Virus record (IMG/VR): IMGVR_UViG_2925891887_000001
Direction: 5' to 3' (one strand)
Source: a virus
Lineage: Duplodnaviria; Heunggongvirae; Uroviricota; Caudoviricetes
Length of the DNA: 64,000 bases
The notes beneath the pieces were generated by a model. It searched no databases. It was not told the origin of the DNA and worked only from the letters and a program-made list of their open reading frames with translations. A program made the translations under genes and the position numbers. Below, one piece after another: positions 1 through 64,000 of the stretch (position 1 is its first letter; each line of letters begins with the position of its first letter).

Positions 1-983
1 GTAATTTTAAGACCAAAGCAGAAGAGGTTGGTACTAAAGTGGGATCACCATGCTCTACTTGTGGCAAAGCCTACTGCGAAGAAGATCTATCAACGGTGAA
101 GGAGAATTTCATTGAACAAGCACGTCAGGAAATTGGTCAGGCGAAGACACTTGCAGAGGCAATGGCTAAACACAAAACGAATCTTGAGAAAGCGTTAAGC
201 ATTGAGTCTGCCCTTGTTAAAACGACACCTGATGTAACGGCTATCATTGCCCGGATTGAAGAGCTTACGAAACAACTCTCATCTTTGCGTCATCGTGAGA
301 AGGAGGTTGTCGCTATTGAGTCTCTTGTGACTCGTGCTCGTACTGAGGTCGATCGTATATCAAAAGAGATAAATCCGTTTATTGCTCTTATCGCCAGACA
401 CGAAGATAACCTGGTATCCAGTAAGTCTACCTTCAAGTCCTTAAAAGATGAGTTGAAGGCTATTCAGGAACAAACGTTGCTATTGGAAAAAGCTCGTCAG
501 GTCTACTCTCCTGCCGGGGTGCGTTCTCATATTTTGACGTCTGTTACGCCTTTCCTGAATACACGCACTGCCGAGTATCTCAATACGTTGTCTGACGGGA
601 ATATTACTGCTGAGTGGTCGACGATGGATGTCACTAAAAAAGGTGAGTATCGCGACAAATTCAACATTAGTGTGCAGAAGAAAGGTTCAAGTAAGTCGTT
701 CCAGACCCTCTCTGGTGGTGAGAAGCGGAAGGTTCGCATTGCGTGTTCTTTGGCATTGCAGGATCTGGTTAGTAACCGGGCGAGTAAAAACATCGATTTG
801 TTTATCGGCGACGAAATTGACGATGCACTCGATACAGCCGGTCTTGAACGCCTCATGGGTATTCTGGAGTCCAAAGCTCGCGAGCGAGGTACTGTGCTGA
901 TTATCTCCCATAAAGAGATGAAGTCATGGTTCCGGGAAACTATTACGCTGGAAGTTAAAGAGGGGCGCAGCTATGTCGTTTAA
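1..983 (+). CDS. SbcC/Rad50-like recombination ATPase, C-terminal portion (5' end upstream of window)
   Basis: Frame open to position 1; zinc-hook CxxC (CSTCGKAYC), long coiled coil, ABC signature LSGGEKRKV, Walker B/D-loop LFIGDEIDDALD, H-loop ISH. Confidence 0.75.
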   Translation, partial: NFKTKAEEVGTKVGSPCSTCGKAYCEEDLSTVKENFIEQARQEIGQAKTLAEAMAKHKTNLEKALSIESALVKTTPDVTAIIARIEELTKQLSSLRHREKEVVAIESLVTRARTEVDRISKEINPFIALIARHEDNLVSSKSTFKSLKDELKAIQEQTLLLEKARQVYSPAGVRSHILTSVTPFLNTRTAEYLNTLSDGNITAEWSTMDVTKKGEYRDKFNISVQKKGSSKSFQTLSGGEKRKVRIACSLALQDLVSNRASKNIDLFIGDEIDDALDTAGLERLMGILESKARERGTVLIISHKEMKSWFRETITLEVKEGRSYVV

Positions 984-1731
984 ATTAAGCCGCTCGCAGT
1001 TTTTGCAGGTATTTGCAGTGATGCAGTCGATAAAACTGATCAATGGGCATACTTCCAATGGTGCGGCTCCACGTATTCTGTGGGGCAGCAACAATATTGA
1101 CGGAGTACAATTTGCCGCGTTGCTTGGTCTAATATCCGAGACGCCATTGATGCAAAGTTTGAAATCACTACCACCTGGATGTATTGCGCCGATCCTGATT
1201 AATCCTTTTGTTGAGGGGGGATATCTTCCCAACGTCGGGCCTGGGTTTATTGCATCCCATGAAACTGAAGATCTTAACATTAATAGCGAAGGGTTCTTTG
1301 GGGGAATGGGTGCGCATCACTGTATGGCTTTCACGAACCTTATTCGACTTGCCAATAAGCGGGTGGATAGTTTGGCATCGCCAGGTGATGCTTTTACTGG
1401 TTTCCTTATCCAAAGGAGAGATAAAAAGTACAGTGCGGACAAACTACAGTTTGTTGGTAAGTATGGAGAAATGGTAGAAATCGAACTTCAGCTCCCTCAT
1501 GTTTTAGCAAACGATAGTGCAGACAGTCGGAGGCTGTTGGGCATCATGCGTCATTTCATAGCAAGTGGTGTTAAACATGCCGCAGATAAACATGCCGCAG
1601 ATAAACGTGTCACGCAGGAAAATGAGTATTCAGACTTTGCAAACTCTCCCCAACCAACGTTGCAAACGGCAATAGTAACCAATTCGTTGGAGGCGAGATT
1701 ATTGGAAAACCCTATATGGGGAACATGGTAA
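973..1731 (+). CDS. hypothetical protein (252 aa)
   Basis: ORF start overlaps end of upstream gene; no motif recognised. Confidence 0.45.
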   Translation: MSFKLSRSQFLQVFAVMQSIKLINGHTSNGAAPRILWGSNNIDGVQFAALLGLISETPLMQSLKSLPPGCIAPILINPFVEGGYLPNVGPGFIASHETEDLNINSEGFFGGMGAHHCMAFTNLIRLANKRVDSLASPGDAFTGFLIQRRDKKYSADKLQFVGKYGEMVEIELQLPHVLANDSADSRRLLGIMRHFIASGVKHAADKHAADKRVTQENEYSDFANSPQPTLQTAIVTNSLEARLLENPIWGTW

Positions 1732-1740
1732 GGAGACTAT

Positions 1741-2310
1741 ATGAGTAAAAAAATCAGCGTAGTTGGTGTTGATCCCTCTATGAGCAACTTTGGGCTTGCT
1801 GTGGGCACTTTAGACCTTGAAACGGACGAACTTGAGATTCACGGCCTTACTCTTGTTGAGACTAAGGCGGGGAGTGACAAAAAGACCGTTCGTGTGAACA
1901 GTGACGATCTGCGTCGTGCCAGTGAAATATGGCGTGTTGCGAAGCCAATCATTGATAAGGCAAATATGGTTTTTTGTGAGCTACCGGTTGGGAGCCAAAG
2001 CTCTCGTTCGCAGACGTCTTACGGTATTTGTATCGGTGTACTTGCGTGTGTGGATAAGCCATTGATCCAGGTTACTCCAAACGAAATTAAGCATTTTGTC
2101 GGCAATAAACTTACTACATCGAAAGAAGAGATTATCCAGTGGGCTACGAAAAAACACCCTAAAGCACCGTGGCTGCGTCGTAAGCAATCTGGACAGGATG
2201 TTCTCGTGAACAAAAACGAACATTTGGCTGATGCGGTGGCTGCCATCCATACCGGTATGCAAACAGATCAGTTCCGCCAGGTGCGCGATGTTCTTAAGTC
2301 TCTCATTTGA
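1741..2310 (+). CDS. putative RuvC-like Holliday junction resolvase
   Basis: SD AAGGAG upstream; N-terminal VVGVDPS acidic motif, later CELPV and DAVAAIH, resembling RuvC/A22-type resolvases. Confidence 0.45.
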   Translation: MSKKISVVGVDPSMSNFGLAVGTLDLETDELEIHGLTLVETKAGSDKKTVRVNSDDLRRASEIWRVAKPIIDKANMVFCELPVGSQSSRSQTSYGICIGVLACVDKPLIQVTPNEIKHFVGNKLTTSKEEIIQWATKKHPKAPWLRRKQSGQDVLVNKNEHLADAVAAIHTGMQTDQFRQVRDVLKSLI

Positions 2311-2344
2311 TTTCATTGATAGGTAAGTACTTATCTATTAACAT

Positions 2345-2377
2345 GGGCCACTATATTTAGTGGCCCTCTTTATTTGG
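2345..2377 (+). terminator. intrinsic terminator-like hairpin
   Basis: gggccactatatttagtggccc stem-loop followed by tctttattt. Confidence 0.5.
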
Positions 2378-2383
2378 TGATAC

Positions 2384-4699
2384 ATGATAAGCATCGTAAA
2401 ACGTAACGGCCAAACAGAGCCGTTATCCGAAGAAAAATACAACCGCGTCGTAATGTATGGCGTAGAAGGCATTCGTGGTGTAAGCGCATCCGCTGTAGCA
2501 ATGGGAGCTGCGGCCAGCATTTTTGATGGGATGACCACCAGCCAGTTGCATGAGGCTTTGGTTAAATCTGCCGCTGATTTGATCTCACCAGAAGCACCAA
2601 ATTACTCACAGGTGGCTGCCCGCCTGAACATTTTTAAAATCCGCAAAGATGCCTTCGGTCGTTACGACTATCCGAACTTCTACCAACACATTGTCAAGAA
2701 CGTTAACAAGGGCGTTTATGACAAGGATTTGCTGACACATTATTCGTTTGAAGAGATCGAAGAACTCGGCAATTACATTAAGCCTAAACGTGACGATCTT
2801 TTTGGCTATGCAGCTACGGTGCAGTTGCAAAGCAAATACCTCGTTCAAAACCGTGTTACTGGTGAGATTCATGAGGGGCCGCAACATATCTATATGCTGG
2901 TAGGCATGTGTCTGTTCCAGAATTGGGAAGACGACTGCGCTGGCAAAACACGTATGGAGATGGTCAAAGGTTTCTATGACGTTACAAGTACGTTCAAACT
3001 GTCTCTGCCCACACCAATCATGGCCGGCGTCCGTACTCCAACCCGTCAGTTCTCCAGTTGTGTGCTGATTGAGTCTGGCGATAGTCTGAAAGGGATTAGT
3101 GCAGCTTCAGCCGCAATTATCGACTACGTTTCACGTCGTGCTGGAATTGGTATTGGTTTTGGCCGTATCCGTGCGCTGGGCAGCGAGATCCGCAATGGTG
3201 AAGCCACCCATACCGGAGTTATTCCATTCCTGAAGCATTTCCAGACGGCTGTTAAATCTTGTTCGCAAGGTGGTGTTCGTGGTGGCGCAGCAACAGCGTT
3301 TTACCCGATCTGGCATCTTGAAGTTGAAAGTCTGCTGGTGGTGAAAAATAACCGTGGTATTGATGAAAACCGCGTTCGCCATCTTGATTACGGCGTCATG
3401 AGTAACCGTCTAATGTACCGTCGACTCGTCAGAAGCGAGAACATCACTCTGTTCAGCCCGCATGATGTGCCTGATATGTACGAAGCCTTCTTCACAGACC
3501 AGGAGCTGTTTGAAAAGCTGTACCATAAATACGAAGCCGATGATTCAATTCGCAAGAAGTCAGTACCTGCCATTGAGCTGTTCTCATCTCTGATGCAGGA
3601 ACGAGCGTCCACGGGCCGAATTTATATTGCGAACGTCGATCATATTAATGAGCATGGCGCTTTCATTCCTGCTCTTGCACCTGTCCGCCAGTCAAACCTG
3701 TGTATGGAGATCACCCTACCCACCCGTCCACTGGCATTTACCGACGACCCGAACGGTGAGATCGCGCTATGCACTTTATCCGCTTTTAACCTCGGAGCCA
3801 TCCGTTCACTGGAGTCTCTTAAAGAGGTGGCGTTCTATGCCGTTGCTGCACTGGATTCGTTACTGGATTATCAAGACTATCCGATGGAGGCAGCCGAAGT
3901 GCCTGCCAAAGCTCGTCGTAGCTTGGGAATTGGTGTAACCAACTTTGCTTATTACCTGGCAAAGAATGGCGTTCGTTATTCTGATACCGCTGGCAATAAA
4001 CTGGTGCATGAAACATTCGAAGCTATCCAGTATTACCTTCTTGATGCCAGCTGCCGACTTGCTGAAGCAAAAGGTGAGTGTGACTGGTTTGAGCAGACCA
4101 AGTACGCAATTGGTCAGTTGCCGATCGACCATTACCGTTCTTCATTAGACGAAAGTGGCGAAACCAACTTTGAGTTAAAGATGCCGTGGGAAGAACTGCG
4201 TGAACGTATTGCAAAATACGGCCTTCGCAACTCCACACTGACGGCACAAATGCCATGCGAGACTTCCAGCCAGATCACTAATTCCACCAACGGCATCGAA
4301 CCGCCTCGTGGCCCGGTGTCGGTGAAATCTTCTAAGGACGGCATCGTTAAGATGGTCGTGCCTGAGTTTGAAAAACTGAAGGAACAGTATGAATACCTGT
4401 GGGATATGCCGGACAACCGCGGCTATCTGACAAAGGTGGCGATCATCCAGAAGTTCTTTGACCAGGCTATTTCAGCCAATACCAACTATGACCCTTCTCG
4501 CTTTGAAGGCGATAAAGTCCCAATGATGACGCTACTGTCAGATTTGCTTCTCGCCTACAAGATGGGAGTTAAAACGCTTTACTACCACAACACCAGAGAT
4601 GGGGCAGGAAAGCGTGATGACGACGAACCGCAAAATCCACTGACGCAAGCTGTAGCCGTCGAGCCAGAAGATGAGTGCGACGGAGCCTGCAAAATCTGA
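2384..4699 (+). CDS. nrdA: ribonucleoside-diphosphate reductase alpha subunit (class Ia, with ATP-cone)
   Basis: 771 aa; near-colinear with E. coli NrdA as I recall it (PTPIMAGVRTPTRQFSSCVLIE, NLCMEI, C-terminal CDGACKI). Confidence 0.93.
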   Translation: MISIVKRNGQTEPLSEEKYNRVVMYGVEGIRGVSASAVAMGAAASIFDGMTTSQLHEALVKSAADLISPEAPNYSQVAARLNIFKIRKDAFGRYDYPNFYQHIVKNVNKGVYDKDLLTHYSFEEIEELGNYIKPKRDDLFGYAATVQLQSKYLVQNRVTGEIHEGPQHIYMLVGMCLFQNWEDDCAGKTRMEMVKGFYDVTSTFKLSLPTPIMAGVRTPTRQFSSCVLIESGDSLKGISAASAAIIDYVSRRAGIGIGFGRIRALGSEIRNGEATHTGVIPFLKHFQTAVKSCSQGGVRGGAATAFYPIWHLEVESLLVVKNNRGIDENRVRHLDYGVMSNRLMYRRLVRSENITLFSPHDVPDMYEAFFTDQELFEKLYHKYEADDSIRKKSVPAIELFSSLMQERASTGRIYIANVDHINEHGAFIPALAPVRQSNLCMEITLPTRPLAFTDDPNGEIALCTLSAFNLGAIRSLESLKEVAFYAVAALDSLLDYQDYPMEAAEVPAKARRSLGIGVTNFAYYLAKNGVRYSDTAGNKLVHETFEAIQYYLLDASCRLAEAKGECDWFEQTKYAIGQLPIDHYRSSLDESGETNFELKMPWEELRERIAKYGLRNSTLTAQMPCETSSQITNSTNGIEPPRGPVSVKSSKDGIVKMVVPEFEKLKEQYEYLWDMPDNRGYLTKVAIIQKFFDQAISANTNYDPSRFEGDKVPMMTLLSDLLLAYKMGVKTLYYHNTRDGAGKRDDDEPQNPLTQAVAVEPEDECDGACKI

Positions 4700-4804
4700 C
4701 ATATGGTGGGGTGTATCCCCACCTTCTCTTTGATTTGTAAGCCTTGTTTAAACAAATAAGATAACAACTTGTTTAAACACATCAAAAAGCAAAAGGAAAA
4801 ACAC

Positions 4805-5947
4805 ATGTCATATTCAACGTTCCGTTTGGGTGCTAATGATGCAACCAAAGAGCCTATGTTCCTCGGACAATCTGTCAACGTGGCACGTTACGATCAGCAA
4901 AAATACCGTGATTTTGAAAAGTTGATTGAACGTCAATTGTCTTTCTTCTGGCGGCCGGAAGAAGTTGATATTTCGAGCGATCGTATCGACTTCAACACGA
5001 AGCTGCGGGACCACGAACGTCACATTTTTCTGAGCAATCTCCGTTATCAAACGTTACTCGATTCAGTTCAGGGACGTAGCCCAAATGCAACGCTGCTGCC
5101 GCTTATCTCTATTCCTGAACTGGAAACGTGGGTTGAAACATGGTCTTTCTCTGAGACTATCCATAGCCGCAGCTACACCCACATTATTCGTGGCATGGTG
5201 GACGATCCGAGCATTGTTTTTGACGGTATTGTTACGGATGAAGAAATCATCAACCGAGCGATCAGTATCTCTGCTGAATATGACAGGCTTTATGGGATGA
5301 CCTGCGAGCGCCAGTCGTTAGGTGAGAAAGAGTTTGAACGTCTGTACGTAAATGAATATGGCTGGGAGCCATACCCTTTGCATCGTCAGCTTTTCCGCAC
5401 GTTGGTGTCCATTAATGCGCTTGAGGCGATCCGTTTCTACGTAAGTTTTGCATGTACGTTTGCCTTTGGTGAACGGAAGTTGCTTGAGGGTAACACCAAA
5501 ATTATGCGCTTTATTGCCCGTGATGAAGCTCTGCATTGCGAAGGAACTGAACGCATGATCCGCTTCATGCGTACCGGTCGCGAAGGTTTATTGTGGAAAG
5601 AGATTGCTGCTGATGAAGAAAACGTCATTTACGACACCATGAAATCAGTCGCCGAACAAGAAATGAACTGGGCAGACTATCTCTTCAAAGACGGTTCGAT
5701 GATTGGTTTAAACGCGGATATTCTCAAAACCTATGTAAAATACCGCACCAATCTGGCTATGAATCGTCTTGGCCTGAAGGCTTTATTTCCAGAAGTTACC
5801 ACTGATCCGCTGGTCTGGATGAACAAGTGGTTGTTAACCGACACACTGCAAATTGCACCACAAGAGGCAGAGCAAAGCACATATCTGGTAGGTCAGATAG
5901 ATTCTACCGTGGATAAGGCTTCTCTAAGCCAGTTTGCAGACCTGTAA
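4805..5947 (+). CDS. nrdB: ribonucleoside-diphosphate reductase beta subunit
   Basis: Start moved to internal ATG (MSYSTF...) preceded by AAAAGGAAAAACAC leader; colinear with E. coli NrdB ([29 protein letters not shown], di-iron ligands). Confidence 0.93.
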
Positions 5948-6024
5948 ACCGATACAAAGCATTATGTGGCCTGGCAACGCTGGGCCACAATGGATCACAA
6001 GAATTAAGAAGGAACAAAACTAGC

Positions 6025-6894
6025 ATGAACTTTACCAAACTGACTGACCACCTGAAACTTGCCACCGATCGACTCATTGGATTTAAGCCAGAACCATATG
6101 AGTTGCATGAAGGCCATGGTGTAGCCACTGAAAGTATTTACAAGATGGTCGATCAGTTTCATGAACTCTTCCAGCATCCGAGACGCGTTATGCCGACACC
6201 AGCGCTGCTTCGTCTCCGTGCAAGCCTGATTCATGAAGAAGCTGTAGTGGAAGGTATTCCAGCCGCAATGAATGGGGATATTGAGCAACTGCTGGATGCA
6301 ATGGCCGACTTTTTATACGTTGGTGTTGGTACGATGGTCGCCATCAAAGGTGGTATTTCTACCGGCATGACCTATTACACGCAGGAACAGAGCATTGATC
6401 GCTTTATGCAGACAATTTTTGTGCCTGGTAACACTGTTTTCGATGATATGGCAATGCCATTTCAGGAAGCTCGTGAGGCGTCATGTATGCTCGAAGAGCT
6501 GGCAGATAAACTTGAGAACAAGACTGTTAAGGATTCTGAGCTGATTCAGGAACTGCGCCGTGTAATGAACAAAATCTATGTGGCGTGCATGATGACCTAT
6601 CGACTGGCTGATTTCCTCGGTATCAATGTTGTCGAGCTGGTTGGCGAAATTCATCGGTCCAACATGACAAAATTATGGCCTGCAGATGCCGAAGAGCGTC
6701 GCCATGCTGTGGCCAACTGCAAATACGACTCTTCTGACCTGGGATTTCGCCATGCTGATGGCACCGATAAGATGATCGGTTTTCGAATTTCCGATGGAAA
6801 GATTCTGAAGTCTCCAACCTATAGTGATGTCGATTTATCCTCCTTTGTTGAGCAAGCTAAAGCCTCAGCAATGTACGGAATGATCAAAAAATAA
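6025..6894 (+). CDS. putative MazG-like nucleoside triphosphate pyrophosphohydrolase (tandem domains)
   Basis: SD AAGGAAC; two acidic helical segments resembling MazG/HisE EExxE motifs; tentative. Confidence 0.35.
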   Translation: MNFTKLTDHLKLATDRLIGFKPEPYELHEGHGVATESIYKMVDQFHELFQHPRRVMPTPALLRLRASLIHEEAVVEGIPAAMNGDIEQLLDAMADFLYVGVGTMVAIKGGISTGMTYYTQEQSIDRFMQTIFVPGNTVFDDMAMPFQEAREASCMLEELADKLENKTVKDSELIQELRRVMNKIYVACMMTYRLADFLGINVVELVGEIHRSNMTKLWPADAEERRHAVANCKYDSSDLGFRHADGTDKMIGFRISDGKILKSPTYSDVDLSSFVEQAKASAMYGMIKK

Positions 6895-7065
6895 TTGTAG
6901 GTAGTTATCTATCTGTGTATATTGCATTTGCGCGTTAAATTTCTGAAACAACTATTCGTTTTTGGTGGCCTATGGCCACCATTTTTTTATCTATCTGGTC
7001 TTGTTCTCTCAATAAATGTAAACTCACACAATGAATAAGTGGTTACTTATCTTTGTGAGGTTTTT

Positions 7066-8169
7066 GTGTCACTCCTTTTGAATCGTGAGCATACGAACGG
7101 TCAGGTAACAAACGCATCGTATGCAAAAGTTATTGAGACGGTGCTTAAAAGCGGCGTGCAGGCTGATGATCGCACAGGCACTGGTACTTTAAGCACCTGC
7201 TACGTTCCCTCTTACTACATGCTTACTGGTGGGACTGTGCCGCTTATTTCTGGAAAGGCGGTAAATCTTAAGCCACTACTTGTCGAACTTGAGTGGTATC
7301 TGAAAGGCACGGGCAACATCCAATTTCTCAAGGATAACGGCGTTAAGATTTGGGATGCATGGGCCGATGAGAATGGCGATTTGGGGCCGGTTTACGGTAA
7401 GCAGTGGCGTCGATGGGAAGATACCCGCATCGTGAGCCATAGTGAATATCTGAGCAAGATCGATACTTTCCGTGAACGCGGGTACAAAGTCGAGGGATAC
7501 CTGGGTATCAGTGAAGATCGCGTAGTGCTGTCCCGTGAAATCGATCAGCTACAGCGTATTGTCGATACACTGCGCACGAATCCTACCGATCGTCGCATCA
7601 TGCTTAACGCATGGAACGTAGGCGAGCTTGAGGATATGAAACTGCCACCTTGCCACTTTGTCTTCTCTTTGTGGAGTCGTGAGCTTGATTTTGAAACCCG
7701 TTTAACGATGGCAACTGACATTGGTCTTCAACACAGTCGCCTCGGTTATGAGTCTATCTACACCAAGATGCTATACGATCTGGAGATGGACGGCAGTGTT
7801 ACTGAAACTGAACTGGATGAACTTGGAATCCCCAAACGCATCCTCAACTCCTGCCTCGTACAGCGTAGCGTAGACACTTTTGTTGGTATGCCATTCAATA
7901 TTGCTGGCTATGGCATTCTCACTCATTTTCTCGCGAAGATTACGGGTCACATGGCCGGTGCATTTGTGCATTTTGGCTTTGACGTGCATTTGTACAACAA
8001 CCACATGGAAGGTGTGTGTGAGCTAATGCAACGACAGGCTCCAGAGCATTCAGATCCGGTCGTTATATTCCCTAATGAATGGTCTGAGCTGGATGATTTC
8101 AAATGGGACGAGATTCTTATTCTTGGCTATGCCCCTCTACCGTGGATCAAGGTTCCAGTGGCGGTGTGA
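7066..8169 (+). CDS. thyA: thymidylate synthase (with lineage-specific insertion)
   Basis: DRTGTGT, GDLGPVYGKQWR, catalytic LPPCH, QRSVD, MPFNIAGYG; GTG start with GAGG 6 nt upstream chosen (ORF track opens at 7039). Confidence 0.85.
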   Translation: MSLLLNREHTNGQVTNASYAKVIETVLKSGVQADDRTGTGTLSTCYVPSYYMLTGGTVPLISGKAVNLKPLLVELEWYLKGTGNIQFLKDNGVKIWDAWADENGDLGPVYGKQWRRWEDTRIVSHSEYLSKIDTFRERGYKVEGYLGISEDRVVLSREIDQLQRIVDTLRTNPTDRRIMLNAWNVGELEDMKLPPCHFVFSLWSRELDFETRLTMATDIGLQHSRLGYESIYTKMLYDLEMDGSVTETELDELGIPKRILNSCLVQRSVDTFVGMPFNIAGYGILTHFLAKITGHMAGAFVHFGFDVHLYNNHMEGVCELMQRQAPEHSDPVVIFPNEWSELDDFKWDEILILGYAPLPWIKVPVAV

Positions 8170-8170
8170 T

Positions 8171-8584
8171 ATGGCAAGAGGTATGTATGTCTTATGCGAA
8201 ATTGAAGGTGTGCTGGCAAATACCAGCCATCGTAAATCTGTATCTGACTCGGATGCAGGCCAATTCATTGCCGGTGATGAACTCATTTTCCCCACCAGCC
8301 GTATGTTGCGTGGTTTTGCTCGCTCAGGGGCTGAAGTGGTGCTTATCAGTAGCCGCTCTGAAACTCTTGAAGCGCCCACTAAACGATGGCTGAAAGATTT
8401 TGGTGTTGATTACGACTGGCTTCACCTCGTACCGAATAGCACTAGTTATGAGAAGCATATTAAGCGCACATTAGCGGAGCATAAAGGCGATCTGCTTATC
8501 GCTGCGCTGGTGCACGATCCTCGACTCCGTGCCGCTTTAGCTGACTCTCATCATAGACCGGTCATCTATGAGGTGAGCAAATGA
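8171..8584 (+). CDS. hypothetical protein, possibly HAD-like hydrolase fold
   Basis: ATG overlapping thyA stop; hhhCEIEGVL (HAD motif I-like with Glu for Asp), VVLISS, GDLLIAALVHD; weak. Confidence 0.3.
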   Translation: MARGMYVLCEIEGVLANTSHRKSVSDSDAGQFIAGDELIFPTSRMLRGFARSGAEVVLISSRSETLEAPTKRWLKDFGVDYDWLHLVPNSTSYEKHIKRTLAEHKGDLLIAALVHDPRLRAALADSHHRPVIYEVSK

Positions 8585-9057
8585 AGATGATAGCTGCTGT
8601 TGGCCGTAACTATGAGATCGGCATAGCGAACGAACTGCCCTGGCGTTGTTCTACCGATCTGAAGCTATTTAAGAGACTCACCAAAAACGCCACTGTCGTT
8701 ATGGGGCGTAAAACGATGGAAAGTCTCAAACGCCCTCTTCCAGAGCGTCATAACCTCGTTTTGACGCGCTCTCATGGCTTTGTACCAAATGGATTCTACC
8801 CTGCTGGTGTGGATGATGTGTTGCGATTACCAGAGCCAGTGTGGGTGATTGGCGGGGAACAAATTTACTCGCTATTCATGCCGCATGTTGAAGAGATTTG
8901 GCTCTCCCACATCGGCGTTGATGTGCCAAACGCCGATGCATTCTTCCCGGCAAGCATGATGCGTAATTTAGGCTTTGTGCCTGTTGAAACAGCTTATACC
9001 CAACGAGCCAGCGAGGAAGAGCCTGGCTTTTCGCAGATCGTATACAGAAGGTCGTAA
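8581..9057 (+). CDS. folA: dihydrofolate reductase
   Basis: 158 aa; MIAAVGRNxxIG, LPW, VVMGRKTxESLxRPLPxR, VIGGxQIY motifs as in E. coli FolA. Confidence 0.85.
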   Translation: MKMIAAVGRNYEIGIANELPWRCSTDLKLFKRLTKNATVVMGRKTMESLKRPLPERHNLVLTRSHGFVPNGFYPAGVDDVLRLPEPVWVIGGEQIYSLFMPHVEEIWLSHIGVDVPNADAFFPASMMRNLGFVPVETAYTQRASEEEPGFSQIVYRRS

Positions 9058-9701
9058 TGGATTACCGGATTGGGATCACTGGTGCTCAGGGCAGTGGGAA
9101 AACAACCCTGGCTAAATATATCGACAAACATTACGGAATCCCTTACGTGGATGCTGGTGTCGGAAGTTTGATGAGCCGCCTCGGTGTTCGAGTAGGTGAT
9201 TCTATGCCTCTATATGAGCGGCTTCAGATTCAAATGGAAATAGCAAAGCATATAGAGCTACTTACACGTGGTGTTGAAGGCTTTGTTATCGATCGCACAC
9301 CTGCTGATGTTATGGCCTACACGTTGGATTTGGTCGGCCATACCAATGAAGATCGGTGTATTGAGTTAGCCCTCGATATCGAAAAGTTTTGCCACAAAAC
9401 TGCTATTTCAAACTTTAACGCCATTGCTGGCTTACGCCCGGGAGTCGCTCTCTCAGAGCGAGATTACTTGCGATCACAACGAGCATCATTAGACCGTCTG
9501 TATGTCGCTCGTATTGATGCGTTGATGTGCGGGGAACTGACAAAAATTCACCTGCATCCGCAAAGGGGAGATCTGCAAACCTTCGTCGTTTCCAACCGGT
9601 ATCGCACAGTTGAAGCAAGAGCCAGATCAGTGATGAGAATGCTAGATAACGCTGTAGAAAAGATAGAAAACCGGTTCTGTGGCCGAGTGACCGTTCATTA
9701 G
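9057..9701 (+). CDS. P-loop NTPase (putative nucleotide kinase)
   Basis: Walker A GAQGSGKTT near N-terminus; start overlaps folA stop (TAATG). Confidence 0.45.
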   Translation: MDYRIGITGAQGSGKTTLAKYIDKHYGIPYVDAGVGSLMSRLGVRVGDSMPLYERLQIQMEIAKHIELLTRGVEGFVIDRTPADVMAYTLDLVGHTNEDRCIELALDIEKFCHKTAISNFNAIAGLRPGVALSERDYLRSQRASLDRLYVARIDALMCGELTKIHLHPQRGDLQTFVVSNRYRTVEARARSVMRMLDNAVEKIENRFCGRVTVH

Positions 9702-9762
9702 AAATTGTTCGCCTCTTCGACATTGCGACAATAAAACTCTCAAAATGGGTTAAGGATAAAAA

Positions 9763-10182
9763 ATGTTTAGTGAAATGTTGCTTGAAGATGAACTGGATCG
9801 GAAAACAACAGAGGCTTTGATTCGTGTAGCGGACGAACATTCCCGGTCGCTTATGAGCGATCGAGAGGCTCGTCTGGCTATTCGTGCCATATTCGAAACT
9901 GCGCAGGGGCTTGTTGGTACACAAGTGGGTGAAGCCATTAACATCGCCATGTCTCAGTTCAGTGAAGGCAGTAAAAAGCCTCTGTTTCCTATGCATTTGA
10001 TGCTGGCTGGTGGCACGGTGCTTTATATCTCTGTTTGTCTGGATAGCAACCAAATCAATATTCTCAACACTGTGTCAGGTAAGTGGAAAGATCCGATTGT
10101 CTGTGAAACCAGTGAAGAAACTTTGAAAAAAGCGGCTCAATTTGTACGTAGCGCACTACTTAAGGGCGCTAAGAAGTTGTAA
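9763..10182 (+). CDS. hypothetical protein (139 aa)
   Basis: SD TAAGGA upstream of ATG. Confidence 0.45.
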   Translation: MFSEMLLEDELDRKTTEALIRVADEHSRSLMSDREARLAIRAIFETAQGLVGTQVGEAINIAMSQFSEGSKKPLFPMHLMLAGGTVLYISVCLDSNQINILNTVSGKWKDPIVCETSEETLKKAAQFVRSALLKGAKKL

Positions 10183-10191
10183 GGAGTTCTG

Positions 10192-10749
10192 ATGACAACG
10201 ATTGTTGCAGGCATCGATATCGAGTCTACGGGACTGGATTTCCTTGCTGGTCATAAAATTATTGAAATCGCAATTACCCGCTATGAACTGGAGACACAGA
10301 GACATATTGATAGTCTGGAGATGCGTTTTAACCCTCGCAGAAACATAGATCCGAAAGCTCAAGCCGTTCATGGCATTTCATTGGAACAGCTCGCAGCTGA
10401 ACCTTTGTTGTCAAATCATGCCAGCGAAATTGGCGCTTATATGGGGGCATGTAGTGTGTGGGTTGCTCATAACGGCGAAGCATTTGATATACCATTTATT
10501 CGACACGAGTTTTCAGGGTATGGAGTAAGACTGCCAGAAGTTCCTGTTATAGATACTATGTTATCGGGATTTTGGGCCACAGAAGACGGAAAACGTCCCC
10601 GCCTTGAAGAGTTGGCCTTCTCTCTTGGCTTTATATACGATCATGCCAAAGCACATAGTGCCTTATATGACACAAACTTAATGATGCAATGCTTCTTTAA
10701 GGCACGTAATAAGTACGGATTTTTTAAATTACCCTCTGAAATTGTGTAA
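10192..10749 (+). CDS. DnaQ-like (DEDDh) 3'-5' exonuclease
   Basis: Exo I GIDIESTGLD, Exo II HNGEAFDIPF, Exo III HSALYDT. Confidence 0.7.
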   Translation: MTTIVAGIDIESTGLDFLAGHKIIEIAITRYELETQRHIDSLEMRFNPRRNIDPKAQAVHGISLEQLAAEPLLSNHASEIGAYMGACSVWVAHNGEAFDIPFIRHEFSGYGVRLPEVPVIDTMLSGFWATEDGKRPRLEELAFSLGFIYDHAKAHSALYDTNLMMQCFFKARNKYGFFKLPSEIV

Positions 10750-10907
10750 AACAAAAGCCTACTTTAAAAAGTTTAAAGTAGGCTTTCTTTTAAAGAACAG
10801 TCGCCTTTCAATCATTTCCTGCCTGTATTTAATACTTTTCCGCCTGATAGGTTTAGTCAAAATGCAGCCATCGAAATGCAAATGTAACCAAACAGAAGGA
10901 GACTTAC

Positions 10908-11717
10908 ATGAGTTCGGTTGAAAATGTAATGACAAATGATGATCTGGACGAGCTGACAGCCATGTTGCAATCACTTGATGAACCGGTAAAAAAAGCTGCA
11001 CAGGTTGAAAATACTGATGATATTGACGATCTGTTGCTCGGCCTAGATGCTGGCGTAGCCATGAGTTCTGATGATGTTGCCGAAGAACTGTTCAATGAAG
11101 AAAAAGCAGGTGATTTCAGCTCTGCTTTAAATGAGTTGGAGTTAGCGCATGAGCCTATAAACGTAATTAACGCTGAAAGTGTTGAAGCTGCCGAAAACGA
11201 GCCAGAACAATTGGGATTTATTGAGGTTGAAGAGTGTGTTGAGGCTAATGATGAATTAAAAGTTCAACAGTCAAATGATAGCAATACAAATAAAAAAGCG
11301 CGTACTGCAAGAGGTCCTCGTTTTACTTTAAGTGATAAAGATGATTCGTTTTTCAATAAAGCGGGCTTAGAAAAAGATATTTTCTTAGACGCTTACGATA
11401 ACGCGCCTGTCAAAGCAAAGGATAAGATATTAAACCTTCTTAATTGGTTTAGCGGAGGTCCAGATATTAGTGTTTACACGGTAATTTCCATGAGACACCT
11501 TCTCACAGAAAAGAAGGCAACAAGTAATAGTATTAAGATTGCTTTAATGAGCAATCCAGAAAAACCGTATCCGCTTAATACTGCGTCAACTCAGGCTGGG
11601 CAAATGATGGCTGTATTTCCAGCGACAGGAATTGCCGTTAGAGACGGTGGAAATCTAACATTGAACGAAGAATCACCGATCGTTAAGAAGTTTGTCGCGG
11701 AGTACACTATTGGATGA
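10908..11717 (+). CDS. hypothetical acidic protein (269 aa)
   Basis: SD AAGGAG; strongly acidic N-terminal half. Confidence 0.45.
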   Translation: MSSVENVMTNDDLDELTAMLQSLDEPVKKAAQVENTDDIDDLLLGLDAGVAMSSDDVAEELFNEEKAGDFSSALNELELAHEPINVINAESVEAAENEPEQLGFIEVEECVEANDELKVQQSNDSNTNKKARTARGPRFTLSDKDDSFFNKAGLEKDIFLDAYDNAPVKAKDKILNLLNWFSGGPDISVYTVISMRHLLTEKKATSNSIKIALMSNPEKPYPLNTASTQAGQMMAVFPATGIAVRDGGNLTLNEESPIVKKFVAEYTIG

Positions 11718-11900
11718 CGTTCCCCTACTTAAAATAAAGCCCATAGAGAGCTTTATAGTACTGGGTAAGCCAATCACATACCCAGCACCACAAAAACGCG
11801 CCAGAGAGCTTCTCGTTTGCATTTCTGGCGTGTTTTATTTGATTGCCAGACATAAAATCAAATGCAAAAATAGGTATATACTTACCTATCGAGAAAGAAG

Positions 11901-12494
11901 ATGATTGCAGCCGAAAAAATCAAACAGCGAAAGCGCGACAACTCTCTTCGTGACCTCTGGAGAACACCTGACTGGCTGTTTTCTGCCATTCAACGTTATC
12001 TTGGAGTGACATTTGATGTTGACGTTGCCTGCAACAAGGACAATGCAAAGCTGCCTAATTTCATAGGCGTTGAGCGTGATGCTTTGAAATCTGAATGGGG
12101 ACAGCCAGGTACAATTGCCTTCCTCAATCCACCCTACTCCAAAATCTACCCCTGGATTGATGCGGCTATACGTGAGCAGGCTCGCGGAGTTACAACAGTG
12201 ATGCTAATTCCTCAATCCCTCGATACAAAGTGGTATGAGCGTGCAACAGAGTGTGCGAATGAGACGATTATTCTGTCTGGTGGCCGCGTAGCGTTTGTCG
12301 AGCCTGACGTAAATCTGGGTCAGGTAGAAGTAAACATCAACCCAGGTGGCAGTATGCTCGTTGTTTTTCGAGGATTCTGTCAGGACGCTGGGCACTCTAT
12401 AAGCAAGATCCCTTTGGACGTCATGAAAAGTCTGGGAGGGTATGATCCTGCGAATGTGATCAGGAAAAAAAGACCATCAAAGAAGGCTGCTTAG
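11901..12494 (+). CDS. dam: DNA N6-adenine methyltransferase (phage Dam-type)
   Basis: 197 aa with catalytic NPPYS motif and phage Dam-like layout. Confidence 0.7.
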   Translation: MIAAEKIKQRKRDNSLRDLWRTPDWLFSAIQRYLGVTFDVDVACNKDNAKLPNFIGVERDALKSEWGQPGTIAFLNPPYSKIYPWIDAAIREQARGVTTVMLIPQSLDTKWYERATECANETIILSGGRVAFVEPDVNLGQVEVNINPGGSMLVVFRGFCQDAGHSISKIPLDVMKSLGGYDPANVIRKKRPSKKAA

Positions 12495-12500
12495 TTTGTT

Positions 12501-12600
12501 CTGGTGTCTGTAATTAGCCTGCTTCTGTATATATAAATAACTACATATTAATTATTAATATACGGAAGAAGGCTGTTTTGTATCAGAGACTCCAGACCTG
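12501..12600. repeat. nested inverted-repeat element R1 (copy of R2 at 39057-39154)
   Basis: gcctgcttctgtatatat ... atatacggaagaaggc arms around an AT-rich loop, outer ctggtgtctg/ccagacctg; about 75% identical to R2. Confidence 0.6.
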
Positions 12601-12679
12601 AACATCACTACAGAATCCACTAGAACCCCTTCCCAGACGCTTTAAAATCGATTTTATGAACCACTTTAAGGAAACCAAC

Positions 12680-12910
12680 ATGTCATACCCGACTAATGTC
12701 GTTGCGCTCGTAGAGAGCGATTTTCTGGCCCAGGCTCGTGAAATGATGAAAGATCGTGAGCAGGCTTTCAACTTGTACGAATGGGCAATTAAGTGCTTGC
12801 ATCTTGGCGAGCATCGCGAACTTGTTGAACAGCTTTTAGGTGAGTTGATCAATGAGGTGTTTGCCTTGAATGTTCAACTACATGGTAGAGAAAATAATCA
12901 ACCACAATGA
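12680..12910 (+). CDS. hypothetical protein (76 aa)
   Basis: Internal ATG with SD AAGGAAACC. Confidence 0.4.
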   Translation: MSYPTNVVALVESDFLAQAREMMKDREQAFNLYEWAIKCLHLGEHRELVEQLLGELINEVFALNVQLHGRENNQPQ

Positions 12911-13492
12911 TAGATAAGTACAAACTATTCATAAAGTGAATTGTAAGTGCTAAGATCTGATAGTTTCCAGTCGTAGACTGGAGACTCGACCTGATGGGTG
13001 GGGGTAAGCGTCACTGGCGTCAGGTTTAAAAAAGCTCACTACCAGCGTAGAACTGGTGCCGTTTAGGTGTCGGGGAAGGGGGAACCAAAGTGAGCAGAGA
13101 CAAGGGTCACTTTATGATTGTCGAGTCTGGGGTGTTTCGAGAGGTTGAATCCAGTACTCCCCTTCATAAAGTGTGGGAAGATCTCGGTTCTGGGGTGCTG
13201 TCATCCATAACTTCCCAAGTCTAAGCTGGCAGTAGACTTAGACCATAACTTTTCAGGTTATGAAACGACCAGGTTGGTGAGAGATTTTTATACTCACCTC
13301 CCTGGGAGAGTATTACCTGAAAAGACAACCTCTCACTTCGTTCGAGGTGAACTTCACTCACTTCGTTCGTTCAGTTCAGGTTTATAAAAACCTGTTCTGG
13401 GAAGTAATTTGTTTATTTTAATAATTATTAACACGCACGCGTGTGCGCACGCGCGAAGAAAAATCGGCGCGGCGCTTGATTCAGGAGTTTAT

Positions 13493-14083
13493 ATGACGAC
13501 GAAGACACCAGCCCGATCGCAAGCAAAAACTCGCAAAAAAGCCAAAAACAAAAATTCCCCCCGCACCAATCCCACAACGCCTGTCGTAGAGTTCAATCCC
13601 CAGCTTAAAACCGTGAAAATCTTTAGTGATGGCTCTTGCCTTAAAAATCCGGGTGGCCCGGGCGGTTACGGTATCGTTCTCCAGTATCGTGGTGAGGAAC
13701 GCGAGTTCTCAGATGGTTTTCATAGCACCACCAATAACCGCATGGAGATGATGGGGGCACTTATCGGGCTGGAGCGTTTGAAATATCCATGCAACGTTAT
13801 TTTGCACTCTGATAGCCAGTATCTGAAAAACGGCATGACACAGTGGATGAAATGGTGGAAACGCAATGGATGGATGACTTCTGACAAAAAACCGGTAAAG
13901 AATGTTGATCTGTGGAAGCGTCTGGATGAGGCCGCAAGTCGACATAATGTTCGCTGGAAGTGGGTTAAAGGTCACGCCGGGCATCGTGAAAATGAAATAT
14001 GTGATCGACTCGCGAAGATCGCAGCTTTTTCAGCAGCAGATATGCCTCACAAGAAAGATATTGGTTTTGTTTATAATAAATAG
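13493..14083 (+). CDS. rnhA: ribonuclease HI with basic N-terminal extension
   Basis: [41 protein letters not shown], [12 protein letters not shown] colinear with E. coli RnhA; SD CAGGAG. Confidence 0.85.
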
Positions 14084-14231
14084 TAAGTAAGTGTTTACCT
14101 ATCATTTTAAATCATGTATCTTATCGGCGTCAGGATGACAATGTGTCGGTAAGACACAGTTCCAGGATGGAACGAGAAAGGCGGCTGGCAATCGCCAGCC
14201 GCAACTCTTTCTGACACTGGATGGAGTCCAC

Positions 14232-14726
14232 ATGGCACGTCAAACCTATTTCACTTCTGTAACTAAACGCCCTCGTTCTTTACGTCAAATTTTGGCCGAA
14301 TTATTTAGCGGTCGTGTTATGTCACGCCTTGAAGAACTAGAGACTACCGTTCGGTTGCTGAATGAACGTTTAGATAATCAAGCGTCAGTTGTTGCGAACG
14401 TGGGGGCGATTGTTGCCTCTGGCTCTTCACGCGAAGCGAAAAATGCACGGCCTTTAGTGAAGGAGAAAAACAACAAGGACAGTTCGAATGGAAAATTTTC
14501 AAAGAAAGAGGCTGAAACCAATGGCCTACGTTCTCATTATAGTTTCACTGGCGACGGTAGCCGTTCCAGCCGGTCAGAGCCTTTTGATGCCGGATTCATC
14601 CACCACCACACCTTCGTCGACGACAATTATCACCACTCCAGTGGAGCGTCCTGTCACTCTGGATGGGATGGCGGTGGATGCGATACCTCAAGTTCATCCA
14701 GTTACTCAGGATCATGCTGTGACTAA
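14232..14726 (+). CDS. hypothetical protein (N-terminal coiled coil; 3' half overlaps next ORF in another frame)
   Basis: ORF with GGAG upstream; C-terminal third is low-complexity and may be non-coding. Confidence 0.3.
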   Translation: MARQTYFTSVTKRPRSLRQILAELFSGRVMSRLEELETTVRLLNERLDNQASVVANVGAIVASGSSREAKNARPLVKEKNNKDSSNGKFSKKEAETNGLRSHYSFTGDGSRSSRSEPFDAGFIHHHTFVDDNYHHSSGASCHSGWDGGGCDTSSSSSYSGSCCD

Positions 14727-14739
14727 GGCGGTTGTATGA
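14521..14739 (+). CDS. small membrane-anchored Thr/Pro-rich protein (72 aa)
   Basis: SD AAGAGG 9 nt upstream; hydrophobic MAYVLIIVSLATVAVPA then TTTPSSTT; stop overlaps next start (ATGA). Confidence 0.4.
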   Translation: MAYVLIIVSLATVAVPAGQSLLMPDSSTTTPSSTTIITTPVERPVTLDGMAVDAIPQVHPVTQDHAVTKAVV

Positions 14740-14924
14740 ACTGGTTTTCAAATCACTTTGGAAAAATTTGGCTGGCAATTCTTGCCCTCATGGCCGCCGG
14801 TTGGGTATCGAACATTATAAAACTTGTTTGCTCTGGCGATCTCCAGTTTCAGGCTGGCATGACCTTGGCTCGTGTAGTTGGGATTTTTGTTTTTCCAGTT
14901 GGTTCGGTACTTGGTTATTTCTGA
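14736..14924 (+). CDS. small membrane protein (62 aa, two predicted TM helices)
   Basis: Translationally coupled ATGA overlap; hydrophobic segments. Confidence 0.4.
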   Translation: MNWFSNHFGKIWLAILALMAAGWVSNIIKLVCSGDLQFQAGMTLARVVGIFVFPVGSVLGYF

Positions 14925-14977
14925 CGGCTGTTAGTGCATATGCATTGACCATCTCTGCGTAAGCAATTTATGTAATT

Positions 14978-14994
14978 AGAAAACAACTTGTTTT
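14978..14994. promoter_or_regulatory. motif A palindrome AGAAAACAAcTTGTTTT (operator/promoter-like)
   Basis: Palindrome 24 nt upstream of ATG 15018, followed by conserved leader AAAGGAAAACACATG. Confidence 0.5.
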
Positions 14995-15017
14995 GACAAA
15001 TAATAAAAGGAAAACAC

Positions 15018-15443
15018 ATGTTAGGTTTCTTCAAAAAGAAAACTCGTAAAGCTGTTATCGAAGTCAAAAAAATGGAGAACCGTGATGCGGTTGAGGCCAC
15101 CGTGTGGGGCGCGTACATGATCTCCTATGCCGACGGCACATGTGACGCAAAAGAAATTGCCATTCTTGAGAAGACAATTGCAGCTCTGCCTGCGTTTTCT
15201 CCGTTTGCTGGTGAAATTGCCCAAATGAGCGCCAATATCCGTGCTCGTTACGAAGCGTCCCCTCGTTCTGCTAATGCACAGGCTATTCGTGAGCTGTCTG
15301 ATATTGCGGGTACTCCAGAGGCGGTCGATGTTCTGTGTCTGTGCCTTGATATTGCCGATCAGGACGGCATTGGTGAACAAGAAGAGCAGGCACTGAAAAA
15401 GATCGCCCAGGCGCTTCAGTTGTCACTGGATGCTTATCTCTAA
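15018..15443 (+). CDS. TerB-like domain protein
   Basis: Two helical ADG/ADQDG...E segments (YMISYADGTCDAKEIAILEK, LCLDIADQDGIGEQEEQAL) typical of TerB-family proteins. Confidence 0.45.
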   Translation: MLGFFKKKTRKAVIEVKKMENRDAVEATVWGAYMISYADGTCDAKEIAILEKTIAALPAFSPFAGEIAQMSANIRARYEASPRSANAQAIRELSDIAGTPEAVDVLCLCLDIADQDGIGEQEEQALKKIAQALQLSLDAYL

Positions 15444-15601
15444 TGCTTGAGAGATTCCGGCTTGTGATCGTCATTGCTCTTCTGGTGATGGCGGTGTTGG
15501 TGGATTTTACGGGAAAGATGATGTCTGTCATTTCTGATGGCGTCCTCATTGGTCTGGCGATCTACTTCGCTTATCCGCTAGTCCGTAAAGCAACGTGTTA
15601 A
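15443..15601 (+). CDS. small hydrophobic protein (about 52 aa)
   Basis: ATG overlapping TerB-like stop (TAATG); two hydrophobic stretches; below ORF-track size cutoff. Confidence 0.3.
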   Translation: MLERFRLVIVIALLVMAVLVDFTGKMMSVISDGVLIGLAIYFAYPLVRKATC

Positions 15602-15706
15602 TGACAAGGGCCAAATGGCCCTTGTGTTTCGTTGACCGAAATAGAGAGTTTGCACCTTTACGTTTAGCTTGCTCCCCTTTTATGCCACATCACAATAAAG
15701 CCAATA

Positions 15707-15722
15707 AGAAAACAACTTGTTT
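15707..15722. promoter_or_regulatory. motif A palindrome AGAAAACAAcTTGTTT
   Basis: 18 nt upstream of ATG 15741 with AGGAAAAACACATG leader. Confidence 0.5.
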
Positions 15723-15740
15723 AAGCATTAGGAAAAACAC

Positions 15741-16307
15741 ATGTGCAAGAAATGCAAAGCGATAGCTGATGAACAAAACGCCTTATTCGAAGAAATGGAT
15801 GCTAATGAACTGGTCAAAATGTTAGCCATTCTTCGAGGAATAGAAGACGTTTCCATATTTGAGAGAGTGGTTACAGCACTTAATTTTGAGTCCACCTTTG
15901 AAGAGCCAACTCAGGTTGTAGCTTTAGCACATCATTTCGGTGTTCATTATCTTGCTGAAAAAGAGAGAGCTGATAAGTTGCAAGCGACTTTGGATATGGT
16001 GAGCGAGACTCCAGGACCTCATGACGGTAACAAAAGTGAGACGATTATTGCCAGCAAAGATCGTGAAATTGCCGGGCTTAAATCCTCTCTAACGATGTTG
16101 ATGTCTGCAATTAACCTTATGTCTTCTAAAGCAGGTTATAAAATGCCATCACTAAACAGCGACGATCCGATGGCCGTTCGCCAGCTTTTAGGTGCAATGG
16201 CCGACCAGCTCGAAGACACAAAGAGTCGCCTTGAAGACATGATGCGGGAGCTCACGCATCGCCATGACTTGAATAAGCAGCCGCACAAAACGCAATACGC
16301 ACTCTAA
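15741..16307 (+). CDS. hypothetical protein (188 aa)
   Basis: Conserved leader and ATG. Confidence 0.45.
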   Translation: MCKKCKAIADEQNALFEEMDANELVKMLAILRGIEDVSIFERVVTALNFESTFEEPTQVVALAHHFGVHYLAEKERADKLQATLDMVSETPGPHDGNKSETIIASKDREIAGLKSSLTMLMSAINLMSSKAGYKMPSLNSDDPMAVRQLLGAMADQLEDTKSRLEDMMRELTHRHDLNKQPHKTQYAL

Positions 16308-16448
16308 TACAGCACCAGTCGACAGGGGGCGACAGCCCCCATTTTTACGCCTTAAATCTGCTGTAACGCCTATGAATGCAGCTTTTATGCCTTTTCAAGT
16401 TTGCGATAATTACACCAATCAGAAAACAAATTATTTAATGGTGTAATT

Positions 16449-18134
16449 ATGAATACAGCCCTTTCCATCATCGACGATGCCAGCTCAAACACGGCTATCG
16501 ACTATCGTCAGGAAATGAATGTCATCCACGAAATCGTGGCCGAGTGCGAGAAAGAGATCGCCTTCATGTATCAGGTACACGACTTCGTTTATGGCGACGA
16601 ACGCCACAACATGATTAATCGCCTGCTGAGACTAAACCATCGACCAGATGAAGATCGCTCGCGTTTAAATCGAGGTTGGTTGGATAAAGTCGATCTGGAA
16701 TGGGTGAAACAGAATATTTGGGCCGAGTACTGGAGGAAGGTCACGGACATGACTAACGTTTTGCTGATCATGCCAGCTTCCCGTCGAGATGAGTGGCGCG
16801 AGCAGTTTATAGAGGGCAAACAGGAAGTCATCAAAACTGACAGAACCGGCTACCAGATGAAGGTTAAAGAGTTCGTTGGTGTACCGGAGTTCAAAGCAGA
16901 AACGGTCATACCCACGATGCTTAATTTGCTGAATGACAGGCACAAATATCTCTCTGAGCGCGTGTATGGCTTGTTTAAGGCGCTGAGTCCTGCGCACAAG
17001 ACAAATAAGACAAACGGTTTCAGCGAGCGGCTGATAATCGCTGACTGCATTTCTGATTTCTGGCGGGACAGCGTTAGCGTGAACTATCGCAAAGAGGACT
17101 ACATCGACGATCTGCGTGTCTTGCTTCATTTCTTCGCGCACAAAGAATTTATTACCATCAATCGCACTGCTGAGGTGCTATCAGCTGCGTATCGGGCAAA
17201 CGACTGCCAGACCGGTGACTGGATGAACGTCGATGGAAATCTGATGCGCGTGAAGATGTTCAAGAACGGCAACGTTCACTTTGAAATACATCCTGACGTG
17301 GCCTGGAAGTTGAATGAGGTGCTGGCTTACAGTATGCCTGCTGCAATCCCCGCGCCATGTCGCACCGCGCCAAAAACACGGGCACCAAAGCAGTTCGGGT
17401 TAATCCAGAAGACGATCTCCGTGCCGGTTCGCACTGCGCTTCGTGACGGGCGATTGAGCAAAGACAAAGGCGTATGGTACTTCTCTGATTCAGCTCTCCA
17501 GAAGTCGCAGGTGGAAGAGCTTGAGCGCACACTGAGCTTCATTGGCGGCGTGCAGGAGAAAAAACACTGGCAGTTCCCGTATGAGATCGGCCATACGCTA
17601 AATACGATTGTGGCTACCGGATTAATACCGGATACAAAATCACACCAGTTCTACCCTACCCCACGCTTGATTGCTGAGTACGTTGCCAGAGCCACTGAAT
17701 TGAAGTCTGGTGAGAAGCTGCTGGAGCCTCAAGCCGGACGTGGGGATCTTCTGGCCTATATCAACGCCGATCTGGAAGATGTTACCTGCATAGAAATCGC
17801 ACCTCTCTTCGCTGATATCCTGCGCGGAAAAGGGTATACGAACACGATTTGCTGCGACTTCATAAAGTGGTCTGAGGACAACGTAGGTTATCAGTTCGAC
17901 AAAATCGTTATGAACCCGCCGTACTCGCTTGGTCGTCATAGAGAGCACACGCTGGCTGCGCTGGGGCATCTGAAAGTCGGCGGGCGTCTTGTAGCAGTAT
18001 TGCCGGGCACTGCGCCAATACTGGACTGGATGACGATGGATAATTACGTTTATGCCAGAGGGAAGTCGTTTACCAACGAGTTTGAAGACACAGGGATCAC
18101 AGTCAGCGTATACGTTTTCAAACGCGTTAAATGA
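16449..18134 (+). CDS. DNA N6-adenine methyltransferase with large N-terminal domain of unknown function
   Basis: C-terminal about 170 aa carry gamma-class motifs: QFYPTP (X), EPQAGRGDL (I, SAM-binding), NPPYS (IV); N-terminal about 390 aa unassigned. Confidence 0.7.
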   Translation: MNTALSIIDDASSNTAIDYRQEMNVIHEIVAECEKEIAFMYQVHDFVYGDERHNMINRLLRLNHRPDEDRSRLNRGWLDKVDLEWVKQNIWAEYWRKVTDMTNVLLIMPASRRDEWREQFIEGKQEVIKTDRTGYQMKVKEFVGVPEFKAETVIPTMLNLLNDRHKYLSERVYGLFKALSPAHKTNKTNGFSERLIIADCISDFWRDSVSVNYRKEDYIDDLRVLLHFFAHKEFITINRTAEVLSAAYRANDCQTGDWMNVDGNLMRVKMFKNGNVHFEIHPDVAWKLNEVLAYSMPAAIPAPCRTAPKTRAPKQFGLIQKTISVPVRTALRDGRLSKDKGVWYFSDSALQKSQVEELERTLSFIGGVQEKKHWQFPYEIGHTLNTIVATGLIPDTKSHQFYPTPRLIAEYVARATELKSGEKLLEPQAGRGDLLAYINADLEDVTCIEIAPLFADILRGKGYTNTICCDFIKWSEDNVGYQFDKIVMNPPYSLGRHREHTLAALGHLKVGGRLVAVLPGTAPILDWMTMDNYVYARGKSFTNEFEDTGITVSVYVFKRVK

Positions 18135-18150
18135 TAGGTAAATACTTACT
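18133..18150. promoter_or_regulatory. motif B palindrome GATAGGTAAATACTTACT
   Basis: Overlaps stop codon of methyltransferase gene. Confidence 0.45.
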
Positions 18151-18194
18151 TAGTTTATGTAAGAATGTAGTAACTAAACGATAAGAGAAAACAC

Positions 18195-18899
18195 ATGAGC
18201 AACCTCCAGTTAGAGCATTTTAACGTCACAGGCCATTCCGATTTTCCTTTCAAGTTTACATTGAAAGGTTATGCAGAGGATGCGGTAGGCCAGATCATTA
18301 TTGATAAAGACATCGTTAAGTTTGAGGGGAATTTTGATGAATCCGCGAAAACATTCATAGACTTCGTTGCCAAACGTTGGAGCGAGCAATGGAAAAACCT
18401 GGAAAAGCGCGCCAATGAGTTTGATCGGTTCATGGATGCAATGGATACAGCAAAAGAGGCTCTTGATGCCGGGACTCCGTTAGATCTGGAGTCACTTTTC
18501 AACGGCGAAGTGGCCTCTGCGATGTTCGCCACCATGTTCGCGGGTGAGTTCGTCCGCAGCGGTGCCAAAAACTACCTTGAGCTGGATTACAACGTCCCTG
18601 CAATTGGCGATTTCGTCGTTACCATCCAACGCAAAGAAGGTAAGACGCCAGGTGAACGCGTCGCAGAGCTTGAGGCCGTTGTGGATCAGCGTAACGGAGA
18701 GTGTGACCGTTTGATCAACGAGCTTCATGCACTTCGGGAAGAAAGAATATGTGCGGGTAGCAATACACGTAATGCAGCGGATATCTACTTCCAGTTAGTT
18801 GAGGAATGCCAGATTCCACCAGGTGGCTCTCTTGTCGATTACGTCAGACATTTAATGGCGGAAGTTAACTCCAGCCATAAAGATGGTGAGGTGCGCTGA
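18195..18899 (+). CDS. hypothetical protein (234 aa)
   Basis: Conserved leader AGAGAAAACACATG. Confidence 0.45.
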   Translation: MSNLQLEHFNVTGHSDFPFKFTLKGYAEDAVGQIIIDKDIVKFEGNFDESAKTFIDFVAKRWSEQWKNLEKRANEFDRFMDAMDTAKEALDAGTPLDLESLFNGEVASAMFATMFAGEFVRSGAKNYLELDYNVPAIGDFVVTIQRKEGKTPGERVAELEAVVDQRNGECDRLINELHALREERICAGSNTRNAADIYFQLVEECQIPPGGSLVDYVRHLMAEVNSSHKDGEVR

Positions 18900-19279
18900 T
18901 GTTTGGCATTGACGCACAGCGTATAGCCGCTTTTGCAAAAAGCCCTCTTGATAATCCCTTGTCTCGTAGTGAGCAAATGGAGCTGGCAAGGCTTTTTATT
19001 CACATTCAAAAACAGGCAGACGTTTTCAATAACATGCCTAATCAACCTATTCTGGATGGTCACATCCAGATGGTCATTAACAGTCATGAGAAAGGCTGGG
19101 CTGCAATCGTCCCCTGCACAATTACATACAGGTTGGCGAAAGAGGTTCAAGAGTTTCGAAAAGCCAGTGTCGAATCGGAGTCTACCAAAGCCGCAATAAA
19201 CACTCTTATTCGCATGGGGTTCACATGGACCGGTGGAGCCTACTGGCAAGCACCTCACCCCATTTTATCCGGCAATTAG
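18899..19279 (+). CDS. hypothetical protein (126 aa)
   Basis: ATG overlaps upstream stop. Confidence 0.4.
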   Translation: MFGIDAQRIAAFAKSPLDNPLSRSEQMELARLFIHIQKQADVFNNMPNQPILDGHIQMVINSHEKGWAAIVPCTITYRLAKEVQEFRKASVESESTKAAINTLIRMGFTWTGGAYWQAPHPILSGN

Positions 19280-19441
19280 ACGCTACAAATCCTTCGGCAT
19301 GAATAAATAAAGGCCATAAGTTGTGGCCTTAAATAAATTGTTTTCTACCTTTTCTTATTTGTGAAAATAACCACAACTAGAAAACAACGGAGTTAAGAAT
19401 GTCTAGTATTTCCGAAGCTCATATGTTCGCCGCTGGCGCTC

Positions 19442-19568
19442 GGTGATGCTGCCAACTTACTGATTTAGTGTATGATGGTGTTTTTGAGGTGCTCCAGTGG
19501 CTTCTGTTTCTATCAGCTGTCCCTCCTGTTCAGCTACTGACGGGGTGGTGCGTAACGGCAAAAGCACC
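19442..19568 (+). mobile_element. IS1 fragment (left terminal inverted repeat through insA codon 24 only)
   Basis: Identical to IS1 positions 1-127 and to the reverse complement of the complete IS1 at 54445-55212; identity stops abruptly inside insA. Confidence 0.9.
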
Positions 19569-19577
19569 ACCTTTTTA

Positions 19578-20678
19578 TCACACTGCGCGGAATGCGATTT
19601 CGCCAGGTATTACTTCACCTTGCCAATACATTTGGGCAGCAACGCGATCTGCGAGGTCACGATAAATAGCCGTAAATTCACTATCTGGACGACTAATAAC
19701 GGTTGGTGTTCCGTTATCCAGATCTTCACGAAGAGAGATATGAAGTGGCATTTGGCCTAACAACTGCGTGTTGTATTTCTCGGCCAGTTTCTGTGCGCCA
19801 CCGGTGCCAAAAATTGGCTCGTGATGACCGCAGTTACTGCAAATATGCACACTCATGTTTTCAACGATACCCAGTACCGGCACTTCGACTTTTTCGAACA
19901 TCACAATGCCTTTCTTCGCATCGATCAGCGCGATGTCTTGCGGCGTAGTTACCACAACCGCACCAGTTACAGGAATGTTCTGCGCCAGCGTCAATTGAAT
20001 ATCACCAGTGCCCGGTGGCATATCGAGAACGAGATAGTCCAGATCAGGCCACAGTGTTTCCTGCAACATCTGCATCAGCGCCTTGCTGGCCATCGGTCCA
20101 CGCCACACCATTGCATTGTCGTCGGTGACCAGATAACCAATAGAGTTGGTTGCCAGGCCATGAGACATGATAGGTGCCATGTGAGTACCGTCCGGTGAGG
20201 TTGGACGTTGGTTTTCCGCGCCCAGCATGGTTGGAATTGATGGACCATAGATATCGGCATCCAAAATACCAACTTTCGCACCTTCAGCAGCCAACGCCAG
20301 TGCCAGGTTTACCGCCGTGGAGGATTTACCCACGCCGCCCTTGCCCGAGCTGACGGCGATAATGTTCTTAACGCCATTAATGCCTGGTTGGTTTTTGACG
20401 CGCTTAAGCGTGGCAATGTTGTACGACAGCTTCCAGTCAATAGCCTTTGCGCCAGTGATACGGAGCAGATCACCACTACATTGCTCTTTCAGGTCTTCAA
20501 AAGGCTTATTCCACACGAAAGGCATGATTAGTTCGACATGCAGTGTGTCATCCATCAACGCAACATGGTGTAACGCTTTAAGCGTAGTCAGGTTGTGTTT
20601 CAGGGTTGGGTGCTGAAAATTAGCCAGCGTACCGGCTACCATTGCTCTCAGGGCATCCGGCGATTTGGACTCGCTCAT
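19578..20678 (-). CDS. apbC: Fe-S cluster carrier ATPase Mrp/ApbC (E. coli chromosomal gene)
   Basis: 366-aa ORF with deviant Walker [12 protein letters not shown], CxxC pair (ICSNCGHH) and near-identity to E. coli Mrp as I recall it. Confidence 0.9.
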
Positions 20679-20835
20679 CCCGTCTCCTTTATTTTAATTT
20701 GCGCAATTGTCGCCTTGTAGTGTACTCCAGCTACGACATTTAATCATTTATGAGAAATGCTGTTATCACATGGCAGACATAAGGCCATTTTGTTACTATC
20801 AAGCCCCTTTTCACTACAAAGAAGTAATGCCTACT

Positions 20836-22869
20836 ATGACCCAAGTCGCGAAGAAAATTCTGGTGACGTGCGCGCTGCCGTACGCTAACGGCTCAATCCA
20901 CCTCGGCCATATGCTGGAGCACATCCAGGCTGATGTCTGGGTTCGTTACCAGCGAATGCGCGGCCACGAGGTTAATTTCATCTGTGCCGACGATGCCCAC
21001 GGTACGCCGATCATGCTGAAAGCACAGCAGCTTGGTATCACACCGGAGCAGATGATTGGCGAAATGAGTCAGGAACACCAGACTGATTTCGCAGGCTTTA
21101 ACATCAGCTATGACAACTATCACTCGACGCACAGCGAAGAGAACCGTCAGTTGTCTGAGCTTATCTATACTCGCCTGAAAGAGAACGGTTTTATTAAAAA
21201 CCGTACTATCTCTCAGTTGTACGACCCGGAAAAAGGCATGTTCCTGCCGGATCGTTTTGTGAAAGGCACCTGCCCGAAATGTAAATCCCCGGATCAATAC
21301 GGCGATAACTGCGAAGTCTGCGGCGCGACCTACAGCCCGACTGAATTGATCGAGCCGAAATCGGTGGTTTCTGGTGCTACCCCGGTAATGCGTGATTCTG
21401 AACACTTCTTCTTTGATCTGCCCTCTTTCAGCGAAATGTTGCAGGCATGGACCCGCAGCGGTGCGTTGCAGGAGCAGGTGGCAAATAAAATGCAGGAGTG
21501 GTTTGAATCCGGCCTGCAACAGTGGGATATCTCCCGCGACGCGCCATACTTTGGTTTTGAAATTCCGAACGCGCCGGGCAAATATTTCTACGTCTGGCTG
21601 GACGCACCGATTGGCTACATGGGTTCTTTCAAGAATCTGTGCGACAAGCGCGGCGACAGCGTAAGCTTCGATGAATACTGGAAGAAAGACTCCACCGCCG
21701 AGCTGTACCACTTCATCGGTAAAGATATCGTTTACTTCCACAGCCTGTTCTGGCCTGCCATGCTGGAAGGCAGCAACTTCCGCAAGCCGACCAACCTGTT
21801 TGTTCATGGCTATGTGACGGTGAACGGCGCGAAGATGTCCAAGTCTCGCGGCACCTTTATTAAAGCCAGCACCTGGCTGAATCATTTTGACGCTGACAGC
21901 CTGCGTTACTACTACACTGCGAAACTCTCTTCGCGCATTGATGATATCGATCTCAACCTGGAGGATTTCGTTCAGCGCGTGAATGCCGATATCGTGAACA
22001 AAGTGGTTAACCTGGCGTCCCGTAACGCTGGCTTTATCAATAAGCGTTTTGACGGTGTGCTGGCAAGCGAGCTGGCTGACCCGCAGTTGTACAAAACCTT
22101 CACTGATGCCGCTGAAGTGATTGGTGAAGCGTGGGAAAGCCGCGAATTTGGTAAAGCTATCCGTGAAATCATGGCACTGGCTGACCTGGCTAACCGCTAT
22201 GTCGACGAGCAGGCTCCTTGGGTAGTCGCAAAACAGGAAGGTCGCGATGCTGACCTGCAGGCGATTTGCTCAATGGGCATCAACCTGTTCCGCGTGCTGA
22301 TGACTTACCTGAAACCGGTACTGCCGAAACTGACAGAACGTGCGGAAGCATTCCTGAATACGGAACTGACCTGGGATGGCATCCAGCAACCGCTGCTGGG
22401 CCATAAAGTGAATCCGTTCAAAGCACTGTATAACCGTATCGACATGAAACAGGTGGAAGCATTGGTGGAAGCGTCTAAAGAAGAAGTGAAAGCTACTGCC
22501 GCGCCAGTTACTGGCCCGCTGGCAGACGACCCGATTCAGGAAACCATCACCTTTGACGACTTTGCCAAAGTTGACCTGCGCGTGGCACTGATCGAAAACG
22601 CAGAGTTTGTTGAAGGTTCTGACAAACTGCTGCGCCTGACGCTGGATCTCGGCGGTGAAAAACGCAATGTCTTCTCAGGCATCCGTTCTGCTTATCCAGA
22701 CCCACAGGCACTGATTGGTCGTCACACCATTATGGTGGCTAACCTGGCTCCGCGTAAGATGCGCTTCGGCATCTCCGAAGGTATGGTGATGGCTGCTGGC
22801 CCCGGCGGGAAAGATATCTTCCTGTTAAGCCCGGATGCTGGTGCTAAACCTGGCCACCAGGTTAAGTAA
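20836..22869 (+). CDS. metG: methionyl-tRNA synthetase (E. coli chromosomal gene)
   Basis: 677 aa from [26 protein letters not shown]; HIGH-type motif, KMSKS, zinc knuckle CPKC...CEVCG; essentially identical to E. coli MetG. Confidence 0.95.
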
Positions 22870-22889
22870 TTAAGCAACCTCTGTTCGCA

Positions 22890-22918
22890 ATGCCCGGCAA
22901 CACGCTGGGCATTTTCAT
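22890..22918 (+). terminator. terminator-like hairpin downstream of metG
   Basis: atgcccggcaacacgctgggcat followed by tttcat. Confidence 0.4.
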
Positions 22919-22952
22919 ATAGACACAATCCCTCCTGATTTACACAAGCCTT

Positions 22953-22967
22953 AAAACAATTTGTTTT
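22953..22967. promoter_or_regulatory. motif A palindrome AAAACAATTTGTTTT (second copy at 23002-23017)
   Basis: First phage-type element to the right of the host segment. Confidence 0.5.
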
Positions 22968-23030
22968 CTACCTTTTGTTGATTGAGATAATAAGCCACAT
23001 AAGAAAACAAATTGTTTCGGAGTGGTTGAA

Positions 23031-23330
23031 ATGTTGAACATTACCCAAGCCTACCAGGTGGCATTGATCAGTTCATCTCATACATCAGAGGAAGATGCTC
23101 GCCGATTCATGATCGCAAGCAATGAGCTGGATTGGGTTTCACAAATTGATGGCGGTTGTATTGTCCACGCCGGGTTACAGGATGATGTCTGGAAAGACGA
23201 CTTGCGTCGATATGGTATATCCGAAGGCGCGATTGCTAACATTCAGAAAGTACTTGATGTAGGCTTTGACTCTGTACATTTTGATTGTGGTGCGCCGATC
23301 GTTGAAGGGCTTGAGTGCTGGTGTTGGTAG
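23031..23330 (+). CDS. hypothetical protein (99 aa)
   Basis: Internal ATG after SD GGAGTGG. Confidence 0.4.
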   Translation: MLNITQAYQVALISSSHTSEEDARRFMIASNELDWVSQIDGGCIVHAGLQDDVWKDDLRRYGISEGAIANIQKVLDVGFDSVHFDCGAPIVEGLECWCW

Positions 23331-23500
23331 AGTGTATAAGCGGATCAATGAGTTACGGAAACAGTTAATAATGAGGAGCTTGTAATAAGCTGTATACCCT
23401 AGAAAAGCTAGACTAGGGAATAAAATGACGTGAAACTGGGCGAGACAGTAAATAATTCCGAATGATAATTGAACAAATAACCCCTTGCTCGGAGCTTGGA

Positions 23501-24691
23501 ATGACTGATACCGCTTTTTCAAAATCGTTACAAAAAGAAGTCGATCCTGAGCAGTACTTGGCGCTAAAGAATTTAGATGACAGCTCGGTTCATGCTATTG
23601 CCCGTGACGATATCATCTGCCCCATTTGCAAAGTTGGAGGTGGTTCGTTCGTTAGAGCCACTAGGAATGGTGGCTATCACAAGAAGGCGCATTTCAGATT
23701 TACCGGTGAAGATGGTCAAGGCCATCATCCATCATGTGATTTCTATGGAGATAGACTAACATCTGAGGTGAAGCAGCACCTTGTCTCATTCACAAAAGAT
23801 CGAACAAAGTATTCGCAGGTAATACGAAAGCTGGTCTGTGCCGGCATACAGGAAGGGATATTTACTCAAGAAAAAATGTGGCAGATGAGGGAATGGTTCT
23901 TCAATAAGCGAAAGGATTCCACATTTGAAATATGGTTAGAAAGCGAGCATTTAGACTGGCTTTATTATATTAGTGGGTTACGTGATGCATATCTAGCATG
24001 GACAACTCCTGATATTCTACCTTTCGCGCCCATTCAGGTTACTGTGCCTGGTTTTTCTTGGAAGCGTGCGATTGACAAAGAGGTGCTAAGAGTTCACATC
24101 AAGACTCTCCAGCAATTGCGTGAAATTTCAGTCTCACATAGAGACATTGCTGTAATCTTAGAACACATAAACAATAATCGTGACCGCACAATTCTCGATC
24201 CATCGCATTTGGAGGACGAGATAAGTAAGACCTGTAAGCTTACTAGTTTTGTGATGGGCAATTACATTGAGTTTCAGACAAAAACGGTTAGCGACAGAGC
24301 ATACGGGGAAGCTAAGTTTCTGGCATTTGCAGCACTTTTGTTGTTCGTGTCAGATTGGGACCTCAACATTGCTATTGGTAAGTTTTCTAAGATTGCCAGA
24401 GTGAAGGAGGTTGATGACATGCTGGCTGGTAATTTCATTGGTCTTAATCCTTACTTCCGATACGACCTGGCTAATGCAGTGAAGAGATTGCAGGATAACT
24501 GGCCGATTGAATACCAAGAGTTGGAGCATTGGAATGTTGAGAAATCCATGCGTGACGCATATGAAAAGTGGCGTGCGACAGAGCCTGAATTCGCTCCACC
24601 CCTATTGCCAGACTTGTATATTGCCAAACATGAGAAAGAAGTCGCACAAGACGAGCAAGTCAGGCAGTGGATTAAGAACGGGGATGTTTGA
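23501..24691 (+). CDS. hypothetical protein with N-terminal zinc-ribbon-like motif (396 aa)
   Basis: SD GGAG; CPICKVGGGS ... HHPSCDFYG cysteine/histidine cluster; no family recognised. Confidence 0.45.
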   Translation: MTDTAFSKSLQKEVDPEQYLALKNLDDSSVHAIARDDIICPICKVGGGSFVRATRNGGYHKKAHFRFTGEDGQGHHPSCDFYGDRLTSEVKQHLVSFTKDRTKYSQVIRKLVCAGIQEGIFTQEKMWQMREWFFNKRKDSTFEIWLESEHLDWLYYISGLRDAYLAWTTPDILPFAPIQVTVPGFSWKRAIDKEVLRVHIKTLQQLREISVSHRDIAVILEHINNNRDRTILDPSHLEDEISKTCKLTSFVMGNYIEFQTKTVSDRAYGEAKFLAFAALLLFVSDWDLNIAIGKFSKIARVKEVDDMLAGNFIGLNPYFRYDLANAVKRLQDNWPIEYQELEHWNVEKSMRDAYEKWRATEPEFAPPLLPDLYIAKHEKEVAQDEQVRQWIKNGDV

Positions 24692-24829
24692 GTGTAATTA
24701 GCTTAATCAATCAGTTGATAATGGCGGTCACAATTTGATTCTTTTCTATAAGAATCCGTTGATCGCCACTACTCTTCTTCCATACCTGCAATCACACCTT
24801 TAAATATCAATAGGTTAACGTTGTTTATA

Positions 24830-25675
24830 CCAATAAGAAAACAACTAAATAACAGATCAACGAAACATCAACGCTTTCACCCGATTTGGTCTAAAAAATT
24901 GACGTTTTCACACATCACTTCTTATACCCGTAATTCTACGCAGCAGATAGCGCTACAGCGTCCAAATTTCACCACAGACGACTCAACACACTACCAACAA
25001 AAACACACGCTCAAAATCGCTCCCGTTGCGTTACACAACCATATAAACAACTTATTTTCAGGTATAACAAAACAACTAAATAACACACATGCCATTACCC
25101 AAAACAACCAACCTCTTTATGGCAGGCTACCGAAAAGACCCACCTCTTCTCCCCAGGCTACCGGACAACCAACCTAACTTTCACAGGCAATCCGAAAACA
25201 TTCATACGCGCGATACCCACGACACGCCATTACCCAAACAGCGAAGAAACACCAGAATCACTGAAAACCCAACGAAGCCTGTTACCGCAAGGATTCTCTC
25301 AATCCCAAAAGACACGAAACAGAACAATCACGGGAAACGCCATTACCCAATACACGAATAACTACAAAAGCCTTTCACACACTCCAGACAAACAACTCAA
25401 ACACAATAACGAAAGGAATCGCCCACCTGCCATTACTCCATACACGGAGAAGAACAATCACCAAAACGACGAGAACACCCCATAGAAGAACCACCGCAAA
25501 ACGAACGAAACCACATACACCGACAGAGAGAACAACACACCCAATTCACCAACAGAAATAGTCGCCGTATAGAACGTTCTGGAAGGAGTGAGCATTAACG
25601 CCTATAGAGAGGTTGAGACAGATAAAACACAACATGTATAGCGAAGAAGCCAGGTATGTATAAGTGGGGAGGGAA
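24830..25675 (+). ncRNA. candidate long G-depleted (A/C-rich) non-coding transcript
   Basis: About 12% G over about 730 bp; begins at a half motif-A promoter-like element; four spaced GCCATTACCC copies; ends at terminator 25676-25697; only low-complexity chance ORFs. Confidence 0.3.
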
Positions 25676-25697
25676 GGAGGGGTGTCGCCTCCTTTTT
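25676..25697 (+). terminator. intrinsic terminator
   Basis: ggagg...cctcc stem followed by TTTTT. Confidence 0.5.
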
Positions 25698-25744
25698 CGT
25701 ATTTATTCAACTCCTGATTTTATCCCCCGTAACACCCCTACGGT

Positions 25745-25900
25745 CAGCCTTCGGTCCATACAGGGAAAAGGTTGCATCCCGCTACAGAAACGGCTGGGTT
25801 GCCTTCGGGGAACGGCTGGAGGTTTTCAGGGAAACGGTCGAGTTGCCTGTGTGGATTTCGGGAAAAGGCTCGATGCCGGTTCAGGAACGGTGGCGTACCG
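25745..25900. repeat. array of at least 6 degenerate 22-24-bp repeats with core (C/T)AGGGAAAcGG
   Basis: cagggaaaaggttgc, cagaaacggctggg, cggggaacggctgg, cagggaaacggtcg, cgggaaaaggctcg, caggaacggtggcg. Confidence 0.6.
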
Positions 25901-26271
25901 GTATAGCGAGAGGGAGAGTTGCGGCTACCCACCTGTAATGTGCGGGAAGAAGAGAGGCGCTCACGTAGGCGGACTTGCTTACCGCTGGATTCCCTCTGAA
26001 TGCCCAGCTACAGCGTAATTGTGCCAGACAGCCAGCGGGTCACAATCGATTTCAGTAGGTTTTTGGGGAGAGGATTACTCTGCCACCAGCCACTTTCGGC
26101 CACTAAATCAGAATAATGTAAAAAGTGCACTCGGTACTGAACCTGAAAACTCACTGCCAAAACCACATTCACCGGAATAAAATCCTTTTTCGCCTGTGCG
26201 TTATTGCGATAATAACACCAACAAGTAAACAACATGTTTAGACGTTATATAAACGAAGTGAGGATGAAGAG

Positions 26272-26490
26272 ATGATTAAGATGCCTGTGACGGTTGAGGT
26301 GTGGGGCGTGGATTCCCTGGCTGAGTGTCTGGATGCAGTGGGGCCGGAGTTGTACCGCAAGTTGTGGTCGTTCGTCCCGGCAGAAGGGGAACCGCCCAAG
26401 GGGAAGGATATCTGGCACCTGCTGAGTGAAGATGAAAAGCGGGAGCTGGTGGACGCGGTACACAGCGAGTTCCCGGGCGACGAAGATTAA
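26272..26490 (+). CDS. hypothetical small acidic protein (72 aa)
   Basis: SD GAGGATGAAGAG then ATG; terminator immediately downstream. Confidence 0.45.
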   Translation: MIKMPVTVEVWGVDSLAECLDAVGPELYRKLWSFVPAEGEPPKGKDIWHLLSEDEKRELVDAVHSEFPGDED

Positions 26491-26497
26491 GAGTGAG

Positions 26498-26520
26498 GCC
26501 ACCAGCACGGTGGCTTTTGT
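26498..26520 (+). terminator. intrinsic terminator
   Basis: gccaccagcacggtggc followed by TTTTGT. Confidence 0.55.
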
Positions 26521-26628
26521 CGCTATTAACCTCCGGGCAGCGCAACACCGTAACGATATACTTTGTGGCCGTTTTCTTACTGGTATTGTTTACGCAATTT
26601 AGAAAACAACATGTTTAAGGATTGCTTT

Positions 26629-26958
26629 ATGTTTACAAATATCGACATCAACCAAATCAAGAAATTAACTCAAAAAGAGTTTGATCAGTTTTATGAGTTA
26701 GAAGGTTGGTCTTCCACTCTGATCAATTCAAGATGGGTGCTGGAGCTGATGACTCGTGATGACGCACCTGCTTTGATGATTTGCGACATGGGTGAAGATG
26801 CTGACTTTATGGATATGAGCGAATTTTGTGTGGACACATACAACCGCAGCCAGAAGTACTACTTCACATGCGATAGCGAAAATGACGTGATTTCTAAGGT
26901 CTATCTTCACCTCGTCCAGCATTGGGACGTTCAGGAGTTTCTTGAAGTATTCGAGTAA
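26629..26958 (+). CDS. hypothetical protein (about 109 aa)
   Basis: ATG with AAGGA 9 nt upstream; alternative start 26611. Confidence 0.45.
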   Translation: MFTNIDINQIKKLTQKEFDQFYELEGWSSTLINSRWVLELMTRDDAPALMICDMGEDADFMDMSEFCVDTYNRSQKYYFTCDSENDVISKVYLHLVQHWDVQEFLEVFE

Positions 26959-27111
26959 CCCCAACCAAAGCCAGCATTGCTGGCTTAATTTCTCTATAGA
27001 CGCAGGGAAGAACCTGCATATCGCTCATGCGCCTGATCAATATGCTTTGTAGCCGTTTTCTTACTGGTATTATTTACGCCATTGAGAAAACAAGTTGTTT
27101 ACGGAGTTGTA

Positions 27112-27423
27112 ATGAAAAAATCATTGGTTCTTGGTCTGGACAAAGACCAGAAGAGAAAAGAGAAGCCTGCGCTGGTTGCTCAATTAACTTTGCTGGACAT
27201 CGTTGCCAATGGGACCTCTATTCGTCTGTTCCGTGAAACAGCGGTGTCTTTCGATAAAAACACCTTTACTCGTTATGTAATGAATGTTCGTCGCCAGCGT
27301 GGAAAAGGCTGGGTGGCATTTCAAAGAATGTGGCCGGAACATCAGCTCGAACTGGCTTTGATGGAAGTTAACCGCGTGGCCCAGCAAGAGATTCAGAGAG
27401 CATCAGTGATGGCAATAGCCTGA
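27112..27423 (+). CDS. hypothetical protein (103 aa)
   Basis: SD ACGGAG; motif A at 27085-27100. Confidence 0.45.
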   Translation: MKKSLVLGLDKDQKRKEKPALVAQLTLLDIVANGTSIRLFRETAVSFDKNTFTRYVMNVRRQRGKGWVAFQRMWPEHQLELALMEVNRVAQQEIQRASVMAIA

Positions 27424-27458
27424 TAATGTGCAAGTGGCAATTAGTCGACAGTACGACA

Positions 27459-27486
27459 GCCCCGCCATCCTTACGGGGCTTTTTTG
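27459..27486 (+). terminator. intrinsic terminator
   Basis: gccccgccatccttacggggc followed by TTTTTTG. Confidence 0.6.
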
Positions 27487-27490
27487 TATT

Positions 27491-27506
27491 GTAAGTACAT
27501 ACTTAC
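27491..27506. promoter_or_regulatory. motif B palindrome GTAAGTACATACTTAC
   Basis: Perfect inverted repeat between terminator and gene 27550. Confidence 0.5.
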
Positions 27507-27549
27507 GATCATAGAATAGAAAAATAACCAATACACTACGGAGAGTGAA

Positions 27550-27945
27550 ATGACCGTTAAACGCGAAAAACTGACAGTTGATGTTTACTATGCCTCTGAA
27601 ACCGCCGAAGGTAAGAATGTGGCAAAAATCACCGTTGTTACGTACAACACCGAAACTGGTGCCGAAGTACAGGCCAGTACGATCGTGCGTAAAGGTGATG
27701 CCTCCGGCGGCGAGTACGCGACTCAATACCAGTCCATTCTCGATGCAACTGACCCGCTGCTGCTGAAAATCGAGAACTACTTCCGCCAGGTTGATGAAGA
27801 GGTGTTTGAAACCATGATGAATATGGTTAACACCGTATTCGCCTCCAGCCTGAATACCAACACTACCTGGATTGGTCAGTACGGCCTGCGCATTACCTCT
27901 GGCATTCCTGCCGACACCTTAATCCCTGAAAGCGTATTCGCTTAA
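27550..27945 (+). CDS. hypothetical protein (131 aa)
   Basis: SD CGGAGAG then ATG. Confidence 0.5.
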   Translation: MTVKREKLTVDVYYASETAEGKNVAKITVVTYNTETGAEVQASTIVRKGDASGGEYATQYQSILDATDPLLLKIENYFRQVDEEVFETMMNMVNTVFASSLNTNTTWIGQYGLRITSGIPADTLIPESVFA

Positions 27946-27953
27946 TCCTCTTT

Positions 27954-27982
27954 AAATGGCGCGTAAACCGCGCCATTTTATT
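27954..27982 (+). terminator. intrinsic terminator
   Basis: aatggcgcgtaaaccgcgccatt followed by TTATT. Confidence 0.55.
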
Positions 27983-28062
27983 AAGCCCGATAACAATTTG
28001 TTTTCTGCCTTATCTGATTTGTGAAAATGATTTCACTGAAGCAAGTTAATAAGGAAACCATC

Positions 28063-28437
28063 ATGGGACTTGATATCTATATCGAGACACAGCCTAAAAA
28101 CGATCTGAATAACGAGGCATCCAGAAAGCAGGTTGCTTACTTCCGTAAGTTCAATGCGCTCGTTGGGTGGATGGAGCGCAACGTAGGTGAAGTCGAAAAT
28201 TGTGAGCTTTTAGAATTAACGATGAATGACATTTGTTTTCTGAAGGCTCATTTGATGCACATAAACGAAAGTAATTGCGAAGAGTACTTGCCTACCCGGG
28301 AAGGTTTTTTCTTCGGCAGTCAGGAGTACGATGAAGGTTACTGGCATGATGTGGGGCAGTTGAAAGAGCTTGTGGAAGATCTGATTAAGAACCACGACTT
28401 TCACAATAACAGACTGACCTTCTGCGCCTGGTGGTAA
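28063..28437 (+). CDS. hypothetical protein (124 aa)
   Basis: ATG after SD AAGGAAACC; motif A at 27990-28004. Confidence 0.45.
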   Translation: MGLDIYIETQPKNDLNNEASRKQVAYFRKFNALVGWMERNVGEVENCELLELTMNDICFLKAHLMHINESNCEEYLPTREGFFFGSQEYDEGYWHDVGQLKELVEDLIKNHDFHNNRLTFCAWW

Positions 28438-28439
28438 AT

Positions 28440-28583
28440 ATGGGCGATTTCAAGAAACGCCTGAAGGAAAGAGCCGAGATGGTCAGAAAGCAAAACGCCT
28501 CTTCTGTCATCAGATACGCAAGGCAGTTTAGTCGCAACAACAAATCAGTTGAGGAAAAGATCCTTAGCGTAATCGTGCGATAA
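28440..28583 (+). CDS. small basic protein (about 47 aa)
   Basis: ATG 3 nt after upstream stop; below ORF-track cutoff. Confidence 0.25.
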   Translation: MGDFKKRLKERAEMVRKQNASSVIRYARQFSRNNKSVEEKILSVIVR

Positions 28584-28609
28584 TTATTAAGGCCATCAGC
28601 ATTGGTGGC

Positions 28610-28725
28610 CTTAAATGACCATCTTGTTTCCCGCAGGCTAAAAACACCAACCTCTTACCTCCAGGCAACCGACAAACCCACCTGTTCCCGTCCGGCTACC
28701 GCAACTTTCCACTTTGACGCCTTAT
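28610..28725. repeat. second A/C-rich G-poor segment (related to 24830-25560)
   Basis: caggctaaaaacaccaacctcttacctccaggcaaccgacaaacccacctgttcccgtccggctaccg parallels caggctaccgaaaagacccacctcttctccccaggctaccggacaacc near 25.12 kb. Confidence 0.5.
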
Positions 28726-28751
28726 TCGTACAACGATAATTAACACCAACA

Positions 28752-28766
28752 AGAAAACAATTTGTT
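28752..28766. promoter_or_regulatory. motif A palindrome AGAAAACAATTTGTT
   Basis: 21 nt upstream of ATG 28788. Confidence 0.5.
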
Positions 28767-28787
28767 ATTTACGATAAGGAATTAATC

Positions 28788-29270
28788 ATGAATTTTATCG
28801 CTACTGTAAACGCACCCGCACATGGCAATATCGCTGTAACGTTCTCTGACATTGAAAAACGAGTACTTGGTGCATGGCGCGACAATGAGACGGTAGAACT
28901 GTCAGCACAAGAAAAATGCATTATTGCACGCGACATCATTGGCAATCGTCGTTACTCGCGGGTATTTGAGAAAGCGTATGTGGTAAATTCTGGATTCGGA
29001 ACGTTCGTCTTTCCGGTGCGCTCCGGGCGATTCTGCCAGTCCAAGCTGATTGAGTTCGCTACGCAGATTTCTTTCTGGATTAAAACTCAATCGTCGTTCA
29101 AATTTTCCGACGATGAAGCAGTATCGCAGGGGATGCGGATCGCCAACAATGCAATTAAATGCAAAAACATTACGTATACCGCTGGCGTTGATACATGGAA
29201 ACTGTTTTGCGCTAACTTTATGCTGAATGTATACGCAAGCAACCGCATCCACATCCTTGATGGCGTGTAA
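28788..29270 (+). CDS. hypothetical protein (160 aa)
   Basis: SD TAAGGA upstream of ATG. Confidence 0.45.
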   Translation: MNFIATVNAPAHGNIAVTFSDIEKRVLGAWRDNETVELSAQEKCIIARDIIGNRRYSRVFEKAYVVNSGFGTFVFPVRSGRFCQSKLIEFATQISFWIKTQSSFKFSDDEAVSQGMRIANNAIKCKNITYTAGVDTWKLFCANFMLNVYASNRIHILDGV

Positions 29271-29318
29271 CTGAGAAGAGGGCCAGAAACGGCCCTTTCT
29301 CTATAGCCACCAGCTGCC

Positions 29319-29479
29319 GCAGGGAAATTTTCAGAAACGGCGAGGAACGTATTCATGAGCCGACGGGGAACGGCCAGGATTTTTTCGGGAAACGGCTGCA
29401 TTTGCCTTTGTGTAGAAAAAACATCGGGAAGCTGGTGGAATCCAACCAGCGGTTGTCGGACAGGTGAGCGGGGAAAATT
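29319..29479. repeat. second array of degenerate GGGAAAcGG-core repeats
   Basis: cagggaaattttcagaaacgg, cgacggggaacggccagg, tttcgggaaacggctgc, catcgggaagctggtgg, gcggggaaaatt. Confidence 0.55.
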
Positions 29480-29805
29480 ATGATGACTTTCGTCACCTGA
29501 GACATCCAGATTTCTTTCGTAGCATAATCACATACGTGATTAAGTGGTGTGATTATGTGAAAAATCACGCGCACATAATACGCGAGCGGATACGGAACAA
29601 AACAAAATGCCGATCCGCGCCGACAAATAAACGCGGATCATAAAGCAAGACTAAAAGCCAATGATTAACTATGCGCTATAACGCGTTTTAAGCGCGTTAA
29701 TGTGTTAAGTAATGGGTATGTACTGGCAAGGATATAAAAGCGCGTCTATGGCGTTATTTTGGCGCTTATTTTTATGTTGTTGGAGTGAGTTAAAGACAAT
29801 AAAAA

Positions 29806-29876
29806 ACGCGCCATCAATGGCGCGTTATTGTGGAAGTATTGGAAACGAAAAAAGCGCCCATAGTGGGCGCTCGATT
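29806..29876. terminator. pair of bidirectional terminator hairpins at convergence of rightward and leftward transcription
   Basis: aacgcgccatcaatggcgcgtt and agcgcccatagtgggcgct, each flanked by A/T runs on both strands. Confidence 0.55.
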
Positions 29877-30107
29877 TTATTTGTGTAAACTGATTTTAAA
29901 TCCCATTTCTACGAACGCTTTTAACATTAAAAATATATCAGCGTCGTTCACGTCTGCTTTTTTTCGCTCCTGGTCGCTCAATAAGTCAATTTTGCGCGTC
30001 GTTTCATCTATAAGCTCGACTACACGCCCAGCGTAACCAGCGATCCCAGCGATGCGATTAACATAATATTCATTATGGACGTTAACGCCAGCGATAAGAA
30101 CAAACAT
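29877..30107 (-). CDS. hypothetical protein (76 aa), AT-rich cassette
   Basis: Leftward ORF, last gene before convergent terminators. Confidence 0.4.
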   Translation of the reverse strand: MFVLIAGVNVHNEYYVNRIAGIAGYAGRVVELIDETTRKIDLLSDQERKKADVNDADIFLMLKAFVEMGFKISLHK

Positions 30108-30128
30108 GATTAAGCTCCTTAAAAAAAA

Positions 30129-30332
30129 TTAAATAGAATTTTGAAGTTTTCCGATTAATGCGCTTAAGCGTAAGTATTCACGTTTGCGCTTGCAATCTCG
30201 CTTGCTGTTAAGCAAATCAGAAAACGTAAAATTTAATTGGTCGCGTTGCGCGATCAAATCGTCGATTAATTCCAGTTTATAAGCGCGATAATTTGCGCGA
30301 TATTCTGCGCGGATCTTGTCATAGCTGACCAT
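30129..30332 (-). CDS. hypothetical small coiled-coil protein (67 aa), AT-rich cassette
   Basis: Start moved to internal Met with AAGGAG 8 nt upstream; hairpin agcgcccacaatgggcgct just upstream. Confidence 0.4.
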   Translation of the reverse strand: MVSYDKIRAEYRANYRAYKLELIDDLIAQRDQLNFTFSDLLNSKRDCKRKREYLRLSALIGKLQNSI

Positions 30333-30380
30333 CTTTAAAGCTCCTTTAAAGCGCCCATTGTGGGCGCTTGATTCCATTAA

Positions 30381-31031
30381 TTACGCTTTAAAAGCATCAG
30401 CTAAATAATTGTAGAAATCATTCTTGATAAAGCGATATTGCTGTGTACCAGCTTTGGCGCTCCCAGCTCCTTTGACTTTTTCAACAAGTCCGAGACGTTC
30501 GCAAAGATTGATCAACTGGTTGGCTTGAGTATAGCCAGCGTCCAATTTAATTTCACACGCTTTTTTAGCTTCATTCATTAAATCGAAAACAGCGCCATTG
30601 GTGAACGTGTCGATCTCGTCGTTAATCATATCGATTAAAGCGAATACACGAGATCCAGACATATCAGCGATGGAATAAACGCATTTACCAGATTTAATGG
30701 ATTTAACCAGATAAACCAGTTTTTCCAGTGAATAACTATTAGTCATTGCATCACGGAAAAATACTTCTGGCGCTTGTTTGCTTGCTTTAATCGCATAGTA
30801 GAAAACAGAGCATAATTTTTCGTCTTCTACTGCGTTTACGACGTTGTTGATGAAGTAAGCAAGTTTAGTGGTCGCAGCTTGCATATTTGCTTTGTCTGCT
30901 TTGGTGTGCGTACCATTTTTATAATGTTCGTTATATGTTTGAGTTGCCAGATCTGCTTTTTCGCGCAGCTCGTCGGATACAATAGATGCAGCTTCAATGA
31001 TGGACTTTTTAGAAATGATAATGTTAGCCAT
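30381..31031 (-). CDS. hypothetical protein (216 aa), AT-rich cassette
   Basis: Start at Met-4 of track ORF (SD AAGGA); C-terminal region resembles a winged-helix segment. Confidence 0.45.
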   Translation of the reverse strand: MANIIISKKSIIEAASIVSDELREKADLATQTYNEHYKNGTHTKADKANMQAATTKLAYFINNVVNAVEDEKLCSVFYYAIKASKQAPEVFFRDAMTNSYSLEKLVYLVKSIKSGKCVYSIADMSGSRVFALIDMINDEIDTFTNGAVFDLMNEAKKACEIKLDAGYTQANQLINLCERLGLVEKVKGAGSAKAGTQQYRFIKNDFYNYLADAFKA

Positions 31032-31283
31032 GATGGACATCCTTACGAAAAATTAAAATGAATTTATTTTTTACTGTCGTTAGCTAGCTCGCTTTCGACG
31101 AGTTCAATTATCGATACGTGAAAAAAGATTGCAAGTATTTTTTTTAAATTTTCTGCAGGGATGAAAGTCCTAGAAATAAAAGCGAGATCGTCGAAGGTGT
31201 TCCCTAAATAAATAATCAATTCGGGCCTTTAACCTTATATATTTATACGGAGTGGCATCGAAAGAGTTTTAAATGAATGGCAT

Positions 31284-31312
31284 GTAAAATAATAACCGGA
31301 CTTAGCCGGTTA
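31284..31312 (-). terminator. intrinsic terminator inside leftward cassette
   Basis: Minus-strand taaccggctaagtccggtta followed by TTATTTTAC. Confidence 0.5.
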
Positions 31313-31326
31313 TTACCCTTATAGAT

Positions 31327-31851
31327 TTAAAATGGAAGGATTCGTTCAACCCAATCGAAGAAAACAAGTATTTTTCTGCCGTCTTCTAACTTAAGAGTGA
31401 CCTGGCAAGCATCAACGCCTCTTGACACCCCTTCTATTTCACGACCGTCTGTCATGTAGACCCTTATAGATTGGTCGTTTTGATAAGCCTTGCGACATAT
31501 CGCAAAAAAGTCACGGCGTGATGGCTGATTGTCAACATAGTCTGGATGTATTGTTAGCCTACCTTTGAACTCGCGAGCAATGTCATCGATTACACCTGAT
31601 TCAATTGTGCTAATGCGCTCAAGTGGGAGTCTTATACGATTTTCTTTATCATATGGAATCGGGCATAAATCTAGCTTATTGCGTGAAGGCATTGTCCCCT
31701 GAACGTACATGCAAAACACCTGACCGTCTTCAAGCGTGACTCTTACAGGAATGTTGTTCTTCCGCCAGAACATAAGTATGTTCTCAGCATGTTCGTAGTC
31801 TCGCGGCCAGACTTCAGCCGGTATGCCGTAGGTGATGTCCAATGTTCTCAT
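31327..31851 (-). CDS. hypothetical protein (174 aa), AT-rich cassette
   Basis: 4-nt overlap with upstream gene (translational coupling). Confidence 0.45.
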   Translation of the reverse strand: MRTLDITYGIPAEVWPRDYEHAENILMFWRKNNIPVRVTLEDGQVFCMYVQGTMPSRNKLDLCPIPYDKENRIRLPLERISTIESGVIDDIAREFKGRLTIHPDYVDNQPSRRDFFAICRKAYQNDQSIRVYMTDGREIEGVSRGVDACQVTLKLEDGRKILVFFDWVERILPF

Positions 31852-32462
31852 TCTGATACTCTTAGAGGTGTTTTCAGCAATCCAAATTTAAATTCTTTAT
31901 TACCAACGACCAAGAAGGGGACTTCAACATAGATTTTTTTATCGACGGATTTAGAGTTCGCTGTTTTCTTGATGTCGCGAACGATACGTTTTGTTGTGTT
32001 TTCATCAATAAACAATACCTTCCCACTGGTATTCCCTTCAGTCTTAGCATAAGTGACAATAGGTTCTTCATTGCCAACTCTGATGTTCACTTGGCAACCC
32101 GTTGTAGCCATTTCATCACAATAGAGTGTACCGTCTTGAATTTCTAAAACAATTCCAGATGGCTTCATGGCCTCGTTAGAGCTTACATTAGCGTTTTCTG
32201 GTACTGCGGTCCCGTTAATTTGCAACCGTAATCTTTCTGTTCCTGCATGAAGTATTGTTTCTTCTGCGTTATCTGAGAATCTATACCAGACTGGTTGAAT
32301 CAGACCTCGTGATTTGTATTTTAGTACGTCTTCAGAAGTATACATGCTGTACGTTTTTTGCATGTCAGAGACGAAATCTGATAATGCGTTGGCGGAAAAC
32401 GCCGGGAGGCATATACAAGCAAGGAATAACGAAAGTTTCATTTTCATATCATGATAATCCAA
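31848..32462 (-). CDS. predicted exported protein with signal peptide (204 aa), AT-rich cassette
   Basis: N-terminal MKMKLSLFLACICLPAFSANA with AxA-type cleavage site. Confidence 0.45.
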   Translation of the reverse strand: MDYHDMKMKLSLFLACICLPAFSANALSDFVSDMQKTYSMYTSEDVLKYKSRGLIQPVWYRFSDNAEETILHAGTERLRLQINGTAVPENANVSSNEAMKPSGIVLEIQDGTLYCDEMATTGCQVNIRVGNEEPIVTYAKTEGNTSGKVLFIDENTTKRIVRDIKKTANSKSVDKKIYVEVPFLVVGNKEFKFGLLKTPLRVSE

Positions 32463-32951
32463 TTATTTAACATCACACTTTCTAATTTTTTCTATTTGTT
32501 CTAATTTTTCATGATCATCATTTAGATTTCCTTTGACTATCTCCGTTTCAAGTTTGCTGATTAGCATGTTAAGTGCGTTGTAGTTATTGCATTTTACTTT
32601 GTAGGCGTAGTATGACCTTGTCCCTGGTTTTTGTACACCCATATCATTAAAGTTAGAGCTTAAAGTATAACCTTCAAGTTCAACCCCTTTTATTGTTGGA
32701 AGAATTATATTTAATGGTTCTAATTTAAATGGGTAGATATAAATATGTGATATGAAGTACTCTTCTGAAGAGATTTTCTTCATGTCTTTTGTGATTGAAA
32801 CTGAATATTTACGGTCCCGAGCGATATAAAATTTTGTACATTTGTACGGCTCTAAGTTGAATAGATAATATCTGTCTTTAAAAAGAACATCTTTTCCATG
32901 TGATATTTTATGTCGTAAAGAGTTAATTATTTTGTTTATAGAAATACTCAT
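32463..32951 (-). CDS. hypothetical protein (162 aa), AT-rich cassette
   Basis: Directly abuts downstream gene; Lys/Tyr/Ile-rich. Confidence 0.45.
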   Translation of the reverse strand: MSISINKIINSLRHKISHGKDVLFKDRYYLFNLEPYKCTKFYIARDRKYSVSITKDMKKISSEEYFISHIYIYPFKLEPLNIILPTIKGVELEGYTLSSNFNDMGVQKPGTRSYYAYKVKCNNYNALNMLISKLETEIVKGNLNDDHEKLEQIEKIRKCDVK

Positions 32952-33096
32952 CTACAGTATCCGACCTTAGTTATCAATTGAAAAGCCTACAAATATCGTT
33001 CAGCCAATCAAGAAATTTTTTCAGCCGGAGGTATGTACTTCAAAAAATGTGATGAATGTCACATGCAGGTGCTCTCATACACCTGCATGTAGACTA

Positions 33097-33663
33097 TTAA
33101 TCATTCAATAATCTATATTTTCTTTTGATTAAATCTTCACCTTTTTTGGTGAACACAAAACCAAATTGCGATTTTTTGTTCAGCCTAAGGACTCTGTTAT
33201 CCAACGCATCGGTTGATGGAATCAATGTTTGATCATCTATCCAATTAAGTAGCGTAAGAAAGTTCAGCAGCCTCAACGTTGTTGTGCGAAGCTCTTTCGA
33301 TATATTTTCAATGCTGGCAATTCGTCTTTCTTTTTTCTCAGGTGGTACAGATAATTGTTCTTGAGGTTTCGTGGGTAGATAATCAATTTCGTTTGCTGAA
33401 TCGAATGATATGTGTGGCGTAATTTTGCTAAAAAAGCCTTTCGCTGACTCACTTGATAATAAACCAGACCTATTCATATCGTTTGTTATTCTGTACAGGA
33501 GTGGACTGTGTTTCATTTCAGGATAACGTTGATAAAAGTTAAGCAATTCAAAAGCAGCATTAGCACCAACAAGAAAATCAGAAGGATCGCTGACTTTCCA
33601 GAAAGAATGATTTTTCTTAGCGCCAGTGGTGTCAACAAATGATAATTCTTTTAACCAACTCAT
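33097..33663 (-). CDS. hypothetical protein (188 aa), AT-rich cassette
   Basis: Start at internal Met (MSWLKEL) with AAGGAG 7 nt upstream. Confidence 0.45.
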   Translation of the reverse strand: MSWLKELSFVDTTGAKKNHSFWKVSDPSDFLVGANAAFELLNFYQRYPEMKHSPLLYRITNDMNRSGLLSSESAKGFFSKITPHISFDSANEIDYLPTKPQEQLSVPPEKKERRIASIENISKELRTTTLRLLNFLTLLNWIDDQTLIPSTDALDNRVLRLNKKSQFGFVFTKKGEDLIKRKYRLLND

Positions 33664-33728
33664 GATGTGCTCCTTTCTAACAAGTGAGCACATCATAGAA
33701 TTAGTAGATAGGGGGTAAATATGAAATG

Positions 33729-34007
33729 TTACGGCAACCTGCTCAGTATTTCCTCTAGATCTTTTTTTGTCATATTGGAGTTCTCATAGATGCGCATGAT
33801 TTTCTCACGCGTCTTAGCGGAAACCCCAACGGCAGATGTGACTTTGTCAAATTCAGCCATAGTCATCGTCTCCAGAATGGCATTGATAACTTCAGCCTTA
33901 GACATCTTGATTTTTTTCTCTTTGAGTTTTATTTGAAATTTTCCAAGTTTTTCATTGGCCTTATCAGACAATGCCACTTGGCAATAAGTTGTTTTCTTTT
34001 CGCTCAT
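33729..34007 (-). CDS. hypothetical small protein (92 aa), possible DNA-binding
   Basis: Lys-rich helical protein immediately downstream of helicase gene. Confidence 0.4.
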   Translation of the reverse strand: MSEKKTTYCQVALSDKANEKLGKFQIKLKEKKIKMSKAEVINAILETMTMAEFDKVTSAVGVSAKTREKIMRIYENSNMTKKDLEEILSRLP

Positions 34008-34009
34008 AA

Positions 34010-35569
34010 CTAATCTCGTTTCAGAACTCCAAAATCGAATGCGCCATCAACAGGCAATACACCTTCTGCAAAGCCAGGTGTGGTGTCGATGATGTGTTTT
34101 CGCTCATAAGAGTGAGACAACAGGTATTTGTTGCTAATGTCAATGAAATCAGTGATAAAACACACGTTTGCCTGATTCTTCTTGGCTCGTAAGCCACGAC
34201 CGACACGTTGTCTCATTTCAACTTCTGCTTTCCCACCACCAGCAAGAATGACCGCACCAACGCTTGGCACATCAACACCGACATCCAGAATAGTCGAGCC
34301 TATTAAAACATCTATGTCGCCAGACGCTAAACTGTTCAGCTTTGCTTGCCTTGTCGACTGGTTCGATTCCCCATAAATGAAGTCAACTCTAAGGCCGGAC
34401 TCTTTCATCATTTCCATCAGGATTTGCCCGTGGCGTTTAAGACGAACCAGAGTCATACAATTGAGAGAATGTTGCTTATAGAGCAATGCTTCGCGAACAA
34501 TGGCCTCATTACGTCCCAAATTATACACGATCCCCAACTGATAAGCCTTTTGGTAGGCAGTGCTCATACCTACTCTAAAATTGAGGTGTTTGTTGGCAAG
34601 TTCTGCCTTGATTCTGGCCTCGTCCGGCTTGTAGGCAACTTTATGATAAAGGAAGTATGGCTTTGCCAGAATGCCTCTATCAATCAGGTACTTTTCCGTG
34701 ACTTTTATTTCAATTCGCCCGGCCACTGCCATCAGACGCATGTTGGCTTCCGTAGAATCCTTCATGAACGGCGTTGCCGTAAGCGCCAGGCGATAGTCTG
34801 CGTTCGCACATAATCTGGCAATGTCATAGAAATTAGAGCCTGAAGACTCATGCGCCTCTTCCAGAATAAGAAGAGAGACACTTGAAAGGAAGCGTTTCAC
34901 CAAGTCCCGACGTTTGAGGTGGTAGCTCTTCTTATCTGGAGTTGCATCGCGTGGTGGTTCTTCAAGGAAACTTGCCAGAGTTTGAACTGTAGCGACGTTG
35001 ATATGTCGTGATACCTGGAACTCACCCGAGCCAATGACTCCAACCTTTTGGTCTTTTAACCACGGTTCGCCATTTTCGGCGCGGTAGTCGATGGATCTCT
35101 GGAAGTTTTCGGCCATCTGAAACATCAGAACAGAGCGGGTTGTTAAAAATAATGTCATTCGACCGATACGTGCAGCTGCTTTGCAGGCAACATTAGATTT
35201 CCCGCCACCAGTAGCGATCTGCGCAATCATCATTCCCTCTCGAACCAGTGTTTCCACAGTCTGATCCTGATATGCATAATCAGGATTGTATGGGAATGGG
35301 TTGACCGCCGGATTTGGCTTTCCAAGCGCCGGAGCTTTGTCTTTGCGGATATGAACACATTTGATGCCCGCCTTGTTCAAGTTCGCCGCTACAGGCTTGG
35401 CAAAGCCAGCAGGGAACGAGTTTTTACTCCAGTTGAACATCGTGCTTGTGCCCTTCCAGTCGCCAGTCTCGACTTCGTAGCTCAACATCTGTTGCACCAG
35501 TTGCTTTACCTTGTCATCTGCGCCAGAAATAAGTGCATTTACTGCGTTAGATACAATCCGAACAGTCAT
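34010..35569 (-). CDS. SF2 (DExH-type) helicase
   Basis: Walker A TGGGKS, motif II LEEAH, motif III LTATP, motif VI RQRVGRGLR; SD AAGAGG. Confidence 0.8.
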   Translation of the reverse strand: MTVRIVSNAVNALISGADDKVKQLVQQMLSYEVETGDWKGTSTMFNWSKNSFPAGFAKPVAANLNKAGIKCVHIRKDKAPALGKPNPAVNPFPYNPDYAYQDQTVETLVREGMMIAQIATGGGKSNVACKAAARIGRMTLFLTTRSVLMFQMAENFQRSIDYRAENGEPWLKDQKVGVIGSGEFQVSRHINVATVQTLASFLEEPPRDATPDKKSYHLKRRDLVKRFLSSVSLLILEEAHESSGSNFYDIARLCANADYRLALTATPFMKDSTEANMRLMAVAGRIEIKVTEKYLIDRGILAKPYFLYHKVAYKPDEARIKAELANKHLNFRVGMSTAYQKAYQLGIVYNLGRNEAIVREALLYKQHSLNCMTLVRLKRHGQILMEMMKESGLRVDFIYGESNQSTRQAKLNSLASGDIDVLIGSTILDVGVDVPSVGAVILAGGGKAEVEMRQRVGRGLRAKKNQANVCFITDFIDISNKYLLSHSYERKHIIDTTPGFAEGVLPVDGAFDFGVLKRD

Positions 35570-35633
35570 AAACCTCTTTCCTTAGTGCCTTTTGTATGTT
35601 ATTTGGCTATTATAATAAGTAAGTGATTACTTA

Positions 35634-36332
35634 ATGGATTGTAGCAATAAAATGGATGTAAAAATCACGATTTTGCAGGTTGATGTTGCCAACCTTCGCC
35701 CGAATACCTGGAACACCAATTCGGTTGGTGCGCAGAATTTCGAAAAACTGAAAGGTTCTATCGAAAAATTGGGCTTTTTTAAGCCAATTTTGGCTCGTGA
35801 ACTTGAAGATGGATTTTTTGAAATCCTCGGCGGCGAACATCGCTGGCGTGCCGCTATTGAGCAAGGAATTTCAACGGTTCCGGTGCTTTCTGTGGGCAAA
35901 ATTAGCGATGTCGTAGCTAAACAGATGTCACTGGTGGACAACGAGCGATACGGTGAAGACGACCAAATCGCATTGCAACGCTTCATTGAAGAAATTCAGT
36001 CAGAGCTTGACTATCAACTGTCTGAAATCGCCCCGTATGACGACGAAATCTCGATGGTTTTAGCAAAAGAGGCGGCAATCGACCTTGAAGCACTGGAGGC
36101 GTTGTCTCGTGGTAGTGATGAGCCTGTCGATACCGACAAACGAGAGAAAACCGAACGTGTGGGTGCGGAACATCAGACCATGCGCTTCAAAGTAACTTTC
36201 GATGCGTCAGATCGTGTTGCAGAAACCATAAAAAACATCATTAAAGAGCAGGCTATTAACACCGGTAATGAAATGGAGAACGCTGGTGAGGCTCTGGTGT
36301 GGCTGGTCGACTACTACAAGGAGCGTATGTAA
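35634..36332 (+). CDS. ParB/Srx-like nuclease-domain protein
   Basis: N-terminal ParB-type domain with box II-like GGEHRWRAA; acidic C-terminal half. Confidence 0.55.
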   Translation: MDCSNKMDVKITILQVDVANLRPNTWNTNSVGAQNFEKLKGSIEKLGFFKPILARELEDGFFEILGGEHRWRAAIEQGISTVPVLSVGKISDVVAKQMSLVDNERYGEDDQIALQRFIEEIQSELDYQLSEIAPYDDEISMVLAKEAAIDLEALEALSRGSDEPVDTDKREKTERVGAEHQTMRFKVTFDASDRVAETIKNIIKEQAINTGNEMENAGEALVWLVDYYKERM

Positions 36333-37000
36333 TGACCAAAAAGTTTGAAATCGTATATCGCGACCCGGCAGATCTTATTCCCTATGAGATGAATGCCAAA
36401 AAGCATGATGAACAGCAGATCCGAGATCTGGCCGCAGCCATTAAAAAGCGCGGATTTGACCAGCCAATTACGGTCGATAAGAACGACGTAATTATTACTG
36501 GCCACGGCCGCCGTGAGGCTGCAATTTTTGCTGGACTTGAGCGCGTACCGGTTATTGTTCGCGATGATCTCAGTGATGACGAGGTTCGTGCGAAGCGCCT
36601 TGAAGATAACCGACTTGCCAGCATTGATTACGATGCAATTAAGCTACAGAAAGAGCTTGAGTCGCTTGTTCTGGACGATATCGAGGTTTTCGGCTTTGAA
36701 GAGCGTGAGTTGAATGTTCTCGTTGGCAGTATGACAGAAGAAATGGACACCGACTCGCTAGTTATCGATCTTGGCGAAGAAACTAAACGACAGAAGGATG
36801 AACACACCGTGATCAGTCGTGAAGTTGCAGCGGAAGAAGTACGTGTTGTCGACGTATTGGGCTTTAAAACGCTCCCTGCTGGCTCTGCCATTGTTGTTGG
36901 TGATTTGCTTGCCCACATGGAAGAAATGACGGGAGAAAGCGGGGTAGACGCATTTGTGGCATATGCGGAGAAGATCTCTTCCGGGGAGATGGCTGCATGA
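36332..37000 (+). CDS. ParB/Srx-like domain protein (second copy)
   Basis: ITGHGRREAA motif; start overlaps upstream stop. Confidence 0.5.
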   Translation: MTKKFEIVYRDPADLIPYEMNAKKHDEQQIRDLAAAIKKRGFDQPITVDKNDVIITGHGRREAAIFAGLERVPVIVRDDLSDDEVRAKRLEDNRLASIDYDAIKLQKELESLVLDDIEVFGFEERELNVLVGSMTEEMDTDSLVIDLGEETKRQKDEHTVISREVAAEEVRVVDVLGFKTLPAGSAIVVGDLLAHMEEMTGESGVDAFVAYAEKISSGEMAA

Positions 37001-37635
37001 GCAAATACATCATCAACGTATCGTTTCAGACACGCGTAAATAAAACCACGCGCACGTTGGAAATCGCTGAGTCGTTCGGGCTTGGCCTGGACGAAAAAGA
37101 GTGGACGCTTTACGACAATCTGGAGCTGGAAGTGAAGCAGGGCGATGTGGTGTACATTACCGGCCAATCCGGTTCCGGCAAATCCGTTGTGCTGCGCGAG
37201 CTGCAACACCAGATGAAGGATGAAGGGCTATCTGTGGCCTCCATCGATGATTTTACCTTCGATAATGAGGTTAACGTCATTGACCAACTGGGCAAAACTA
37301 CCAGTGATGCGCTTGGGTTGTTATCTATGGCTGGTCTGAACGATGCATATCTGTTTGTTCGCAAGCCTTCTGAAATGTCAGACGGTCAGAAATATCGTCT
37401 CAAGATTGCCAAACTGATTGAGTCAGGCGCTAAAGTGTGGGCTGCTGACGAGTTCGGCGCTGTTCTCGACCGTGTAACCGCTCAGGTTGTGGCATCTAAC
37501 CTCCAGCGTGCCGCTCGAAAGGTTGGTGCGACGGTAATGGTGGCGACGACTCACGAAGACCTGAAGAACGCGCTGCGCCCGGATATGCAGATCACCAAGC
37601 ACTACAAAGAACGCGTGAAGGTGGAATATGCCTGA
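36997..37635 (+). CDS. ABC-type ATPase (single nucleotide-binding domain)
   Basis: Walker A GQSGSGKS, signature-like SDGQKYRL, Walker B/D-loop VWAADEFGAVLD, H-loop TTHED. Confidence 0.6.
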   Translation: MSKYIINVSFQTRVNKTTRTLEIAESFGLGLDEKEWTLYDNLELEVKQGDVVYITGQSGSGKSVVLRELQHQMKDEGLSVASIDDFTFDNEVNVIDQLGKTTSDALGLLSMAGLNDAYLFVRKPSEMSDGQKYRLKIAKLIESGAKVWAADEFGAVLDRVTAQVVASNLQRAARKVGATVMVATTHEDLKNALRPDMQITKHYKERVKVEYA

Positions 37636-37882
37636 TTTGAAGATCGTAGAGCTGAAGCCATCGAAAGAGACTGATAACAACAACGTGGAAGTCATCCGCC
37701 TGCTGGAAGAAGCACTTCAGCACGCCAGAGAAGGAAAAAGCCAGAGCCTGGCGCTGTTGATGATCAACAACGACGGCAGTGTTCTTGATTGCTGGCATAA
37801 CGGCGGGCGCCCGTATGTCATGGTAGGGGCGATGGAGTCTCTTCGCCTGGATTTCATCAATGCCAATATCGAGCGCAGGTGA
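37628..37882 (+). CDS. hypothetical protein (84 aa)
   Basis: Overlapping start/stop with neighbours. Confidence 0.4.
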   Translation: MPDLKIVELKPSKETDNNNVEVIRLLEEALQHAREGKSQSLALLMINNDGSVLDCWHNGGRPYVMVGAMESLRLDFINANIERR

Positions 37883-37887
37883 TCGAG

Positions 37888-38778
37888 ATGGCAGATATCA
37901 TCATCAAACGCTACCGCCCTGAAGAGTTTCCGCGTCATCTGGACTTTCTGGAGCGAATGACTGTCACAAAGGGAACTGTAGAGGACTGGCACGCTCTTAA
38001 GTCGCTTCACTACAAAACAGACGGCAAACCTTTCGCGCCAACTTACTATCGCTGCGAACTTGATGACCGTCTGGTGGGCGTCGTGGTTATGGCTTACCCG
38101 AAACTACTGCTGGCACCTCGCCACCGCATGTTTCCTAAGTTGAAACCAACCACTAATACCACCGTGGCTAACCAGTACTGGGGTCGGTACGTGAATAACA
38201 ACTTTGCGGTGATCAGTCGCTCAGTTGTGGATACTCAGTATCGTGGCGTAGGCGTCTCTTATCGAATGATTAACCTGGTTAGCAGGATGCATGACCGGCC
38301 AATCATTGAGATCCAGTCCTCGATGAGCAAATACAATCCCTTCGCCATGAAAGCAGGGTTTAAGTTCATCCGCCCTGAGCGACCGAAGAGCTATGAAAGT
38401 GCACTGCGTGTATTCCAGCGCCATTTCCGTTCCGACCCGGGTGATAACGAGGCGATCGTCAAAGAGTTGTTCGCAATGAGCGAGTCTCGTCGTCGCCGTG
38501 CACTGCGTGATCTGGTGGCGGACTACCACAAGAACAGTTCCCTGGCAAAAGCTGGGCGGAATCGTGGCACGACGATTCAGGACATTGCCGACAGTCTGGT
38601 GGACGAGGCCAGCATTGTGAAGCTGCTCAAGGACATTCACAACCTGAGCTTTACGTCTCCGTTGTATGGTGTGTACCGAAACCCTGACTTTGGCCGTCGA
38701 CTGCCTGACACGCTGCCACTGCTGGCATTCGACAAACAACCTTTGGATAAACCGTTAGAAATTGCTTTACCGGCATAA
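37888..38778 (+). CDS. hypothetical protein with GNAT-like acetyltransferase motif
   Basis: Motif A-like QYRGVGVS after a beta-strand segment; weak. Confidence 0.35.
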   Translation: MADIIIKRYRPEEFPRHLDFLERMTVTKGTVEDWHALKSLHYKTDGKPFAPTYYRCELDDRLVGVVVMAYPKLLLAPRHRMFPKLKPTTNTTVANQYWGRYVNNNFAVISRSVVDTQYRGVGVSYRMINLVSRMHDRPIIEIQSSMSKYNPFAMKAGFKFIRPERPKSYESALRVFQRHFRSDPGDNEAIVKELFAMSESRRRRALRDLVADYHKNSSLAKAGRNRGTTIQDIADSLVDEASIVKLLKDIHNLSFTSPLYGVYRNPDFGRRLPDTLPLLAFDKQPLDKPLEIALPA

Positions 38779-38787
38779 GGATTTGCC

Positions 38788-39054
38788 ATGACGTTAACCG
38801 ATAAACAAAAGGACATCATCAAAACGCTCAATCTCGGTTATGAGCGAGGTCATCTACTTGACCTGGACGAATTGCTTGAAGTTTTGCCGTACAAGACAAC
38901 CAAGCAAAGTATCCAGTTCTCAATTCGCGCTCTGATAAAAAAGGGGCTGGTGGAGAAAGGGCATACGCGCCAACGCAGTGACAATCGCTATCACCGCCGA
39001 ACTCTTGGGTTAACTACTTTAGGTCGAGCCAAAGCGAAGTTACTGGTGATGTAA
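38788..39054 (+). CDS. small putative winged-helix DNA-binding protein (88 aa)
   Basis: Basic helical protein; pattern only. Confidence 0.35.
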   Translation: MTLTDKQKDIIKTLNLGYERGHLLDLDELLEVLPYKTTKQSIQFSIRALIKKGLVEKGHTRQRSDNRYHRRTLGLTTLGRAKAKLLVM

Positions 39055-39056
39055 TC

Positions 39057-39154
39057 GGTCTGGGAGCTTATTTAAAGACCTGCTTCTGTATATATAAATA
39101 ATAAGTAACTTATTAAATATATACGGAAGCAGGCTTCGTAAGACATGCCAGACC
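39057..39154. repeat. nested inverted-repeat element R2, 95 bp upstream of terS
   Basis: gacctgcttctgtatatat ... atatatacggaagcaggc inside ggtctggg ... ccagacc. Confidence 0.6.
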
Positions 39155-39249
39155 TAATTAAACACCCCAGAAAACAAGTTGGTTAGCAGATGCAGTAAAC
39201 AAGTTGTTTTAGAGCGCATGGACGCGCTCTGTGTGTTTTAGAGGGATCT

Positions 39250-39882
39250 ATGACGGTCGAAAAAGACGAGGTAAAAACTCGCCTGACACCAGCGGAGTGG
39301 GCCGAAGCTGAAGCCAAATGGACGTCAGGCGAATATACACTCTCAAAGCTGGAGGAAGAGTACGGCATTCGTCGTGAAACACTCTCCAGACATTTCAAAA
39401 AGCGAGGATTAGAGAAAGGCGCGGACTCTGTTGGGAAGATGGTTCGTGAGTCTCTTAAATCTGACGCAGAGCTTCGCGCTAAAGCCCGTGCGGAAAAGAT
39501 AGAAGAACGTCGTACACGTTATGACGGCTGGGCGTATGCGTTGGGGCAGATGGTGATGGTCGAAGTCACTACGGCCAAACGTGAGGGTAAGCCTTTAGGG
39601 GCGATTGAGGATTCTCTCAAGAGCTTACAGAGAGCCAGTAATACCCTTGCAAAATGCTTTGAAGTTTCGTCCAAAGCATTGGGCATGGATCATGCGGAAA
39701 ATGACGAGGAAGAAATTCCGAACCTGGTATTTGGTGAGCTTACGCCTTCCCAGGTGGCGAAATTACGTCAGGAAGACGACGAGCCTGAAATCATCGATGA
39801 CGAATTGCTTGAGACGTTGGAAGAAGAAGCTCTAAGCGAATTTGATGCGACAGATGATGGAAGTGAAGGGGAGGACGAATAA
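39250..39882 (+). CDS. terminase small subunit (putative)
   Basis: Position immediately upstream of terL; N-terminal HTH-like region, very acidic C-terminus. Confidence 0.55.
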   Translation: MTVEKDEVKTRLTPAEWAEAEAKWTSGEYTLSKLEEEYGIRRETLSRHFKKRGLEKGADSVGKMVRESLKSDAELRAKARAEKIEERRTRYDGWAYALGQMVMVEVTTAKREGKPLGAIEDSLKSLQRASNTLAKCFEVSSKALGMDHAENDEEEIPNLVFGELTPSQVAKLRQEDDEPEIIDDELLETLEEEALSEFDATDDGSEGEDE

Positions 39883-41138
39883 TGGCAATCCCGTCCTCGC
39901 TCAGTCTTGTGCAACTGCATTCTGGACAGATGAAAGTCTTCCAGTCTCCGCATCGATTTAAAGTTGTTTGTGCTGGTCGACGCTGGGGAAAATCCCGGTT
40001 GTCGATCTCCACTATTATTCGTGCGGCGGCAAAGGAAAAAAAGCAAAGGGTCTGGTATGTCGCTCCTACTTACCAGATGGCTCGCCAGATTTTGTGGGAC
40101 GATCTACAGGAAGTTCTGCCTCGTAAGTGGGTTAGGAAAAAGAACGACACCACGATGACAATCGTGTTGAAGAACGGTTCGGAGATCGCCCTCAAAGGTG
40201 CTGATAAGCCTGACACTCTGCGCGGCGTAGCGTTGCATTTTGTAGTGCTTGATGAATTTCAGGATATGAAGGCTGACACCTGGTACAAGGTGTTACGACC
40301 TACTCTTTCATCGACACGCGGCGGTGCACTGATCATTGGTACGCCAAAAGGCTTCTCGGAATTTCACAAACTGTGGACTATAGGCCAGAACGTAGAGCTG
40401 CAAAGAAAGGGACAGTGGAAGAGCTGGCAGTTTGTAACTGCCGATTCTCCGTTTGTGCCTACGGCGGAAATTGAAGCTGCTAAGAACGATATGGACCCCA
40501 AATCGTTCGCTCAGGAGTACCTGGCCAGCTTTGAGAACATGTCCGGGCGCGTTTACTACCCGTTCGATCGTAACGTGCATGTAAAACCGCTTCAGTTCAA
40601 CCCTCGGTTGCCTATATGGGTAGGGCAGGACTTCAACATTGACCCGATGTCTTCAGTAATTTTGCAACCTCAGCCAAATGGTGAGCTATGGGCAATTGAT
40701 GAATTGGTGCTCTTTTCCTCTAACACGGCAGAAGTTTGTGATGAGCTTGAGAGACGCTTCTGGCGCTGGAAATCACAGGTAACGGTATTTCCAGATCCGG
40801 CAGGTGCTTATCGCCAACATGCTCGTGGGGAGTCTGACGTAGACATATTCAAAGAGAAGGGATTCTTACGTGTCGATTATTCGAAAAAGCACCCGCCAAT
40901 TGCGGATCGTGTTAATGCTGTTAACCGAATGCTGATGTCCGCATCTGGAGATATCCGGCTGTATATCGATCCGAAGTGCAAGCATTTGATTGATTCACTG
41001 GAAAAAGTCATCTACAAGCCTGGAACACGAGATATGGATAAGACAGGTGGCATTGAGCATAGTGCAGACGCATTGGGCTATCCAGTACATCGTAGGTATC
41101 CAGTCAAAAACCGTGTTATTCTTGGTGGTTCTCGATAG
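39882..41138 (+). CDS. terminase large subunit
   Basis: Walker A CAGRRWGKS, Walker B VVLDEF, C-terminal nuclease-type acidic residues (VGQDFN). Confidence 0.85.
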   Translation: MAIPSSLSLVQLHSGQMKVFQSPHRFKVVCAGRRWGKSRLSISTIIRAAAKEKKQRVWYVAPTYQMARQILWDDLQEVLPRKWVRKKNDTTMTIVLKNGSEIALKGADKPDTLRGVALHFVVLDEFQDMKADTWYKVLRPTLSSTRGGALIIGTPKGFSEFHKLWTIGQNVELQRKGQWKSWQFVTADSPFVPTAEIEAAKNDMDPKSFAQEYLASFENMSGRVYYPFDRNVHVKPLQFNPRLPIWVGQDFNIDPMSSVILQPQPNGELWAIDELVLFSSNTAEVCDELERRFWRWKSQVTVFPDPAGAYRQHARGESDVDIFKEKGFLRVDYSKKHPPIADRVNAVNRMLMSASGDIRLYIDPKCKHLIDSLEKVIYKPGTRDMDKTGGIEHSADALGYPVHRRYPVKNRVILGGSR

Positions 41139-41153
41139 GTAAGTAATTATCTA
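41134..41153. promoter_or_regulatory. motif B palindrome GATAGGTAAGTAATTATCTA
   Basis: Overlaps terL stop codon, 11 nt upstream of portal ATG. Confidence 0.5.
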
Positions 41154-41164
41154 AGGTTATTCAA

Positions 41165-42739
41165 ATGGAATTGAACGACAAACAAATTAAGGATCTGGTG
41201 GCGCGACGCCACCCGGAATACGAAAAGAAAAAAGAACATTGGGACTTCCTCGCCAGCACTTACGCTGGCGGGCGTGGTTGGTTTACAGACAATATCTTTC
41301 GTTACTTTAAAGAGGGAGATCAGGAGTTTAAGGAGCGAGTTGAACGTGCTTATCGCTTCAACCACACTCGTGAGGTGGTAAACCTCATCAACAAATATCT
41401 CTTTAAAGAAGACATTCATAGAAATATCGAAGAGGCACCAGAGCAGATCCGCAATTTCTGGAAACGTGCGACTCGCCAGAATGCCTCTATTGACTCATTT
41501 ATGGCCGCTATTGATTTGCAGTCGTCTATTTACGGTCGCATATGGGTTGTTGTCGATAGCACGATGAGTGGTGATGTTGAGTCAGTAGCTGACGAGAAAA
41601 AGAAAGATGCTCGCGCCTACGCCTACTGGATTTCACCTCAGCAAATGCTGGATGTGGCATGGGACGACGACGGGAATATGTTGTGGGCGTTAATTGTGGA
41701 AGTCGCTCGTGATGACGCAGATCCTTTTACTTCTACAGGTCAGGAATACCAACGTTATCGTCTGTGGACACAAAACGAGTGGTATCTGTTCCGTGAGGAA
41801 GTGAAGAAGGGCGCTGGTGGAGCAGGTCGCCGTCAGGCAAAAGTTATTTTAGAGGATAGCGGTGAGCATAATCTCGGCGTAGTTCCTGTGTTTCCTGTTG
41901 ATTGTATTGGAGAAAGTGAATCACCGTATTTCAGCCCATCGTTGATCGATGATATCGCTTATCTTGATCGTGCGGTTGCAAACTATCTGTCAAACCTTGA
42001 TGCCATTATTCAGGATCAGACATTTAGCCAGTTGGCTATACCGGTACAGTCGCTTTTACCTGGTGATGAAAACCACACTAAAGTGCTTGAAATGGGCACA
42101 AAGCGAGTCTTCACCTACGATTCTGAAGGTGGAAACCAGCCGTTTTATCTGTCACCAGACCCGAAACAAGCTCAGATGATCATCACTACGATTAAGACGG
42201 TGATTAACGAAATCTACCATTCAGTTGGTGTAGCTGGTGAGCGAACGAAGCAGGACAACGCACAGGGAATCGATAATTCATCTGGTGCCGCAAAAATGTA
42301 TGACTTCCAGCGTGTAAATAGCTTGCTTGTCACAAAAGCAGAGCGTCTGGAAAGGGCTGAACGCCAAATCATGCTACTGGTTGCGAAATGGATGGGGGCA
42401 GATCTGGACGAAGACCACTCTTTAATTGCGTATCCAGAAAGTTTCGATATTCGTGGCCTTACTGATGAATTTTCTGTTGCCGAGAAACTGTCATTACTTC
42501 AGGCACCGGACTCTGTACGTCGTCACCAGATGGAAATGCTTATTGAGAAGATTTTCCCGAACATTACTGAGGCGATGAAAAAGGAATTTGATAAAGATCT
42601 CTTGAATTTTCCTCCAAAAAATGATCTAAATACCCTTGAAAATAAGTCAGTACTTACTTATGATCGTGGTGCAGCCCAAGAAAGCGGGCAAGATCAACCC
42701 CGAGGGAATGGGGACTCATCTACTCAAGAGAACGAGTGA
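41165..42739 (+). CDS. portal protein
   Basis: 524-aa ORF directly after terL; size and position. Confidence 0.7.
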   Translation: MELNDKQIKDLVARRHPEYEKKKEHWDFLASTYAGGRGWFTDNIFRYFKEGDQEFKERVERAYRFNHTREVVNLINKYLFKEDIHRNIEEAPEQIRNFWKRATRQNASIDSFMAAIDLQSSIYGRIWVVVDSTMSGDVESVADEKKKDARAYAYWISPQQMLDVAWDDDGNMLWALIVEVARDDADPFTSTGQEYQRYRLWTQNEWYLFREEVKKGAGGAGRRQAKVILEDSGEHNLGVVPVFPVDCIGESESPYFSPSLIDDIAYLDRAVANYLSNLDAIIQDQTFSQLAIPVQSLLPGDENHTKVLEMGTKRVFTYDSEGGNQPFYLSPDPKQAQMIITTIKTVINEIYHSVGVAGERTKQDNAQGIDNSSGAAKMYDFQRVNSLLVTKAERLERAERQIMLLVAKWMGADLDEDHSLIAYPESFDIRGLTDEFSVAEKLSLLQAPDSVRRHQMEMLIEKIFPNITEAMKKEFDKDLLNFPPKNDLNTLENKSVLTYDRGAAQESGQDQPRGNGDSSTQENE

Positions 42740-42760
42740 TAAGTAACAAAAGGAATTTTT

Positions 42761-43648
42761 ATGAATCTGTGGCAAATGCTTTTGGCCCGTCGTGGTCTGA
42801 TGGATGTCGCTGAAGCGCATGAGCGTGGAGGCGCTGGCGGTGTAGCTGCTGATAATGAGCAGAGCACACAAGATCCTGACAAACAGGGTGAACAAAAAGA
42901 GCAGCCGAAGGGCGATGACGAATACGCTGGCATGACTCAGGAAGAGTTACTGGCCGAACTTCGTAAAACCAAGAAAGCTGGTGCTGAACTGCTGAAGGAG
43001 AACATGAAGCGCAAAGAGAAAGAGCGCACATTGGCCGATCAGCTTGCTCAGTACGGTGATATCGACCCGGCGCGTGCTCGCCAGCTTTTAGAAGCTGAAC
43101 AGGCCGCAGAAAATGCACGTCGTGAGGCGGAGCAAGCTGAACTGGAGCGTCGTGGTGAGTTCGATGCTGTTAAAAAACAGATGATCGAAGCACACCAGGC
43201 AGAGCTGGCACAGCGTGACGAACGTTATACAGCACTGGAAAGTGAAAACGCATCACTGAAATCTCAATTAGTCGAGATGACCGTGGGCGCTTCCTTCAGT
43301 AACTCTCTCTTCCTACGTGACAAAGTTCTGATGACCCCGGCAAAAGCCCGCGTGATCTACGGTTCTCATTTTGAAGTGGGTGAAGACGGTAGCGTAGTGG
43401 GTTATGACAAACCGGCAGGTCATAAAGAACGAGCTGTTCTGGTTGACGGTGAAGGTAAGCCGTTGCCGTTTGAATCCGCGATTGAACGCATTGTGCGGGC
43501 AGATCCGGAAGCTGACGCATTGATGCGTAGCGAAGCCAAGCAGGGTGTAGGCTCACATTCCAAATCGACCTACACAATATCCCAACCGAAGAACAAGTCG
43601 ACTATGGATAAGTTGGCCTCCGGTCTGGGGAAAATTGGACTTAAGTAA
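42761..43648 (+). CDS. scaffolding protein (putative)
   Basis: Charged coiled-coil-rich protein between portal and capsid genes. Confidence 0.5.
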   Translation: MNLWQMLLARRGLMDVAEAHERGGAGGVAADNEQSTQDPDKQGEQKEQPKGDDEYAGMTQEELLAELRKTKKAGAELLKENMKRKEKERTLADQLAQYGDIDPARARQLLEAEQAAENARREAEQAELERRGEFDAVKKQMIEAHQAELAQRDERYTALESENASLKSQLVEMTVGASFSNSLFLRDKVLMTPAKARVIYGSHFEVGEDGSVVGYDKPAGHKERAVLVDGEGKPLPFESAIERIVRADPEADALMRSEAKQGVGSHSKSTYTISQPKNKSTMDKLASGLGKIGLK

Positions 43649-43673
43649 CATCTAAATCAAAGGGAATTGATAG

Positions 43674-44549
43674 ATGCCATTACTGCGTGAAGAAGCTGAA
43701 AAGCTGTCTAACAACGAACTTGAACAGGGTGTGATCGAAACTATCATCGATCGCGATGACCTGTTTGCCATCCTGCCTTTTATGAAAATTAATTCAAAGG
43801 CATATCTGTACAACCGTGAAAAAACGCTGAGCGAAGCTACTTTCATTGATGTGAACGACACCATCACCGAAGGTGCAGCAACCTTCGAAGAGAAAGTTGC
43901 GAAGCTGCGCATTCTGGCTGGCGACGTTGACGTCGACAAATTCCTGGCTACCACTATGGCTGATACCAACAACCAGCTGGCTATCCAGGTTCGTCAGAAA
44001 GTCAAAGGTCTGGCTCGTGCCTTCCGTCGCAATCTGATTGTTGGCGACTCCACCACTAACAACAAGGCGTTTGACGGCATTCCACGCCTGATGCACGCAG
44101 ATCAGAAGATCGATATCGCCGGTGCATCTATGACTTTCTCCATGTTCGACGAACTGGTCGATGCGGTGAAAGATCTTGGTGCTGACTGCATCATGATGCG
44201 TTCAGAGCACCTGCGTGCTTACCGTGCGCTGCTGCGTACAGTAAACGTAGGTCCGTCTGAAATCATGATGGAGAACTTCGGTCGTCCGATGCTGTGCCAT
44301 AACGACGTTCCGTTTATCGTAAACGACTTCATTCCGACCGATGCTGGCAAAGCAAGCATCTACTGCCTGCATCTGTCAGAAGAGAACGGCGTTACTGGTC
44401 TGTATGGCGGCGACAACGCAGGTATCGTTGTTGAAAACATTGGTACTGTACAGAACAAAGACGCAGTACGTACCCGTGTGAAGTGGTACTGCTCTCTGGC
44501 GAATAAGCACGATAAGGCTATCGCTGCACTGACCAATGTAAAAATTTAA
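43674..44549 (+). CDS. major capsid protein (putative)
   Basis: Position after scaffold, followed by strong terminator. Confidence 0.55.
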   Translation: MPLLREEAEKLSNNELEQGVIETIIDRDDLFAILPFMKINSKAYLYNREKTLSEATFIDVNDTITEGAATFEEKVAKLRILAGDVDVDKFLATTMADTNNQLAIQVRQKVKGLARAFRRNLIVGDSTTNNKAFDGIPRLMHADQKIDIAGASMTFSMFDELVDAVKDLGADCIMMRSEHLRAYRALLRTVNVGPSEIMMENFGRPMLCHNDVPFIVNDFIPTDAGKASIYCLHLSEENGVTGLYGGDNAGIVVENIGTVQNKDAVRTRVKWYCSLANKHDKAIAALTNVKI

Positions 44550-44558
44550 TCAGTGTTG

Positions 44559-44576
44559 TAGATAAGTAATTATCTA
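44559..44576. promoter_or_regulatory. motif B palindrome TAGATAAGTAATTATCTA
   Basis: Perfect inverted repeat 10 nt after capsid stop. Confidence 0.5.
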
Positions 44577-44583
44577 TGTTTAA

Positions 44584-44610
44584 GGGTGGGCTATACGCCC
44601 ACCCTTTTTG
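44584..44610 (+). terminator. intrinsic terminator
   Basis: gggtgggctatacgcccaccc followed by TTTTTG. Confidence 0.65.
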
Positions 44611-44622
44611 TAGGAGCAAGAA

Positions 44623-45543
44623 ATGCCAGAACAAAAGATGAAGATTACGGAAGAGGCATTTTCGGATTTTACGGGGCATATGTGCCGCGCCGGATTTACC
44701 AATTCTATCTCCGATGAACCTTTAACCGAGCGGCAACAAAGTCAGCTATCTGCTTGTTTGCAGGCGGTTCCCTTCTCCCAATCCGTAAACATAACTCCGG
44801 CTTCACCATCAGTTTTGGTTGGGAAAACTGTTCAACTTAGTGCAGGTATTAGTATGGGTAAGAGTGCCAGTTCATTTACCTGGAAGTCAGCCAATGATCA
44901 AATTGCAACCGTTAACGGCACTGGATTAGTAACTGGCGTAGCCCCAGGCAAAGTGAAAATTACCGCAACTGATCAGGAAACCCAGCTTTCCGCGTCAGTG
45001 GAAGTCACCGTAAATCCGGTAGCCGTTAAATCCGTAACGGTAACGCCAGACTCAACCTCTGTTGAGAAAGGGAAATCAGTCAGTCTGAAAGCGAATGTTC
45101 AGCCGTCAAATGCGACGAATAAGGCAGTTACCTGGTCTTCCAAAAATGAAGACAAGGCAACGGTAGACCAGAGCGGGAACGTTACTGGTGTAGAAGTTGG
45201 CACTGCGACGATTGAGATCGTTTCCCAAGATGGCAGCAAAAAGGCAACTGCAACGGTGGAAGTAACTGCGCCTGTTGTGGCTGTTACCGGCGTCGAAATC
45301 GACCCAAATAGCACAACCGTTGAGGCAAACAAAACTGTTCAGCTGACCGCAAATGTCGAGCCGGCAGGAGCCACAAATAAAACCGTTACTTGGGAATCCA
45401 AAAATACCGAGTTTGCAACGGTGGACAGCGAAACCGGTGTTGTAACTGGTGTTGCGGCTGGTACTGCCACAATCGAGGTTACTACCCAAGATGGTAGCCA
45501 CAAAGCGACAGCGACCGTAGAGGTCACTGCCGCACAGGAATAA
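44623..45543 (+). CDS. Ig-like (Big_2-type) domain protein, probable virion decoration protein
   Basis: Three tandem about 80-aa repeats of the form VTP.S..V..G..V.L.A.V.P..ATNK.VTW.S....ATVD..G.VTGV..G.A. Confidence 0.55.
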   Translation: MPEQKMKITEEAFSDFTGHMCRAGFTNSISDEPLTERQQSQLSACLQAVPFSQSVNITPASPSVLVGKTVQLSAGISMGKSASSFTWKSANDQIATVNGTGLVTGVAPGKVKITATDQETQLSASVEVTVNPVAVKSVTVTPDSTSVEKGKSVSLKANVQPSNATNKAVTWSSKNEDKATVDQSGNVTGVEVGTATIEIVSQDGSKKATATVEVTAPVVAVTGVEIDPNSTTVEANKTVQLTANVEPAGATNKTVTWESKNTEFATVDSETGVVTGVAAGTATIEVTTQDGSHKATATVEVTAAQE

Positions 45544-45587
45544 CCGATATTGGGCGGCGAAAGCCGCCCAAGAGGAGAGAAAGCGTT

Positions 45588-46022
45588 ATGAAACCAGCAA
45601 AAATTGTTTTATTAGAACCGCAATTTTCCGGTTATTCGGGAATGCTGTGTGGCGTTCAGTTCGAGAACGGGGTATCCGTAGCGGAGTTGCCTTTTATCGA
45701 TCAGCAAAGGATTTGTGCCTCAATGCGAGCATCAACAGTCGAGGGCAAAAATGTTTCTCCGTCTGCCGCATACAGTGATCGTGGCGAGTTGACCGCAGAC
45801 CTGATTACCGAGCCAGCAGCACCTGGCATTGTGCCAATGAAACGTGGGACACCAGATGAACCGGCCAAACAGATCCAGACTTTCACACGAGAAGAGTTGG
45901 AGTCAATTGCAGACAATGAAGGCATTGCCGGTCTACGTGTGATTGGTAATCAGGTTGGTGTCAAAGCGAAAGGAATTGTCGAGATGATTGAAGGCATCCT
46001 GAAAGCACAAGGCGGTGAGTAA
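45588..46022 (+). CDS. hypothetical structural protein (144 aa)
   Basis: Position in head-tail joining region. Confidence 0.4.
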   Translation: MKPAKIVLLEPQFSGYSGMLCGVQFENGVSVAELPFIDQQRICASMRASTVEGKNVSPSAAYSDRGELTADLITEPAAPGIVPMKRGTPDEPAKQIQTFTREELESIADNEGIAGLRVIGNQVGVKAKGIVEMIEGILKAQGGE

Positions 46023-46855
46023 TGGCGCAGATCGACTCGTATCGTAGCGGTGAAGCTGTTTCCCTTTCATTTGCCTTCAACGTGCTGGATATCGAATCTG
46101 CTACCTACACAGTAAAGGACAGCACCGGGGCTATTCTCGTTGATGGCGAGCCGCTAGAAATTACCAGCGGTCAAATGTCGATTCCGGTTGTCGTGTCGGC
46201 TGAATATAACCAGCTCTCTGAGAAAGAGCGAGATCTGCGGTACGTCATTGTGAAGGCTGTTGCATCGGGTCTGACGCATGAAGAGCGGCAAATGTATGTT
46301 CTGCTGAATAGTTTTGAACTGTCGATACCAGAACAGTCGTTTGCAACTGTCGCTGATGCTCAAATGCAGGCGATCGATATGCTGAATGGGGACACTTTGC
46401 TGTCGGATGGTGAAGGCTTAATGCGCAAGCGTCTCATTGAGGCTACCAGACGAATTAAAACTTTACCGTTCTCAATCCGCAAAATTCTACGTATCGACTT
46501 TGACCGATACGATCGCCCTCAAAATATGCTGAATGTGTATGACATTCCGTGGGGAGCAGATGGAGCGTACCGGCATGATTTAGTCGATTGGGAAAAGATG
46601 ACGCAGGAGAAGTTTGAAGAGTTCCCTGACTACTTCAAAGAAGCGTTGATGCTTGCCGTTGTCAACGAAGCGTGTGAGATCGCAAATGGCAATGATGTAG
46701 CCGCAGCACGAGAGGATGGCATTTTGTCAGAGTCCATCGGTGAAACAACCAACATGTACCGTACCGGTAAAGCTGCAAACGTGCATGTGGCTCGTAGTAC
46801 CTGGCGCTTGCTGGTCAGTTACATCAACAACCGTATGATTGTTCGCCGTGCGTAA
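46022..46855 (+). CDS. hypothetical structural protein (277 aa)
   Basis: Start overlaps upstream stop. Confidence 0.4.
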   Translation: MAQIDSYRSGEAVSLSFAFNVLDIESATYTVKDSTGAILVDGEPLEITSGQMSIPVVVSAEYNQLSEKERDLRYVIVKAVASGLTHEERQMYVLLNSFELSIPEQSFATVADAQMQAIDMLNGDTLLSDGEGLMRKRLIEATRRIKTLPFSIRKILRIDFDRYDRPQNMLNVYDIPWGADGAYRHDLVDWEKMTQEKFEEFPDYFKEALMLAVVNEACEIANGNDVAAAREDGILSESIGETTNMYRTGKAANVHVARSTWRLLVSYINNRMIVRRA

Positions 46856-46934
46856 CGCCAGTCGCATTATTTACTTTTGGTCGAAAGGGTTTTTGGCCAG
46901 TAATGAGAGCGACCGACAACAACAGGGAGAGAGC

Positions 46935-47279
46935 ATGAATATTTCATGGCAAACAGAAATTGCGATCTACCGCTTTGGCGCAAAGAACGTTTACGGTGAG
47001 GCGCAATTACAATTCGTCAGGAAGACGAATGTCGGCGTGGTTAAGTTCGAACAGAGTAATGAGAAATCGTCAGTTCGTGCTGATAGCTCTGGTAGTCGTG
47101 GTAAGGCGAGTCTGGAGCTGTTTGATGCTGTGTTAGTAGTCCCTTTAGAAGCGGCTGTACAACTTGATGATGTACTGATCCTTGAAGGTCAAAAATTAAA
47201 GGTGTCCAGTGTTCATCGCCGCTGGGGGCTACGAGGAAGACCTGGGCATCTTGAAGTAGGGGCGAATATATGGGTCTGA
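46935..47279 (+). CDS. hypothetical head-tail connector-region protein (114 aa)
   Basis: ATG after SD CAGGGAGAGAG. Confidence 0.4.
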   Translation: MNISWQTEIAIYRFGAKNVYGEAQLQFVRKTNVGVVKFEQSNEKSSVRADSSGSRGKASLELFDAVLVVPLEAAVQLDDVLILEGQKLKVSSVHRRWGLRGRPGHLEVGANIWV

Positions 47280-47743
47280 AATACGATGCGCATCAGTTCA
47301 AACGTGCGGGGAATAGACTCAACAACAGCCAGAAAGCATTTAAGCGATATCTTATTCGGGACATGGAAAAGCTGGCGCGTTTGGTTGAGCGCCTCAGCCG
47401 TGCAATGGCCCCGCTGGAAACCGGATCTCTGGAGACAGCCATCTTTGCCAGGGTGATTAAAGAAGGTTATTCAGGGCTGCGCATTGAGCTTTCTGTGTCT
47501 GGAGCAAAACCACGTCAGGGGCATCCGGGCGTAGAAGTCGGTGACTATGCTAAGTACATGGAGCTGGGTAAATACCGACTCGGTTATCTTTCTCGAATGA
47601 AGAACGTGACAAACCCACCAATTGCCGGTGTTAAACCCCGTGTTGGGCCACACTTTCTGGAAAGAGCGGTGGAAATTAGCGAGAAGCAGTTCTCAGAAGC
47701 GATTCTTGAGGCTGCCAGAAAAGCCGGATTTACGAGAGGTTAA
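47270..47743 (+). CDS. hypothetical head-tail joining protein (157 aa)
   Basis: Overlapping start/stop with neighbours. Confidence 0.4.
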   Translation: MGLKYDAHQFKRAGNRLNNSQKAFKRYLIRDMEKLARLVERLSRAMAPLETGSLETAIFARVIKEGYSGLRIELSVSGAKPRQGHPGVEVGDYAKYMELGKYRLGYLSRMKNVTNPPIAGVKPRVGPHFLERAVEISEKQFSEAILEAARKAGFTRG

Positions 47744-47744
47744 T

Positions 47745-48128
47745 GTGTTTATTGAAGCGTTTGCAAGTTTGATGCAGAAGGCAAAGATTGGCACGGTCGG
47801 GACTGACATTTTCTGTCACTACTTGCCTGCCAATGTGAAATCTGGCGTCCTGCTTATTAACCCAAATACCGGTATCAGCATCGATCATGAGCTACAGGGC
47901 TTTTACCACGAATCATTCACAATAATTGTGCGTGGTTCGTCAATTACTACGACGGTTGAGAAAGCCAATAAAATCATTGAGATGTTTCCAGTAGAGGAAA
48001 CGGAATCTGGTGGTGTTTATTTTCGACTGGTACGACCGATGGCGATGCCAATCATTTATCCCAAAAATGATGGGGCATTAATAGAAGCAGGCATTCCTAT
48101 TGAATTTGCTGGCTATTTATTGAATTAA
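47745..48128 (+). CDS. putative tail completion protein (127 aa)
   Basis: GTG after SD GAGAGG; position just before major tail gene. Confidence 0.35.
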   Translation: MFIEAFASLMQKAKIGTVGTDIFCHYLPANVKSGVLLINPNTGISIDHELQGFYHESFTIIVRGSSITTTVEKANKIIEMFPVEETESGGVYFRLVRPMAMPIIYPKNDGALIEAGIPIEFAGYLLN

Positions 48129-48135
48129 CTCAATT

Positions 48136-48153
48136 GGTAAGTATATACTTACT
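48136..48153. promoter_or_regulatory. motif B palindrome GGTAAGTATATACTTACT
   Basis: 7 nt after upstream stop, 50 nt before major tail ATG. Confidence 0.5.
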
Positions 48154-48202
48154 ATTAGCGCAATGAATGCGTAGAATTAACGGAAAAAGGAGTTTTCCAT
48201 CA

Positions 48203-48949
48203 ATGTCTAATACCCATGTAAAAAACATCAAACTTGGTGCCTGTAAGGTGTCGTTTGGTGGTGTGGATTTGGGTTACACCAAAGGTGGTGTTCAGGTTGA
48301 AATCGCAACCGAAACGCTGAAAGTGACCGTAGACCAGCTGGGCCAGACCACGATCTCCGAGCTGATCCAGGGCCGCAACATCACCATTACTGCGCCGCTG
48401 GCTGAATCCGTGTTGAAAAACATGGTCGATCTGATGCCAGGTTCCACGCTGAGTTCTGGCGAAGATACCGTAACCATCACGTCTGCGCAGGGAGTGAACC
48501 TGATCGACGTTGCGAAAGAGTTGGTGCTGACCCCGCAGGATGCGACGGATTATGTTCTGACCATCCCTAAAGCAGCAACCGCGGGTAACTTCACCATGAC
48601 CTACCAGTCTGACGACGTTCGCGTGTTCTCAGTTGAGTTTTCCGCTTACCCGGACGACGCTGGCGTGTTGGGGAAAATGAGCCTCCCAAAGCCGGTTGAG
48701 AGCGTCACGCTGACCCCGTCTTCACCGACCGTAAAAGTGGGCACTAAAGTTCAATTGAGCGCAACCTTCACCCCGGCCGATGCAACCAATAAGACTGGCG
48801 TGTGGAGCTCTGATGCGACTGATAAAGCGACCGTAGATCAGAACGGACTGGTAACTGGTAAAGCTGTCGGTTCAGCCAATATCACCTTCACAACTAATGA
48901 CGGTGCCAAGAAGGCGACCAAAGCCGTCTCTGTAACTGCCGCAAGCTAA
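48203..48949 (+). CDS. major tail protein with C-terminal Ig-like domain
   Basis: SD AAAAAGGAG; C-terminal Big_2-like repeat as in lambda gpV-type tail tube proteins; position before G/T and tape measure. Confidence 0.75.
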   Translation: MSNTHVKNIKLGACKVSFGGVDLGYTKGGVQVEIATETLKVTVDQLGQTTISELIQGRNITITAPLAESVLKNMVDLMPGSTLSSGEDTVTITSAQGVNLIDVAKELVLTPQDATDYVLTIPKAATAGNFTMTYQSDDVRVFSVEFSAYPDDAGVLGKMSLPKPVESVTLTPSSPTVKVGTKVQLSATFTPADATNKTGVWSSDATDKATVDQNGLVTGKAVGSANITFTTNDGAKKATKAVSVTAAS

Positions 48950-49011
48950 ATTGTGATAACCCAAGAGGCCCATGGATGGGCCTCTGTATGAGTTTAAAAG
49001 GATTTTAACCA

Positions 49012-49329
49012 ATGACCAAATTACTCGATCTCGATTCCATTCTGCCTCCGAAGAAAAGCATCAAATTTGGCGGTCAGGAATATCCCATCGTTGAAATGAC
49101 GGTAGGTCTGTTCGTTTCCATCAAGCAGATGGAAGGCAAAGATCTCATGAACATGTCTCCTGTTGAGCAAGTGACAGCTTATGCAGATCTGGTTCGTAAG
49201 GTTATCCCTTCAGTACCTGACGAAGTTCTTGAAAAACTGACTGTTCCGCAACTCCAGCAGATCTTCACCTTCGCTATGGAAGTGATTGATGAAGAAAACG
49301 AAAAAGCGGCTGGCGAAGGGGCAAAGTAA
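49012..49329 (+). CDS. tail assembly chaperone (gpG-like)
   Basis: Small acidic ORF between tail tube and tape-measure genes. Confidence 0.55.
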   Translation: MTKLLDLDSILPPKKSIKFGGQEYPIVEMTVGLFVSIKQMEGKDLMNMSPVEQVTAYADLVRKVIPSVPDEVLEKLTVPQLQQIFTFAMEVIDEENEKAAGEGAK

Positions 49330-49409
49330 TTTCCCGCGATGAATCCGGGACAAGGACCGTCTCAATAGATCTCGGATTCTATTTCAGTCGTGTAGTTGCT
49401 CACTACGCC

Positions 49410-49679
49410 GTGTCGCCATTAGAGCTACTGAACGTTCCTCTCACGATGTTCTGGATGCTCAGTCGCAATATAGACCGTCTGCGTGCGGAAGAGGATGTCC
49501 GCAACTTACAAGTCGCTCGTGCGTCCCAGGCGGATGGCGAGGCTGTGAAGGCGTTCATGGAGGGTTTGCAACTCAGGATTGGAAGACCAGTCGTAACAGA
49601 TAAAGTCTACGATCCAAGCCAGGATAAGGCAGACCCTGACGCCAAAGAGCAACTGATGCAAATATTTGGCAGAGGATGA
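49410..49679 (+). CDS. gpT-like segment, probably the -1 frameshift extension of the G-like chaperone
   Basis: ORF in -1 frame relative to G; both frames open over 49293-49329, which contains an A-run (cgaaaaag). Confidence 0.4.
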   Translation: MSPLELLNVPLTMFWMLSRNIDRLRAEEDVRNLQVARASQADGEAVKAFMEGLQLRIGRPVVTDKVYDPSQDKADPDAKEQLMQIFGRG

Positions 49680-49686
49680 CAAGGGA

Positions 49687-52600
49687 ATGTCACAAAACGT
49701 AGAGTTTATCCTGTCGCTGGAAGACAAACAGTTTACAGCGTCAATCGATCGTGCGGGGAAACTGCTTACTCGATTTGGTGAGCAGGTAACAAAGCCTGCT
49801 CAAAAAATCCAAACCTTTGAACGCTCTTTGGGTTCGGTCGCCCGTATCATTGGCGTTCTGGAAAGCAAGCTCGATTCTACGGCAGATAAACTACAGGATG
49901 TAGCTGCCGGTTTTGAGCTTGCTTCAGATGCTACGCGTAAAATGCGTGGCAACATCACCAGCCTCAATTCTGGTCTTAAAGCCCTGATTGAGCGCGTCGA
50001 TACGACAACTTCTTCAGTAGATAAACTCACCGCGTCATTACGTAAAGTGCAATCAGAGCTAAATGATTTCTCTGATTGGGCGACCTATGCAAGCAAAAGC
50101 GCAAGCCGCTTTGGTACGGAGGTCAAAGAAGCCTCTGCGTCCGTGAGTGGCATGAATACGCGCCTTAATACCACGACGAAGCGACTCAGTAATTGGGGTG
50201 TCTCAACGAGTCAGGCTGCCGAGGGACTGAAAAAGGTTCGTGAGCAGATGGACGAAGTTATCGGACGTCAGCAACTGATTAGCAAGCCGGTACGCGTTCG
50301 TACATCTGGAGGTAGCGATGGTGGCAGCGGGCGGCGTAGCGGCTCTGGCCATAGCGGTAAAAGTAACGAAGGAGGTATGTTCTCTGGCCTTCGTGGCAAC
50401 ATTTTCCTGCTTGGCGAGATCGGAGATGCAGCCAGAACGGTTACTGACATCATGTTTGGGTGGCAGAAGCCTATTGTTGAAGCTGCGGCCGAAATGGAAC
50501 GTATGCGGGTGATGCTTCGAGGGTTGAATAAGGAGAAGTCCAACCCGGGCCAGGCTGCCGCTGATGATATGAAGTACATCGTAGACATGGCTCAAAATGC
50601 GCCGTTCGCGATGCAGGCGTTAACAGACTCCTTCGTGAAGTTTCGTTCTGCTGGCTTAGATCCAACCGATGGTTCTCTGAAGGCGCTGGTGGACTCCGTT
50701 GCTCGTTTTGGTGGTGATAGTGAGCTGTTGAAACGTGCGGCTGTGGCCGTTCAGCAGATGTCCGGTAAGGGCGTTGTGTCAATGGAAGAGCTACGTCAGC
50801 AATTAGGTGAAGCCGTTCCTAACGCGATGCAGGCAATGGCAGACGCCGCAGGCATCACTATGGGGGAACTGACTAAAGCCGTTGCCAGCGGTACGGTTGA
50901 GGCAAAACAGGCGTTGTCTCTGATGTTTGTTGGTCTGCGTGCGGAGAATGAGAACGCAGCGAAAGACATGATGCAAACCTACACAGGTGCGCTGGCGCAA
51001 CTTCAGACGTCATTCACGTTATTTGCTGATCGGGTTGGTCAGGCCGGATATCTGGATTCTCTATCGAAGGGGATGAAAGAACTGGCTTCAATCATGAATA
51101 GCGCCGAAGGGATTTCGTTTGCCAATTCTTTAGGTTCGGGGTTAACAACGGCAATCGATGGGTTGCGTCAGCTTGCTCAATGGTTAGCAAAGAACCAAGA
51201 GCTGGTAATTAATCTCGGTAAGGTCGTGGCCGCGATGGTTGCGTTCAAACTGATGCGAGCAGGGATCATGGGGGTAGTTGGCGCTGGGAGCCAGATGGTT
51301 AGCACCTTTGCCACGATGGCGACCGCCATACAGACTCCATTTAACCTCGGCGCTACAGCAGTAACTCGATTCAATCGTGCGGCACGTATGGGGCTGGCTC
51401 CGATCCCCTCTCTTATTTTCGCCATCCGTGGGGCGATTACGGGGCTTAAAGGCGCTTTTGCTGGATTAACGGCGTTCATTGCAGCAAACCCTATAGGGGC
51501 AGCATTTACAGTTGCCACAGTAGCTGTTGCTGGCCTAATCACGTACATGACCATGCTCCGCAGCGAAACTTCAAAGGTCGTTGACGAGATTAGGAAAATA
51601 CCAGAGGCGATGACGGCGGCCAAACGTGCACAGATGGCGGAGTATAAAGCGCGTCTTGAGCAACAAATCACGCAAAAGGAACAAGAGTTAAAATCTGGCG
51701 AAAAGGTGGTTTATGGGCCGGGTATGGCCGGAACTACAGTAAAGATTAATCAGGATGAACGTAAGCGTATAGAAAATGAGCTAAATGACCTTCGTGAGAA
51801 ACGCGATAAAACTACTGGGGCAATTGAACGCGGAGACACTGCTGTAGCCAAACGTCTTGCAAAAGATGCGGCAGAATCACAGATAGAGAAAATACGGGAA
51901 GAGAATAGAGACTTTGCGGCAACATTCGCTAAAGCTCGTCAAGAGGCTCTGGATAAGATCCAGAAAATCAATGATGACGGTTCACTTTCAGATGACGAAA
52001 AGAACAAGCTATTGGCACCGTTACGTGAAACGGTAAACAAAAGCTATCTGGAGCCTGCGCAAAAACTGGTTGATTCACTTTCTTCTCGTAAGAATGCGAC
52101 CGAGAAGCAAATTGCGACTCTTAATGATCAGCTTGAAAAAGCCAAAAAGGATGGAAATACCGAGCAGATCCAGAAACTGCAAGGCAGTATTCGTGGTTAT
52201 CAGGAGCATTTGGAAGCCGTTGCTCAGGAGCTGACTCAGGCAGAGTTCGAGAGAGATAACGCGGCCAAAACTGGTAAGGGCGTAATGTCAAACCAGGGGA
52301 CTGTTCTTGGGTTAGGTACAACTGATAAAGCTGCTCAGAAGGCGCTGGCGCAATATATGCGAAACCAGATGGATTCTGCGACTTATCAGCGTACTTTGCC
52401 TGACGGCACTCCGATGATGGACTTCGAAGGTAAGCCGATTATTGGGCCTAAACAACTCAAGACGCAGCTTAATTTGCAGAAAGCATCCAGCGCCAGCTCT
52501 CTGGAGAAAATGAGCGATGAAGAGCGTGCCGCAGCCATTGCTGCACTGACTAAAGCTCGTGAACAGGATGCCGCAGCCGCCGAGAAAGCAGCCCAACGAT

Positions 52601-54261
52601 CAGCTAACGCCTCGCAGCGTGCGGCCAAGAAGGAACAGGCAGCGCAACAGAAACTGGCAGCCGGATACCAGAAGGCTCTGGACAAAGCCGATCAGCTTAT
52701 GGGGCAAATGGGTGAAAGCTCTAAGGCTACGGTATCGTTTGATCAGTCTCTTCGCGATACAACGAAATCGCTGACAGATTTGGCTAATGCGGTTCCTAAC
52801 GAGTTCATCACTCAAGAGATGATCGACAAGGCGAAAAAACGTCTTGAAGACCTCAAAAATGCGACACCTGAATATCGCGAGATGTTTAATCGCCGCAATG
52901 TTGAGCAGATGATCTCCACCTGGGCACCGGAGGCGGATTCCATTATTAGTGCTGGCTATACGCCGTCTCGCGAAGAGAAAGTTGCTGATTTCGAAGACAC
53001 CTACAACCGCAATCTCAAAGCGTTGATAGAACTTCGTGATAAGGCGTCTGATCCTAAAGTTGTGGCGCTTTATACAAAGAAAATCAATCAACTGATTGCT
53101 GCTGGCAATACCGCGCTTATTAAAGAGACGGGGACTGCGACGCAGAAGTTGGCACTGGAATACGAAAACCTGGCAGAGCAGATCGAAAGCACCTGGACTG
53201 ATTTGTTTAGTGGCTTAACTGATGTCCTGACTGATTTCGTTATTAACGGGAAGATGAGCTTCTCCAGCCTATCTCAGTCCATTTTGAAAGATATCACCAA
53301 TATGGTCGTGAAGTCGCAAATCACGCTGCCTCTAATGAACATGTTGGGGATGGGAACCACCGCAGCTGGTAGTTCACAGAGTGGCAATTTGCTCACTGGA
53401 GTTGCTTCTGCCGTTGCCAATCAAGGTGTACGAATGGGCAACACTGTTAATGGCGACAAGTCGGTAGGAGAAGCCACGAAGGAGACGTCCAGTTCGGTAA
53501 CTGGATTGGGGCAAACAACACAGCAGACCACCAGCGCAATTGGCACAGCAACAAATGCGATTGGTAGCTGGGTATCGGGGCTATTTGATAGCACCGAAGC
53601 CAAAGATGCTGAGACAAAAGCAGTGAAGGACTCCATCTTCTCGATGCAGAACCTCAGCTCTGTTACCGGCGCTCTGTCTGCCGCGTTTGCAATGCTTGGA
53701 GCTAATGCTTCCGGCTCTGGTAATAAGTGGTTGAATTTCGGCGCGACAGTTGCATCTGGTTTGGTTTCAGTATGGGCTGGTGGTGGATTCGATGGATTGA
53801 TGTCCGGTTCTTCTGGCTCAACTTCCGGGTTCAACAATCTGACCAGTTCTGCTGCCGATGGCACGAATGGTATTCCTGCAATTCCGAAGTTTGCAAATGG
53901 TGGCATATTCGGAAAAGACGGCGTGATCCCGCTCCGGGCATACCAGAAAGGCGGTATCGCCAACTCACCTCAATTGGCGTTGTTTGGGGAAGGCGATATG
54001 AATGAGGCGTATGTTCCATTGCCTGATGGCCGAACAATCCCTGTAACGCTCAGTACCGATGGTATGAGTGGAGGCGGAAATGTTCTTTCTCCTGTATCAA
54101 TTGAGATCAACGTCCATAGTGACGGTAGCACGACAGAATCCGGCGATACAGAAAGCATATGGAACAATGCCGCTCAACGGATGAAAGCAATCGCGCTTGA
54201 GACTATCGCTCAAGAGAAACGCCCTGGCGGATCACTCAACCCAAACACTCAACGTAACTAA
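49687..54261 (+). CDS. tail tape measure protein
   Basis: About 1525 aa, coiled-coil rich with hydrophobic segments; canonical position. Confidence 0.9.
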   Translation: MSQNVEFILSLEDKQFTASIDRAGKLLTRFGEQVTKPAQKIQTFERSLGSVARIIGVLESKLDSTADKLQDVAAGFELASDATRKMRGNITSLNSGLKALIERVDTTTSSVDKLTASLRKVQSELNDFSDWATYASKSASRFGTEVKEASASVSGMNTRLNTTTKRLSNWGVSTSQAAEGLKKVREQMDEVIGRQQLISKPVRVRTSGGSDGGSGRRSGSGHSGKSNEGGMFSGLRGNIFLLGEIGDAARTVTDIMFGWQKPIVEAAAEMERMRVMLRGLNKEKSNPGQAAADDMKYIVDMAQNAPFAMQALTDSFVKFRSAGLDPTDGSLKALVDSVARFGGDSELLKRAAVAVQQMSGKGVVSMEELRQQLGEAVPNAMQAMADAAGITMGELTKAVASGTVEAKQALSLMFVGLRAENENAAKDMMQTYTGALAQLQTSFTLFADRVGQAGYLDSLSKGMKELASIMNSAEGISFANSLGSGLTTAIDGLRQLAQWLAKNQELVINLGKVVAAMVAFKLMRAGIMGVVGAGSQMVSTFATMATAIQTPFNLGATAVTRFNRAARMGLAPIPSLIFAIRGAITGLKGAFAGLTAFIAANPIGAAFTVATVAVAGLITYMTMLRSETSKVVDEIRKIPEAMTAAKRAQMAEYKARLEQQITQKEQELKSGEKVVYGPGMAGTTVKINQDERKRIENELNDLREKRDKTTGAIERGDTAVAKRLAKDAAESQIEKIREENRDFAATFAKARQEALDKIQKINDDGSLSDDEKNKLLAPLRETVNKSYLEPAQKLVDSLSSRKNATEKQIATLNDQLEKAKKDGNTEQIQKLQGSIRGYQEHLEAVAQELTQAEFERDNAAKTGKGVMSNQGTVLGLGTTDKAAQKALAQYMRNQMDSATYQRTLPDGTPMMDFEGKPIIGPKQLKTQLNLQKASSASSLEKMSDEERAAAIAALTKAREQDAAAAEKAAQRSANASQRAAKKEQAAQQKLAAGYQKALDKADQLMGQMGESSKATVSFDQSLRDTTKSLTDLANAVPNEFITQEMIDKAKKRLEDLKNATPEYREMFNRRNVEQMISTWAPEADSIISAGYTPSREEKVADFEDTYNRNLKALIELRDKASDPKVVALYTKKINQLIAAGNTALIKETGTATQKLALEYENLAEQIESTWTDLFSGLTDVLTDFVINGKMSFSSLSQSILKDITNMVVKSQITLPLMNMLGMGTTAAGSSQSGNLLTGVASAVANQGVRMGNTVNGDKSVGEATKETSSSVTGLGQTTQQTTSAIGTATNAIGSWVSGLFDSTEAKDAETKAVKDSIFSMQNLSSVTGALSAAFAMLGANASGSGNKWLNFGATVASGLVSVWAGGGFDGLMSGSSGSTSGFNNLTSSAADGTNGIPAIPKFANGGIFGKDGVIPLRAYQKGGIANSPQLALFGEGDMNEAYVPLPDGRTIPVTLSTDGMSGGGNVLSPVSIEINVHSDGSTTESGDTESIWNNAAQRMKAIALETIAQEKRPGGSLNPNTQRN

Positions 54262-54459
54262 CTATCGACTGCCCCGACCGGGGCAGTCTCACAAGGATGT
54301 GAGATGGAAAGACAAACGTTTAATTGGTATCCAGATTACGAATCTGAAAAGAGCGTAAAACCGAATGTAACGGTACTTAATTTTGGTGATGACTACGAGC
54401 AGCGACAGGCTCAAGGTCTTAATCGTATTAAAGAAGAATGGTCGGGTAATGACTCCAAC

Positions 54460-54963
54460 TTATTGATAGTGTTTTATGTTCAGATAATGCCCGATGACTT
54501 TGTCATGCAGCTCCACCGATTTTGAGAACGACAGCGACTTCCGTCCCAGCCGTGCCAGGTGCTGCCTCAGATTCAGGTTATGCCGCTCAATTCGCTGCGT
54601 ATATCGCTTGCTGATTACGTGCAGCTTTCCCTTCAGGCGGGATTCATACAGCGGCCAGCCATCCGTCATCCATATCACCACGTCAAAGGGTGACAGCAGG
54701 CTCATAAGACGCCCCAGCGTCGCCATAGTGCGTTCACCGAATACGTGCGCAACAACCGTCTTCCGGAGCCTGTCATACGCGTAAAACAGCCAGCGCTGGC
54801 GCGATTTAGCCCCGACATAGCCCCACTGTTCGTCCATTTCCGCGCAGACGATGACGTCACTGCCCGGCTGTATGCGCGAGGTTACCGACTGCGGCCTGAG
54901 TTTTTTAAGTGACGTAAAATCGTGTTGAGGCCAACGCCCATAATGCGGGCAGTTGCCCGGCAT
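54460..54963 (-). CDS. insB: IS1 InsB reading frame (transposase made as InsAB' by frameshift)
   Basis: ORF in -1 frame overlapping insA 3' end; matches IS1 insB. Confidence 0.85.
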
Positions 54964-55157
54964 CCAACGCCATTCATGGCCATATCAATGATTTTCTGGT
55001 GCGTACCGGGTTGAGAAGCGGTGTAAGTGAACTGCAGTTGCCATGTTTTACGGCAGTGAGAGCAGAGATAGCGCTGATGTCCGGCGGTGCTTTTGCCGTT
55101 ACGCACCACCCCGTCAGTAGCTGAACAGGAGGGACAGCTGATAGAAACAGAAGCCAC
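54882..55157 (-). CDS. insA: IS1 InsA
   Basis: [43 protein letters not shown]... matches IS1 InsA. Confidence 0.9.
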
Positions 55158-55498
55158 TGGAGCACCTCAAAAACACCATCATACACTAAATCAGTAAGTT
55201 GGCAGCATCACCGAATGGTCGTTAACCTTTACCAGATCATACAACGAAATTAATGCAATCGATGACTTCCTGACTGAGCGAGCAGGCGTTGAGTCGTTCT
55301 ATTGGGTTAATCCAAGAGGAAAACGGATTGTAGTTGTATGTGACAGTCATACGGTCAAGCGATATCAGGGGTACTGTGTCTTAACTGCTACATTCAGACA
55401 AGTATTTGAGGCTTAAGTATCTGGATAAGTAAGTACTAATTTACTATCATTGTGGCGCTGACAGGATGTTAGCGCCTACTTATTTCAAGGATGAAACA

Positions 55499-56197
55499 AT
55501 GGGAATTAAAGCTGATATTCAGAGCTTATCTCCCTCTGCACTCATTGAGTTGTTCGTACTGGATATGTCGAACACAACTTCAGGGGGGAAGTTATTCTTC
55601 CACGCCGGAACAAACGAACTGATGCAACCTGTCGTCTGGCAAGGAGTGACATACGAGCCGTGGCCAATCAAAGCATCAGGCTTTGACAAAACTGGCCAGG
55701 GAACGTTGCCACGTCCAAAAATTCAGGTATCGAACTTTGCCGGAACCGTCTCTGCGGAAGTTCAGGCGAACGACGATCTTGTTGGCTGCCGCATTATTCG
55801 CAAGATGACGCTGGCTCGCTTCCTCGATGCCGTTAATTTTAAAGACGGCAACCCAACAGCAGATCCAAACCAACATTTCCCGGATGAAATGTGGTTTATC
55901 GAACAGAAAACGCTCGAAACTCATCAGGTTGTCGAGTTTGAGTTGTCCAGTGTGTTCGATTTGATGGGGGTGCAACTGCCGTATCGTCAGATCATTAAAA
56001 ACACCTGCCCGTGGAAATACCGAGGGCCAGAATGCGGCTATACCGGTCCATATTTCGACAAAAATAACCAGCAGACGTCTATGTCTGGTGCTGATTACTG
56101 CACAAAACGTTATGACGCCTGTAATGCGCGTCGGAATTATTTTGCCAACGGAGTGATCCATTTTGGCGGGTTTATTGGAGCTACGCGATATGGGTAA
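55499..56197 (+). CDS. minor tail protein gpL-like
   Basis: WQGVTYEPWPIKASGFD, ARFLDAVNF, C-terminal cysteine cluster (CPWKYRGPECGY, CTKRYDAC) as in lambda L; SD AAGGA. Confidence 0.8.
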   Translation: MGIKADIQSLSPSALIELFVLDMSNTTSGGKLFFHAGTNELMQPVVWQGVTYEPWPIKASGFDKTGQGTLPRPKIQVSNFAGTVSAEVQANDDLVGCRIIRKMTLARFLDAVNFKDGNPTADPNQHFPDEMWFIEQKTLETHQVVEFELSSVFDLMGVQLPYRQIIKNTCPWKYRGPECGYTGPYFDKNNQQTSMSGADYCTKRYDACNARRNYFANGVIHFGGFIGATRYG

Positions 56198-56987
56198 TAA
56201 AGCAATCCCTGAGCTTGGCTCTGATGTTATGCAGCAAATCTATCTCTGCGCCATAAATCGCTACCCTAATGAAGCGTGTGGCTTTCTGGTGAGAACTAAT
56301 GGCGACAAATATCGCTTTATGGAAGCGCGAAATGTTTCGGAGAACCCGCAGAACACTTTTGTAATGCACGTTGACGACATTATAGCGGCAGAGGATGCAG
56401 GTGACGTAATCGCAATCTGGCATTCACATACTGATGAATCAGCAGAAGCATCTGATGCCGATCGTGCAGGCTGTGAAGCGACGGAAGTTCCGTGGATGAT
56501 TCTGGCTATTCGCAAGAATGTTGAGGGAGATGCCCCTTTCCATTTTAGCGAGATGAATGTGATCACACCTGATGGTTTCGAAATGCCATACCTGGGTAGA
56601 CCGTATGTATTTGGCGTATTCGATTGCTGGATGTTGTGTCGGGACTATTTGAAGCGTGAGTTTAACGTCGAGCTTAACCCGAACGCACACCTGCATATTC
56701 CATCGTGGTACACCGGCGATAACGACATTCTCGACCAGAACTACCGAAACGAAGGGTTGGTACGGCTTGCGCCTGGAACAGAGCCTCAACGTGGGGACGT
56801 CTTCTTTATTCAATACGGGAAAATGCCAGATCACTGCGCGGTTTATATCGGCGATGGAATGATTCTTCATCACCAGATCGACCGTCTTAGTTGTCGTGCT
56901 TATTACGGCGGAATGTATCAGAAACATACGACGCATCACTTGCGTCACAGAGACTTGCTCAAGGGAGATGAGACGTGTCTGAGTTAG
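56190..56987 (+). CDS. tail tip protein gpK-like (MPN/JAMM plus NlpC/P60 domains)
   Basis: JAMM-like IWHSHTD...D motif and NlpC/P60-like Cys/His (FDCWMLCRDY ... HH). Confidence 0.7.
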   Translation: MGNKAIPELGSDVMQQIYLCAINRYPNEACGFLVRTNGDKYRFMEARNVSENPQNTFVMHVDDIIAAEDAGDVIAIWHSHTDESAEASDADRAGCEATEVPWMILAIRKNVEGDAPFHFSEMNVITPDGFEMPYLGRPYVFGVFDCWMLCRDYLKREFNVELNPNAHLHIPSWYTGDNDILDQNYRNEGLVRLAPGTEPQRGDVFFIQYGKMPDHCAVYIGDGMILHHQIDRLSCRAYYGGMYQKHTTHHLRHRDLLKGDETCLS

Positions 56988-57568
56988 TTCATGTGCAGCT
57001 TGGCGGACCTATGGCTAAACATTTTGGTCGCCACTGGCATCTAAAGGTGCGCAATACAAAACAGGCTCTGGATTTAATTGAAGCCAACAAGCCTGGGTTT
57101 AAAGCATGGATGAAGCGCAATATCAAAACCTATGACAGTTACCACATCCAGATCACCAATAAACAGGGCCACAAGTGGTCTGTTGACGAAAGTGAATATC
57201 AGATGATGGGGCAGTCTGACAACATTGCCAAAATCCGCATTACACCTGTTCCGCGAGGAAGCGGTGGATCTGCTTTTGGGTGGTTTCAGACGGTAGTAGG
57301 GGCCGCTTTGTTGGTTGTATCGGCGGTAGTGATGCCTGCTTTAGCACCTCTCGGTTTGTCACTGATGATGGGCGGCATATCACAAATCATATCGCCGCAA
57401 GCCACTAACGAAAGTGTGAGACAGGCAGATAACTCGAACTCTTATTATTTCGACGGCCCTCAAAATACAGAAAACCAGGGCAACCCAGTACAACTTATCT
57501 ATGGCGAGGAAATTCTGGTTGGCTCACAGGTTGTGAGTTCTTCAATCACGATTGACCAGCTAATGTAA
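56975..57568 (+). CDS. tail assembly protein gpI-like
   Basis: GTG start; hydrophobic central segment and C-terminal LIYGEEILVGSQVV typical of lambda I-type proteins. Confidence 0.65.
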   Translation: MSELVHVQLGGPMAKHFGRHWHLKVRNTKQALDLIEANKPGFKAWMKRNIKTYDSYHIQITNKQGHKWSVDESEYQMMGQSDNIAKIRITPVPRGSGGSAFGWFQTVVGAALLVVSAVVMPALAPLGLSLMMGGISQIISPQATNESVRQADNSNSYYFDGPQNTENQGNPVQLIYGEEILVGSQVVSSSITIDQLM

Positions 57569-57585
57569 ACAAGGATTTTTTGAAC

Positions 57586-60500
57586 ATGGAACAGTTCAAG
57601 AAGAAAAAGCTACCGCTGTTTATTGCCGGTGCGGGTGGTAAAAAAAGCAGCAAAAGCTCTAGTCGTACACCGGTTGAAGCCGACGATACCGTAAATTCTC
57701 GTGCAATGGCCGCTATCCTCGATCTTCTTGGGGAAGGGGTAATTGGCGGCTTAGTAAATGGCGCAAGATCTATTTTTATCGACGATCTGCCGATTGTAAA
57801 TGAAGACGGTTCCTCCAACTTCAGCGGAATCACATGGGATTTTCGCGACGGTTCACAAGACCAGACTCCAATGTCTGGCTTTGATTTCGTTGAAACGCCT
57901 AAATCCGTCAATATCCAGTTAAAAAAAACACATTATGTAACGGTTTCAATCGATAACGATGAAGCTGATCGGGTTCGTGTCATCATGAAGTTTCCTTCTT
58001 TGCGAAGCATAGATAAAAAAACTGGTGACACGAACGGTACGACTGTTGAGTACAAGTTCCAGATAGCAAATGGCGACTCAACATTTGTAGATGTGGTCGC
58101 GGAAGGTGAAAAAAGCGTTGGCATTAAGCTAACAGCAAAGAAGACCGGCGTTTATTACCGTAGCTACGAGCTGAAGCTGCCTAAGCCTGGACGCGCATAC
58201 AAGGTTCGTGTAGTCCGTATTACCGATGATAACAGTAGCCAGTATCTCTATAACGATACATGGGTGGATTCAATCGGGGAAATTGTCGATACACCGATGA
58301 ACTATCCAAACTCTGTTTTGGTTGGATTGAAGGTAAACTCTGAGCAATTCGGCAGCACCATGCCATCTCGCTCTTATCTGGTGCGTGGCCTAAAAATTCG
58401 AGTACCTTCAAACTATAACGAGTCCAGTAACACTTACGCTGGGGTATGGGATGGCACTTTTAAGCTGTTGTCTTCTTCGAACCCCGCGTGGATTCTCTTT
58501 GATTTGCTGACCAATGCTCGATATGGCCTTGGTCAGTATGTGTCGGAATCTATGATTGACCTTGGCCAGTTGTACCAGATTGGTCGATATTGTGACGAAG
58601 AGGTCGATGATGGCTTTGGTGGCAAAGAGAAACGCTTTGCAATCAATACGCAGATCACCAGTCGACAGGACGCATACCGGCTAATTCAGGATATTGCCGG
58701 AGCATTCCGCGGCATGGTGTTTTGGGCTGGTGGGATGGTTAACATCATGCAGGATAGCCCATCAGATCCGGTAATGATGTTTACCAACTCTAACGTCAAA
58801 GATGGATTGTTTACCTATAAAGGTTCTGCGCGTAAAGATCGCCCATCCGTTGCGCTCGTAACCTACAACAACAAGGAGGACGGTTATAAGCAAAACATCG
58901 AGTACGTCGAAGATCAGGACGCAATGCGCCGTTATGGTGAGCGTAAAACAGAAGTCGTAGCATTTGGCTGTACAAGCCGAGGGCAGGCTCACCGAGTTGG
59001 TTTGTGGCTTTTATATACCGCCAGAATGGAGTCGGATGTAATTACATTTACTGCCGGCTTAGACGCGTCATTTCTGATGCCTGGTGAAACCGTTCTGATT
59101 CAGAACAAATATCGCGCAGGCAAACGTAACTCAGGTCGAATTGTGGCGTTTACCAAAAACAGCGTCACACTCGATGCGCCTGTGTCGTTAGCCAAAGGCG
59201 GCTGCTTTATTCGAATACTGAATCAGGAAGGCAAAATCGTTGAACGCGATGTTCTTGAAACTGGCGAAAATATAACAAAAGTTACGTTTTCAAAAGCCCT
59301 GTCTTCGGCTGAAACGCCTGTTTTGAACGGCGTCTGGACTATTACAGAACCAGACCTCGAACCTATGCGCGTTCGCATCGTTAACATCGCGCAGGGGGAA
59401 ACGCCGGGTAGCTTTGACATCACCGCTGTTGAGAACAATCCGTCTAAATATGAGGCAATCGACAATGGTGCAACGCTGATCCCACAGAATACGACGGTAT
59501 TGGACCCAACTTACTCCAAGCCATCTAATCTGCAAATCACTGAAGGGACTTATCTCTCAAGCCCGGGCAACCTGTCAGTAAAACTGACTGCAACATGGGA
59601 AGGGAAATCTCCAGAGTATTGGATCAGTTGGCGACGTTCTGATGAAAACAATGTATCGAACTGGCAATCGGCGCGTGTAACCGAAGAGCAATACGAAATC
59701 GTTAATGTCGCGGAGAATGGACGCTACGACTTCCAGCTGTATGCGGTTTCATTCAACGGTAAAAAAACAGAGATTATCAGTACCGTTTATCAGGTGTTGG
59801 GCACAATGACACCGCCGGATGCCCCAACGTCATTAACGGCCGTTGGAGACTATCGTAATGTGATACTGAATTGGGTTAATCCAGATTCGGTAGACCTTGA
59901 TCACATTAATGTTTACGCATCCCAGACCAACAATCTGGATACGGCGAAACTGATCGCAGAGTCTGCAAGCACCACCTTTACACATGCTGGTCTTGGGGAT
60001 AGCGAAACGTGGTATTACTGGGTTCGAGCATCGAACAAGCGAGGTATGTTAAGTCCTCCGAACTCAAACTTGGGTACAGAGGCGACAACTCGCGATGTAC
60101 TGTCGTTCCTGACTGGCAAAATTACATCTTCCGAGCTTGGTCAGGCTCTGCTTGAGGACATCAACAGCAAAGCCTCTCAAGAAGCAGTTGACGAGTTAAA
60201 TGAGCATATCAACCAGAGCGTCGAATCTTTGGAGGGGGCGGTAAACGACGTTAAGGAAGATATAGCTGAATTAGATAAGCAGTTCAGCGATAACCTCGCG
60301 GATTTTGAAATAAAATTCAACGAGCGTAGCGATGCTTTGGAGAACGCACAAACCGAGCTTAAAGGTGAGGTTTCGGCAACGATCGACAAGGTCAATGAAG
60401 CGTTTGAAAAAATTGATGCTACTGATGCTGCAATTGTTGAAATCGAAAACACCGTATCTGAACACGATAAAGCTCTCGCTAATACAGTCGAGGCAATAAA

Positions 60501-62313
60501 GGCTGCAAGAGATGAAGCGGCGGCTCTTATTGCTAAGGAAAGCGAGGCTCGTGTTGAAGGCGATGCTGCAAACGCTAAACAACTGGAAGTGTTGCAGTCA
60601 ACGGTAGAGGAAAGCTCCGCTGCCGTTGAAGAAATGAAAAAGACGGTTGCAGAGGTCGATCGTGCCAGTGCAGAACTGACTACGAACATTGAAGCGTTAG
60701 CTAAAACAAATATTGACCTGGCTCTTCGTCAAGATGAAGACCAGCACAAGCAGATGGTCAATAACGCGAAGATCGCAACAACACAGAAAACCTTTGCTGA
60801 TGATATGTCCGCAATGGCCACGAAGGTTGAGGAAATTCGCGTAGAAATTGGCGAAGACATTAAGGCCAGTATTCTGGAAGAGTCCACCGCTCGTGCCGAT
60901 GGCGATGAAGCGTTGGCAAAGCGTGTCACTCAGCTGCAATCTAAGTTTGAAGGAGATATCAGCGCGGCGATTAGTACAGAGCAGGAGGCTCGTACATCTG
61001 CCGATGAAGCTCTGACGACACAAATCACTCAGCTTGAGTCGAAAGTAAGCAACGATATCGTCGCAGCTATTAAGGAAGAGCAAGAAGCCCGAGCAACGGA
61101 AGATTCGGCTCTGGCAAGCCAGATCACCCAACTTCAGGCAAAAGTTGATGATGATATTTCTGCTGCAATACGCAGTGAGCAGGAGGCCCGAGCAAGCGGG
61201 GACTCTGCGTTAGCCAAACAAATAAACCAGCTTCAGTCAAAGGTTGACGGTGATATATCCGCTGCCATCACTCAGGAGCAGGAGGCCAGAGCAAGTGCTG
61301 ACCAGGCGCTCTCACGAGAAATTAACAGCCTGCGAGCACAAACCGGAACTGATATTGCCGCAGCGGTTGCTGTAGAGACAAAAGCAAGGACTGATGCCGA
61401 TAGTGCATTGTCTACCCAGATTACGTCTCTTACAGCAAAAGCTAATGATCTCAAGGCGTCTCTTGCCAGAGAAACAACGGCTCGTGCAGATGGTGATACC
61501 GCTTTAACAAAAGAGGTTTCAAGTTTAAAAGCACAGACAGCGAAAGATATTAGTGCGGCCGTTGCAGTTGAAACGCAGGCTCGAACTGATGCTGACTCGG
61601 CGTTGTCGTCTCAGATCACCAAGCTGACCTCTCAATACAAAGAGGATATTAAAGCGGCTGTAGCAACCGAAACGAAAACGCGTACAGAGCAAGATGCTGC
61701 ATTGGCGACTCAAATCACAAACTTAGAGTCTCAAACGGCAGCCAACATTTCCGCGGCGGTCACAACTGAAACGAAAGCGAGAACGCAGGCAGATAATGCT
61801 CTGAGTGGGCGAATCGATACTCTGAAAGCAGAGGTGAATGGAAATACCGCGACAATTCAACAGCAGGCAACAGCTATTGCTGATACCAACAAAAAAGTGT
61901 CAACCGCGTGGACGTTGAAAATGGAGACTTCAACGAGCGGAGGGCAGAAGTATGTTGCCGGTATTGCGCTTGGTATTGACACCACTGGGCTATCTCAGTT
62001 TTTGGTTCAGGCGGACAGGTTTGGTTTGGTCAACTCTGTTAACGGGAAGATCACAACGCCATTTGTTATCGAAAACAGTATCGCCTATATGAATGGAGCG
62101 TATATCAAGGATGGCACAATCACCAATGCAAAAGTAGGCGATCTGCAATCTACCAATTTTGTTAGCGGTAGATCTGGATGGCGGTTCGGCAAAAATGGAA
62201 CGCTTGAGATCAACGGTAATAGCGGCGGCAATGGGCGATTGGTTATAAATGGTCAGCGGATTGACGTTTATGACGATAACAACGTCCTACGAGTAAGAAT
62301 TGGCCGTCTGTGA
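57586..62313 (+). CDS. central tail fibre / host specificity protein gpJ-like
   Basis: About 1575 aa; colinear with lambda J over the N-terminal about 700 aa (NYPNSVLVGLKVNSEQFGS, GVWDGTFK, DAFGCTSRGQAHRVGLWLL); long internal repeat region. Confidence 0.85.
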   Translation: MEQFKKKKLPLFIAGAGGKKSSKSSSRTPVEADDTVNSRAMAAILDLLGEGVIGGLVNGARSIFIDDLPIVNEDGSSNFSGITWDFRDGSQDQTPMSGFDFVETPKSVNIQLKKTHYVTVSIDNDEADRVRVIMKFPSLRSIDKKTGDTNGTTVEYKFQIANGDSTFVDVVAEGEKSVGIKLTAKKTGVYYRSYELKLPKPGRAYKVRVVRITDDNSSQYLYNDTWVDSIGEIVDTPMNYPNSVLVGLKVNSEQFGSTMPSRSYLVRGLKIRVPSNYNESSNTYAGVWDGTFKLLSSSNPAWILFDLLTNARYGLGQYVSESMIDLGQLYQIGRYCDEEVDDGFGGKEKRFAINTQITSRQDAYRLIQDIAGAFRGMVFWAGGMVNIMQDSPSDPVMMFTNSNVKDGLFTYKGSARKDRPSVALVTYNNKEDGYKQNIEYVEDQDAMRRYGERKTEVVAFGCTSRGQAHRVGLWLLYTARMESDVITFTAGLDASFLMPGETVLIQNKYRAGKRNSGRIVAFTKNSVTLDAPVSLAKGGCFIRILNQEGKIVERDVLETGENITKVTFSKALSSAETPVLNGVWTITEPDLEPMRVRIVNIAQGETPGSFDITAVENNPSKYEAIDNGATLIPQNTTVLDPTYSKPSNLQITEGTYLSSPGNLSVKLTATWEGKSPEYWISWRRSDENNVSNWQSARVTEEQYEIVNVAENGRYDFQLYAVSFNGKKTEIISTVYQVLGTMTPPDAPTSLTAVGDYRNVILNWVNPDSVDLDHINVYASQTNNLDTAKLIAESASTTFTHAGLGDSETWYYWVRASNKRGMLSPPNSNLGTEATTRDVLSFLTGKITSSELGQALLEDINSKASQEAVDELNEHINQSVESLEGAVNDVKEDIAELDKQFSDNLADFEIKFNERSDALENAQTELKGEVSATIDKVNEAFEKIDATDAAIVEIENTVSEHDKALANTVEAIKAARDEAAALIAKESEARVEGDAANAKQLEVLQSTVEESSAAVEEMKKTVAEVDRASAELTTNIEALAKTNIDLALRQDEDQHKQMVNNAKIATTQKTFADDMSAMATKVEEIRVEIGEDIKASILEESTARADGDEALAKRVTQLQSKFEGDISAAISTEQEARTSADEALTTQITQLESKVSNDIVAAIKEEQEARATEDSALASQITQLQAKVDDDISAAIRSEQEARASGDSALAKQINQLQSKVDGDISAAITQEQEARASADQALSREINSLRAQTGTDIAAAVAVETKARTDADSALSTQITSLTAKANDLKASLARETTARADGDTALTKEVSSLKAQTAKDISAAVAVETQARTDADSALSSQITKLTSQYKEDIKAAVATETKTRTEQDAALATQITNLESQTAANISAAVTTETKARTQADNALSGRIDTLKAEVNGNTATIQQQATAIADTNKKVSTAWTLKMETSTSGGQKYVAGIALGIDTTGLSQFLVQADRFGLVNSVNGKITTPFVIENSIAYMNGAYIKDGTITNAKVGDLQSTNFVSGRSGWRFGKNGTLEINGNSGGNGRLVINGQRIDVYDDNNVLRVRIGRL
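60880..61840 (+). repeat. about 10 tandem about 99-bp (33-aa) repeats within J-like gene
   Basis: Units of form E(Q/T)(E/K)AR(A/T)xADxALxxQITxLxxKVxxDISAAIxx. Confidence 0.65.
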
Positions 62314-62343
62314 TGGTGGAAAAAAAATTTTATATCGGTAAAA

Positions 62344-62366
62344 ATAGGTAGGTATATACTTAATGG
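62344..62366. promoter_or_regulatory. motif B element ATAGGTAGGTATATACTTAATGG
   Basis: Between J stop and side-fibre start. Confidence 0.4.
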
Positions 62367-62406
62367 CGGGCAAGGATAGCCCGCCAAATCAAGGAGCATA
62401 TTCAAC

Positions 62407-64000
62407 ATGTGGTACAGGGAAGGTACTATCACATTTACACAGGGCAGCAATACTCTGGTTGGGGCAGGGACAGCCTGGAACGTAACAGCTAATGGTGTGT
62501 TGCCGGGGATGATCGTCATTGGCCCCGACAATAAGCTGTATGAGATCAAGCGCGTAACCAGTGATACGAACATTGTTCTCTCAGAACCTTATACCGGCGA
62601 AACTCAGTCTGAAGTTCCGTGCCGAATCATTACGACCTATGAAGGCGACTTAACACAGTTTAGCGCGCGCTTTACTGCGCTAATGTCGCGTATGTCGGCT
62701 GATTCCAAGTCCATACGCAGTTGGTTGACTGCGCTGGATGAGGTGACAATCGAGCGTGAAGACGGTACAGAAGTGACCGTTAAGCCGCTAATGCAGATCG
62801 TCAACGAGCACAACGAAAACGTTGAGTGGTATAAAAATAACACTGACGCGATTGATGCTGCTGGCGACAAAGCTCGTGAGGCGGCGGCCAGTGCTGCCGC
62901 AGCAGCAAAAAGCGCCAATGCCGCTGGAGAAAAAGCCTCTCAAGCGTCTCAAAGTGCATCCGCTGCGGCATCCTCACAAAGTGCCGCAAGTGCGAGTGCA
63001 ACTGCTGCGAAAAAATCTGAAACGAATGCTGCAGCGTCACAAAAATCTGCAGCCACTTCTGCATCCACCGCGACCACGAAGGCGTCAGAAGCTGCCACCT
63101 CAGCCCGGGATGCGGCGGCCTCAAAAGAGGCAGCGAAATCATCAGAAACGAGCGCAGCCTCGAGCGCCAGTAATGCCGCTTCCTCGGCAACGGCGGCAGG
63201 AAATTCCGCGAAGGCGGCAAAAACGTCCGAGACGAACGCCAGGTCTTCTGAAACGGCAGCGGGACAGAGCGCCTCGGCTGCGGCAGGCTCAAAAACAGCG
63301 GCTGCGTCGTCTGCCAGTGCCGCGTCAACAAGTGCCGGGCAGGCCTCAGCCAGTGCCACCGCCGCCGGAAAATCGGCAGAAAGTGCCGCATCGTCTGCTT
63401 CAACTGCCACAACGAAGGCTGGCCAAGCCACTGAACAGGCCAGCGCAGCAGCGAGGTCTGCTTCCGCAGCGAAGACATCCGAAACGAACGCGAAAGCGTC
63501 GGAAACCCGTGCAGAATCCTCAAAAACGGCAGCCGCATCGTCCGCCAGTTCGGCGGCGTCATCGGCATCATCGGCGTCTGCTTCAAAAGATGAGGCGACC
63601 AGACAGGCGTCAGCAGCGAAGGGCAGCGCCACGACGGCATCCACGAAAGCAACAGAGGCGGCAGGCAGTGCGACGGCAGCATCTCAGAGCAAAACTGCTG
63701 CTGAATCCGCTGCGACCCGTGCGGAAGCTGCTGCTGATCGTGCTGAAGAGATTGCCGGTGCAGTTGCGATGGAAGACGCAAGCCTTACAACTAAAGGTGT
63801 TGTGAAACTTAGCAGTGCTGTCGACAGCACCAGTGAATCGCTGGCCGCAACGCCAAAAGCAGTTAAAGCAGCCAATGACAATGCGAATAGCAGGGTGCCA
63901 TCTAACCGAAAAGTTAACGGTAAAGCACTGACTGCGGATATCAAATTAACGCCGAAAGATATTGGTACTTTAAATTCAGTAACGATGTCTTTCTCTGGCG
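62407..64000 (+). CDS. side tail fibre protein, lambda Stf-like (3' end beyond window)
   Basis: SD AGGAG; long Ala/Ser/Thr-rich collagen-like segment nearly colinear with lambda Stf as I recall it (KTSETNARSSETAA..., ATPKAVK); frame open to window end. Confidence 0.85.
   Translation, partial: MWYREGTITFTQGSNTLVGAGTAWNVTANGVLPGMIVIGPDNKLYEIKRVTSDTNIVLSEPYTGETQSEVPCRIITTYEGDLTQFSARFTALMSRMSADSKSIRSWLTALDEVTIEREDGTEVTVKPLMQIVNEHNENVEWYKNNTDAIDAAGDKAREAAASAAAAAKSANAAGEKASQASQSASAAASSQSAASASATAAKKSETNAAASQKSAATSASTATTKASEAATSARDAAASKEAAKSSETSAASSASNAASSATAAGNSAKAAKTSETNARSSETAAGQSASAAAGSKTAAASSASAASTSAGQASASATAAGKSAESAASSASTATTKAGQATEQASAAARSASAAKTSETNAKASETRAESSKTAAASSASSAASSASSASASKDEATRQASAAKGSATTASTKATEAAGSATAASQSKTAAESAATRAEAAADRAEEIAGAVAMEDASLTTKGVVKLSSAVDSTSESLAATPKAVKAANDNANSRVPSNRKVNGKALTADIKLTPKDIGTLNSVTMSFSG

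Follow-up and report, generated by a model that had tools for sequence, protein, structure and literature searches.

Probable host-recognition fibres of an SSU5-like phage-plasmid: a J-like central fibre with a ten-unit predicted coiled-coil shaft and a mosaic side fibre

What do ten protein repeats do in a lambda-J-like central tail fibre, and how is the side fibre encoded next to it held on the tail? These questions are raised by one end of the window, a stretch of 64,000 nucleotides from a Caudoviricetes virus (IMG/VR record IMGVR_UViG_2925891887_000001), which we analysed over positions 57586-64000. A J-like gene with ten 33-aa units followed by an Stf-like gene, as proposed in a preliminary description of this DNA, was confirmed there by open reading frames, HMM and Pfam (Table 1). 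The region shares 99.1% DNA identity with phage Cyrano (= pLF82; OV696614 / NC_011917), which carries the same 1575-aa J with ten units and the same Stf start; essentially no difference was found, and the two are the same element. Positions 60100-62313, the repeat-containing part of J, were 100% identical to plasmid NZ_CP195468 and were matched in 179 of 5426 complete E. coli genomes, plasmid-borne in every case. Judged from these sequence matches, the region is the known tail-fibre locus of a common E. coli phage-plasmid of the SSU5/Cyrano type. The SSU5-like family also takes in Yersinia pestis plasmids. Searches of the literature brought up nothing relevant on PhiR41_1 or on earlier accounts of the repeats. 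We propose that the region probably encodes the two host-recognition fibres of this SSU5-like phage-plasmid, with a central fibre of the T1/F-type-pyocin type, repeats serving as a length module, and a mosaic Stf.

Table 1. Features of the fibre locus, in coordinates of the window.
Feature	Position	Strand	Basis
J-like central tail fibre / tail-tip gene	57586 (ATG)-62313	+	ORF, 1575 aa plus stop
Lambda-J-like hub and fibronectin-type domains, J aa 1-859	57586..60162	+	BLASTP to lambda J, Pfam
Non-repetitive, acidic, proline-free helical shaft segment (predicted), J aa 860-1089	60163..60852	+	Composition, lambda J alignment
Ten tandem units (nine of 33 aa, one of 32 aa), J aa 1090-1419	60853..61842	+	HMM matches, identity matrices
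Distal beta-rich tip, J aa 1420-1575, PF09327	61843..62310	+	Pfam E 1.3e-41
Stf-like side tail fibre, 5' part (531 of 1341 codons)	62407..64000	+	Frame translation; cut by window end
Stf N-terminal beta-barrel, Stf aa 1-76	62407..62634	+	Homologous to F2-pyocin side-fibre docking domain
Lambda-stf-like Ala/Ser-rich Stf shaft segment	62980..64000	+	Sliding identity, megablast

The first gene is 99.1% identical to Cyrano CYRAN_20, annotated 'tail host specificity protein J', and comes immediately after tail genes M, L, K and I, the ORFs at 49666-57568 being the counterparts of Cyrano TMP, M, L, K and I. Pfam detected FNIII-A_GpJ (aa 102-236, E 1.5e-29), Phage-tail_3 (aa 358-521, E 1e-35), fn3 (aa 745-824) and Phage_Tail_Tip PF09327 (aa 1423-1557). 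By BLASTP, aa 18-859 aligned with residues 2-835 of lambda J at 32% identity (E 8e-116), and the proposal that the N-terminal half is conserved with lambda J was correct. By its hub domains, gene position and PF09327, the protein is a member of the lambda J / TipJ hub family. Its best sequence matches in the PDB were the F2-pyocin tail fibre (25vf, E 5e-153), T1 gp33 (9l9p_S) and lambda J (8iyk). Altogether, the central fibre would consist of a lambda-J-like hub (aa 1-859), a helical shaft of about 560 aa and a beta-rich PF09327 tip.

Then, we looked at the distal end of J, which had been described as a distinct C-terminal domain. This did not hold, since the tip is homologous to lambda J 841-972 (Phage_Tail_Tip) and only PF12421 is missing. 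BLASTP aligned the tip to lambda J 841-931, and PF09327 covers lambda J 845-972. The LamB-binding domain Ig_GpJ_C (PF12421), in which lambda J ends (E 4.5e-74), was absent from this J in the Pfam search, the protein stopping 18 aa past PF09327. The tip also aligned to the F2-pyocin fibre and to T1 gp33, in the latter case up to the last residue (...LRVQIGRL in T1 against ...LRVRIGRL here), and the last 357 aa of J matched these two proteins with E-values of 2.1e-22 and 5.6e-27, respectively. By homology, the tip is lambda's straight-fibre prism without the LamB-binding domain. Some relatives (P0031, P0068) do carry PF12421. The hub/FN3 region and PF09327 are thus held in common with lambda J, whereas lambda J has no shaft: the shaft of the window protein occupies the exact spot of five residues in lambda J, the alignment passing from residue 835 directly to 841.

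The distal 330 aa of this shaft are the ten units. They had been placed at 60880-61840; the block itself stands, with limits refined to those of Table 1. Their consensus is x-D-I-x-A-A-[IV]-x-x-E-x-x-A-R-x-x-x-D-x-A-L-x-x-x-[IV]-x-x-L-x-x-x-x-x, and each 33-aa unit corresponds to three hendecads. The units scored 44-58 bits each (i-E 1e-15 to 1e-19) against an HMM built from the same ten units, which makes these scores circular; independent support comes from other phages, in which the same HMM recognised 5-10 units, and from lambda J, which gave no match. The proximal segment (aa 860-1089) has a net charge of -29 and a hydrophobic period of 3.56, with one degenerate unit inside it (aa 980-1007), and the ten-unit block has a period of 3.65. 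Proline is absent throughout the whole shaft. When J aa 1255-1575 was modelled with AF2 as a monomer from a 34-row alignment, the last five units came out as one continuous helix (pLDDT 84-96), in a model with a pTM of 0.28 and a poorly packed tip. The ten units and the proximal segment are predicted to form the coiled-coil shaft of the central fibre. The ten diverged units would then be the length module of a trimeric coiled coil, each of them adding about 5 nm; if fully helical, the repeat block would measure about 50 nm, and the shaft in its entirety about 84 nm.

Could this module be changing rapidly? The preliminary description had suggested that tandem coding repeats change copy number by slippage and can switch fibre length or host range, which would make the 99-bp repeats a slippage-prone contingency locus with frequent changes within populations. 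The number of units does vary among relatives (1, 4-7, 9 or 10), being 1, 4-7 or 9 in the more distant ones, five in SSU5, whose Stf shaft and tip also differ from those of the window, and one in the common E. coli allele of 1229 aa. Moreover, in-frame deletions of 99 bp were found in a few near-identical plasmids, in at least four records and at two different positions. At the DNA level, however, Tandem Repeats Finder returned no 99-bp array in 56000-64000, and a DNA tandem repeat was rejected, the repeat being real at the protein level only. Copies spaced by 99 nt were recovered by a repeat search as partial stretches only, with 60-73% identity. When the units were compared all against all in codon alignment, their mean DNA identity was 52% and the maximum 64%, and the longest exact word common to units was 12 nt. 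The near-tandem 99-bp repeats of the preliminary description are thus a genuine protein repeat whose DNA similarity had been overstated. The units are too diverged in DNA and therefore offer no substrate for slippage. Length constancy also argues against a switch. Some 160 plasmids share 97-100% identity, and for window 60100-62313 nearly all of them have the same 2214 bp. Of the approximately 110 distinct full-length plasmid records in the ecoli_genomes listing, only three depart from the query length once IS insertions are set aside, and the PLSDB listing showed the same constancy, with one deletion record among those listed. The rare single-unit deletions (L009, L014, L015) look like rare recombination events, the 99-bp deletions mapping to the most similar units (3-5). 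Copy number is variable among relatives, then, as had been supposed, but not among near-identical plasmids, nearly all of which have ten units. These results make a contingency locus highly improbable, and slippage with rapid switching was dropped. The repeat block is, by the divergence of its units, a stable structural module of old units rather than a fast switch, and unit number would change by whole units through rare recombination over evolutionary time.

To the right of J, after a gap of 93 nt, begins the side fibre, which lies in the frame of the 62302 ORF; its counterpart in Cyrano is CYRAN_21 (1341 aa). Its C-terminal part, beyond the window, contains Gp34_trimer and P1/Mu S-like segments. 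The only ORF of at least 30 aa that starts in the gap (62363-62485, 40 aa) overlaps Stf in another frame. Two further ORFs, 62801-63781 (-) and 62822-63805 (+), are alternative frames of the Ala/Ser-rich Stf and were rejected as genes. We observed by sliding identity that Stf is a mosaic whose two parts meet at about 62930-62980. The upstream part is 70-88% identical to SSU5 and, before 62900, about 40% to lambda; the downstream part, from about 63000, has 80-90% DNA identity to lambda stf, and the pattern against SSU5 is the reverse. In agreement, many lambdoid side-fibre genes were matched by megablast at 86-94% identity, starting at query position 5346 (= window 62931). The modular exchange of host-recognition cassettes suggested beforehand is therefore real, with this recombination junction in Stf. 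The downstream part had also been called an Ala/Ser-rich collagen-like region of lambda Stf; the Ala/Ser-rich lambda-stf shaft is indeed there, but not the collagen-like character, as Ala, Ser and Thr abound in the translated 62407-64000 sequence, in which no Gly-X-Y periodicity was seen on reading.

The N-terminus of Stf is of another origin. Lambda Stf starts with PF08400 (E 2.7e-75 in lambda orf-401), which is absent from the Cyrano and SSU5 fibres. A profile of the Stf N-terminal domain matched residues 3-73 of the F2-pyocin side fibre (25ve_A, E 8.4e-7); a profile was needed for this match, phmmer with the full Cyrano fibre against the PDB having returned only the distal P1/Mu S and T4 gp34 segments. 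Attachment of the lambda type was not supported, the N-terminus matching the pyocin side-fibre domain instead of PF08400. In Ur-lambda, Stf attaches around the distal tail protein. Homologue searches with the N-terminal domain gave only close, mostly fragmentary relatives. The domain follows a long J with a similar C-terminus in Pseudomonas phage phita81A and Serratia phage ZDD2, and also occurs in phages of different tail types, where it is carried by tailspikes and fibres. The J-like C-terminal sequence of ZDD2 is annotated DUF1983. By this distribution, the domain is a general anchor, and its partner in the window phage is only putative. Stf would combine a pyocin-type N-terminal docking domain with a lambda-type Ala/Ser-rich shaft.

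We then compared the locus with F-type pyocins and T1, the sources of the best solved matches of J and, in the case of the pyocins, of the Stf N-terminus. The F-type pyocin central fibre (PyoF10 / PA0641; PDB 25vf) likewise has a lambda-like hub, which is followed by a long helical shaft and then by a beta-prism tip; like the J studied here, it is devoid of the lambda receptor-binding domain, while the pyocin side fibres (PyoF13 / PA0643 / PA0646; PDB 25ve) carry an N-terminal domain homologous to that of Stf. T1 gp33 has the same tip and the same 33-residue shaft unit; its C-terminal 350 aa are unresolved, an alpha/beta fibre of about 37 nm being predicted (PMC11945409). The window protein is an additional member of this recently described kind of fibre. 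Differences are also clear. The shaft has about 560 aa against about 165-180 aa in the F-type pyocin, and is built in its distal part of hendecad-type units whereas the pyocin shaft is mainly heptad with a stutter (bioRxiv 10.64898/2026.02.24.707460). In T1, the units number about three and hardly differ from one another, against ten diverged ones here. In F-type pyocins, small adhesins are encoded by separate genes (PyoF11/F12) immediately behind that of the central fibre; no such genes were found in the gap between J and Stf, and none is annotated there in the Cyrano record. Finally, the distal part of Stf comprises the lambda-type Ala/Ser shaft and a P1/Mu S-like part, whereas the pyocin side fibre has an R-pyocin-like tip.

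In pyocins, it is the alpha-helical shaft that carries the side fibres (PMC13455828; bioRxiv 10.64898/2026.02.24.707460), and a coiled coil of 163 residues switches to a beta-prism (PMC12874032). By homology with the F2/F7 pyocins, Stf of the window phage would likewise dock through its N-terminal domain on the J coiled-coil shaft. We propose tentatively, as a possibility below even likelihood, that the ten-unit shaft is an extra-long coiled-coil-to-beta-prism 'spring', about three times the F7 pyocin segment, and at the same time a docking platform for lambda-type side fibres. The switch motif of the pyocin is SxSxxMxxLxS, in which an acidic M position is paired with an Arg four residues away (PMC12874032). 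The motif matched the repeat block 27 times, where shuffled sequences gave 5.5 +/- 2.3 matches, but this amounts effectively to one observation, the units being copies. All 17 matches with an acidic M residue have an Arg four residues away; in the other ten, the M residue is hydrophobic or Lys. Each unit holds three overlapping matches, at offsets 5, 13 and 20, and this overlap gave no clean assignment of a unit to three separate 11-residue strands, an idea that was rejected.

Another reading is that the shaft is a passive spacer that keeps the distance of the tip constant, for instance to reach through O-antigen or capsule, with no fold switch and with Stf attached elsewhere on the tail tip. 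It would fit the AF2 monomer, which predicted only helix for the repeats and gave no support to a beta-prism state, the tolerance of E. coli phage-plasmids for 1-10 units, the hendecad register, which differs from that of the mostly heptad pyocin shaft, and the occurrence of the Stf anchor domain on tailspikes. It fits less well with the last unit and tip, homologous to a pyocin fibre that switches (PMC12874032), with the presence of the motif and its Arg-acidic pairing in every unit, and with the Stf N-terminus, which is devoid of the ring-forming PF08400 domain of lambda and, among solved structures, is closest to the pyocin domain that docks on the shaft. We consider a passive spacer somewhat unlikely. 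The units could also be binding surfaces themselves, each docking one side-fibre trimer or binding host polysaccharide: ten near-equivalent acidic units could in principle give repeated sites, and pyocin side fibres contact their shaft electrostatically (PMC12874032, PMC13455828). However, docking in pyocins takes place at one site only, a kink (PMC13455828), the common E. coli allele has a single unit, and no carbohydrate-binding family of Pfam matched the shaft, which leaves very little probability for this idea. The pyocin-type docking site, an acidic kink with Gly, was not located when J aa 830-1165 were compared with the PDB, only repeats being aligned.

These results correct the annotation of such loci on three points: the repeats are not a hypervariable locus, the J found here is without a lambda-type receptor-binding domain, and the attachment domain of Stf is predicted from homology to be of the pyocin and not of the lambda type. 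As a source of the energy that non-contractile tails need for opening and crossing the envelope, the pyocin structures of 2026 propose a fold switch in such shafts. The repeat-containing part of J has plasmid matches in about 3% of complete E. coli genomes, and phage-plasmids are inducible, genetically tractable and provided with natural shaft-length alleles; they may offer an E. coli model for the switch and for side-fibre attachment. If the shaft is indeed a spring and a platform, the E. coli and Salmonella phage-plasmid alleles of 1, 5, 9 and 10 units would form a series relating shaft length to reach and penetration energy.

By megablast, Escherichia phage Cyrano (OV696614) shares 99.1% identity with the region at 57586-64000, and phage CMS-2020a shares 97.9%. 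Cyrano is the phage form of pLF82, the plasmid of E. coli LF82, and belongs to the SSU5-like phage-plasmids (PMC9928086). Database entries for the element already exist, with its genes annotated as J and tail fibre, and the fibre type itself was described in 2025-2026; new here are the ten-unit hendecad shaft of the central tail fibre (J) and its stability in the population, a natural series of length alleles, and the connection of the N-terminus of the side tail fibre (Stf) to a pyocin docking domain. Of 5426 complete E. coli genomes, 179 match the stretch 60100-62313, which covers the distal part of J, every time on a plasmid, as do 290 PLSDB records, among them plasmids of Shigella, Salmonella, Citrobacter, Enterobacter and Yersinia pestis; plasmid NZ_CP195468 is 100% identical across it. 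When the ORFs and the Cyrano annotation were checked, no gene like PyoF11/F12, the small adhesin genes placed after the central-fibre gene in F-type pyocin clusters, was found 3' of J. The Cyrano virion tail was measured at 259 +/- 12 nm versus 230 nm expected from the tape-measure length (PMC9928086); the tip and central fibre might account for part of this excess, which is not discussed in that paper.

Features of the fibre region and mapped deletions in related plasmids
Feature	Location	Strand	Detail or basis
Tape-measure gene and lambda M, L, K, I homologues	5' of J		ORFs, Cyrano annotation
J ORF	57586 (ATG)-62313	+	1575 aa; ORF call and translation
FNIII-A_GpJ	J aa 102-236		Pfam
Phage-tail_3	J aa 358-521		Pfam
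fn3	J aa 745-824		Pfam
Ten tandem units	J aa 1090-1419, nt 60853-61842	+	nine of 33 aa, one of 32 aa
Phage_Tail_Tip PF09327 (formerly DUF1983)	J aa 1423-1557		Pfam
Stf gene	start 62407, continues past window end	+	93 bases beyond J stop
99-bp deletion, NZ_CP081702	61201-61299		units 4/5
99-bp deletion, pPEC178_2 and NZ_CP027358	61139-61237		units 3/4

By BLASTP, lambda J 2-835 aligned with J aa 18-859 (32% identity, E 8e-116) and lambda J 841-931 with J aa 1420-1511 (34% identity), leaving only 5 residues in lambda J where J has 560. Since the flanks align with lambda J 835 and 841, J aa 860-1419 is an insertion. PF09327 is common to both proteins (residues 845-972 in lambda J), whereas the LamB-binding domain in which lambda J ends, Ig_GpJ_C (PF12421, residues 1001-1132), was not found by Pfam in J, which terminates 18 aa past PF09327. 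The J terminus, which the preliminary description had called a distinct domain, is therefore the conserved straight-fibre domain, aligned to lambda J, and the missing part is the lambda receptor-binding domain.

The insertion contains no proline and only 12 glycines, and its net charge is -48. Hydrophobic residues recur with a period of 3.56 over the proximal 230 aa and of 3.65 over the repeats; as the latter is the hendecad value (11/3), the 33-residue unit corresponds to three hendecads. For aa 1255-1575, an AlphaFold2 monomer model shows a single continuous helix spanning the last five units at pLDDT 84-96 and, beyond it, beta strands. If fully helical, at 0.15 nm per residue, the shaft would be about 84 nm long, the repeats making up about 50 nm. 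The repeat block had been placed at 60880-61840, close to the boundaries retained here. Near-invariant positions of the unit are D2, I3, A5, E10, A13, R14, D18, A20, L21 and L28, while 7 and 25 hold either I or V; small residues occupy positions 5, 13, 15, 20, 22 and 30. The units scored 44-58 bits each against a unit HMM, a circular measure given that the HMM was derived from the same ten units; as an independent check, it gave no match in lambda J and picked up 5-10 units in each of several other phages. In the SSU5-like Klebsiella phages vB_KpnS_p4727 (6001-14604 of its locus) and vB_Kpn_1825-KPC53, the J hub is shared (DNA 75% identical across the initial 2.6 kb), and the J ORF exceeds 2868 aa with no stop within the locus examined and matches other helical families (SlyX, apolipoprotein-like), without the 33-aa units.

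The repeats had been proposed to change copy number by slippage and so to act as a switch. Tandem Repeats Finder reported no array of 99-bp period; the best partial unit pairs were 60-73% identical at the DNA level, codon-aligned all-versus-all identity averaged 52% (maximum 64%), and the longest exact word common to two units was 12 nt. Judged on their DNA, the units are old, and they give replication slippage no substrate. Searching 60100-62313 (2214 bp) against PLSDB and all complete E. coli genomes gave 162 and 164 full-length matches (97-100% identity), and length was counted in the about 150 distinct records listed among them. Nearly all of the matches listed span exactly 2214 bp (2212 bp with trimmed ends), the exceptions being two IS insertions, two records off by 1-2 bp and four records 99 bp shorter. 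These 99-bp deletions preserve the reading frame, and the three that were mapped fall at two separate sites, both within the mutually most similar units; the junction of the one in NZ_CP081702 lies where about 20 nt are nearly identical. NZ_CP081707, from the sister strain AH04 and of nearly the same plasmid size, is the fourth record that is 99 bp shorter. Elsewhere, PhiR41_1 has 9 units, CP054387 has 10 (one degenerate), SSU5 has 5, proteins of Salmonella, Cronobacter, Citrobacter and Yersinia pestis have 4-7, a common 1229-aa E. coli phage-plasmid allele has 1, and metagenome proteins have up to 9 or more. With length near-constant in close relatives and differing by whole units in distant ones, unit number evolves slowly, whole units at a time. 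The proposed switch thus finds no support in the diverged unit DNA, its short shared words and the near-constant length among the listed plasmids.

An IS3-family element (ISEc52, IS1203) interrupts distal J in the E. coli plasmids NZ_CP029421 and NZ_CP085184, and these phage-plasmids probably cannot make infectious tails. Many 'host specificity protein J, partial' entries (P0070-P0116) are 100% identical to J with ends scattered over aa 950-1090 (window ~60430-60850), some on ~100-kb contigs (P0100: 973 aa, 109-kb contig); sequencing errors, frameshifts or genuine pseudogenes affecting the proximal shaft could explain these early ends.

The best PDB sequence matches of J were the F2-pyocin tail fibre 25vf (E 5e-153), phage T1 gp33 (9l9p_S, E 5e-132) and lambda J (8iyk). 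Within the last 357 aa of J, the F2-pyocin fibre aligned over shaft and tip (E 2.1e-22), and gp33 aligned through its final residue (E 5.6e-27; …LRVQIGRL vs …LRVRIGRL), containing about 3 copies of the same 33-residue unit. The C-terminal 350 residues of gp33 were too flexible to resolve, and a ~37-nm alpha/beta fibre was predicted (PMC11945409). Three studies of F-type pyocins published in 2026 are relevant to fibres of this kind. In the F7 pyocin, receptor binding refolds a 163-residue coiled coil into a beta-prism, which opens the tip and ejects the tape measure; prism-blocking mutations abolish killing, and 21 of 24 siphophage central fibres were predicted to switch likewise (PMC12874032). 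The switching region carries the pattern SxSxxMxxLxS, and where M is acidic an Arg often stands four residues away (PMC12874032). Forward or reversed, this motif occurs 27 times in the 330-aa repeat block, three per unit, versus 5.5 +/- 2.3 in shuffled sequences; all 17 matches with acidic M have Arg four residues off, the other ten having a hydrophobic residue or Lys at M. This enrichment is consistent with the pyocin mechanism and is not proof of it, because the ten units copy one another and the matches overlap.

The preliminary description also inferred modular exchange of fibre genes, and this is borne out for Stf. From 62407 to ~62930 the gene resembles the SSU5 fibre gene (70-88% identity) and has no relation to lambda stf, while from ~62980 its identity is 80-90% with lambda stf and only ~55-65% with SSU5, which places the junction at ~62930-62980; megablast matches to many lambdoid side-fibre genes begin at 62931. 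The window holds the first 531 codons (Cyrano Stf has 1341 aa). The lambda-like part is Ala/Ser/Thr-rich, and since no Gly-X-Y pattern was seen on reading its translation, the shaft is not collagen-like as had been stated. A ~300-nt stretch of it (63277-63577) is without counterpart in lambda stf, and the length of this low-complexity shaft differs among phages. Stf fragments P0123, P0131 and P0132, from 105-109-kb phage-plasmid contigs, shift to an alternative frame (PLKRLKVHPL...) at the start of the Ala/Ser-rich region (~62900-63000); stf may commonly carry a frameshift, as it does in laboratory lambda, or assemblies may tend to contain errors here. Stf is overlapped in other frames by two ORFs of 326-327 aa, 62801-63781 (-) and 62822-63805 (+), which were rejected as genes; their translations, rich in Arg, Pro and Gln, look like a consequence of the GCN/TCN codon bias in the Ala/Ser-rich region.

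The N-terminal module of Stf lacks the lambda PF08400 domain (Pfam). A profile built from 17 relatives matched residues 3-73 of the F2-pyocin side fibre 25ve_A (E 8.4e-7), the domain by which that fibre has been shown to bind the pyocin shaft. By tblastn, 66 phage records have this domain at the start of a fibre or tailspike gene. Such a gene comes after a long J-like protein with similar C-terminal sequence in Pseudomonas phage phita81A and Serratia phage ZDD2; the ZDD2 protein is annotated DUF1983, and this 1777-aa J includes related units. Found at the start of such varied genes, the domain is a general anchor, and J would be its partner in the window phage. The J of vB_SlqS_ZDD2 (locus 634-5967) has a very long helical region, in which the related units lie together with a segment present twice, ~240 residues apart, SVASVS[N/S]RLEAVAQAEAENAINIDQSKEEQRKINASITNEQKVIA; next come two small genes and a fibre that starts with the anchor domain, as in pyocin clusters. 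The anchor domain also begins a structural gene of Aeromonas phage phiARM81mr (locus 6992-10423), directly 3' of which lie a '23S rRNA-intervening sequence protein' gene and a retron-type reverse transcriptase, an arrangement that resembles a diversity-generating retroelement aimed at a fibre gene.

Altogether, the initial observation on this region is confirmed. PMC12312913, citing Kim et al. 2014, gives LPS core as the receptor of the SSU5 fibre adhesin gp22. In our working model, the J shaft would be a trimeric coiled coil on which Stf trimers dock, and receptor engagement would refold this shaft into a beta-prism and so open the tip.
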